From: Nitrosospira multiformis ATCC 25196
Lineage (GTDB): Bacteria; Pseudomonadota; Gammaproteobacteria; Burkholderiales; Nitrosomonadaceae
Direction: 5' to 3'
Assembly: GCF_000196355.1 (NCBI RefSeq)
Contig: NC_007614.1
Coordinates: 2,550,001 to 2,582,000 of the forward strand
Length of the DNA stretch: 32,000 nt
This document shows, in pieces, positions 1 to 32,000 of this stretch. A program made the position numbers and the translations under genes. The notes under the pieces were generated by a model, which was not told where the DNA came from, searched no databases, and was given only the letters and a program-made list of their open reading frames with translations. Each line of letters starts with the position of its first letter. The stretch's first letter is position 1.

Positions 1-71
1 TTCAACAACAAGGCGGCGACAGAGGAATCCACGCCGCCGGACATTCCGACAACTACGCGCGCCTTGCTCAT
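1..71 (-). CDS. mnmA: tRNA 2-thiouridine(34) synthase MnmA, first 23 codons only (gene runs off the left edge)
   Basis: The reverse complement of 1..71 reads MSKARVVVGMSGGVDSSVAALLL. This is the PP-loop SGGxDSS motif at the N-terminal position typical of MnmA/TrmU. The ATG is at 71..69, directly after the NUDIX stop (73..75). It is absent from the ORF track because it is truncated. Confidence 0.8.
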   Translation of the reverse strand, partial: MSKARVVVGMSGGVDSSVAALLL

Positions 72-72
72 T

Positions 73-519
73 TCAAGCCAGATGAGTAAGGATGTCGAGC
101 GGACACCCTTTCCCTGCCAGATGGTCTTCGATGCATTTCATGACGAGGGGGCTACGGTGGCAATAGGTCATGCTGCGGATTTCATCGATGTCGAACCAGT
201 CAGCGCGTACGATGCCTGCGTCCAGGTCGCGGCCGGGATCATGGCCGCTCACTGAACCGGAAAAAGCAAAGCGTATGAATGTTGTATCTTCCGCCGGGGA
301 ATGCCAGTGATAAATGCCGAGTACGGATTGGGGGACGAACATGTAGCCCGTCTCTTCCAGAGTTTCCCGTATCGCGCCATGGATGATTGACTCCCCCGGC
401 TCCAGATGACCCGCCGGCTGATTAAATAACAAGCCGCTGCTGGTTTGCTCTTCCACCAGAAGATATTGCCCGTCTTTCTCCACCACTGCTGCCACCGTTA
501 CATTGGGTTTCCAGATCAT
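73..519 (-). CDS. NUDIX hydrolase (NudJ-like)
   Basis: 148-aa ORF with a complete Nudix box GHLEPGESIIHGAIRETLEETGY (Gx5Ex7REUxEExGU). Its position immediately upstream of mnmA matches the nudJ-mnmA arrangement known from E. coli. Confidence 0.85.
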   Translation of the reverse strand: MIWKPNVTVAAVVEKDGQYLLVEEQTSSGLLFNQPAGHLEPGESIIHGAIRETLEETGYMFVPQSVLGIYHWHSPAEDTTFIRFAFSGSVSGHDPGRDLDAGIVRADWFDIDEIRSMTYCHRSPLVMKCIEDHLAGKGCPLDILTHLA

Positions 520-785
520 GATTTCATTATTTCAACCGTTTTAATTATTAAATAGCGGAACGTGGATACAACCGGACACGGGGCCCGAAATGTCATACTC
601 CTATTATAAGGGAAGCCGTCCCGCCGCTGCGGTCTGTAACGCTTTCACGAGATATCGGGAAACCCGGGGGGCAAAAGCAAGCGCTTCTATCCGAAACGCG
701 GTTAAAATATATGAATTTTTTGCCGATCCGGTTCCGGCTTGTTCCGGATTATGGAACCAAGCCCTGCTCAACAAATGGAGATAGC

Positions 786-2039
786 ATGTATCAGCACATC
801 AGCATACCAGCGGAAGGCTCGAAGATCAGCGTAAATGCGGATTATTCCCTGAATGTGCCGGACAACCCGGTCATACCCTATATAGAAGGCGACGGAATCG
901 GGGTGGATATTACTCCGGTAATGAGGAAAGTGGTGGATTCCGCCGTAGAAAAGGCTTATGAAGGCAAACGCAGGATTTCCTGGATGGAAATCTATGCCGG
1001 AGAGAAATCGACGCGTATTTACGGCGAAAATGTCTGGTTACCCGAGGAAACCCTGCAGGCGGCGAAAGAGTATGTGGTTTCGATCAAGGGTCCGTTGACC
1101 ACACCGGTGGGAGGCGGCATCCGCTCCATCAATGTGGCTTTGCGCCAGGAGCTGGATTTGTATGTATGCCTTCGTCCTGTTCGCTATTTTCAGGGGGTAC
1201 CTAGCCCCTTGAAAAATCCGGAGAAAACCGACATGGTCATTTTTCGCGAGAATTCGGAGGACATCTACGCCGGTATTGAATGGGAAGCCGGGTCGGAAGG
1301 CGCTAAAAAAGTTATCGATTTTCTGATGAACGACATGAGCGTCACCAAGATACGCTTTCCCCAAACCGCAGGGATCGGCGTAAAGCCGGTATCCCGCGAA
1401 GGTACCGAGAGGCTGGTACGCAAGGCAATTCAATATGCGATAGATAACGGACGGCGCTCGGTAACCCTGGTGCATAAAGGCAACATCATGAAATTTACCG
1501 AAGGTGCGTTCAAGAACTGGGGCTATCAGCTTGCAGCAAAAGAGTTTGGAGCAAGCCTGCTCGACGGCGGACCATGGATGAAGCTGCCTGAGGATAAAGG
1601 CGGTATAGTGATCAAGGATGTGATCGCGGACGCTTTTCTTCAGCAGATTCTGCTGCGGCCGGAGGAATACGATGTCATCGCCACGTTGAATCTGAACGGC
1701 GATTATGTTTCCGATGCTTTGGCTGCGCAGGTAGGCGGCATCGGGATCGCCCCCGGCGCAAACATGAGCGACTCGATAGCCATTTTCGAGGCAACCCATG
1801 GAACCGCTCCCAAGTATGCCGGCAAGGACCAGGTCAATCCAGGCTCCATCATTCTGTCCGCGGAGATGATGCTGAGGCATATGGGCTGGGCAGAAGCTGC
1901 TGATCTCATCACGCAGTCGATGGAAAAAACCATTCAGGATAAAACCGTAACTTATGACTTCGCCCGCCTGATGGCCGGTGCGCAAAAAGTCTCCTGTTCA
2001 GCATTTGGGCAGGCCTTGATCGAAAACATGGCCCGTTGA
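786..2039 (+). CDS. icd: NADP-dependent isocitrate dehydrogenase (homodimeric prokaryotic type)
   Basis: The sequence is colinear with E. coli Icd from [17 protein letters not shown]...[20 protein letters not shown]. It contains [27 protein letters not shown], the AceK-target Ser loop. I moved the start from the track's 711 to the ATG at 786, which has a GGAGA Shine-Dalgarno 6 nt upstream and matches the family N-terminus. Confidence 0.95.
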
Positions 2040-2133
2040 AAAGATGGCACATCGAAAATCTGCTGCCTTGGGGGCGGAAGGGTAAGCAAGCGGTAAAAGT
2101 ATTGATGGGTTTGCTGCTTATCCTCGACAAGAA

Positions 2134-2166
2134 AAAGCCCCTTGCTGATTTACAGCAAGGGGCTTT
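2134..2166. terminator. Bidirectional rho-independent terminator between convergent icd and the cold-shock gene
   Basis: Perfect 14-bp stem AAAGCCCCTTGCTG / CAGCAAGGGGCTTT with loop ATTTA. It is flanked by an A-run on the left and T-rich sequence on the right, so it can act on either strand. Confidence 0.75.
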
Positions 2167-2227
2167 GTATAATTCTGTGATGGATCACATGCTGTTCAGC
2201 GCGCTCGCACGCCCCGACATGAAATCT

Positions 2228-2431
2228 TTAAGCAGACTGAATATTTGATGCTTGCTTGCCCTTCGGACCCTGGGTAACCTCAAACGTTACTTTTTGACCT
2301 TCTTTGAGAGTTTTAAATCCGGACATATTGATTGCGGAGAAGTGCGCGAATAAATCCTCGCTTCCATCATCGGGTGTAATGAAGCCAAAACCCTTTGAAT
2401 CATTGAACCATTTTACTGTACCAGTTGCCAT
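2228..2431 (-). CDS. Cold-shock domain protein (CspA family; CspD-like by synteny)
   Basis: 67 aa, [34 protein letters not shown], carrying RNP1 (KGFGFI) and RNP2 (LFAHF) motifs. AGGAAG Shine-Dalgarno upstream. It is divergent from clpS-clpA, as cspD is in E. coli. Confidence 0.9.
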
Positions 2432-2711
2432 TATTGCTTCCTATAAATAAAACCGGGCCGGAAACCCGAACACTGTTTGAGTTTCAAGACCGCAAAACGG
2501 CTGTAACCGGTGCTGCAGAGAACTTGAAGCCAAACGCCAAGAGCTGTTTTACGCAAATCCATTGTTCAAGTCAAGTAGTCCAGCCCGTTATTTGACAGAA
2601 ATGCAGCAGAAAATTTTCTAAAAGGTACTTGAATATTTCAGCGCAATCATCAAATATAAAGATTGGAAGTGGTTATATTTCGGTTTTAATTAAAGGCAAG
2701 AATACAGGATC

Positions 2712-3020
2712 ATGGCTGCAAGAAATCATGGTGAGGTTGTACTTGAGGCTAAAAAGAGTAAACTCAAGCCGCCGCCAATGTTCAAGGTTATTTTGCTGAA
2801 TGATGACTTCACTCCGATGGATTTCGTGGTGACTGTATTACAGACTTTTTTTTCCATGAACCGAGAACAGGCGACACAAATCATGCTCAAAGTCCATATG
2901 GACGGAGCTGGAGTATGTGGAGTTTATCCCAATGATGTGGCTTCCACAAAAGTCGAACAGGTGGTTGCATTTGCAAGGCAGCATCAGCATCCGCTACAGT
3001 GCGTGATGGAGGAGAACTGA
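2712..3020 (+). CDS. clpS: ATP-dependent Clp protease adaptor ClpS
   Basis: 102 aa with the ClpS core [27 protein letters not shown]...[19 protein letters not shown]. The stop lies 1 nt before the clpA ATG. Confidence 0.95.
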
Positions 3021-3021
3021 A

Positions 3022-5280
3022 ATGATTGCTCAAGAATTAGAGGTAAGTCTGCATATGGCATTCGTGGAATCGCGTCAGAAGCGCCACGAGTTCATTACGG
3101 TCGAGCATCTGTTACTGGCCCTGCTCGATAATCCGACTGCCGCAGAGGTATTGCGCGCCTGCTCGGTTGATATGGACGATCTACGCCGGCTGCTGACTGA
3201 GCATGTCACCGAAAACACGCCGACTGTGGGAGGAAGTGGAGAGGTAGATACGCAGCCTACTCTTGGTTTTCAGCGCGTTATCCAGCGTGCGATTCTGCAT
3301 GTGCAGTCCTCCGGGAAAAAAGAGGTTACGGGTGCAAACGTACTGGTAGCAATATTTGGCGAAAAGGATTCGCACGCAGTTTATTTTCTTCATCAAAAGG
3401 GGGTAACCCGGCTCGATGTCGTGAACTATATTTCTCACGGCATCAGCAAAGTTCCGCAGGGAACCAACGCCAAAACCGAAAGCGAAGGGGATACCGAGCA
3501 GGAAATGAATGCAGGGGGCGCGCTGGAAAGTTATGCGGTCAATCTCAACGCCCAAGCACTGGCAGGCAAGATCGATCCGTTGATCGGACGGGAGCGCGAG
3601 CTGGAGCGCCTGATACAGACGCTGTGTCGCCGGCGCAAGAACAACCCGTTATTGGTGGGGGAAGCAGGAGTAGGCAAAACAGCTATTGCTGAAGGTCTGG
3701 CACGGCGAATCATCGAGAACGACGTCCCCGAGATCCTTGCACATCATCAGGTTTATGCCCTGGATATGGGAGCGCTGCTGGCGGGTACCAAATACCGGGG
3801 TGATTTCGAGCAACGCCTGAAGGCCGTACTCAAACAGTTGCTCGAGAGCTCGAATGCCATACTATTCATCGACGAAATTCACACCCTGATCGGGGCTGGC
3901 GCAGCTTCCGGAGGCACGCTGGATGCCTCCAATCTATTGAAACCGATACTGAATACCGGACAGCTGAAATGCATTGGCGCCACGACTTACAGCGAATATC
4001 GCGGAATCTTCGAAAAGGATCATGCGCTTTCACGGCGCTTCCAGAAGATCGATGTGCTCGAACCGAGCGTGGATGAAACGGTTTCCATACTGCGTGGCTT
4101 GAAAGCGCGTTATGAGGCCCATCATGGTGTCAAATATACCGCTACCGCGCTTACGACCGCCGCCGAGTTGTCGGCACGCTTTATCAACGACCGGCACTTG
4201 CCTGACAAGGCAATCGATGTGATCGATGAAGCCGGCGCAGCACAGCGTGTTTTACCCAAATCGAAGCAGCGCAAGGTAATCAGCAGGCATGAGATAGAGG
4301 TCATCATTGCCAAGATTGCGCGTATTCCGGCGCAGAATATTTCCAGTGACGATCGCAACACGTTGAAGACGCTTGATCGTGACCTGAAAGCGGTTGTGTT
4401 CGGTCAGGACAAGGCCATCAACGCGCTGACAGCCTCGATCAAGATGGCGAGAAGTGGTCTCGGGAATCCACAAAAGCCGGTTGGCTCTTTCCTTTTTTCC
4501 GGCCCGACCGGAGTCGGCAAAACCGAGGTTGCACGGCAGCTGGCCTATGCGCTTGGTATTCACCTGCACCGTTTCGACATGTCTGAATATATGGAACGGC
4601 ACGCTGTTTCGCGTTTGATCGGCGCGCCGCCCGGGTATGTCGGATTTGATCAGGGTGGTTTGCTCACCGAAGCCATTATCAAGCAACCCTATTCCGTGCT
4701 GCTGCTGGACGAAATTGAAAAGGCGCATCCCGATATTTTCAATATCCTGCTGCAAGTGATGGATCACGGCACATTGACGGACAATAACGGCCGCAAGGCG
4801 GATTTCCGTAATGTCGTCATCATCATGACGACCAATGCCGGAGCGGAAGCGTTGAGCAAGGCTACCATGGGCTTCACCAAGGCCGCGCAGGCAGGGGATG
4901 AGATGGCCGATATCAAGCGGATGTTCACGCCTGAGTTCCGCAATCGGCTGGATGCGATCATTTCCTTTGCGCCGCTAGAGAGAGAAGTGATTCTGCGCGT
5001 AGTGGATAAATTCCTGATGCAGCTTGAAGCCCAGTTGCAGGAAAAGAAAGTGGATGCGATATTCACCGACGCACTGAGAGAGTATCTTGCCAATAATGGT
5101 GTGGATCCTCTCATGGGCGCACGACCGATGGCGCGTCTCATTCAGGACACCATACGCAGCGCTCTGGCGGATGAATTACTGTTCGGACGTCTGGCCAATG
5201 GCGGCAGAGTGACAGTGGATATCGATACCGATAACAAGGTGAAGCTTCAGTTTGAGGAAGAGGCGGCGACAGCGATATAA
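3022..5280 (+). CDS. clpA: ATP-dependent Clp protease ATP-binding subunit ClpA
   Basis: 752 aa with an N-terminal Clp_N repeat region and two AAA+ modules. Walker A motifs are GEAGVGKT and GPTGVGKT; Walker B motifs are ILFIDEIH and [18 protein letters not shown] Shine-Dalgarno lies inside the end of clpS. Confidence 0.95.
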
Positions 5281-5306
5281 CTCGGCTTTCAGGGTAGAAA
5301 ACAAGG

Positions 5307-5345
5307 AAGGCGCGAATTTCCGCGCCTTTTTTGTTTTTGTCTTTT
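5307..5345 (+). terminator. Rho-independent terminator of clpS-clpA
   Basis: Stem AAGGCGCG / CGCGCCTT with loop AATTTC, followed by TTTTGTTTTTGTCTTTTTT. It sits 27 nt after the clpA stop. Confidence 0.8.
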
Positions 5346-5472
5346 TTACTTTGCCTCGGATGCTGTTCCGATTATTCCCCGCACGCTGATCTCGCCGGAT
5401 TACCGCTGCCGGGCGTCCACTCTAGCCTCTATGGACTCCCTACGAACTCCTAATACCTCGTGAGTAAAGCGG

Positions 5473-5691
5473 TTATTTGCCGGACTCGTATTTGAAAGAC
5501 AGGTTTACCCTCGCACGATAAGCCACCACCTTGCCGTCTTCAACCACCAGATCCAGCTTCACTATTTCAGCGACGCGTAAGTCTCGCAATGTCTTTGATG
5601 CTGTTTCCACGGCATTCTTGGCGGCGTCTTCCCAGGAAGTCGTGCTGGTTCCGATTATCTCCGTTATTTTGTAAACACTATCTCCTGCCAT
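5473..5691 (-). CDS. Dodecin-family flavin-binding protein
   Basis: 72 aa, VYKITEIIGTSTTSWEDAAKNAVETASKTLRDLRVAEIVKLDLVVEDGKVVAYRARVNLSF. This matches the bacterial dodecin pattern (VYK..E..G.S..S.EDA...A...A.KTLR.L...EV). Size is typical for the family. Confidence 0.8.
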   Translation of the reverse strand: MAGDSVYKITEIIGTSTTSWEDAAKNAVETASKTLRDLRVAEIVKLDLVVEDGKVVAYRARVNLSFKYESGK

Positions 5692-6091
5692 GACATTTCT
5701 CCTCGAACGGTGAGCAACGAAAACGGGGCACTGGCAGCCCGCACCTCTACTGATGTGATTTCAGTTTAGGTCAATTTTTGCTGATTGCAAGCTGCCGAGC
5801 GTTTAAGTTGCGCATCCTCCCCGGTTCTTGGGAAGAATGCGGATTTCGAGAACGATGGAGGGGAAATGGCATGGCCTCTAATTCAATCCTCAATTCTTCG
5901 ACAAGCCTGCGCCCGTTCGACCCTGGGCAAGCCTGCCGTGAACTGCGCTGTGATCACGCTTTCGATCCTTCTTCAATTCAGAATCAGGGAGTGGAGAAGA
6001 AGGGCTCATGGTGTAAAACCGAAGCAAGAAATCCTTGAAACGCTCGGGCAAAAGGTGTTCCGCGAGTCCCGCGTAACCCAGAACGCCTCTA

Positions 6092-8662
6092 TCAGCCCGC
6101 CACCACCCGCTTGGTAATGTATCCGAGCGCTTCATCCACCTGATCGATGAGAATAAGGCACAATTCTCCCTCTTTCAGATTGTCAAACGCGGCATCAATG
6201 GCTCCGAACTCTCCGTAGATTTCCTTGACGTTCCGGGTGCGTTTCGCCTTTTCCAGGCCCTGCCGCAGCAGGCTCAGTACTTCCCCATCCGCACGGCCCC
6301 GCTGGCACTGATCCTGATAAAGCACCACTTCATCAAAAGCATCGCCCAATATTTCCGTCTGCCGCCGAATATCCTCGTCGCGTCGATCGCCAGCGCCGCT
6401 GATAACCACGGAGCGACGTTTCGCCGGAATCTTGTCGATCGCACTTACAAGTGCGCGAATCGCATCGACATTATGCCCATAGTCAGCAATAAGTGTAGCG
6501 CCCCGATGAGTGAAGAAATTGAAACGGCCGGGGGCAGTTTGCATGTCGCTGACAAAATTCGCGAGACCGCCGCGAATGATCTGCCAGTCAAGACCCACTG
6601 CCCAGCCCGCCGCTATGGCCGCCATCGCATTTTCAATCTGGAATGCGATGGCACCATTCTGTGTCACGGGAATCCCTGCAAACGGAAGGCGATATTCGAA
6701 ATTGCCTTCCGCAGCAACGATCGCATCGTCCTCGACATAAACGACACGTTTACGTTGGGCGCGATGCTTTGCGATCACGGGATTATCCGGATCACGCGCA
6801 AAAAAAGTGACCTTGCCGGGGCAATGAGCGGCCATGCCTGCGACAAATGGATCCGCTGCGTTCAGCACCGCCACACCCGTACCCGGCTTCACGTTCTGCA
6901 CGATGATGCGCTTGACGGCGGTGAGGTCTTCTACGGTATTGATGTAGGAAAGACCGAGGTGATCACCGACCCCGATGTTGGTAACCACTGCGACATCGCA
7001 ACGATCGAAAGCCAATCCTTCACGCAACAGGCCCCCTCTGGCAGTTTCAAGCACTGCCGCGTCCACATCCGGATGAAGAAGCACTTTTCTTGCACTCTTG
7101 GGACCGCTGCAATCGCCAGTGTCGATACGCTGCCCCTCAATATAGACACCATCCGTGCTCGTCATGCCGACACGCAAACCCTGGCAATCAAGAATATTGG
7201 CAATCATCCTGACAGTAGTCGTTTTGCCGTTGGTGCCTGTTACCGCCACTACCGGGATACGGGCATCATCGCCCTTCTTGAACATATTCGCAATGATCGC
7301 CTCTCCCACCGCACGCCCTTTGCCGAAAGAAGGTTGCAAATGCATGCGCAAACCTGGTGCTGCATTGATTTCGATAATAGCGCCTTGTCCCTCCAAAGGT
7401 CTGGCTACGCTTTGGCAGACAACATCTACTCCACAGATATCCAGGCCAATCATCTGCGCAGCTTCGACCATTCGCGCCGCGAACTCCGAATGAACTTCGT
7501 CGGTAACATCTGTCGCCGTTCCCCCGGTCGAAAGATTCGCATTATTTCTGAGAACTACCCGCGTACCCGAGGGCGGGACGGAGTCGGACGTCAAGCCCTG
7601 AGTTGCAAGGTGGGCAAGAGCGATTTCATCCAAATGAATCTTTGTAAGCGCGTTGGCATGTCCCTCACCGCGTCGCGGGTCACGGTTGATCTGCTCCACC
7701 AATTCTTCAACCGTGTGAATCCCGTCCCCTGCAACCTGGGGGGGCTCACGCCGTGCTGCGGCGATCAGCTTGTTGCCGACTACCAGCATGCGATAGTCGT
7801 GGCCGGGAATGTAGCGCTCGACCATTACTTTTCCGGTGACTTCAACTGCAACGGCATACGCTGCTTCCACCTGTTCGCGGCTCACGAGGTTCACGCGGAC
7901 TCCCCTTCCCTGATTGCCGTCCTGTGGCTTGACGACGACAGGGCTGCCGATTTCACAGGTCGCCACCCATGCATCTTCCGCACTTGTGACCGGCCTTCCG
8001 GGTGTGACAGGTACGCCCGCCGCGTCCAGCAAGAATCGGGTAAGCTCTTTGTCCTGCGCCACCGACTCGGCTACGAGGCTGGTGAGACAGGTTTCTGCAG
8101 CCTGAATACGCCGCTGTCTGCTACCCCAGCCGAATTGCACCATGCTGCCATCAGTCAGCCGGTGGAAGGGAATGCCGCGGGCAATCGCTGCCCGCACTAC
8201 TGAACCGGTGCTCGGCCCCAGGCGTATGTCTTCGGAGAGCTCACGCAGACGCTGCAGGGCATCCGCCAGATTGAAAGGAGTATCTTCTATAGCCGCGCTG
8301 CACAGGGCTTGTGCAAGATCAAAGGCGAGTCTGCCAACCGCCTCTTCGCTGTATTCCACGACGACCCGGTAGACGCCGGCTTCAAGGGTCGGGGCGATCT
8401 TGCCGAAAGCCACCGGACAACCCGCCTGTATTTCCAGTCCGAGTGCAGCGCGCTCGAGCACATGTGCAAGCATTTCCGCTTCAGGGCAAGAGGCGGCCCG
8501 AAGCAAATCGATTTCCGGAAATCGTGCGTACAGGCGATCCAGAAAACCCGACACGCCACCCGGCAGGGATTCAGGAGTGTCGCAGGAAACGACTGCCTCT
8601 ATGGCTGTCTGACGGCTCCACAAATTGGGCCCGCGCAAAGCGCGGAGACATGATACATGCAT
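6092..8662 (-). CDS. cphA: Cyanophycin synthetase, full-length (N domain + ATP-grasp G domain + complete Mur-ligase-like M domain)
   Basis: 856 aa. The N-terminus LRALRGPNLWS is typical of CphA. ATP-grasp core: VVVKPQDGNQGRGV...ERYIPGHDYRMLVVG. M domain has an intact P-loop VAVTGTNGKTTT (7217..7240), TNIGVGDHLG (6953..6982) and C-terminal lobe motifs PGRFN...DYGHN. Confidence 0.92.
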   Translation of the reverse strand: MHVSCLRALRGPNLWSRQTAIEAVVSCDTPESLPGGVSGFLDRLYARFPEIDLLRAASCPEAEMLAHVLERAALGLEIQAGCPVAFGKIAPTLEAGVYRVVVEYSEEAVGRLAFDLAQALCSAAIEDTPFNLADALQRLRELSEDIRLGPSTGSVVRAAIARGIPFHRLTDGSMVQFGWGSRQRRIQAAETCLTSLVAESVAQDKELTRFLLDAAGVPVTPGRPVTSAEDAWVATCEIGSPVVVKPQDGNQGRGVRVNLVSREQVEAAYAVAVEVTGKVMVERYIPGHDYRMLVVGNKLIAAARREPPQVAGDGIHTVEELVEQINRDPRRGEGHANALTKIHLDEIALAHLATQGLTSDSVPPSGTRVVLRNNANLSTGGTATDVTDEVHSEFAARMVEAAQMIGLDICGVDVVCQSVARPLEGQGAIIEINAAPGLRMHLQPSFGKGRAVGEAIIANMFKKGDDARIPVVAVTGTNGKTTTVRMIANILDCQGLRVGMTSTDGVYIEGQRIDTGDCSGPKSARKVLLHPDVDAAVLETARGGLLREGLAFDRCDVAVVTNIGVGDHLGLSYINTVEDLTAVKRIIVQNVKPGTGVAVLNAADPFVAGMAAHCPGKVTFFARDPDNPVIAKHRAQRKRVVYVEDDAIVAAEGNFEYRLPFAGIPVTQNGAIAFQIENAMAAIAAGWAVGLDWQIIRGGLANFVSDMQTAPGRFNFFTHRGATLIADYGHNVDAIRALVSAIDKIPAKRRSVVISGAGDRRDEDIRRQTEILGDAFDEVVLYQDQCQRGRADGEVLSLLRQGLEKAKRTRNVKEIYGEFGAIDAAFDNLKEGELCLILIDQVDEALGYITKRVVAG

Positions 8663-8710
8663 CGAAAGTTCTCCTAGCGTTTCTTATTCATGCGCCTTAG
8701 TGATATGTTT

Positions 8711-10951
8711 TTACACTCTGCTAAATGCATGGAAGCTTTCAATTCCCGCCCGTATGACGGCCGGTTCGATGCCGAGCGACCATGCCGCGGCTACTGCCGC
8801 AAGTATGTTTTCCACCTCCAAAGCCGCCTGCCCGTTACATGTAACCGGAACATCGTTCAATTTACTCAATGGCAGTTCACCGGGCCCGTTAACAAGTAAA
8901 ATTTCTCCGTTTCGAACTGTTACCGCCCGTTTGCCTTGAACGCCGTTTATACCGGCGGTACCGTGTAAACAATGCTCTTTTATTACCGGAAGATCGGAAT
9001 CCAGACTGAAGTAAATAATTTCCCCATTGCACAGTGCAGCCATTTCCACCAGCATCGGTTCCCTGGCATTGAGCACTGCCGCCCCTGCGGGCACGACTAC
9101 ATCCACTTGGGTACGCAACACGTCGAAGACCTGTTTAGGGGTTTCGATATATTTTCCATAATGACGGGTCAACTCCACATTGGTAATGATGCCGACATGG
9201 CAGCCGTCGTAGGCCAATCCCTCGCGGAGCATGCTGTCGCTGCCGTTTTCAAAAACCGCCGCCTCGATTGACCGGTTCATGAGGATGTTGCGCGCTGTCT
9301 TCCAGTTGGCCTGGTCGCCTTTTTTCACTTGTCTGCGGTCAAGATAGAAGCCGTCGCTGCATGCCAGACCCGCCTGCTTTCCGGAGAGCGCGAGCAGTTG
9401 GGCAATAAGATGAGCCAGCTCAGTCGTACCATAACTGCCGGTAATACCTACAATCGGAATGCGGCCGTCCTCGTGACTCGGAAAAAGGTGCTCGACGATC
9501 GCTTCGCCGACCGGCCGGGGAGTACCAATTGCGGGCTTGATGTGCATTAGCAAACCGGGTCCCGCATTGACTTCGACAATAGCACCACCCTGTTCTGCAA
9601 GCGGTCGCGCAATATCTGTGGCGACAAGATCGATGCCGGCAATATCCAATCCGACAACACGCGCCGCCAGCGATGCTGCCGCCGCCGTACTGGGATGCAC
9701 CTCGTCGGTAACATCGAAAGCATGGTTACCGTTACGCTGAATGATGACTTCCTGTCCCGCAAGCGGTATTGAATCCGTGGTGAAGCCTTGCCGCTGGAGT
9801 TCCATTATCGTTACCCCATCCACACGAACCGGATTCAGCGGATGCTCTTCACTTTCTCCCCGCCGGGGATCAGAGTTGATCTGCAGCTGGATCAGTTCGT
9901 TTACGGTGGAAATCCCATCGCCAGTAACCGAAACGGAATCCCCCCGGCTGGCGGCGACGAGGCGGCCCCCGACCACCAGCAGGCGGTGTTCCGTACCGGG
10001 AATATAACCCTCGACCAGGACACCGCTGCCCTCCTCCAGAGCTACCCTGTAAGCGGACTCGATTTCTTCACGCTTGCTCAACTCGATAAAAACGCCGCGT
10101 CCATGATTTCCATCACACGGTTTGATCACCACCGGCAGACCGATTTCCTGCGCCGCTTCCCATGCATCCTCAGCACTGTGAACGATGCGTCCCTCAGGGA
10201 TGGCGACACCGCACGATTGCAGCAACGCCTTGGTCAGATCCTTGTCGCGCGAGATGCTTTCTGCAATCGCGGGGGTGCGGTCCGTTTCCGCTGTCCAGAT
10301 GCGCTGGCTTCGGATGCCATAACCCAGCTGTACCAGATTGCCTTTGGCAAGAAGGCGAATTGCCGGAATGTTGCGCCTGGCGGCGGCTTCAACAATGCAG
10401 GCAGTGGATGGCCCGAGCCACAGCGAATCAACCATGCCGCGCAGACGCGCAACAGCGCCTCTCACATCGTAAGGCTCATCCCCCGGCGAATAATCCATTG
10501 CCGCAAGCAGCAATTCCCTTGCCGCTGCGAGAGCATTGCGCGCGACATCCTCATGCCAGGCGCTCACAGCCACCTTGTATACACCGCGCAGGGATGTTTC
10601 GCGCGCCCGGCCGAAGCCGCCGGGCATTCCGGCCAGATTTTGCAGTTCAAGCGTAACGTGCTCGAGGATATGACCGGTCCAGGTACCTTCCTTTAAACGG
10701 CGCAGAAATCCGCCCCGTTCTCCATAACTGCAGCGGTGCTCGATGAGCGAAGGAAGCCAGGAAGACAGGCATTCATAGAAACCGGGAATTGTGTCGGAGG
10801 GAAAATCTTCAAGTTCCCCGATATCGACTATGGCTTCAAGTACGGGACGAACACTCCAGATATTGGGTCCGTTGAGGTGGCGTATTTCAATAAACTTGAT
10901 ATCTCGATTTACCGCTATGTAGTCAGGTTTGATATCTGCGTAAGCCAGCAT
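8711..10951 (-). CDS. Cyanophycin synthetase paralogue (CphA'-type) with degenerate, C-terminally truncated M domain
   Basis: 746 aa, colinear with the downstream CphA through the N domain (IRHLNGPNIWS) and ATP-grasp domain (VVIKPCDGNHGRGV...EGYIPGTEHRLLVVG). The P-loop reads GITGSYGTTE, with no Lys (9419..9448). The DH motif reads TNVELTRHYG (9155..9184). The protein stops where CphA still has about 150 residues to go. The gap to cphA is 48 nt. Confidence 0.85.
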   Translation of the reverse strand: MLAYADIKPDYIAVNRDIKFIEIRHLNGPNIWSVRPVLEAIVDIGELEDFPSDTIPGFYECLSSWLPSLIEHRCSYGERGGFLRRLKEGTWTGHILEHVTLELQNLAGMPGGFGRARETSLRGVYKVAVSAWHEDVARNALAAARELLLAAMDYSPGDEPYDVRGAVARLRGMVDSLWLGPSTACIVEAAARRNIPAIRLLAKGNLVQLGYGIRSQRIWTAETDRTPAIAESISRDKDLTKALLQSCGVAIPEGRIVHSAEDAWEAAQEIGLPVVIKPCDGNHGRGVFIELSKREEIESAYRVALEEGSGVLVEGYIPGTEHRLLVVGGRLVAASRGDSVSVTGDGISTVNELIQLQINSDPRRGESEEHPLNPVRVDGVTIMELQRQGFTTDSIPLAGQEVIIQRNGNHAFDVTDEVHPSTAAAASLAARVVGLDIAGIDLVATDIARPLAEQGGAIVEVNAGPGLLMHIKPAIGTPRPVGEAIVEHLFPSHEDGRIPIVGITGSYGTTELAHLIAQLLALSGKQAGLACSDGFYLDRRQVKKGDQANWKTARNILMNRSIEAAVFENGSDSMLREGLAYDGCHVGIITNVELTRHYGKYIETPKQVFDVLRTQVDVVVPAGAAVLNAREPMLVEMAALCNGEIIYFSLDSDLPVIKEHCLHGTAGINGVQGKRAVTVRNGEILLVNGPGELPLSKLNDVPVTCNGQAALEVENILAAVAAAWSLGIEPAVIRAGIESFHAFSRV

Positions 10952-11344
10952 AAAGTGAGAGTCTCACAAGAAATAAGTTAAGTTGAACTAACGCGGCTGA
11001 CTACAATGGGTTTACAACCAGATAAATTAATATGAAAAGTAAATGCTTTTCTCACGAGAATTTCACTTTCAGTACGAAGTCCCCATCCGCAAGAAATCAA
11101 GCATGGATTATGCCAGCTAAAATAATCTTTGCAAAACAGTTGTTTGGAGCAGAAAAGCAGGCAATTCTGTCGCCATTTGCCGACAATCGGTTTCCCGGCG
11201 AAATTATGCCGTTGATATCACGGGGATGTTATATGTCTCCTGTCAGCGACAGGCTGCGCAGAGGAATACGGGAAGCAGGGAATACGAACGCTGCTCCCCC
11301 CACTGGCAGCGGCGGAAGCAGTACCTCGCCGCCGGGACTTTGAA

Positions 11345-11824
11345 TCACAGGAAGCGGTCGAGAAGCTTCCGGCTGTGATGATCGAGCGCCGTACGGTCGC
11401 GTATCAGGAAGTTGATGTTCTGGCTGTCGGTGATCAGCAAAGCGACTGGAGTCAGGCGGCGAATGTATTCTTCGCCCTTGAGAACGAATGATGTACTACC
11501 GCGGTCGGTTTCAACCCGCCAGGTGCAGGGGGTAGCAAAACTTGAAACTGCCTCGATGCGTTTGATTTCCGGCATGAACTCCCGGTTGGCAAGATCCGTT
11601 TCAACATGCTTGCGCGTCTCCTCGGGGAGGTCGCTCAATGCCTCGATCCATGCCAGCTCATGGCCATCCGCATCGACCAGCGAGATACCGCGGCCGGGAG
11701 CGGTAATGGGAAAAGCCCGCACCGGAACCACGCCCTCTCGCACTTCCCCGTTCGCCCCGGTAAATACCAGTCGCCCAAAGGCATTGCGGTGCAGGGAGTA
11801 GTATAAGGGCGTTTTTTCCGTCAT
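11345..11824 (-). CDS. DUF1854-family protein (cyanophycin-cluster-associated, function unknown)
   Basis: 159-aa ORF whose ATG overlaps the ABC transporter stop (ATGA at 11821..11824). From memory, its size and sequence style (GRLVFTGANGEVREGVVPVRAFPIT...FMPEIKRIEAV...W.VETDRG) match DUF1854, which is paired with this ABC type. This needs an HMM check. Confidence 0.65.
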   Translation of the reverse strand: MTEKTPLYYSLHRNAFGRLVFTGANGEVREGVVPVRAFPITAPGRGISLVDADGHELAWIEALSDLPEETRKHVETDLANREFMPEIKRIEAVSSFATPCTWRVETDRGSTSFVLKGEEYIRRLTPVALLITDSQNINFLIRDRTALDHHSRKLLDRFL

Positions 11825-14169
11825 TCCCGGCCACCTTCAGCCCTTGGCTCCGGCTCCGGGCTCAGCCTGCGCAGATCGTCCTCCGTGTCCACATTACGCA
11901 CTTGCGCCAGGTAAAGCCGGTAGTAATGCCCTTCCCGGGCCATGAGTTCATCATGATTGCCTATCTCGATAACGCTCCCACGGTCAAGCACGATAAGCCG
12001 ACTGGCGTCGCGCAAGGTGGAGAGCCTATGTGCAATCGCGATGGTAGTCCGGCCCCGCACCAGGTTTTCGAGCGCTTTCTGGATCTCTTTCTCGGTGGTC
12101 GTATCCACCGAGGATGTCGCTTCATCCAGGATCAGAATACGCGGATCGATGAGCAGTGCCCTTGCTATCGATATGCGCTGCCGCTCCCCGCCCGAGAGCG
12201 CCTGGCCCCGTTCACCAACCAGAGAGTCATAGCCGTGCGGCAGGCGGAGAATAAACTCATGCGCATGCGCGGCTCGCGCGGCGGCAACGATTTCCTCCTG
12301 CGTCGCGTTCGGTTTGCCGTAGGCAATATTCTCCGCAATGGTGCCGAAAAACAGAAAAGGTTCCTGAAGAACAAGTCCGATATGCTTGCGGTATTCCGCG
12401 ACCGGAAGCGCGCGTATATCCACGCCATCCAGCAGGATTGCGCCTTCCGTCACGTCGTAGAAACGGCAGATCAGATTGACGAGCGTACTCTTGCCTGAGC
12501 CGCTATGCCCTACCAGACCCACCATTTCACCTGGTTCGATAGTTATATTGATGCCATGCGTGACTGTGCGGGTACCGTAGCGGAACTCGACGTTTCGCAA
12601 CTCGATTCGCCCATCTACGACGGGCAGGTGCACGGGGTGGGCAGGCTCTGGAACGCTGGAAACGTGGTCGAGAATTTCGAAGATGCGTTTGGTGCCGGCA
12701 GCGGCCTTTTGTGTAAACGAGACGATGCGGCTCATCGAATCCAGTCGTACATAGAAACGGCTGATGTAGGTGAGAAAAGCCGTCAGCACTCCTACCGTAA
12801 TCTCATCTTTTGATACCTGCCAGATACCGAAAACCCAAACCACCAGCAAACCGACCTCGGTCAGCAGAACGACCGTTGGCGTGAACATCGACCAGACTTT
12901 GTTGACCCGGTCATTGACTTCCCGGTTGCGTTCATTGGCGGCGCGAAAGCGGATTGCTTCACGCTTCTCTTGGGCAAACGCCTTTACCACCCTCACCCCG
13001 GGGATGGTATCGGCAAGCACGCTGGTCAACTCAGCCCAAACGCGATCGACCTTTTCGAACCCGGTCCGCAACTTGTCGCGAACGATATGGATCAACCACG
13101 CAATGATCGGTAAGGGCGTCAGGGTCACCAGCGCAAGCCACGGCTCGATCGAAACCAGGATAATGGTCGTCATGCCGATCATCAGCACGTCGGTCGCGAA
13201 ATCGAGCAGATGAAGCGACAGGAAAATGTTGAGGCGATCTGTTTCCGACCCGATGCGCGCCATGAGATCGCCGGTACGCTTGCCGCCAAAATAGGCGTGC
13301 GAGAGTTTAAGCAGATGCTCAAAAGTGGCTGTGCGCAAATCAGCGCCGATACGCTCGGAAACCAGGGCGAGCACGTAAGTGCGCGCCCATCCCAATCCCC
13401 AGGCCACAATCGCGGCTCCGAGCAGTCCGGTCAGATAAAACTCAACCAGTTCAACGTCAATCGGTTTACCGTTCTGGTAGGGAATCAGTACGTTGTCCAT
13501 CAGGGGCATGGTCAAGTACGGAGGTATCATCGCCGCTCCCGTGCTGCCGAGCGTCAAAAGAAAACCGGCAAAAAGCCTCCACTTGTAGGGCCTTGCGAAA
13601 CGCCACAAACGTAACAGAGTCCAGGTGGACGGAGGCGCGTGCACTTGCTTGCGGCACGCTTCGCACTCCTCCTGCCCCGGAGCCAGCGGGACATCCAGTA
13701 CCCTGTGGCACTTGGGACAGAGAACCTGTACAGGTAAAGGACGGAACTCCCCTGTCAAGTGATTATGAAGCTGCTCCCGGAAATTATCGATGAGCCGGGT
13801 GGCCGCAGCATCCTTCCCCAACGTGTAGCGCCAGCGTGCGAGCAGCGCGTTCTCATCGAAGAGTTCAAGGCTGCCGACGCCTGCGTGATCACTGCGCACA
13901 AGCGTCAGTCCAGGCCGGTAACTCCACTCCTGTAACGTTGCCTCCGCCCCCGCCCCTGCCTCCGCCTGGACGAGCAGACGCTTATTGGTGACGACTACTA
14001 GTCCGGGATCAAAATGCAGTCGGCCATTGAGGTCAGTTTCGAGCCATGCCGCCACCTTTTCTTCCCTGGAAAGCCGGGATTCAACAGCCGCAATCCAGGT
14101 AGCCGGCAGAGCAGGCGCTCCTGACAGCATGTCATTGGGAAAAATCGGCGAAAGCCCGGATTCCGGCAT
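11821..14169 (-). CDS. ABC transporter, fused permease/ATPase (type I exporter half-transporter) with ~185-aa N-terminal cytoplasmic extension
   Basis: 782 aa. NBD motifs: Walker A GHSGSGKST, signature LSGGERQRISIARA, Walker B ILILDEATSSVD, H-loop IAHRLST. A six-helix ABC_membrane region precedes the NBD. The N-terminal extension has a PH-like LVVVTNKRLLVQ motif and CPKC-x14-CEAC. Confidence 0.9.
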   Translation of the reverse strand: MPESGLSPIFPNDMLSGAPALPATWIAAVESRLSREEKVAAWLETDLNGRLHFDPGLVVVTNKRLLVQAEAGAGAEATLQEWSYRPGLTLVRSDHAGVGSLELFDENALLARWRYTLGKDAAATRLIDNFREQLHNHLTGEFRPLPVQVLCPKCHRVLDVPLAPGQEECEACRKQVHAPPSTWTLLRLWRFARPYKWRLFAGFLLTLGSTGAAMIPPYLTMPLMDNVLIPYQNGKPIDVELVEFYLTGLLGAAIVAWGLGWARTYVLALVSERIGADLRTATFEHLLKLSHAYFGGKRTGDLMARIGSETDRLNIFLSLHLLDFATDVLMIGMTTIILVSIEPWLALVTLTPLPIIAWLIHIVRDKLRTGFEKVDRVWAELTSVLADTIPGVRVVKAFAQEKREAIRFRAANERNREVNDRVNKVWSMFTPTVVLLTEVGLLVVWVFGIWQVSKDEITVGVLTAFLTYISRFYVRLDSMSRIVSFTQKAAAGTKRIFEILDHVSSVPEPAHPVHLPVVDGRIELRNVEFRYGTRTVTHGINITIEPGEMVGLVGHSGSGKSTLVNLICRFYDVTEGAILLDGVDIRALPVAEYRKHIGLVLQEPFLFFGTIAENIAYGKPNATQEEIVAAARAAHAHEFILRLPHGYDSLVGERGQALSGGERQRISIARALLIDPRILILDEATSSVDTTTEKEIQKALENLVRGRTTIAIAHRLSTLRDASRLIVLDRGSVIEIGNHDELMAREGHYYRLYLAQVRNVDTEDDLRRLSPEPEPRAEGGRE

Positions 14170-14439
14170 TACTCTAATAGGGGAAAATCAATATCAGATA
14201 TTCAAAAATAGCGAATAGGAGTCCTCTGTTTCTTCGTCCGCCCCAGTTCGCGGCAGGCATCTTCGCCTCACCTCAAGGCTTCATCGTGCAAGAGCAATTC
14301 GGAGAGCGAGATTCACATGCCCACGAGCACGATGCCTATCTCCACCCGAAACCCGAGTATAGTCGGCTAGAGTATCAGATAATGCTCATTATGCCCTTAT
14401 CGGGGATACTGTGTCTCCGCATTTGCTTCCCCCGAATAT

Positions 14440-15315
14440 TCACCTCCGCCGTGCTCCGAGCACAGCACCCACGGTAACCGCCCCCAATCCCGCCAAAGTG
14501 AGCAGAGGCAGAGGTTCCCCCAGAACAGGCACAGCCGCCAATGCAGATATGACGGGCACGAATGCCATCAGCAAGGCGACCGTCTGCGACCCGAGGCGAC
14601 GCACAGCGAACGTATAGAGCAGCATCGCGATAAAGACGACCAGCACGCCCTGATACGCTGCCTGGAGGATGATTTCGCGGAGCGGTGCCAGTGCGAGATT
14701 GCTGGGCAGAAATAACAGCCAGACAGGCAGGTAAACTGCAGCGCTGCCCAGGGTGGTCGTTACAGTGGCAGCAAGCGGCGGCATCGGATAGCGTGCGAGC
14801 AGCAGCGTGAATATCGCCCACAATGAGGAGCCGCAAAGAAATAGCACATCACCGAGAATTTGCGTGGGAGATATATGTGTTCCGAGTGAGAGCGAGTCAG
14901 CGGCGGTCAGCAGGATACCGGCAAAAACAATAAGCAGCGCCAGCCGCCGTGCGCCGGTAAATTTTTCGCCGAACCACAGCCACGCAATGATCGCGGTCAG
15001 AAAAGGCAGCGTGCCAGGCAACAGCACGGAAGCATGAGCTGCCGGCGCCCAGCGGAAAGCAGCGTATACCACCGCAGCGTAACCGATACCGCCGAACAGC
15101 GAGAACAGGGCTATCACCTTGAGTGGAGGCAACAGGATGCGCGGCAAGAAAAAGACGGCGATCGAAGCGCCTACCCCGAATCGCAGTAGGGCAATGTCCC
15201 AGCTTGTCAACGTCCCCATTCCCCCATATCGGCTGACGAGAATGAAACCGGTCCAGATGCATATGGAAAAGAAGACCGCTATCCAGCCGCTCCAGGATTT
15301 GAGTGCTTCGCTCAT
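14440..15315 (-). CDS. DMT-superfamily (EamA-type) transporter
   Basis: 291 aa, about 10 predicted hydrophobic helices, with the Gly/Ala/Leu-rich composition typical of a duplicated EamA domain. It begins 111 nt downstream of the C-S lyase gene on the same strand. Confidence 0.8.
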   Translation of the reverse strand: MSEALKSWSGWIAVFFSICIWTGFILVSRYGGMGTLTSWDIALLRFGVGASIAVFFLPRILLPPLKVIALFSLFGGIGYAAVVYAAFRWAPAAHASVLLPGTLPFLTAIIAWLWFGEKFTGARRLALLIVFAGILLTAADSLSLGTHISPTQILGDVLFLCGSSLWAIFTLLLARYPMPPLAATVTTTLGSAAVYLPVWLLFLPSNLALAPLREIILQAAYQGVLVVFIAMLLYTFAVRRLGSQTVALLMAFVPVISALAAVPVLGEPLPLLTLAGLGAVTVGAVLGARRR

Positions 15316-15426
15316 GATTTGTATTGAAACAGCTTATTGTCTGGTTGTTCTTTGTTGCAGCTGTTTCATGGGTACGAGCAGAGCTTCCCTTTCCGGGAAA
15401 ACAGGCCTGCCGGAGCTTCCATACGC

Positions 15427-16656
15427 TCAGGCGCTCCCCTGCTTTGCTTTTTTGTGCACAGCTTTTCTGATGCTTTCAAGGGCTGCTTCGATGGTGCTGC
15501 GGGGCGCACCGATGTTCATACGCATGAAACCGCTGCCTTCTGCGCCAAACAAAGTGCCGGGACTCATGCCGATACCCGCTTCGTGCACAAAAAAATGCCT
15601 GAGCTGGATATCCGTCATTCCCAGTGCGTTCATCAATTCGTGGCAATCAAACCAGAGCAGATACGTGCCTTCGGGCTCGATGAGGTGGATTTCCGGAAGG
15701 CGAGTCGCCAGATATTCTGAGACAAAATCACGGGTTTCCTGTAGATAAACCAGCAATTCATCCAGCCAGACCTCCCCTTCCCGATAGGCTGCCTCGAAAG
15801 CAGCAATGCTGAAAGGATTGGATGCGCTGACATGCAGGATATCGAACGTCCGCGCAAGCTCCTCCCGATGCCTGGAATCCGGCACGACAAGTGCGGAAAG
15901 ATTCAATCCGGGAATATTGAATGTCTTGCTGGGAGCGACAGCTGTTATGACATTCGCCTTGCTTCCAGCCCATGTTTTCGCCAGCCGGGAGAGTATATGA
16001 TGCCTGGCTTCGGAATAAACCAGATCAGCGTGGATTTCGTCGGAAAATACCACGAGATCGTGTTTATCCGCTATCCGCAGGATGCGCTCGAGCTCTCCCC
16101 TGCTCCACACCCTGCCGACGGGATTATGCGGCGAGCATAGAAGCAGAAGACGTGCGCCTTGCGCGCATTGCTCGAGATGATCGTAATCGATCTCATAATG
16201 ACCATTCCGCAACCGCAAGGGATTCTGTACGAGTTGCCTGCCTGTAGCGGTGACAGCAGAAAAAAAGGGGAAATATACCGGCGGCTGTACGATAACCGAT
16301 GCTCCGGGGGGGGCAAAGGTCATGATGACGGCATGCAACGACGGAACAACGCCGGGACACATCATAATCCAGTCCCGCTCGATCTCCCAGCCATGACGGC
16401 GCCGCAGCCAATCCATCAGCGACTCATACAAACTGTCGGGAAAGACAGTGTACCCGTACACCGGATGAGCGGCACGTCGGGAAAGCGCCTGGGTGACCGC
16501 GACTGGAGCGGCAAAATCCATATCCGCGACCCATAGGGGAATCACTCCCGCTGCGCCGAACATGCTTTGGCGCCCATCGTATTTCAGGCTGGCTGTCCCG
16601 GTCCGGTCGATTTCCTTATCAAAATCCTGGTCCGCAATGGGAGCACTTCTGTTCAA
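15427..16656 (-). CDS. PLP-dependent C-S lyase, PatB/MalY family (OvoB-like, putative ovothiol sulfoxide lyase)
   Basis: 409 aa. The N-terminal FDKEIDRTGTASLKYD motif and overall aminotransferase class I/II architecture are typical of MalY/PatB. The only possible start upstream of that motif is TTG at 16656, which overlaps the ovoA stop (TTGA). GGAG lies 8 nt upstream. Confidence 0.8.
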   Translation of the reverse strand: MNRSAPIADQDFDKEIDRTGTASLKYDGRQSMFGAAGVIPLWVADMDFAAPVAVTQALSRRAAHPVYGYTVFPDSLYESLMDWLRRRHGWEIERDWIMMCPGVVPSLHAVIMTFAPPGASVIVQPPVYFPFFSAVTATGRQLVQNPLRLRNGHYEIDYDHLEQCAQGARLLLLCSPHNPVGRVWSRGELERILRIADKHDLVVFSDEIHADLVYSEARHHILSRLAKTWAGSKANVITAVAPSKTFNIPGLNLSALVVPDSRHREELARTFDILHVSASNPFSIAAFEAAYREGEVWLDELLVYLQETRDFVSEYLATRLPEIHLIEPEGTYLLWFDCHELMNALGMTDIQLRHFFVHEAGIGMSPGTLFGAEGSGFMRMNIGAPRSTIEAALESIRKAVHKKAKQGSA

Positions 16657-18839
16657 GCAGTTTTCTCCCAGATTGTTACTTCCGAGAGCGTGTGCTGGAA
16701 TTTACGGCGTGTTTCGCGAATGACAAATGGAACCTCCGTAGGCCCTTGAATGAGCCTGAAATGGGCACCCAGAATTTCTTTCAGGCCATCGAGCGTTCCG
16801 AAACTTTCACCATCCCGCTTGAATCCGCCGATCCAGGCTTCCCGCTTGGTATGTTCCTCCAGCCAGGTATAGGGAGAAGCAATCAGCAAAATACCGCCGG
16901 AATTGATGCGGGTATGTATGGATGTAAGCAGTTTGGCCGGATCATAAAGACGGTCTATGAGATTCGCCGCGAGGATCAGGTCGTAACCCGTATATATAGG
17001 TTTGAGGTTACAGGCGTCCCCTTGATAAAACGCCACCTTATGCCTGACCCCGTCCAGGCCCAGTCCAGCCAGCGTCCGCTCCCGGTAAAGGACCAGATCG
17101 CCTTCATCGGCCAGGGTATAGCGTAACACCCCTTGCGACGCCAGCTGCACTCCCTGTCCGATGAAACGGGCGGAGAAATCCACTCCTGTCACCTCATCGA
17201 AATGCCGCGCCAGTTCAAAAGCAGCTCGCCCCGACGCGCAACCCAGGTCGAGCGCCTTGTGTGCAGGCTTGTCTCCCATGGCGGCAATAGCGAGTTCCGC
17301 CAGCGCTTTCGGGAAATTTGGCACATCGAAATAAGTGTCTCCATAATGGAATTCAGCATATTCGGAGAGCAGCTTGTCGGTTTCGTAGTGCGAGCCATGC
17401 TGAATCGCCGGGGCAGTTCCGACGACGTAGCGAAAACCCGCGTGCTGAAAGAAATGGCGGCGAAAGGCGTAACGTGAGTTCTTCAAGGATTCATTGCCAC
17501 AGGAAATCCAGGAGCCTCCCTTGATGAGGTTGTGCCTGCCATCGAAGGTGGGTGTTGTGAAATCATCATAGTGGGGATGAACATCAAAGCCATCGAAAGG
17601 ATAGATGGGCGTTTCAGTCCATTGCCACACGTTTCCCACCACATCATAAAAATCACCCTGGGCAAATTCGTTGACAGGGTGGCTGGAGGCCCCATGGTCG
17701 AGATGAATATTGGCCATGGCCGGTGCAGCAGCCGGAACCTCGGATAATCCCGCTACTTCATAGAGCCGGTACCATTCGTCTTCGGTCGGGAGGCGGTAGG
17801 GCTGGCCACTTACGGCCGCCTTCCAGTTACAGAAAGCCTTGGCTTCGTGATAATTCACCTCCACAGGCCAATCCCAAGGCATGGAAATTTCCTTGGTCAT
17901 CAGGCGCAACTCCCACTCCCCGCCTCGCCGGATCCAGAAGGTGGGATGCTTCGCGCCAGCATGCTTCAGCCAGGCGCGTCCCTCCTCTTCCCAGTAACTT
18001 TCGGTTTCATAGCCGTCTGCCTGAACAAACTCCAGGAATTCCTGATTACTCACCAGGTATTTGCCGGCTTCGAAGGCTGCAACGTCCGCAATGTGAGTAC
18101 CGTATTCGTTATCCCATCCATAGAAAGGATCGTCTTTTTTCTTGCCAAGCTGCACCGTGCCTTCCGGTACTTTCACCAGCTGATTGTCGGGCGCCGGTCC
18201 GGATTTACGGCAGGGTTCCCATGCAGGATGGGGAGCAACATGTTCCAGCGCATGCTGCCGGATAAGGACGGACGAAGTTTCGAGATGAATGCGCTCGTGT
18301 TCGATACCCATCATGATCGTCCACCAGGGGCTGTCCCATTCAATGGGCAAGGTCAGAGGCGTTTCACGGATGAGTCGATCGACAGTTTCCCGCATCCTTC
18401 TGCGATAGGCTCGCACCTCTTCGACAGAAGGCCAATCGTAATGCGTCGTATCCAGATCGTCCCAACTCATTTCATCGACACCCACTGCGAACATCGATTC
18501 CATTTTTGGGTTGATGCGGTCAGTGATCAGACCCGCGAGCAGGAGTTTATTGGTAAAGAAGGTTGCGGTATGGCCGAGATAGAATATGAGCGGGTGACGC
18601 AATGAAATGGGCTTTTTGAAGTAGGCCGCGTCTCCTCGCAACGTTTCGAAGAGTTGCTCGTAACGGTCCAGCGTGGAATGAAAGTATTCGCGTATTTCCT
18701 CACGCTTTGCCGCAGCATTACCTCCGGCAAGAACAGGAGTTCGGGAAAAGAGTTGTTTGGGCATTACACGCAACTTGGGGTTTTCGGAAGCAGATTGAAC
18801 AGCTGTGGTTGTTTTCTTTGCATTCAAATTCATGTTCAC
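16653..18839 (-). CDS. ovoA: 5-histidylcysteine sulfoxide synthase / mercaptohistidine N-methyltransferase OvoA
   Basis: 728 aa with the three-domain OvoA layout. The DinB-like N-domain has LIFYLGHTATFF and the iron motif HERIHLE (Hx3HxE). The central FGE-sulfatase-like domain has NVWQWT and GGSW. The C-terminal SAM methyltransferase has ALDLGCASGRAAFELA. Confidence 0.9.
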   Translation of the reverse strand: MNMNLNAKKTTTAVQSASENPKLRVMPKQLFSRTPVLAGGNAAAKREEIREYFHSTLDRYEQLFETLRGDAAYFKKPISLRHPLIFYLGHTATFFTNKLLLAGLITDRINPKMESMFAVGVDEMSWDDLDTTHYDWPSVEEVRAYRRRMRETVDRLIRETPLTLPIEWDSPWWTIMMGIEHERIHLETSSVLIRQHALEHVAPHPAWEPCRKSGPAPDNQLVKVPEGTVQLGKKKDDPFYGWDNEYGTHIADVAAFEAGKYLVSNQEFLEFVQADGYETESYWEEEGRAWLKHAGAKHPTFWIRRGGEWELRLMTKEISMPWDWPVEVNYHEAKAFCNWKAAVSGQPYRLPTEDEWYRLYEVAGLSEVPAAAPAMANIHLDHGASSHPVNEFAQGDFYDVVGNVWQWTETPIYPFDGFDVHPHYDDFTTPTFDGRHNLIKGGSWISCGNESLKNSRYAFRRHFFQHAGFRYVVGTAPAIQHGSHYETDKLLSEYAEFHYGDTYFDVPNFPKALAELAIAAMGDKPAHKALDLGCASGRAAFELARHFDEVTGVDFSARFIGQGVQLASQGVLRYTLADEGDLVLYRERTLAGLGLDGVRHKVAFYQGDACNLKPIYTGYDLILAANLIDRLYDPAKLLTSIHTRINSGGILLIASPYTWLEEHTKREAWIGGFKRDGESFGTLDGLKEILGAHFRLIQGPTEVPFVIRETRRKFQHTLSEVTIWEKTA

Positions 18840-19144
18840 CCTCGGTTATGGATAGCCTCTCAATATAAAATAAACGAAGTGTACACCCGGATACATTGCC
18901 TCACTATTGCCAAGAACATGGATCAGAGAATCCTGCACTGAAAAACTTGACAGCACAGTAAAGAGGAGTTCCACCCAAATTGCTGACGCTCTCCCGCCTG
19001 ATGCTTCATACCGCGGTGCTGTTAAAAAGACCCGAGATTACGTCCTTCAACCCTTCGCAACTTTGGACACTTGATTATTCTCGTTTATTCTGGTGCCTTC
19101 GATTGTCCTGGCGAGCGTGAGTTCCACATTTATTTCAGGAGGGT

Positions 19145-19843
19145 TTATTGGACCCGCAGAGCATCGGGACGTAATTTTAGCTGAACACGTCCGGAGTTCC
19201 CAAACGACAAGTGGAGGAAGGGAAAAATAGTGGCGACCATGAACTGCAACTGTCCAGCCTGCAGGAATAGGGTGCGTCCTACACATTTCCATCCCAGATG
19301 GCTGTGCGCCCGGCGCGAGGCGATATTCGTCCGGGTGACACGGCTGAAGGTATATTTTATCCCTCGCTCCTGGAGATATCGATTGGCTCCGCTCCACATG
19401 CCGATAAATCCTCGACCCATGCGGTATTCGGGAAAAAGGTAGAAATCGAAATCGAAAACCGCTTCGCCTGCAGGCGACACCAGGAAGACGCAGCGAACCT
19501 CGTCCTCTATATAGGTATTGGGACAAAACCACATATACCCGATAAATTTCCCCTTTTGAAAAGCACCAAGACAAACCGCACTCTGCTCGAAACGGGCCTC
19601 CTTTATGTCCGGTCGCGCTGGCATAAGCTCCACTTCCGGATCACCTCGCTTGATCTCACGAATTTCAAGGTTCCTGCTTAACCGCTCCGGAATAAGCGGC
19701 TCTTTGTGAATTGGCTGGACCATAATGTCGTAGAAATACAGTCGCAGGCTGGGAGAAATGCTGGCAAGAAAACGGTCTGACAGATACAGCAGACCAGCAA
19801 AAAATCCGAATTCCTTGAAAAGGGCAGCAAGTTTTTGAAGCAT
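19145..19843 (-). CDS. GNAT-like acetyltransferase-fold protein (putative)
   Basis: 232-aa ORF. The segment FDFYLFPEYRMGRGFIGMWSGANRYLQERGIKYTFSRVTRTNIASRRAHSHLGW resembles GNAT motif A/B (Q/RxxGxG/A followed by N..S...H..LGF). I have no closer assignment. Confidence 0.5.
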   Translation of the reverse strand: MLQKLAALFKEFGFFAGLLYLSDRFLASISPSLRLYFYDIMVQPIHKEPLIPERLSRNLEIREIKRGDPEVELMPARPDIKEARFEQSAVCLGAFQKGKFIGYMWFCPNTYIEDEVRCVFLVSPAGEAVFDFDFYLFPEYRMGRGFIGMWSGANRYLQERGIKYTFSRVTRTNIASRRAHSHLGWKCVGRTLFLQAGQLQFMVATIFPFLHLSFGNSGRVQLKLRPDALRVQ

Positions 19844-19976
19844 TTCGTGGTTGTCAGCGAGATGATTGTGGCGGATTTTTATATCGGCGAATCATTGTCA
19901 GCCTAATCTTTTACCAGCTCAAGTGAATGGCGACAGGATAAATTTATCTTAAATAATGCTGGGAGAACACAGGAAA

Positions 19977-20639
19977 ATGAAGAAAGAGTACTGGCTGGAA
20001 CGCTGGAGACAGGAAGAAATCGGTTTTCACCAGCGCGAGATCAATCCATATTTAAGCCGATATTGGCCGGAATTACAGGTTGCGCCCGGGAAACGGGTAT
20101 TCGTTCCCCTCTGCGGTAAAAGCCGTGACATGATATGGCTTCGCGAGCAGAACCTTTCTGTACTGGGGGTGGAATTAAGTCCTCTGGCAGTAGAGGCGTT
20201 CTTCAAGGAAAACGGCTATTCCCCCCGCCACATCATCGGCGAGAAATTCGATCAGTGGGATGCTGACGGCATCCATCTTCTGTGCGGAGATTTTTTCGAC
20301 CTGAAAAAAGACCATCTGGCGCAGGTGGACGCAGTGTACGACCGCGCCTCCCTCGTCGCCTTGCCCCCGGAAACCCGCCATGCATACACGGACCACTTGC
20401 TGTGCATTTTGCCGCCTGCAATCCGGATACTGCTCATTACTTTCGATTATCCCCAAGCTGAAATGTCCGGTCCGCCTTTTGCGGTTTCCACAGCCGAGGT
20501 AGAGGCACTTTACGGAAAGCGCACGGATATTCGTCTGCTCGCAAAATTCGACGTGCTGACGGAGAATCCGCGCTTTCAACAACGAGGCATAAGCCGGCTT
20601 CAGGAAAGCATCTTCCTTCTCATGACACGGACGGCATAA
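19977..20639 (+). CDS. tpm: Thiopurine S-methyltransferase family protein (bacterial Tpm)
   Basis: YWLERWRQEEIGFHQREINPYLSRYW...RVFVPLCGKSRDMIWLREQNLSVLGVELS is the TPMT family signature. I prefer the ATG at 19977 (MKKEYW, purine-rich GGGAGA/AGGA upstream) over the track's 19956 start. Confidence 0.85.
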   Translation: MKKEYWLERWRQEEIGFHQREINPYLSRYWPELQVAPGKRVFVPLCGKSRDMIWLREQNLSVLGVELSPLAVEAFFKENGYSPRHIIGEKFDQWDADGIHLLCGDFFDLKKDHLAQVDAVYDRASLVALPPETRHAYTDHLLCILPPAIRILLITFDYPQAEMSGPPFAVSTAEVEALYGKRTDIRLLAKFDVLTENPRFQQRGISRLQESIFLLMTRTA

Positions 20640-20810
20640 CACTTAAAGGAATCCCCCGGCACCTTGCCCCATCGTGAGAGAGATTCAAAGGCGCCTGTCT
20701 ATTAATAACGTGGTGTTTTTAATCCAGATTAAACTATGCTTGTAGTGGCTATATAAGAAATTCCAATTCTAGGCGAAGATGGCAAATAAACAATCCATGG
20801 GCGTGTTTTC

Positions 20811-21371
20811 ATGAAAGGAAAAAAAATGAGACCATACTTGTTATTCGTCTGTATCTTCTTGAGCGCGTGCGTCGGACTGCCGGCAGCAGTGCGAGACGTA
20901 CCGGTGGCAAAAGTCGGCTATGGCGAAGTAAGTCAGGACCCCAACAGCTATAAGGCTACATCCGTCCGTTGGGGGGGCGTGGTGATTGATGTTGAAAATG
21001 AAGAAAACTTCACCCTGGTGCAGGTGCTGTCCTATCCCCTCAATTATTCCGGACGGCCGCAACTGAACAAACAGAGCGAGGGACGTTTCGTGATCAAGAG
21101 CTCCGAATTTCTGGATCCTGCCGTTTATGCAAAGGATAGAGAACTCACAGTTGCGGGAACAATCGAAGGTGATATCGAGCGTACGATAGGAAAAAAACAC
21201 GTGCGTCTGCCTCTGCTTTCTTCCAAAGGCATTTATCTATGGCCGGTGTACCAATATCAGCCTTACGCTTATGGCGGGCCCGGCTACGGCTTCAGTCCAT
21301 ACTTCGGATATGGATATTATTATGGCGGCCCCTATTGGGGAGGATTCTACCGCCCCTACTGGTGGTATTAG
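20811..21371 (+). CDS. slp: Slp-family outer-membrane lipoprotein with Tyr/Gly-rich C-terminal tail
   Basis: Signal peptide plus lipobox (FLSAC). Slp core: YKATSVRWGGVVIDVENEENFTLVQVLSYPL...GRFVIKSSEFLDPAVYAKDRELTVAGTI. The start could alternatively be the ATG at 20826. Confidence 0.8.
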   Translation: MKGKKMRPYLLFVCIFLSACVGLPAAVRDVPVAKVGYGEVSQDPNSYKATSVRWGGVVIDVENEENFTLVQVLSYPLNYSGRPQLNKQSEGRFVIKSSEFLDPAVYAKDRELTVAGTIEGDIERTIGKKHVRLPLLSSKGIYLWPVYQYQPYAYGGPGYGFSPYFGYGYYYGGPYWGGFYRPYWWY

Positions 21372-21636
21372 CAACCGTTTGACAAGTCCTCCTTGAGCAT
21401 TCTCGGTAAAGTCGGGATAATCATCACCCCGATGGAATGCATCGCCTTCATGGCGCGGTTTGCATGCCTTGGGATTGTTGTGATCTGTTCCGCCCTTTTT
21501 GAGAAAGCGATTTGAGTATCGGTCAAAACGTCGTTTTTCTTTATCTTCTCCCGGCAAATCCCCAAGGACGCAGATGCCATGTGCGGAATAGGGCATTGTG
21601 CGCCCTCTGTCCTGAGCGGCACTTCAATAAAATTTC

Positions 21637-22899
21637 ATGCGCAAACTTTTGATTGTCTCGGCTGGATTGCTATTGAGTTTTTCCCTGATCCTGGTCGTCC
21701 TAATCTCGCTCGCCATTGAAGATCGCCCCCGCATCAACCGTCAGGTCGTCCTGACACCCGATCACATAGAACGCGCAAAGCGCATTGTGGATAAGCATCG
21801 CTACTGGGTACGTCCGGGAATGTTCGCCGCTGCAAGGATAATGCCGGCGGATGCGGATCTGGCCGTAAATTATCTGGCGCGCAGGCTCCTGAAAGGCAGC
21901 GCTCACCTCACCCTTGCCCATCGAAGCGCAGTGATCCGCCTCAGCATTCCCCTTTCCGAGACTCCACTCAGCCGCTACTCGGATAGGTATCTCAACATTC
22001 AGGCATCTTTAGTCGAGACCGATCGCCTGCCACACCCCCGCTCGATCCAGGTCGGCAAACTTTCGTTGCCCGACGCGCTTACAGACATGCTCATGCCCCG
22101 GATACTGGAATGGTTAAGAGAGAGCCCGGAATACAAGGCCAGTTTGGATTCGCTTCGGATGGTAAAGGTTTCCCCGGATGAATTGACCATTGTTTATCGT
22201 TGGCGAGGTGGCCTCTCCCACGGAATGAAGGCCTCGATCATCGGCGAAGAGGAGCGCGAACGTTTGCTTCGTTATCAACGTCTGCTGGTGGAAAGCAGCA
22301 GAATAGGCGAGAAGGAATTACCGCTGTCGGCCGTGCTTTCACCGCTCATGCGTGCAGCTGCTGCGCAATCGACGGAAGCCGGCCCGCGTGCTGAAAACCG
22401 CGCCCTTATTCTGGTGGCCACGGCACATGTGCTGGGCATCTCCCTGAAACGGATTCTTCCAGGAAAAACAAACTGGCCCCGAGCCGAGCCCCAGGTGGTA
22501 ACCCTGGATGGCCGTGACGATTTTGCCAAGCACTTCATGGTATCCGCCGCGATTGCCGCCTATGCCGACACCGCGCTCGCGGATGCAATCGGGTTATACA
22601 AGGAATTCGAGGACTCCCGCCATGGCAGCGGCTTCTCCTTTAACGATCTTGCTGCAGATCACGCAGGCACAAAATTTGGAGAAAAAGCAGTAGCAAGCGA
22701 GACATCAGCCCAGCAACTTCAGTATCGCGTCCTCTCCGGCATTGAGGACACGGATTTGATGCCCTTCTGGTCCGATCTGCCGGAATTCATGCGGGAAGCC
22801 GAATTCAAAAGACGCTTCGGAGGAACCGGAACGCCAGCCTATGAAGAAATGATGCGAATTATCGAGCAACGGGTAGCGGATCTGGACGTGTTGCAATAA
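21637..22899 (+). CDS. Hypothetical protein, N-terminally membrane-anchored, 420 aa
   Basis: Long ORF with no competing frame. It has one N-terminal hydrophobic helix (LLIVSAGLLLSFSLILVVLISLAI) and a soluble remainder. I recognise no family motif. Confidence 0.6.
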   Translation: MRKLLIVSAGLLLSFSLILVVLISLAIEDRPRINRQVVLTPDHIERAKRIVDKHRYWVRPGMFAAARIMPADADLAVNYLARRLLKGSAHLTLAHRSAVIRLSIPLSETPLSRYSDRYLNIQASLVETDRLPHPRSIQVGKLSLPDALTDMLMPRILEWLRESPEYKASLDSLRMVKVSPDELTIVYRWRGGLSHGMKASIIGEEERERLLRYQRLLVESSRIGEKELPLSAVLSPLMRAAAAQSTEAGPRAENRALILVATAHVLGISLKRILPGKTNWPRAEPQVVTLDGRDDFAKHFMVSAAIAAYADTALADAIGLYKEFEDSRHGSGFSFNDLAADHAGTKFGEKAVASETSAQQLQYRVLSGIEDTDLMPFWSDLPEFMREAEFKRRFGGTGTPAYEEMMRIIEQRVADLDVLQ

Positions 22900-23086
22900 G
22901 AGTTTTTCTCGACTCAACCGAGCGCCGAGCGGTTCCGGCGGGAGCATCGATACTCTTCTTCGGCAATACTCTTAACGGGCGGCTCCACTTTCACTTCCCA
23001 CGAAGGCAGCGGTCGAACTCGCGCAGGCTGCGAGCGCCGATAGGTTTTTCCAGGATTATGGAAGGGGGTATGTGAAAACTGACAGG

Positions 23087-23123
23087 CTCCGGCCGGCGAT
23101 ATCCGATTTTCTGCCGCCCGGAG
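23087..23123 (-). terminator. Possible terminator hairpin downstream of the TIR-like gene
   Basis: 11-bp GC-rich stem with one mismatch (CTCCGGCCGGC / GCCGCCCGGAG) and a 15-nt loop. On the minus strand it is followed only by a weak, displaced TTTT. Confidence 0.3.
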
Positions 23124-23140
23124 TATTCAGGAAAAAATGC

Positions 23141-23533
23141 TTATAGTCTGTTGAGGAACGATGAAATCGTCGGCCACGTCCACGCATCGATCTCGCGGTC
23201 TCCAACGGGTTCAGGCAGTTTGGAGGGGAGCTTGTCAGAATCTCCGTGAATAAGCAGTACAGGCATCCTCGCATCGTAGGCGCAACGCAGTTCCCACTGC
23301 TGGCCGTCGGCTCTGACATAGTTTTTGGTAATCAGGCCAATCACGCCATCACATCCCCTCACCGTCTCCCGGCACTCGTCTTTCCAGGAAGGCTCCCAGG
23401 ATTGTTTGACAGGCATCTCCACAAAGGAAAATGTTGTTTGCTCCTTGTTCAATTGCTCCAGCAGCTGATCGTGAGCACTCCTGTCCTTGAGTGCAAAACT
23501 GATAAAGACCTTGTTTGTTTTTTCAGCCATCAA
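23141..23533 (-). CDS. Stand-alone TIR-like domain protein (DUF1863 / ThsB-type)
   Basis: 130 aa. The KVFISFALKDRS start and CDGVIGLITKNYVRADGQQWELRCAYDARMPVLLIH follow the ThsB/DUF1863 pattern (vFiSf...D ... vvvli...t..S.Wv.wEi..a...g.piigv), including the conserved W-E. Confidence 0.65.
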   Translation of the reverse strand: MMAEKTNKVFISFALKDRSAHDQLLEQLNKEQTTFSFVEMPVKQSWEPSWKDECRETVRGCDGVIGLITKNYVRADGQQWELRCAYDARMPVLLIHGDSDKLPSKLPEPVGDREIDAWTWPTISSFLNRL

Positions 23534-23625
23534 TTACCCCCTCATTTATTATTAGCGCAGAATTCCAAGTCCCAATCATCCTCTCCGCCAGCAGCGGCAG
23601 GCTCTCCCTTGATCGTTCAAATATC

Positions 23626-24015
23626 TCACGCTCCTGAGCCGCGCCTTGCGGTTACCTGTATCTCGATGCGCATACGCGGATCGGACAGTCCGGCGGCCAG
23701 CATCATTGCCGCTGGCCTTACATCCCCGAGATATTTCCGGAATACGGGCCAGCACTTGGGGAAGTTGGCAGCCTCAGGCAATATATAGGTGACCCGCACA
23801 ATATCTCTCATGCTTGCCCCGGCCTCATCCAGAGCAGCACCGATATTTCTGAAACATTGTTCAGTCTGCTCGAGAAGATCGTCCGAAATTGTCATTTTGC
23901 TGTAGTCAAAGCCTGTCGTGCCTGAGACGAAGACCCAGTCACCCTCAACCACAGCCCTGGAGTAACCGATCTCCTGTTCGAAGGTGGAGCCTGAACTGAT
24001 CAATCTGCGTGTCAT
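23626..24015 (-). CDS. RidA/YjgF-family protein
   Basis: 129 aa. GYSRAVVEGDWVFVSGTTG...EQTEQCFRNIGAALDEAGASMRDIVRVTYIL...RMRIEIQVTA matches the RidA-family fold pattern. Confidence 0.85.
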   Translation of the reverse strand: MTRRLISSGSTFEQEIGYSRAVVEGDWVFVSGTTGFDYSKMTISDDLLEQTEQCFRNIGAALDEAGASMRDIVRVTYILPEAANFPKCWPVFRKYLGDVRPAAMMLAAGLSDPRMRIEIQVTARRGSGA

Positions 24016-24089
24016 CTGAGCTTCCTGTTTTTATGGTCGGCAGGCGGACAAACCTCCACCGCTTTTCCGGATACAGCTGGTCGTCTTCC

Positions 24090-24551
24090 TCAGTGAGAGA
24101 AACACTGATTCTTGTCGGATACCACCGTGCATGCATATTTCATTTGCTGCACGTGGCCAGCGCGATTGAATATGTATTCGGCCCGCAGGGCTTTGAATTG
24201 AGCATCCGTAAACGAAATCGAGTTAGCTACGTGACGTTCTTCATTCCAGAATCTGACTCTGCAGAAATCGGGTTCCGATCGGCATATCTTGCTGAGCGCC
24301 GCGCCATAAACCGCCTTATCCATATCCCGCTTGCCATCGATCAGGACCATATGGATATAGTTTTTTGAGTTGCCAAGCTGAATTGAGCGCACGAGGCGCC
24401 AACCGTCTCCATGAGGCAATTCCCGGGATGAAGCCGATTGAGATTGTGACTGTGATTCTGGTTGCTGCAACGGGAAGACAGAGACGGGCCATGACAGAAT
24501 AATAGCGAATGCAGTCGCTATTATTCTCTTGTCCTTTACTCTCTTGTTCAT
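24090..24551 (-). CDS. Hypothetical secreted protein
   Basis: 153-aa ORF. It has an N-terminal basic plus hydrophobic signal-like segment (MNKRVKDKRIIATAFAIILSWPVSVFP), then a PESQSQSQSASS linker and a 4-Cys C-terminal domain. No family recognised. Confidence 0.5.
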   Translation of the reverse strand: MNKRVKDKRIIATAFAIILSWPVSVFPLQQPESQSQSQSASSRELPHGDGWRLVRSIQLGNSKNYIHMVLIDGKRDMDKAVYGAALSKICRSEPDFCRVRFWNEERHVANSISFTDAQFKALRAEYIFNRAGHVQQMKYACTVVSDKNQCFSH

Positions 24552-25092
24552 GATACTCCTTTACGGAATTTCTCCGCACTGGTCAAAATCGGCAATAAAA
24601 AAGAACTCGCCTCACCTCAGGGAGGAACCGGGCCTCGCTCTGTTCTCAACCTGTCCTGTTCCCTGGCTCTGGAACAAACAACTGCTGTTCAAGAACTCTC
24701 AAGGACTAAATCCAATTTATTTTATCAACAAAGAAAGGGGTCAACAAGGAAATACCGGTTGCGGAAAAGCCGTATTAAGCCGTATTCCAGCGCCGCGGTG
24801 GGTAGAAATACTGCTTCCATACATCGACGCGGCATTCGGCCGCATCGATCCACCACCACGGAACTATCGACACACGCCGGTTCCGTTAAATCCGGAGGAG
24901 GTTGGATTCAGCCCTCGCGAAATCGCGATAATGGAGTGGATCCGGAGGGGTAAAACGATTCCTGAAACGGCTGCGATACTGGAAGTCAGCACTTTTACGG
25001 TAAAAAATTGCCTGCTGGATCTATTCCAGAAACTGCATGCTGCCGACAGCGGAGAAAGCACCGCCGAACAACAAATAAGGTTTTCGCATTGA
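24550..25092 (+). CDS. LuxR/GerE-type HTH protein, N-terminal part unrecognisable (possible remnant)
   Basis: The C-terminal 60 aa, FSPREIAIMEWIRRGKTIPETAAILEVSTFTVKNCLLDLFQKL, form a clear LuxR-type HTH. No ATG, GTG or TTG occurs in frame between 24553 and the HTH. The start must therefore be ATG 24550 or TTG 24529, both overlapping the divergent gene's start. Confidence 0.45.
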   Translation: MILLYGISPHWSKSAIKKNSPHLREEPGLALFSTCPVPWLWNKQLLFKNSQGLNPIYFINKERGQQGNTGCGKAVLSRIPAPRWVEILLPYIDAAFGRIDPPPRNYRHTPVPLNPEEVGFSPREIAIMEWIRRGKTIPETAAILEVSTFTVKNCLLDLFQKLHAADSGESTAEQQIRFSH

Positions 25093-25146
25093 CACAGTAT
25101 ACATTGGAACCGGTCTTATTCCTTGAAAACGACAGCATGACTCCCT

Positions 25147-27531
25147 TTATTGGGGAAGCGCCTGTGCCATCGGCCGAAACTGCAAGTGATAGAACATGTT
25201 GAGGTAACGCGCGGTTTCTTCATGCTCCAGTTTACTGACGAACTTCCAGAAACCGTAAATACGTGATAGCGTCATCATTCTCTCGGCATAGAGTCGCCAG
25301 GTATAGCGCGCTTCGACCCTTTGCAAGGCTTTCTGCGAAATCCTGTCCCAAAAACCTGGATCGGCCGCCACCCGCTCAAAAAAATCCGCCATGGCGGAAG
25401 CTCCCGCCAATCCATCGTTGGGATCGAAATGATAGCCCGAAACCCCATGTTGAATGATTTCGCGCGGGCCGCCATAGCAGGTGGCGAATACAGGCAGACC
25501 GGAGGCCATGGCCTCGATAATGGTCAACCCGAATGCCTCGAATCGCGCCGGCTGAACAAAAATGCCGCGACGGTCCGCCACGTGCCGGTACAGCTCACCG
25601 GCAAGATTCTTTTCCAGCCGGGTGCCAAGCCAGCGCATGCGCCCCTCCAGTTTGTACTCGTTCATGAGGGCATGCATGTGCTCGATCTCGGCACGCTCCT
25701 CCCCATCACAGGAGGCTGCTGGATCGATATGCCCGCCGATTACCAGAAGGTTGGCGGCAGTCGATAAGGCCTCACACTGCCCGAACCACGCGGCGAGGCC
25801 GGTAAGATTCTTCACCGTGTCCAGGCGAGCCATTGTAAAAATCAAAGGTTTCGCAGGATCCGCGAAGTAGCCCCGGCAGGGCACGCCCGGATCATCCCCG
25901 TACAAGAGACGCTCGATGTCCGGAATCAGGGCGTCCAGACGCCGCTCGTGATCGAGATAAGAAAAATAAACTTCTGCATCCGCACCCGGCGAAACGATAT
26001 TGAACTTGGGATCGAAAAGGTCAATGCCGTTCACCACCCGGTATAAGCCGGGCATCGTATAGTTCTGGTATGTTTCATATTGGCCTACCGTCTGCTCGGT
26101 ACCGGCAATTTCCTGAAAGGTGCTGGTGATGATGAAATCAGCGCTGTTCATCGCAATAAGATCGGCGGTATATTGGCAGTTGAAGTGATACTGGGCTTCG
26201 TTCTCCCGCCAATACAACGCCGAGTGCAGGTACTTGCTCTGCTCAAGTGCATGCGCAATATTGCACTGGGTTACACCAATCCGTTTGGAAATCAGCGAGG
26301 CGACAAGATTTCCATCGGAATAGTTGCCTATGATCAGGTCGGGCCTACCGCTGAGCTGGGCCAGAGCTTCGCGTTCAATGTCATGCGCAAAATTTTCCAG
26401 GTATGGCCATATCTCGAACCGGGAAATCCAATGGCGAACGATTTCACCACTCCCTTTTCGGAATGGCACTCGCACGATCCATGAATTCTGGGTACCGTGG
26501 ATTTTTTCCAGGGGCTGGTGGCAAAGTGTATCGCCCGCGTCAGGAATGAGGCGCGTGCCAATCAGGATTTTTGGCGCCGCATCTATTCCCTGCAATATCA
26601 GGCGCTCGCTCATTTCCCGTTCCAGAGCCCGCACCTGATCGAGGATGTATACCACCTGACCGCCCGTGTCCGGCAATCCCAACACGTTATCCTGACCGAA
26701 GTAGCCATGGGGAGACAGGATTAGCAGTTTCGAGATCATCGGAATACGGGCGAGGAAGCTCTCCAGGATCTGGGGAGAAGGGGCTTCCAGAATATCCACC
26801 AGCAAACTCATCGTCTCGCTCACACGGCCCACGCAATTTCCCCAGCCGGGTGCAAAACCGATACCTCCAAGGGGTTCGGCAACATCCTTCCACTCGGTAT
26901 CGTCGGGATACTTCTCAAGCATGCTCAGAGCCCTGCGCAATCCGGAACGCAGCGCCGGCACATCGGCAAAATTGCCGCCCAGCATCAACTGCTTCCCGTC
27001 CATGGAATGGACTGTCAGGAAATGCAGCAGCTTGTCCGACCCCAACCCCAGTTGCCCAAACAGTCCTCCGGCAAGTTGCTTGTTGAGGAAAATCACACCC
27101 TGCCCTATGGACCGGATTTCCTTGAGCTTTGGAGAACCGCGATTAAAAGGCGCAAAATCAATTTCCAGCACGGGCTCATTCGCCCCCTCCGGATTTACCA
27201 GCAGCTCCTTGAAAGCGAGATATTCCGACACGGTGACAGCCTCGGGGATTAGCCTATCCAGATGCAAGCGTGCGTACCACCAGCACCCCGCCTCCTCGCG
27301 CGCCGCCATGTAGACTATTGGCGGCCGGCATACCGCTTCCTGCAGAGTGTTTACGATTTCTCGTACCTGCGAATCAGCAAGCAAAGACGCCTGCTCCGCG
27401 CTCAACGCATTAAAAACCGCTCCCAGATCGGAATGAAGCAAAAGCGGCCTTTCCAGTTCGAACCATCTGCGCAGAAGCGTATACATATCACCGCGATGAT
27501 CGGCAGCCCAGGCTTCAAATTTGTGCAGCAT
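25147..27531 (-). CDS. Sucrose synthase (GT4, GT-B fold)
   Basis: Full-length colinearity with prokaryotic sucrose synthase. It includes the N-terminal regulatory/EPBD regions and the GT-B core (HGYFGQ...[20 protein letters not shown]; [30 protein letters not shown]). I moved the start to the ATG at 27531 (GGAGA 6 nt upstream), giving 794 aa; the track's 27627 start is upstream of this. Confidence 0.92.
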
Positions 27532-29680
27532 TTGCAGTCTCCATGATGGAAGTACCAAATTCATAATGTGCCATGCCCTCTGCAATGCCATCGGCATATG
27601 CGGACCGGGCAAAATAGATTTGCTCATTTCCTTTCAGGCTTGCGAGTTCGGGACTATGGTTGGCGACTATGACGCCGAGGGTATCACCGATCAGCATTTC
27701 ATGATCGTTGCCGGAATCTCCTGCGACCAGAAACGCACGTAGCGGCAGCCCCCACTTGTAGGCAAGATAACGTATTGCCCGCCCTTTGGACGCTCTCAGT
27801 GGCAACACGTCGAGATAAGTCCGGCGCGAGTAAATCAGGTGTGCCGACAGGTTCTGCTCGCGCAACAATGTGCGGATTTTGGCTATTGGCGGCATTTTTT
27901 CCGGATCCACGTTGTAGCTGAGCTTGAATTCGCGCTGGTTTTCGGCTGCCTGCAGCGTCAGTCCCGGCACCCCCCGCAATACGTTTTCAATGGCATCGCG
28001 GCGCCATAGATACTTGATCAGGTTCTGCCACCCGGTATCCGGACGAAGCTCGGGACCATAATAGATTTCGCTGCCCACTGCGGTGATCAGCACATCGGGC
28101 AAGGGTACGCCCCATTCCTTCAATATTTTCACGGCGCTTTCCAGCGTGCGGCCAGTAGCGACACCAAAGCCCAGGTTGGGGGGGGTCGCGCGCAAAATAG
28201 CAAGAAGGCGACGCAGGGCAGCACGGTCGCCAAGCAACGTATTGTCTATATCCGTGATGAGCATATGCGATATCAAGGGCAACGGGCGCGGTTGCCTTTG
28301 ATATATCGCCAGGTTCCGGCGGATGCGCTTACGCTCGTGATGCAGCAGACGCGACAGAACATGCAGATATTTCCTGACATGCGCGTCCCACGTGTAGTGG
28401 TTTTTTACCCCTGAAACGCCATTTCGCGCCCAGCGTCGCCAGCGCACGGGATCAGCAAGCGCATACTCGATCGCTCCGGCAATCGCGCCGATGTCCGATG
28501 GATTTACCAGTAGCCCATTTTTGCAGTTCGCCACGATATCGCGAGGCCCTCCATCTTCTGTCGCGACAATGGGAAGCCCGCTGGCGGCAGCTTCGATCAG
28601 TGTAAGGCCGAAGGGTTCGGTAAGCGCCGGATTGATAAACACGCCACGGCGCTGAGCTGCGAGCCGGTAGAAACCGGCGATGTCGGAAGGCTTGTGGTGT
28701 TTGGGCAGGGCCACCTTGCCCCATAAATCGTAGCGGTCGATATCCAGCAGCAGGCCGGTCATCACTTCGTTCTGGGCAGCATCCAGTTGACGGATGTCAT
28801 CCCGGTTGCCTGCCACGATGGCGAGATTGGCCTGTTCATGGAGTTTAGGCGAACTGCCGAAGGCAGCGACCAGCGCCCCCAGATTTTTTCGAATTTCAGG
28901 ACGGCAAATGGTCAATATCAGGGGCTTGCGCGGGTGCGCGAGAAAGCGATCGATGAGACCCGCAGTCTCCACTTCCACTGGTTTTTGACGATTGGGAGGA
29001 GAGAAACGCGATATATCGGTCCCCGGCGGAATGACAACCGCGCGTTCGGGGTGATAATTGGTGTATAACCCGTATTGCTCGACGCTTTCCTGAGGCGTGC
29101 TGGTTATGATCAGGCTAGCATGTTGCAATACTGCTTCCTCGGTAGCTATTCGCCTGTAAAAGCTGAACTGGCGCTCCAGTGCCTGTGGCTTCCGGCCTTG
29201 TGCCAGCAGGCGTTGTTGCTTGCTGCGTCCCAATGAGTGTCCGGTATGAATCTGAGGGATGCCCAATAGTTGGGAAAGCTGCATGCCGACATAACCGGCG
29301 TCGGCATAATGACTGTGGATAACATCCGGCAAGCGCTTCTGCCCGCGGAGAAAAAGCAGCGCGCGATCCACCAGTTGATCCAGGTAGGGCCAAAGGCTTT
29401 CCTTGCGCAGATAGCGCCGGGGACCGCACTGAAGGCGGATAATGCGCGCATTGTTGCCCAGCGTTTCCTCAGGACGGGCATAATCCGGGGAAACCGAAGG
29501 ATCTTCTATCCTTCGCGTGAGCAGATCCACTTTGCCCACCTGCGGCTGACGCGCCAGGGCTCGCGCCAACTCCACTACATACAGCACCTGGCCCCCCGTA
29601 TCCGCATCGCACCCCAACTCCATGTCGTTTCCCCGAATCAGGCCGTGCAGGCTCAGCATCAGTACGTATAACTCTTTCAT
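27515..29680 (-). CDS. Sucrose-phosphate synthase with C-terminal SPP-like (HAD) domain
   Basis: GT-B domain: LHGLIRG...[16 protein letters not shown]; [30 protein letters not shown]. This is followed by a HAD domain carrying DIDNT, ATGR, K and GDSGND motifs. I moved the start to ATG 29680 ([13 protein letters not shown]; AGGAGA upstream), giving 721 aa. Confidence 0.9.
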
Positions 29681-29687
29681 CCGTCTC

Positions 29688-30602
29688 CTAACCGTCCACC
29701 GACCACTGTCTGATGAACGGTTCGTAAAAATCGCTGTGTTCGGGGATGGCTCCCCGTATTCCGCAAACCGCACTGGCAAATTGTTGTGCCCGCATCAAGG
29801 TGAGGGGCATATCCCACTCCCGCAGCCGGCCGAACATGAAGACCGCGGAGAACGCGTCCCCCGCTCCGACCGTATCGACAACATCCACTGCCTTGTCCGG
29901 CACGATCGATATTTTTTCTCCCCCACGCTCCAGCCACCAGGCACCGGCTCCGCCGCAAGTGATGAGCATCCCGCATAACTGATATCGCTCAATCAGCGCT
30001 CTGGCCTGAGTCTCGGCATCCGGCTCATCCATATTCATCAGTTGAGCGATGCGATCCAGTTCATCGTTGTTCGCCTTAACGATATCGGCATGCCGCAGCG
30101 ACCAGTCCAGTCGTTCGCCATAAATCCAGGGATCGCGCAGATTGACATCAAAAAAACGTTGGCCGCTGGTTGCACGCAGCATATGACGCAGAGCGCGATG
30201 CGAGTCGGCGCGCTGAGCCAGCGTTCCGAAATAGACCATTTCCGGGTTTGCCGCGAGCGCAGCCATTCGTGCCAGACGTGGATGAATATGATCGTAAGCC
30301 TGGTTAGGGACAATATCGAATCGATGCCCTTCCGCCCCCAGATGAACCGCTACCACGCCTGTAGGATAAACCGAGTCAAGCTGTATGCCATGCGTACTCA
30401 ATCCGGCACTCTCCATCGTCTGCAACAGACGCGCCCCCTCCGCATCCTGGCCTATCCGACTTACAAGAACAGGCGCACAGCCAAAAGCGCGCAAATGGCA
30501 GGCTACATTAAGAGGTGCGCCACCGAGCACGTCCCCGCCGGGGAACCGGTCTATCAGTATTTCGCCAAAAAGAAGCACTGAGTGACGAACCTCGATCATC
30601 AT
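29688..30602 (-). CDS. PfkB-family sugar kinase, probable fructokinase
   Basis: 304 aa with N-terminal LLFGEILIDRF...GGAPLNVA and the PfkB signature VVDTVGAGDAFSAVF. Its stop is 7 nt upstream of the SPS start. Confidence 0.85.
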   Translation of the reverse strand: MMIEVRHSVLLFGEILIDRFPGGDVLGGAPLNVACHLRAFGCAPVLVSRIGQDAEGARLLQTMESAGLSTHGIQLDSVYPTGVVAVHLGAEGHRFDIVPNQAYDHIHPRLARMAALAANPEMVYFGTLAQRADSHRALRHMLRATSGQRFFDVNLRDPWIYGERLDWSLRHADIVKANNDELDRIAQLMNMDEPDAETQARALIERYQLCGMLITCGGAGAWWLERGGEKISIVPDKAVDVVDTVGAGDAFSAVFMFGRLREWDMPLTLMRAQQFASAVCGIRGAIPEHSDFYEPFIRQWSVDG

Positions 30603-30846
30603 GATAGCTCGAAAAAAATCGTCGCGAATCTACTCCGGGTTCGCCGACGCACATGAGCGGGCCTTCCTTATACTTCCGTGTGAAGCCATGGGAAAAGAGG
30701 GATATTGCCTGCTATACCAGCCCCTCCAGCAACGCCTGTCCGAAGCTTATTTAAAGCGGGTGCAATGGCACCGATTCAGAAGCTTATTACCTTCCTTTCC
30801 TCGCTGTGAATAAAGGAAGAAGGAAGCATCAGGAGAAAATTCAGGG

Positions 30847-30871
30847 AAAAAATGAAGAGCGCTGCGCTCTT
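30847..30871 (-). terminator. Probable rho-independent terminator of ubiE
   Basis: The minus strand reads AAGAGCG-CAG-CGCTCTT followed by CATTTTTTCCC. That is a 7-bp stem, a 3-nt loop and a T6 run, about 140 nt after the ubiE stop. Confidence 0.5.
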
Positions 30872-31009
30872 ATTTGTAATGATTACCGCTTCTTTTGCCT
30901 CTTTTCCATCCCCTGTGAAACGGAGTGACCAACAATATTATCAGCTCCGGAAAGATTTCTGTGCAATAGCAGACATACGTCGCGAGCGCGCAACCAATGC
31001 TAACGGGTC

Positions 31010-31744
31010 CTAAAACTTGTATCCGCGGTGCAATGCTACGGCGTTTGCAGCAAGATTGAAATATTGCACGCGCTCGAATCCGGCTTTCTGCATCATTTGC
31101 TTCAACTCCTCCTGGCTTGGATGTACGCGAATGGATTCGGCAAGATACCGGTAGCTATCCCGGTCCTTTGCAACGAGACCCCCCATCGCGGGAAGCACCT
31201 TGAACGAGTAAAGGTCGTAGAGCCGTTGCAGGGGTTTCCATATCCTGGAGAATTCGAGCACGATAACGCAGCCCCCGGGACGTAATACGCGCAGCATCTC
31301 TTTCAGCGCGACATCCTTGTGCGTCATGTTCCTCAGACCAAAAGCAACGCTTACGCAGTCGAAGTAATTGGTAGGGAATGGCAGTTTTTCCGCGTCGCAT
31401 TGGGCAACCGGCACCGCAGTACCTTCATCCAGCAGGCGATCGCGACCAATGGTCAGCATGGAATTGTTGATGTCGGTCAGCCACACCTCTCCCCTGCTCC
31501 CCACCTGCTCAAGGAAGAGCGAGCTCAGATCCGCCGTTCCCCCGGCAATATCCAGTACACGCTCCCCTGTCCGAACTCCGCTCACCTCAATCGCAAATCG
31601 TTTCCACAGACGATGCATGCCCCCCGACATGAGGTCATTCATCAGGTTGTAACGTTCCGCGACAGAATCAAACACACCTGCTACCTCGCGTGCTTTCTCC
31701 GTTTCCGACACGGTCTTAAAGCCGAAATGGGTAGTTCTCGTCAT
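31010..31744 (-). CDS. ubiE: Ubiquinone/menaquinone biosynthesis C-methyltransferase UbiE
   Basis: 244 aa. THFGFKTV...[33 protein letters not shown] is the UbiE/MenG N-terminal signature. The SAM motif is [11 protein letters not shown]. Confidence 0.95.
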
Positions 31745-31799
31745 CGATATTCAAACTTAAATAAAGGGTAAAGGGAGAAGAAGCCTTGTTCCGGATAGC

Positions 31800-32000
31800 T
31801 CAGCTTTTTACCGCTGGTTTCCCGTTCCAGTCCGATAAATACCCGGGCCGTTCCCGACTGGCTCCCGCTTCTTCCATTCGGCGCAGGTAGCGCTGCCACA
31901 TTTCATCCTGGTGCAGCCCATACTCGTAGAGCAGATCCCAGGAATAAAGCCCGGTATTATGGCCATCAGAAAACGTCAGTTGGATCGCATAGTTGCCTAC
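31800..32000 (-). CDS. DUF971-family protein, C-terminal 66 codons (5' end beyond the window)
   Basis: The reverse complement reads VGNYAIQLTFSDGHNTGLYSWDLLYEYGLHQDEMWQRYLRRMEEAG...KS*, with the stop at 31800..31802. The GNYA..L.FSDGH.TG.Y....L motif is the DUF971 (gamma-butyrobetaine-hydroxylase-like N-domain) signature. This family commonly sits upstream of ubiE. Confidence 0.7.
   Translation of the reverse strand, partial: VGNYAIQLTFSDGHNTGLYSWDLLYEYGLHQDEMWQRYLRRMEEAGASRERPGYLSDWNGKPAVKS

Follow-up and report, generated by a model that had tools for sequence, protein, structure and literature searches.

Organization of the locus

The window, a stretch of 32,000 nucleotides from Nitrosospira multiformis ATCC 25196, contains four co-directional genes in the collinear order ABC–DUF1854–cphA'–cphA (Table 1), and their open reading frames were found exactly where a first-pass annotation, made from the sequence alone, had placed them. 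The ATGA start/stop overlap that it had described can likewise be read at the ABC/DUF1854 junction (gaATGAcgg), where the start of the DUF1854 gene overlaps the stop codon of the ABC gene. The cphA' and cphA genes are separated by 48 nt with an AGGAG within, and the DUF1854 protein is 97% identical to that of strain Nl18.

Table 1. Positions of genes, domains and spacer in the window, with the basis of each assignment
Feature	Position	Strand	Basis
CphA, full-length cyanophycin synthetase, 856 aa	6092..8662	-	NF010623 and TIGR02068 above cut-off
CphA', degenerate cyanophycin-synthetase paralogue, 746 aa	8711..10951	-	NF010623 partial match
Spacer, 393 bp, probable separate cphA'-cphA promoter	10952..11344	-	sigma-54-type element and palindromes
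DUF1854 protein, 159 aa	11345..11824	-	PF08909, NF052234
ABC half-transporter, ABCB/MsbA type, 782 aa	11821..14169	-	NF052233, ABC_membrane and ABC_tran
Four-cysteine zinc ribbon of ABC protein, predicted, residues ~148-175	13645..13728	-	invariant Cys, weak Zn_ribbon_IS1595
Cytoplasmic PH-like domain of ABC protein, predicted, residues ~20-140	13750..14112	-	AlphaFold2 model, Foldseek

The locus is a typical copy of a four-gene cluster that has already been catalogued, and the earlier suggestion of an undescribed system must be given up, since the cluster is described by the curated models NF052233 and NF052234, by Price et al. (bioRxiv 10.1101/072470) and in PMC10687191, according to which a "two cphA + ABC transporter, no cphB" cluster is known in activated-sludge taxa. 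Price et al. found cofitness among all four genes, with motility and stress phenotypes, in Acidovorax 3H11 and Cupriavidus basilensis 4G11, and proposed DUF1854 to be a subunit of an amino-acid-polymer efflux pump (bioRxiv 10.1101/072470). The ABC and DUF1854 families are, as stated in the first-pass annotation, named in databases from genomic context only, and no biochemical function for either was found in the searchable literature. In agreement with the first-pass annotation, neither a cyanophycinase (Peptidase_S51) nor an Asparaginase_2-type isoaspartyl peptidase is present among the 23 ORFs of the window scanned with Pfam, and cyanophycinase has not been reported in Betaproteobacteria carrying cphA (PMC5178258).

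The spacer between DUF1854 and cphA' contains a sigma-54-type -24/-12 element at 11100-11115, TGGCATaatccATGCT. TGGCAY-N5-WTGCT is matched nowhere else in the window, against a chance expectation of 0.11, and diverged Nitrosospira-type loci have preserved the element as TGGCACG-N4-nTGCT where the flanks have not been conserved. A sigma-70-like match covers the same bases. The only two TGTC-N10-GACA palindromes of the window (0.43 expected window-wide) are also found in the spacer, at 11168-11185 and 11234-11251. The conserved sigma-54-type promoter suggests that the locus is probably made up of two transcription units and not of one operon.

The synthetase pair

CphA scores above cut-off with both synthetase models, NF010623 (1226.8 bits, cut-off 877) and TIGR02068 (973.5, cut-off 850), and has the complete N-G-M architecture down to the C-terminal M lid, with both Mur_ligase_M and Mur_ligase_C found, so that its designation as full length stands. 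It matches the solved CphA1s with E = 1e-182 to 1e-185, and alignment to PDB 7WAC reveals VTGTNGKTTT, LETARGG, GDHLG and ANLSTGG. All catalytic motifs (G P-loop, G-omega N394/S396, E-x-N, M P-loop Lys, ETARGG, DH) are indeed present with the exception of His267, the position of which is occupied by Gln in CphA and in 61/61 orthologues; the H267A mutation abolishes the activity of canonical CphA1 (PMC9262961, PMC9427784). Furthermore, the N-domain motif C-x19-HxxEH is missing, since CphA has HVLER in its place and lacks a Cys at -20, and it occurs in none of the 61 orthologues. This motif marks the primer-generating site of about 80% of CphA1s, the N-domain zinc endopeptidase of the canonical enzyme cutting nascent chains into primers (PMC9262961, PMC9427784).

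The neighbouring CphA' had been called truncated, which is borne out by an NF010623 match of 1066.6 bits that covers model positions 1-716 of 871 only and by the missing Mur_ligase_C. When aligned to PDB 7LG5, it has GITGSYGTTELA in place of the canonical VTGTNGKTTT and QR-----NGNHAF in place of RATANLSTGGIAI, the G-omega ANLST loop that binds aspartate being deleted. The M-domain P-loop is thus GSYGTT and has no lysine, ETARGG has become ENGSDS, DH has become RH and the M lid is gone; canonical enzymes are impaired by K499A and likewise by removal of the M lid (PMC9262961, PMC9427784). The C-x19-HxxEH motif is present at residues 74-98, and the whole pattern is the same in 61 orthologues. An assignment of CphA' as a CphA1 was rejected on the grounds of its TIGR02068 score (745, under the equivalog cut-off of 850) and the loss of G and M catalytic motifs. 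Nor is it a CphA2, the dipeptide-polymerising enzyme of cyanobacteria, although the M domain is truncated and inactive in that enzyme as well, since CphA2 depends on the large loop of G-omega (N393, S395) and has no N-domain motif (PMC9262961), whereas CphA' and all its orthologues have lost the loop and retained C-x19-HxxEH.

The two paralogues are accordingly degenerate in complementary ways in 61 orthologue pairs, CphA having the polymerising motifs of the G and M domains without the N peptidase motif and CphA' the reverse, a pattern which appears to be absent from the literature searched. The distribution of intact sites mirrors that of an engineered N-G+M+/N+G-M- heterodimer of Synechocystis SuCphA1, which is active in vitro at similar rates when primer is supplied (Sharon et al. 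2022, PMC9262961). The SuCphA1 heterodimer was however made by mutagenesis, whereas the CphA/CphA' split is natural and found in 61 genomes, and an association of the two proteins is hypothetical. The Gln at the His267 position of CphA and the lack of the aspartate-binding loop in CphA' furthermore make both activity and product uncertain, and overexpression of the cphA homologues of R. eutropha H16 gave no detectable cyanophycin according to the account of Adames 2013 in PMC8560796.

The ABC transporter core

The ABC protein matches NF052233, the "cyanophycin metabolism-associated ABC transporter" family, with 1393.9 bits (cut-off 880), and the match, of residues 19-766 to model positions 13-753 of 766, takes in the N-terminal extension. 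Pfam places ABC_membrane at 199-471 and ABC_tran at 538-686, and the translation has a Walker A (GHSGSGKST), a signature (LSGGERQR), a Walker B (ILILDEATS) and an H-loop (AHRLST), i.e. a six-helix membrane domain fused to a nucleotide-binding domain with all ATPase motifs, as in ABCB/MsbA-type (type IV fold) transporters. The closest solved relatives are ABCB1/ABCB4, TM287/288, MsbA and Sav1866, all of which match only the core of residues ~181-760. The scores with the HlyB, MsbA and ChvA family models are all under the family cut-offs; the protein was thus rejected both as an MsbA lipid A flippase (TIGR02203, 460.4 against 602; NF008381, 369 against 867) and as a HlyB-type ABC protein of type I secretion (TIGR01846, 401 against 725.55), 85 loci containing no other widely conserved neighbour.

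Outward transport would follow from membership of this family only, and because importers with an exporter fold exist (IrtAB, YbtPQ and Rv1819c), the fold does not fix the direction of transport. It is conceivable, if unlikely, that ABC/DUF1854 does not handle polymer at all but serves as an overflow valve coupled to the synthetase, exporting free arginine, aspartate, beta-Asp-Arg or a by-product, since ABCB-type cavities such as those of ABCB1, TM287/288 and Sav1866 are best documented for small or amphipathic substrates. Linkage to cphA fits such a function equally well, and in Nitrosomonas, ArgJ and acetylglutamate-kinase-type genes of arginine biosynthesis are found within 10 kb of ABC/DUF1854, although this may be a coincidence. 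The cofitness of transporter and synthetase is however more simply explained if it is the synthetase product that needs a pump, and the two conserved cytoplasmic modules of binding type described below would be unusual for a simple amino-acid effluxer.

The N-terminal module

No Pfam family matches residues 1 to ~185 above threshold, and "uncatalogued" is therefore a fair reading of the novelty claimed for this region in the first-pass annotation. A sub-threshold match to bPH_3 (E = 0.0086, 17 bits against 23) is found, and an AlphaFold2 model (pLDDT 89, pTM 0.71) has seven strands at 39-116 capped by a long helix at 117-139. In a Foldseek search against the PDB the best 50 matches were all PH or PH-like domains (PTB/FERM-type) with probability about 1.0, the target-normalised TM scores being mostly 0.45-0.64 for single-domain targets. 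Residues ~20-140 are thus predicted to belong to the PH-like superfamily, forming a seven-stranded beta-sandwich with a C-terminal helix, and this domain is kept in 27 orthologues. Between it and the elbow helix/TM1 lies a putative zinc ribbon with four cysteines, C151, C154, C169 and C172 (CPKC...CEAC), which are invariant in the 27 orthologues; the Zn_ribbon_IS1595 match is weak, but one family member (P0479) has a precomputed match to the zinc-ribbon family PF13248. The predicted combination of a PH-like domain and a four-cysteine zinc ribbon in this position seems to be absent from the literature searched.

Modules of this kind lend themselves to another explanation, namely that ABC/DUF1854 translocates nothing and instead anchors the synthetase to the membrane or controls it there, for example by coupling it to ATP or nitrogen status or by nucleating deposition. 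The accessory modules are all cytoplasmic, the PH-like domain and the tandem beta/alpha modules of DUF1854 are typical of adaptors that bind proteins or ligands, and the cofitness would also follow if the synthetase depended on the complex. We nonetheless find this rather unlikely, as a whole transmembrane domain and ATPase motifs conserved at 65-97% identity across genera are hard to reconcile with a mere anchor, and an interaction between the complex and the synthetase is purely hypothetical.

The DUF1854 protein

The 159-aa protein does belong to DUF1854, as the first-pass annotation had it: it matches PF08909 with E = 1.2e-54 and 184.1 bits (cut-off 26.8) over profile positions 2-130 of 130, and NF052234 with 235.3 bits (cut-off 150). 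It has no signal peptide, and no sequence relatives were found in the PDB. The AlphaFold2 model (pLDDT 88) has two tandem modules, each of six strands and one helix, and comparison with PDB folds gave no significant match and none that was hydrolase-like; this predicted architecture, too, appears not to have been described in the literature searched. Both it and the N-terminal module of the ABC protein are predicted to have folds like those of binding domains and not of enzymes.

In three natural fusions (P0224, P0145 and P0177) DUF1854 is found C-terminal to the ABC protein, following the nucleotide-binding domain, and this together with the lack of a signal peptide leads to the prediction that DUF1854 works at the cytoplasmic face as a partner of the transporter. 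Fused ABC–DUF1854 proteins have already been pointed out by Price et al. (bioRxiv 10.1101/072470); that a natural fusion lacks the PH/zinc-ribbon module, as is the case for the full-length P0224, was not found in the literature searched, and it is what would be expected if the module normally docks DUF1854.

Since Betaproteobacteria with cphA have no recognisable cyanophycinase, it could be asked if DUF1854, in which the polar residues T105, R107, G108, D147 and S150 are nearly invariant, is itself the missing degrading enzyme. This seems highly improbable given that the predicted fold of two small beta-sheet-plus-helix modules is not hydrolase-like, that DUF1854 pairs and fuses with the ABC protein and not with the synthetases, and that CphA' already has an endo-cyanophycinase motif.

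Conservation of the cluster

A census of 80 species-level representative genomes places the ABC gene directly upstream of DUF1854 in 76, the remaining four loci ending less than 800 bp upstream. The proposed check on linkage to cphA came out in favour of a conserved module, as cphA'/cphA are found within 10 kb in 63 of the 70 evaluable loci, and the adjacency has survived rearrangement, since 37 of these are collinear and 26 divergent. The arrangement is also found in Moraxellaceae, in one Luteolibacter genome (L067) and on Ralstonia chromids. When all ORFs from 85 loci were clustered, no further gene turned out to be widely conserved, which holds in particular for membrane-fusion and outer-membrane components. 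What counts against a strict four-gene module is that seven genomes of the Nitrosomonas oligotropha type have ABC–DUF1854 but no cphA closer than 10 kb and that a planctomycete-like contig carries an orphan DUF1854.

In one metagenomic locus an Asparaginase_2 gene of isoaspartyl-peptidase type lies between the ABC gene and DUF1854, an arrangement that export explains no better than a cytoplasmic use of beta-Asp-Arg would. This locus, together with the N. oligotropha clade, in which ABC/DUF1854 is retained although cphA is not next to it, might indicate that the transporter imports cyanophycin fragments or beta-Asp-Arg for hydrolysis or as primers, from which CphA, having no primer-making motif, could profit; IrtAB is moreover an importer with exporter fold and cytoplasmic accessory domains. 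We nevertheless consider import to be quite unlikely, since the conserved neighbourhood includes neither a periplasmic binding protein nor an outer-membrane component for uptake, since the cofitness comes from pure cultures in defined media, where there is no external cyanophycin, and since export is the commonest function of this fold.

Relation to known systems and possible function

The Acidovorax/Cupriavidus cluster of Price et al. consists of the same four families in the same ABC-then-DUF1854 order and likewise has no cyanophycinase; the copy in the window is an orthologue of it, its four proteins each passing a curated cut-off. The Cupriavidus cluster is however divergent where that of Nitrosospira is collinear, the Nitrosospira spacer has a probable sigma-54-type promoter of its own, and the Cupriavidus CphA' has a full length of 888 aa with GTNGKT retained, whereas in the truncated Nitrosospira CphA' the lysine of the M P-loop is lost. 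The canonical system, by contrast, consists of a single CphA1, CphB and an isoaspartyl dipeptidase and forms cytoplasmic storage granules. CphA resembles canonical CphA1 in its N-G-M architecture and in its G and M motifs apart from the Gln at His267, but the activities of the window are split over two paralogues, CphB, CphE and dipeptidase are all missing from it, and a dedicated ABC transporter is present. Canonical cyanophycin systems have "no known export process" (PMC9974463).

The conserved linkage, the published cofitness and the exporter-type core with intact ATPase motifs point to synthetase and transporter acting as a functional module, and we give about even chances to the four genes being one module that makes a cyanophycin-type polymer or oligomer and exports it from the cytoplasm. 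The product would have a poly-Asp backbone with Arg side chains and would be made in the cytoplasm, CphA providing both ligase activities by way of its ATP-grasp G domain and Mur-ligase-like M domain and CphA' acting as a catalytically reduced partner that retains the zinc endopeptidase motif of the N domain. A homodimer of the ABC half-transporter would then pick up the product from the cytoplasmic side and carry it across the inner membrane at the expense of ATP, and the PH-like domain, the zinc ribbon and bound DUF1854 may serve as adaptors that recruit the substrate or gate its passage. The destination would be the periplasm or the cell envelope, since the cluster encodes neither a membrane-fusion nor an outer-membrane partner. 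A role in storage is made doubtful by the lack of cyanophycinase in the window and in Betaproteobacteria and by the failure of the R. eutropha H16 genes to give cyanophycin.

Parallels to such a mechanism exist. Wzm/Wzt has a carbohydrate-binding domain after the nucleotide-binding domain, HlyB has an N-terminal C39-like domain, and in NdvA/ChvA an MsbA-like half-transporter exports cyclic glucan. By a logic resembling that of HlyB and Wzt, an extra cytoplasmic domain placed before the membrane domain or after the nucleotide-binding domain would recruit the polymer, and by that of NdvA a lone half-transporter would deliver it to the periplasm. The modules of Wzt and HlyB are however unrelated in sequence and fold to the PH/zinc-ribbon module and to DUF1854, and in the Nitrosospira cluster, of which the substrate is putative, a membrane-fusion or TolC partner is missing.

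Export is made less certain by the insolubility of cyanophycin at neutral pH and by the question of how a large branched polymer would fit through an ABCB-type cavity. A more specific, tentative and on the whole doubtful version of the export mechanism is that many Betaproteobacteria, ammonia oxidisers and polyphosphate accumulators among them, would not store cyanophycin and that the split synthetase, with CphA for ligation and CphA' for endo-cleavage, makes short soluble (beta-Asp-Arg)n oligomers, which the ABC protein, with DUF1854 and the PH/zinc-ribbon module as substrate adaptors, would export to the periplasm or surface for envelope functions such as motility, stress or biofilm. If so, it would be the first case of export of cyanophycin-type material, and it would account for the missing cyanophycinase and granules of these organisms. 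Cyanophycin is seen as a purely intracellular nitrogen store, and Betaproteobacteria with two cphA genes, no cyanophycinase and no granules have been a puzzle since the early 2000s; they include nitrifiers and phosphate accumulators of relevance to wastewater treatment. Export by ABC/DUF1854 would imply an envelope or extracellular role for the polymer, plans for nitrogen recovery that rely on intracellular cyanophycin would need rethinking, and a way of secreting a polyamide of commercial interest would be at hand. That CphA and CphA' have lost complementary sites furthermore provides a concrete and testable model of how two synthetases may cooperate.

The cluster and its earlier descriptions

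The four minus-strand open reading frames lie exactly where the first-pass annotation had placed them, and the identities it proposed for them hold. CphA, of 856 aa, is a complete cyanophycin synthetase scoring 1226.8 bits against NF010623 and 973.5 bits against TIGR02068, both above cut-off, and the 746-aa paralogue CphA' is indeed truncated, its NF010623 match covering model positions 1-716 of 871, with no Mur_ligase_C found by Pfam and a TIGR02068 score of 745 that falls below the cut-off of 850. The 159-aa protein belongs to DUF1854 (PF08909, E = 1.2e-54), falls under NF052234 ('cyanophycin metabolism-associated DUF1854 family protein') and is 97% identical to that of Nitrosospira strain Nl18; the host is an ammonia oxidiser of the Nitrosospira multiformis type. 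Pfam finds ABC_membrane and ABC_tran in the 782-aa protein, which reaches 1393.9 bits (cut-off 880) against NF052233 ('cyanophycin metabolism-associated ABC transporter'). In the sequence the ABC and DUF1854 genes do overlap by ATGA, 393 bp separate DUF1854 from cphA', and the 48 nt between cphA' and cphA contain an AGGAG. A Pfam scan of 23 window ORFs gave, as had been noted, no cyanophycinase or Asparaginase_2-type peptidase, and an Rfam scan of the window gave no match.

The proposal that this is an undescribed system does not survive, since the cluster is already found in NCBIfam (NF052233, NF052234), in Price et al. (bioRxiv 10.1101/072470) and in PMC10687191. Price et al. report cofitness of all four genes in Acidovorax and Cupriavidus, describe mutants with motility or pleiotropic stress phenotypes, propose that the polymer is exported to the cell wall, and point out that ABC and DUF1854 are fused in a few genomes. 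The 'Group 1' cluster of PMC10687191, from activated-sludge taxa, has two cphA and an ABC transporter and no cphB, and that study finds cphA in all Nitrosospira genomes it examined. No cyanophycinase is reported from Betaproteobacteria (PMC5178258). Overexpressing the Ralstonia eutropha H16 homologues gave no detectable cyanophycin, according to the citation of Adames 2013 in PMC8560796. The earlier interpretation is partly supported: its module is real and biochemically uncharacterised, but it had been catalogued and an export hypothesis for it published. The NCBIfam names do rest on genomic context, and a biochemical function for the ABC or DUF1854 protein was not found in the searchable literature.

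Features of the window discussed in the text
Feature	Position	Strand	Family match or sequence
cphA	6092-8662	-	
cphA'	8711-10951	-	
Spacer between DUF1854 gene and cphA'	10952-11344		
Conserved spacer block	~10985-11020	-	GCTGTAAACCnATT...CGTTAGT
-24/-12 element	11100-11115	-	TGGCATaatccATGCT
Palindrome	11168-11185		TGTC-N10-GACA
Palindrome	11234-11251		TGTC-N10-GACA
DUF1854 gene	11345-11824	-	
ABC gene	11821-14169	-	
Ovothiol-type operon and transporter gene	14440-18839	-	
EamA-family transporter	14440-15315	-	
PatB-family C-S lyase	15427-16656	-	TIGR04350, 527 bits
OvoA	16653-18839	-	TIGR04344, 697 bits; TIGR04345, 342 bits
ORF	19145-19843	-	marginal GNAT match only
ORF	21637-22899	+	
ORF	23246-23788	+	
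ORF	24090-24551	-	
Sucrose metabolism cluster	25147-30602	-	
Sucrose synthase	25147-27627	-	
Sucrose-phosphate synthase/phosphatase fusion	27515-29779	-	
PfkB-family sugar kinase	29688-30602	-	

Genomic linkage

The DUF1854 family is sizeable: among 1.84 billion representatives, 1473 clusters (50% identity) match it at E <= 0.001. Scanning one genome per GTDB species gave 227 loci encoding DUF1854 relatives, of which the best 80, spanning 59% to 97% DUF1854 identity, were analysed; since no stretch of alignments was conserved enough, the query was a single DUF1854 protein, and the census accordingly extends down to about 59% identity. In 76 of these best 80 of 227 loci DUF1854 is directly preceded by the ABC gene, and in the remaining four the contig ends less than 800 bp upstream of DUF1854. 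The neighbourhood census places cphA'/cphA within 10 kb in 63 of the 70 evaluable loci (90%), cphA being absent from that range in seven, and 10 of the 80 loci could not be evaluated. In the same 80 loci the collinear order ABC-DUF1854-cphA'-cphA occurs 37 times (Nitrosospira, many Nitrosomonas, Accumulibacter, Rhodocyclaceae), and in 26 the cphA'-cphA pair is transcribed away from ABC-DUF1854 (Cupriavidus, Herbaspirillum, Noviherbaspirillum, Achromobacter, Thiobacillus, Gallionella). Moraxellaceae, one Luteolibacter genome (L067) and Ralstonia chromids show this divergent arrangement as well. That the adjacency persists through this inversion is good evidence for a functional link between the two gene pairs. 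Clustering of all ORFs from the loci gave no further widely conserved neighbour, and in particular no membrane-fusion protein, outer-membrane factor, binding protein or cyanophycinase. A composite transposon, as suggested in PMC10687191, is unsupported here, since the flanks are clpA and the EamA/ovothiol operon, the synteny is genus-specific, and the sole 'plasmid' matches are 1.8-2.0 Mb non-mobilisable Ralstonia replicons.

The linkage is not without exceptions. Seven Nitrosomonas oligotropha-type genomes (loci L034, L035, L037, L041, L042, L045 and L050) keep the ABC-DUF1854 pair with no cphA within 10 kb, and the pair then sits among housekeeping genes (ECF sigma factor, GGDEF, argJ, mnmE, yidC and an acetylglutamate-kinase-type gene). 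An orphan DUF1854 gene of 47% identity (L085:2084-2566) is flanked by an OprB porin gene and a PSCyt2/PSD1 gene on a planctomycete-like 4.7-kb contig that holds no ABC or cphA gene. In divergent family members other genes furthermore separate the ABC gene from DUF1854, namely a Fic-domain gene with two small ORFs in one locus (L003:5516-7300), where an enolase-superfamily (MR_MLE) gene lies just downstream of DUF1854, and an Asparaginase_2 (isoaspartyl-peptidase-type) gene in a metagenomic locus (P0302), which ties the ABC-DUF1854 pair to beta-aspartyl dipeptide metabolism. This last insertion and the N. oligotropha loci in which no cphA is adjacent are main counter-observations to export of the synthetase product, and rival readings of the ABC/DUF1854 pair are import and salvage, small-molecule efflux, or a tethering or regulatory role.

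The synthetase pair

From the fetched loci 61 CphA and 61 CphA' orthologues were aligned, and residues were scored by the roles described in PMC9262961 and PMC9427784 for canonical CphA1, in which N394/S396 bind the incoming Asp, K499 is essential, His267 stabilises the acyl-phosphate, and the N-domain motif C-x19-HxxEH is a zinc endopeptidase cutting cyanophycin into primers. Counts out of 62 for CphA' refer to extracted sequences and include L063, the lone seeming exception with all motifs, in which ORF extraction ran past the stop codon into cphA.

State of catalytic motifs in CphA and CphA'
Motif	CphA	CphA'
G-omega large loop ANLSTGG	kept, 61/61	five residues deleted in every true orthologue
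M-domain P-loop GTNGKT	kept, 61/61	rare, 6/62 extracted, including the L063 artefact
ETARGG	kept, 61/61	lost from every true orthologue
DH dyad (D585/H586)	kept, 61/61	often lost
C-terminal M lid	present	missing from most lineages
His267 position	Gln, 61/61	His, 61/62
N-domain C-x19-HxxEH	0/61	62/62

The P-loop lysine itself (GxxGK[TS]) is retained in 47/62 extracted CphA' sequences and lost in the window copy (GSYGTT). As judged from these alignments, CphA and CphA' are complementary in their intact sites, a degeneracy that we did not find described in the searchable literature. Together they match the distribution of sites in an engineered SuCphA1 heterodimer, N-G+M+/N+G-M-, which was active (PMC9262961). 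A role of CphA' as a CphA2-like dipeptide polymerase can be rejected, since CphA2 needs the large loop and is devoid of the N-domain motif, whereas CphA' has lost the loop and kept the motif. That CphA' has kept a peptidase site specific for cyanophycin speaks for a cyanophycin-like product, and with a dedicated cleaving subunit the mature product could be short, which would fit the absence of observed granules.

The ABC transporter and DUF1854

Residues ~181-760 of the ABC protein form an ordinary ABCB/MsbA-type core with all ATPase motifs intact, the nearest solved relatives being ABCB1/ABCB4, TM287/288, MsbA and Sav1866, and the protein scores below the family cut-offs of MsbA, HlyB, ChvA and other named families. 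This type of fold leaves the direction of transport unfixed, which is a further main point against export. The N-terminal ~180 residues, conserved across the ABC family, had been called a novel module; they indeed have no solved relative and no Pfam match above threshold, but they resolve to a predicted cytoplasmic PH-like domain and zinc ribbon. This assignment is made because the AlphaFold2 model (pLDDT 89, pTM 0.71) has seven strands and a long helix cap followed by a small ribbon and an elbow helix, because the best 50 Foldseek matches in the PDB are all PH or PH-like (PTB/FERM-type) domains, and because four cysteines (C151, C154, C169, C172) are invariant in 27 orthologues. A profile of the module retrieved almost only N-terminal fragments of the same ABC family, from Betaproteobacteria and one Gemmataceae genome. 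A 324-aa metagenomic protein (P0461) also matches this profile (E = 4e-29) and carries the precomputed solute-binding Pfams PF13416 and PF01547; it may represent either a chimeric gene call or an alternative architecture for the module.

No signal peptide is predicted for DUF1854 and no sequence relative was found in the PDB. Its model (pLDDT 88, pTM 0.56) consists of two tandem modules, each of six strands and one helix, and Foldseek gave no PDB match at E <= 0.001, to which the uncertain inter-module orientation may contribute; the weak top matches (TM < 0.27) are to Plk4 (its cryptic polo box) and to Rtt106, a tandem-PH protein. Neither an internal duplication nor a shared origin with the ABC PH-like domain is supported, hhalign comparisons of half against half and of each half against that domain giving probabilities below 7%. 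That DUF1854 is a hydrolase is unlikely, since neither the predicted fold nor the Foldseek matches hint at one. In natural fusions DUF1854 follows the nucleotide-binding domain (P0224, 866 aa, and the fragments P0145 and P0177), and P0224 aligns to the ABC family model from position 154 onward only, being devoid of both PH domain and cysteine ribbon. From this single example we infer that free DUF1854 normally docks on the PH/zinc-ribbon module, which would be dispensable once DUF1854 is covalently tethered.

The best-supported reading, to which we give roughly even chances, is that CphA and CphA' make an Asp/Arg polymer or oligomer which the ABC protein and its adaptors move to the periplasm or envelope. 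The two synthetases would act jointly in synthesis, an ABC homodimer would translocate the product, and the PH/zinc-ribbon module and DUF1854 would be its cytoplasmic adaptors. Heteromer formation, product, transport direction and adaptor roles are what we infer here; the architectures, motif states and linkage come from the present analysis, and the cofitness from the literature. Specific, checkable predictions are added by the complementary degeneracy of the synthetases, the PH/zinc-ribbon assignment and the fusion devoid of that module.

The spacer upstream of cphA'

The spacer holds a sigma-54-type -24/-12 element, TGGCATaatccATGCT; the pattern TGGCAY-N5-WTGCT matches nowhere else in the 32-kb window, against 0.11 chance matches expected. 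In diverged Nitrosospira-type genomes the element is kept as TGGCACG-N4-nTGCT amid flanks that have diverged. The window's sole two TGTC-N10-GACA palindromes (0.43 expected for the whole window) both lie in the spacer, 53 and 119 nt upstream of the element. Together these sites look like a sigma-54 promoter of cphA'-cphA and its enhancers, an assignment that is provisional because a sigma-70-like match overlaps bases of the element. The DUF1854-cphA' spacers of other lineages are only 56-160 bp long and devoid of the element, which is absent from those of Nitrosomonas and Accumulibacter. A further block, GCTGTAAACCnATT...CGTTAGT, precedes the cphA' start codon by ~35-70 nt, is conserved in 7/7 aligned Nitrosospira-type spacers, has no Rfam match, and may act in the 5'-UTR or bind a regulator.

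Other genes in the window

Of four ORFs of 150-420 aa, three (two on the plus strand, one on the minus strand) have no Pfam or NCBIfam match, and the fourth has a marginal GNAT match only. Directly upstream of the ABC gene lies an ovothiol-type operon with a transporter gene, which is probably unrelated to the cph module since its synteny with the ABC gene is conserved within Nitrosospira only (9 loci). The window also contains a sucrose metabolism cluster of three minus-strand genes.

Follow-up and report, generated by a model that had tools for sequence, protein, structure and literature searches.

The cphA' gene of Nitrosospira multiformis, a truncated partner of cyanophycin synthetase with a degenerate arginine-adding domain and an altered aspartate site

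Two genes of the cyanophycin synthetase type lie in tandem in the chromosome of Nitrosospira multiformis ATCC 25196, and the upstream one, cphA', lacks its 3′ portion. What does such a shortened synthetase do beside a complete one? The locus was analyzed within a stretch of 32,000 nucleotides (contig NC_007614.1, positions 2,550,001 to 2,582,000), termed the window, whose own numbering is used throughout. In many Betaproteobacteria an ordinary cyanophycin synthetase gene is accompanied by a partner already named "cphA'", and the gene studied here is one of these. The CphA' family has borne its name since the 2000s. The pair is organized as follows.

8711..10951, minus strand: cphA' open reading frame, 746 amino acids plus stop, domain order N-G-Mcore, without the Mlid lobe
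8663..8710, minus strand: cphA'-cphA spacer, 48 nt, with an AGGAGA ribosome-binding site at 8670..8675
6092..8662, minus strand: cphA open reading frame, 856 amino acids, G and M sites canonical, N-domain peptidase motif absent (SCPEAEMLAHVLER), Gln at the position of SuCphA1 (Su) H267

The two proteins are 42% identical over 725 aligned columns. CphA' displays the three-domain architecture of the CphA1 type (N, G, M), with Pfam matches to PF18921, ATP-grasp families and Mur_ligase_M, and its alignment with PDB 7LG5 covers residues 19-741. It exceeds the cut-off of the NCBIfam subfamily model NF010623 (1066 bits) and, at 745 bits, is below the 850-bit cut-off of the NCBIfam equivalog TIGR02068, against which the adjacent CphA scores 973.5 bits. 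The spacer, which runs from the cphA' stop to the cphA ATG, carries stop codons in every frame, in agreement with the original prediction that no reading frame continues past the stop at 8711. No terminator-like site was found in these 48 nt. In a promoter and terminator scan of 5300..14600, sites were no more numerous than in shuffled sequence, and Rfam and tRNA scans of the window gave no matches.

The Mur-ligase (M) domain of CphA' had been predicted to be vestigial with respect to arginine addition, and this is borne out.

8714..9466, minus strand: M' core, residues 496-746, Mur-ligase central domain kept, active site degenerate, Mlid absent
9419..9442, minus strand: degenerate M P-loop TGSYGTTE, in which T509 replaces the lysine
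9155..9184, minus strand: TNVELTRHYG, in which R596-H597 replaces the catalytic Asp-His pair

Compared with SuCphA1, K499 is T509, D585/H586 is R596/H597, N497 is Y507 and F692 is L711. The corresponding CphA motifs are TGTNGKTT (7217..7240) and TNIGVGDHLG (6953..6982). The predicted positions of both, and of the CphA' counterpart of the second, are correct; the CphA' P-loop is present as predicted but ends at 9442, since the interval first given, 9419..9448, spans GITGSYGTTE. CphA' residue 740 pairs with CphA residue 703, and the protein ends at the equivalent of about CphA residue 709, close to the 708 proposed earlier, without PGRFN...DYGHN and the remainder of the 146-amino-acid C-terminal lobe. 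A Pfam match to Mur_ligase_C (PF02875) is found in CphA only. Each of three changes, K499A, D585A/H586A and removal of Mlid, is crippling to the CphA1 enzymes with solved structures (PMC9427784, PMC9262961). Because the site residues are replaced, Mlid is absent and the equivalent CphA1 mutants are crippled, the M domain of the window CphA' is almost certainly unable to add arginine.

The truncation is real and not an assembly or frameshift artefact: a 97%-identical protein of 746 amino acids, with the same stop position, is present on several Nitrosospira multiformis contigs, and 73 of 80 CphA' orthologues are truncated as well. Loss of the P-loop lysine, which was also part of the original prediction, stands for the window protein but does not extend to the family. 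GK[ST] is kept in 48 of the 80 orthologues, including the nearest Nitrosospira relatives, and the lysine is lost in 32; by sequence comparison the loss is a trait of the window protein's own lineage. The DH pair is missing from most CphA' orthologues, and the M-site residues are variable.

The 80 loci are all betaproteobacterial except for one metagenome bin labelled Rhizobium. CphA' is monophyletic, a betaproteobacterial clade of its own in which some members are still complete and have an intact M domain: the CphA' proteins of Cupriavidus, Ralstonia, Bordetella and Achromobacter are full length and retain TGTNGKT, DHLG and Mlid. Because this clade is separate and still contains such members, the truncation arose independently of that in CphA2, as had been proposed. 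The domains have diverged unequally. Over the same 66 species, mean pairwise identity is 67.0% for G' versus 70.4% for the G domain of CphA, 64.7% for N' versus 59.7% for N, and 48.3% for Mcore' versus 68.3% for Mcore. Conservation of G' thus matches that of the canonical G, N' surpasses N, and M' diverges faster.

The ATP-grasp (G) domain presents a different picture, one of a retained ATP core and an altered aspartate site.

9467..10426, minus strand: G' ATP-grasp domain, residues 176-495
10094..10114, minus strand: G phosphate loop DGNHGRG, with H283 at the position of Su H267; His in 79/79 CphA', Gln in 73/73 partner CphA
9941..9943, minus strand: G337, at the position of Su R323, which binds the aspartate β-carboxylate; Gly in 74/79 CphA', Arg in 73/73 CphA
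9713..9739, minus strand: shortened G-omega large loop QRNGNHAFD, with five residues deleted, so that LSTGG and with it the S396 position are lost; 79/79 CphA'
9548..9550, minus strand: L468, at the position of Su R458, which binds the aspartate α-carboxylate; Leu in 73/79 CphA', Arg in 73/73 CphA

Residues were scored in 79 CphA' and 73 CphA sequences at positions tested experimentally in SuCphA1 and TeCphA1. Those that serve ATP, Mg and acyl-phosphate binding (K220, K261, H267, R309, D431 and E450, Su numbering) are kept in all 79 CphA' proteins. The G domain had been considered intact; the two motifs quoted for it are present, but R323 is replaced by Gly, R458 by Leu, and the loop deletion takes S396 with it. 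The large loop, whose role has been described (PMC9427784; PMC10273328), reads IQRNGN-----HAFDVTD in CphA' versus RNNANLSTGGTATDVTD. N394 is possibly kept as N409 (77/79), the alignment near N394 and the deletion being ambiguous by a few residues, and distant CphA' members have Asp at the N394 position. R336, which adjoins the G337 position, is conserved. Three of the four aspartate-contacting elements are altered alike across the family, distant members included. The window protein carries the whole CphA' G-domain signature, a definition derived here rather than taken from the literature: His at Su-267, a shortened large loop, Gly at 323 and a residue other than Arg at 458. G' could in principle still bind aspartate by a different mode.

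The N domain of CphA' is well preserved.

10427..10897, minus strand: N' domain, residues 19-175; PF18921, 116.8 bits versus 43.7 bits in CphA
10658..10732, minus strand: Cx19HxxEH zinc-peptidase (primer-generating) motif CSYGERGGFLRRLKEGTWTGHILEH; C74, H94, E97 and H98, all four in 79/79 CphA'

These four residues of the motif (defined in PMC9262961) are the equivalents of SuCphA1 C59/H79/E82/H83. CphA displays the mirror pattern: its N motif lacks the Cys and the second His, and all G and M residues are found in 73/73 sequences. One candidate explanation, that Gln in place of the essential H267 renders the G domain of CphA inactive, was rejected: among full-length, long-loop representatives at 50% identity, most of which also have the N motif, like stand-alone enzymes, Gln occurs as often as His (30 and 24).

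Upstream of cphA' are two genes that belong to the same locus.

11345..11824, minus strand: DUF1854 protein, cyanophycin metabolism-associated, 159 amino acids; NF052234, 235 bits; its first 4 nt are shared with the end of the ABC gene
11821..14169, minus strand: ABC transporter, cyanophycin metabolism-associated, 782 amino acids, exporter-type with fused transmembrane and ATPase domains; NF052233, 1394 bits

Both scores exceed the curated cut-offs. The order ABC, DUF1854, cphA', cphA is that of a conserved four-gene module. In all 73 betaproteobacterial loci with sufficient downstream DNA, cphA is directly downstream of cphA', with a median spacer of 40 nt and an overlap or a gap of at most 10 nt in 18 of them; the ABC and DUF1854 genes adjoin the pair in nearly all loci that reach far enough upstream. 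No other flanking family is common to more than six of the 80 loci. At distant loci, with a CphA' identity of about 50% or lower, the pair is found beside a fused ABC-DUF1854 gene in three of four examined; at the fourth, L083, the pair is present and the upstream gene was not identified. At this same locus the HxxEH site is on the CphA-type protein, so the separation of the N site from the partner is not universal, and primer supply is not the whole reason for keeping CphA'. According to transposon data of Price et al., the ABC, DUF1854, cphA' and cphA genes are cofit, with matching mutant phenotypes, in Acidovorax sp. 3H11 and C. basilensis, and an exported amino-acid polymer was proposed.

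Taken as an evenly poised proposition, CphA' still functions and works as an obligate partner to the CphA encoded next to it, within a conserved module that includes the ABC exporter and the DUF1854 protein and whose product would be exported. CphA, with canonical sites for adding aspartate (G) and arginine (M) and no N peptidase site, would be primer-dependent by analogy to characterized CphA1 enzymes without that site. CphA' would contribute the zinc endopeptidase-like N site (Cx19HxxEH) and cut the polymer into primers. Its ATP-grasp domain is predicted still to bind ATP and Mg and to activate the C-terminal carboxylate of the polymer; the G' acceptor pocket would no longer fit free L-aspartate, and the chain is probably joined to a different nucleophile. 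The dead M' domain in Nitrosospira is probably retained as a scaffold for the interface of the G/M dimer; a CphA/CphA' hetero-oligomer is the likeliest setting. Counting against the proposal, a review (PMC8560796) describes expression of the Ralstonia eutropha H16 homologues as having yielded no detectable cyanophycin, so that a product other than cyanophycin is possible.

A narrower hypothesis, offered tentatively, is that CphA and CphA' constitute a two-subunit synthetase whose product is an exported relative of cyanophycin with a different chemistry, with G' installing or attaching something other than aspartate. Both carboxylate-binding arginines are gone from the acceptor pocket and distant members have Asp where N394 would be, so the acceptor could be uncharged or positively charged. 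It may be another type of backbone residue, a group that caps the chain, or an anchor used for export through the ABC and DUF1854 proteins. If true, the two-subunit reading would make CphA' a third catalytic type of cyanophycin synthetase beside CphA1 and CphA2.

Several other explanations have to be weighed. The original prediction raised the possibility of a CphA2-like β-Asp-Arg dipeptide polymerase. CphA' and CphA2 (GcCphA2 7TA5, StCphA2 8FXH) do resemble each other in a truncated, inactive Mur-ligase domain joined to an ATP-grasp domain with an intact ATP site; in CphA' the Mg and acyl-phosphate residues are intact as well, and loss of R323 with a larger pocket might be expected if the β-carboxylate already bears arginine. 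However, CphA2 has the full large loop, in which N393 and S395 are essential (N393A and S395A are inactive; PMC10273328), and this segment is shortened in 79/79 CphA', with the Ser position deleted. As CphA1 and CphA2 both need the loop that CphA' lacks, a polymerase of the CphA2 kind is unlikely on this ground. In addition, R458 is Leu in CphA', although a dipeptide still presents an α-carboxylate; CphA2 is without the N-domain peptidase motif (PMC9262961), and CphA' has all four residues in 79/79 sequences. The StCphA2 M remnant is about 150 amino acids, whereas CphA' keeps the whole Mcore of about 250. CphA2 is cyanobacterial and evolved from CphA1 (PMC10273328), whereas the betaproteobacterial CphA' clade has full-length members with an intact M domain. 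The comparison with CphA2 rests on the residues given in PMC10273328 and PMC9262961. CphA' is only 20-22% identical to CphA2 and far nearer to CphA1, with sequence E-values of about 1e-60 versus 2e-154; Foldseek with the CphA' model gives about 1e-23 versus 1e-47, a ranking that repeats the sequence result. Finally, no cyanophycinase gene is present within the window and cyanophycinase is reported absent from Betaproteobacteria (PMC5178258), so there is no obvious source of dipeptide. On all of these points, a dipeptide polymerase is improbable.

That CphA' is an obligate non-catalytic partner, a pseudoenzyme that scaffolds or regulates CphA in a hetero-oligomer, was the other possibility raised at the outset. 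The dead M site, the missing canonical aspartate site of G', the tightly conserved gene order and the cofitness are all compatible with it. The partner half of the claim gains from adjacency in 73/73 loci and from the published cofitness; the non-catalytic half fares poorly, as 79 genomes show no variation in the four residues of the N site or in the tested G' residues for ATP, Mg and acyl-phosphate, the unused M site drifts, and the divergence of G' does not exceed that of the active G domain in CphA. A pseudoenzyme is therefore considered unlikely. A similarly low standing is given to the reading in which G' still adds aspartate through altered binding, with CphA' as a second aspartate-adding, primer-making subunit and CphA adding arginine. 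The intact catalytic core of G', the N394 equivalent that may persist as N409 and the conserved R336 beside G337 speak for it, but three of four aspartate-contacting elements are changed family-wide, even in distant members, and the aspartate site of CphA is complete, which leaves no reason for two types of G domain in strict pairing. Decay of a duplicate gene, or an artefact, deserves hardly any credence: in its favour are the ongoing degeneration of the M domain and a loss of the P-loop lysine that is recent in the lineage of the window protein, but the open reading frame is intact, with its stop matched in the 97%-identical public protein, 80 intact orthologues are under purifying selection, and cphA' mutant phenotypes are published for two organisms. 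This last reading is effectively refuted.

The proposed functional partnership of CphA and CphA' bears on how these genes are interpreted elsewhere. The pair is very widespread, occurring in nitrifiers, Accumulibacter, Zoogloea, Cupriavidus, Bordetella, Acidovorax, Polynucleobacter and others, and wastewater nitrogen-recovery studies score cphA/cphA' genes as cyanophycin-storage capacity (PMC10687191). The only functional data point otherwise: the pair may not make classical cyanophycin, cyanophycinase is reported absent from these bacteria, and the genes act as a unit with an exporter. CphA' should not be annotated as an equivalent of CphA1 or CphA2. The residue patterns make a twenty-year-old annotation puzzle experimentally specific in terms of point mutants and substrates.

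CphA1 (SuCphA1 7LG5/7LGJ, TeCphA1 7WAC/7WAE) is among the closest known systems. CphA' has the same order of N, ATP-grasp and Mur-ligase domains, 36-38% identity (phmmer E = 2e-154), and an identical N-domain Cx19HxxEH site and G-domain ATP, Mg and acyl-phosphate residues. It differs in R323 to G, a large loop five residues shorter, R458 to L, the degenerate M active site, the absent Mlid and the score under the TIGR02068 cut-off, and in that it is always accompanied by a second, canonical synthetase. The AlphaFold model of CphA' (44 sequences) has a mean pLDDT of 62 and a pTM of 0.49 and is poor in the G domain; Mcore alone is confident, with a pLDDT of 80-94 across most of the M' core.

Literature searches for a heteromeric synthetase or a 'CphA3' gave nothing relevant. 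An engineered SuCphA1 heterodimer, N-G+M+/N+G-M-, is active (Sharon et al., 2022; PMC9262961) and may be regarded as a laboratory analogue of the proposed CphA/CphA' pair: the primer-generating N site is all that one protomer contributes, and the polymerizing sites are on the other. The heterodimer is artificial, with G knocked out, whereas the natural G' is remodelled and conserved.

The cphA/cphA' pairs of the literature, in Ralstonia eutropha H16 (Adames et al.) and other Betaproteobacteria, belong to the same four-gene module in the same order. They are orthologous to the window pair, and are represented among the 80 loci by L006, L014 and L016 (Cupriavidus) and L056-L058 (Acidovorax). Unlike the full-length CphA' of Cupriavidus, Ralstonia, Bordetella and Achromobacter, that of Nitrosospira is truncated, as are most, and has lost the P-loop lysine as well.

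On the minus strand of the window, four genes lie in a row:

11821..14169, minus strand, ABC transporter of 782 aa (NCBIfam NF052233, 'cyanophycin metabolism-associated ABC transporter')
11345..11824, minus strand, DUF1854 protein of 159 aa (NCBIfam NF052234, 'cyanophycin metabolism-associated DUF1854 family protein')
8711..10951, minus strand, cphA', encoding 746 aa
6092..8662, minus strand, cphA, encoding 856 aa

Both NCBIfam scores are well over cut-off, and the start of the DUF1854 gene overlaps the end of the ABC transporter gene by 4 nt. The gap between cphA' and cphA is 48 nt, and an AGGAGA ribosome-binding site is present 7 nt 5' of the cphA ATG. The ABC exporter displays an N-terminal extension of ~190 aa ahead of the transmembrane domain; there is no Pfam match in the extension, which carries paired Cys-x-x-Cys motifs (CPKC...CEAC) that are zinc-ribbon-like in appearance. 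In distant relatives, DUF1854 is fused onto the C-terminus of the cyanophycin-associated transporter. No cyanophycinase gene was found within the window, and Betaproteobacteria with cphA/cphA' are stated to have none (PMC5178258).

The original prediction, of a truncated CphA' with a dead Mur-ligase (M) domain next to a canonical CphA, is largely correct, and the motifs it quoted are all found at, or no more than 6 bases from, the positions assigned to them. The two proteins are 42% identical in pairwise alignment. CphA' ends at about CphA residue 709, and a Pfam Mur_ligase_C match is found in CphA only. The truncation is genuine, as a public 746-aa Nitrosospira multiformis protein, 97% identical to CphA', is of equal length, and the same truncation, with loss of the C-terminal Mur-ligase lobe (Mlid), is seen in 73 of the 80 orthologues, which come from different species. 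The near-identity of the public protein places the window in N. multiformis or a very close relative. As had been noted, no frame continues past the CphA' stop; there are stops in all frames of the 48-nt gap.

The window CphA' has Y507, T509, S532, R596 and L711 at the SuCphA1 M-site positions N497, K499, T522, D585 and F692, and these positions are variable across the family (79 sequences). CphA1 variants K499A, D585A/H586A and an Mlid deletion are all severely impaired (PMC9262961, PMC9427784). Arginine addition by the window CphA' is thus very unlikely, and the reading of a dead M domain is sound. The loss of the P-loop Lys holds for the window protein and does not extend to the family: TGSYGKTT is found in the nearest orthologues, from Nitrosospira and Nitrosovibrio, and 48/80 keep Gly-Lys-Ser/Thr.

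Neighbour joining recovers CphA' (80/80) and CphA (74/74) as two separate monophyletic groups. Of the CphA' proteins, seven are full-length, with TGTNGKT, DHLG and the lobe of ~150 aa; they come from Cupriavidus, Ralstonia, Bordetella and Achromobacter. These seven fall within the CphA' clade, with one truncated protein (locus L030) among them, which dates the loss of Mlid to after the duplication and makes more than one loss probable. As originally suggested, the truncation is thus independent of that in cyanobacterial CphA2. The full-length proteins (loci L006, L013-L017 and L027; 870-886 aa) have an intact M P-loop, DHLG and Mlid, so that the pairs in these four genera have four potentially active ligase domains, compared with three in Nitrosospira.

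The ATP-grasp (G) domain had been described as intact. This does not hold, as there is a 5-residue loop deletion and Arg-323 and Arg-458 are replaced by Gly and Leu. The CphA' segment IIQRNGN-----HAFDVTDEVH aligns to CphA NNANLSTGGTATDVTDEVH. In CphA1, residues 389-399 form the 'large loop of G-omega', in which N394 holds the aspartate substrate, and the substrate fits into a narrow space next to S396; the N394A variant has impaired activity and the S396W variant has none (PMC9427784). Tested CphA1 positions were read in 79 CphA' and 73 CphA sequences from 80 genome loci, against a SuCphA1 sequence rebuilt from a PDB alignment, with which 25/25 published residue numbers agree. All 79 CphA' sequences keep the N-site residues C59/H79/E82/H83 and the ATP, Mg and acyl-phosphate residues K220, K261, H267, R309, D431 and E450. 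At the aspartate-binding positions, R323 is Gly in 74/79, R458 is Leu in 73/79, and the S396 segment is deleted in all 79. The CphA family displays the complement: all aspartate-binding and M-site residues are present in 73/73, and the N-site Cys and second His are missing in 73/73. All 73 CphA sequences have Gln at position 267 (Q251 in the window CphA). Gln occupies this 'essential' H267 position in every CphA partner, including the second gene of four distant loci (L081-L084), and His is found in every CphA'. Gln-267 is also common among stand-alone canonical homologues, and His/Gln at 267 tracks the type of acceptor site.

Mean pairwise identities were compared over the same 66 species, with the M domain of CphA' as internal control. 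The N domain is 64.7% identical in CphA' and 59.7% in CphA, the G domain 67.0% and 70.4%, and Mcore 48.3% and 68.3%. The M site of CphA' drifts while its N site and ATP-grasp core do not, which speaks for N' and G' still being used in catalysis, with a G' acceptor pocket that is non-canonical yet conserved. The same pattern speaks against the proposal of a non-catalytic partner of CphA. A CphA2-like dipeptide polymerase is also disfavoured. CphA2 retains the large loop, with N393 and S395 essential, and its authors expect just 'a subtle, cryptic change' there (PMC10273328), whereas in CphA' the loop is shortened and the Ser position deleted. CphA2 is without the N-domain motif (PMC9262961), which CphA' keeps. 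CphA' is also nearer CphA1 than CphA2 by phmmer (E of 2e-154 versus about 1e-60) and by Foldseek with a low-confidence query model (about 1e-47 versus about 1e-23).

The CphA' signature, as read from sequence, extends outside Betaproteobacteria. The short loop is present in 59 of the best 150 representatives (50% identity), almost all of them with His-267 and almost none with Arg-458. In 4/4 distant loci a short-loop gene is followed by a long-loop gene with Gln-267 and R323/R458; a fused ABC-DUF1854 gene lies alongside in 3/4. The distant short-loop members have Asp at position 394. In L083 (genes 2363..4966 and 5311..7920), it is the long-loop CphA-type protein that carries the HxxEH N site, and the short-loop protein does not. 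The N-site split between partners is thus not universal, whereas the G-site split is.

These features suggest a division of labor. As its primer-generating N site is missing, CphA should behave as TmCphA1, which is primer-dependent (PMC9262961). CphA' keeps this site and could plausibly supply primers as a partner subunit, since an engineered SuCphA1 heterodimer, N-G+M+/N+G-M-, is active (PMC9262961). In CphA2 the head-to-head dimer interface is formed by the G and M domains (PMC10273328), so the Mcore of CphA' may have been retained for such an interface after loss of its chemistry. G' presumably still activates the polymer C-terminus. With both carboxylate-holding arginines lost and Asp at 394 in distant members, its acceptor is probably other than free aspartate, and the product may be exported.

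The gene family and operon are already known. The tandem pair appears in the literature as cphA/cphA'. Published transposon data show matching mutant phenotypes for the four genes, with results for cphA' and cphA from Acidovorax sp. 3H11 and C. basilensis, and Price et al. propose an amino-acid polymer that is exported. A cluster of 'two copies of cphA plus ABC transporter, no cphB' was found in Accumulibacter, Nitrosomonas and others in a wastewater study (PMC10687191). According to a review, the R. eutropha H16 homologues were expressed with no detectable cyanophycin (PMC8560796). A residue-level description of the complementary CphA/CphA' active-site pattern was not found in the literature searched.

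Elsewhere in the window, the region of about 800 nt from the clpA stop to the cphA stop (5281..6091) lacks both a convincing open reading frame and any Rfam match; directly after clpA, at 5300..5335, there is a strong 15-bp hairpin followed by a T-run. Pfam gives no match at E <= 1e-5 for the open reading frames at 21637..22899 (plus strand, 420 aa) and 19145..19843 (minus strand, 232 aa). A 728-aa protein at 16653..18839 (minus strand) combines DinB_2, FGE-sulfatase and SAM-methyltransferase domains, as in the ovothiol 5-histidylcysteine sulfoxide synthase OvoA. Next in order are a class I/II aminotransferase-fold protein at 15427..16656 (minus strand), which may be the OvoB lyase, and, at 14440..15315 (minus strand), an EamA transporter. 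A sucrose cluster, at 25147..27627, 27515..29779 and 29688..30602 (all minus strand), comprises a sucrose synthase, a sucrose-phosphate synthase/phosphatase fusion and a PfkB-family sugar kinase.
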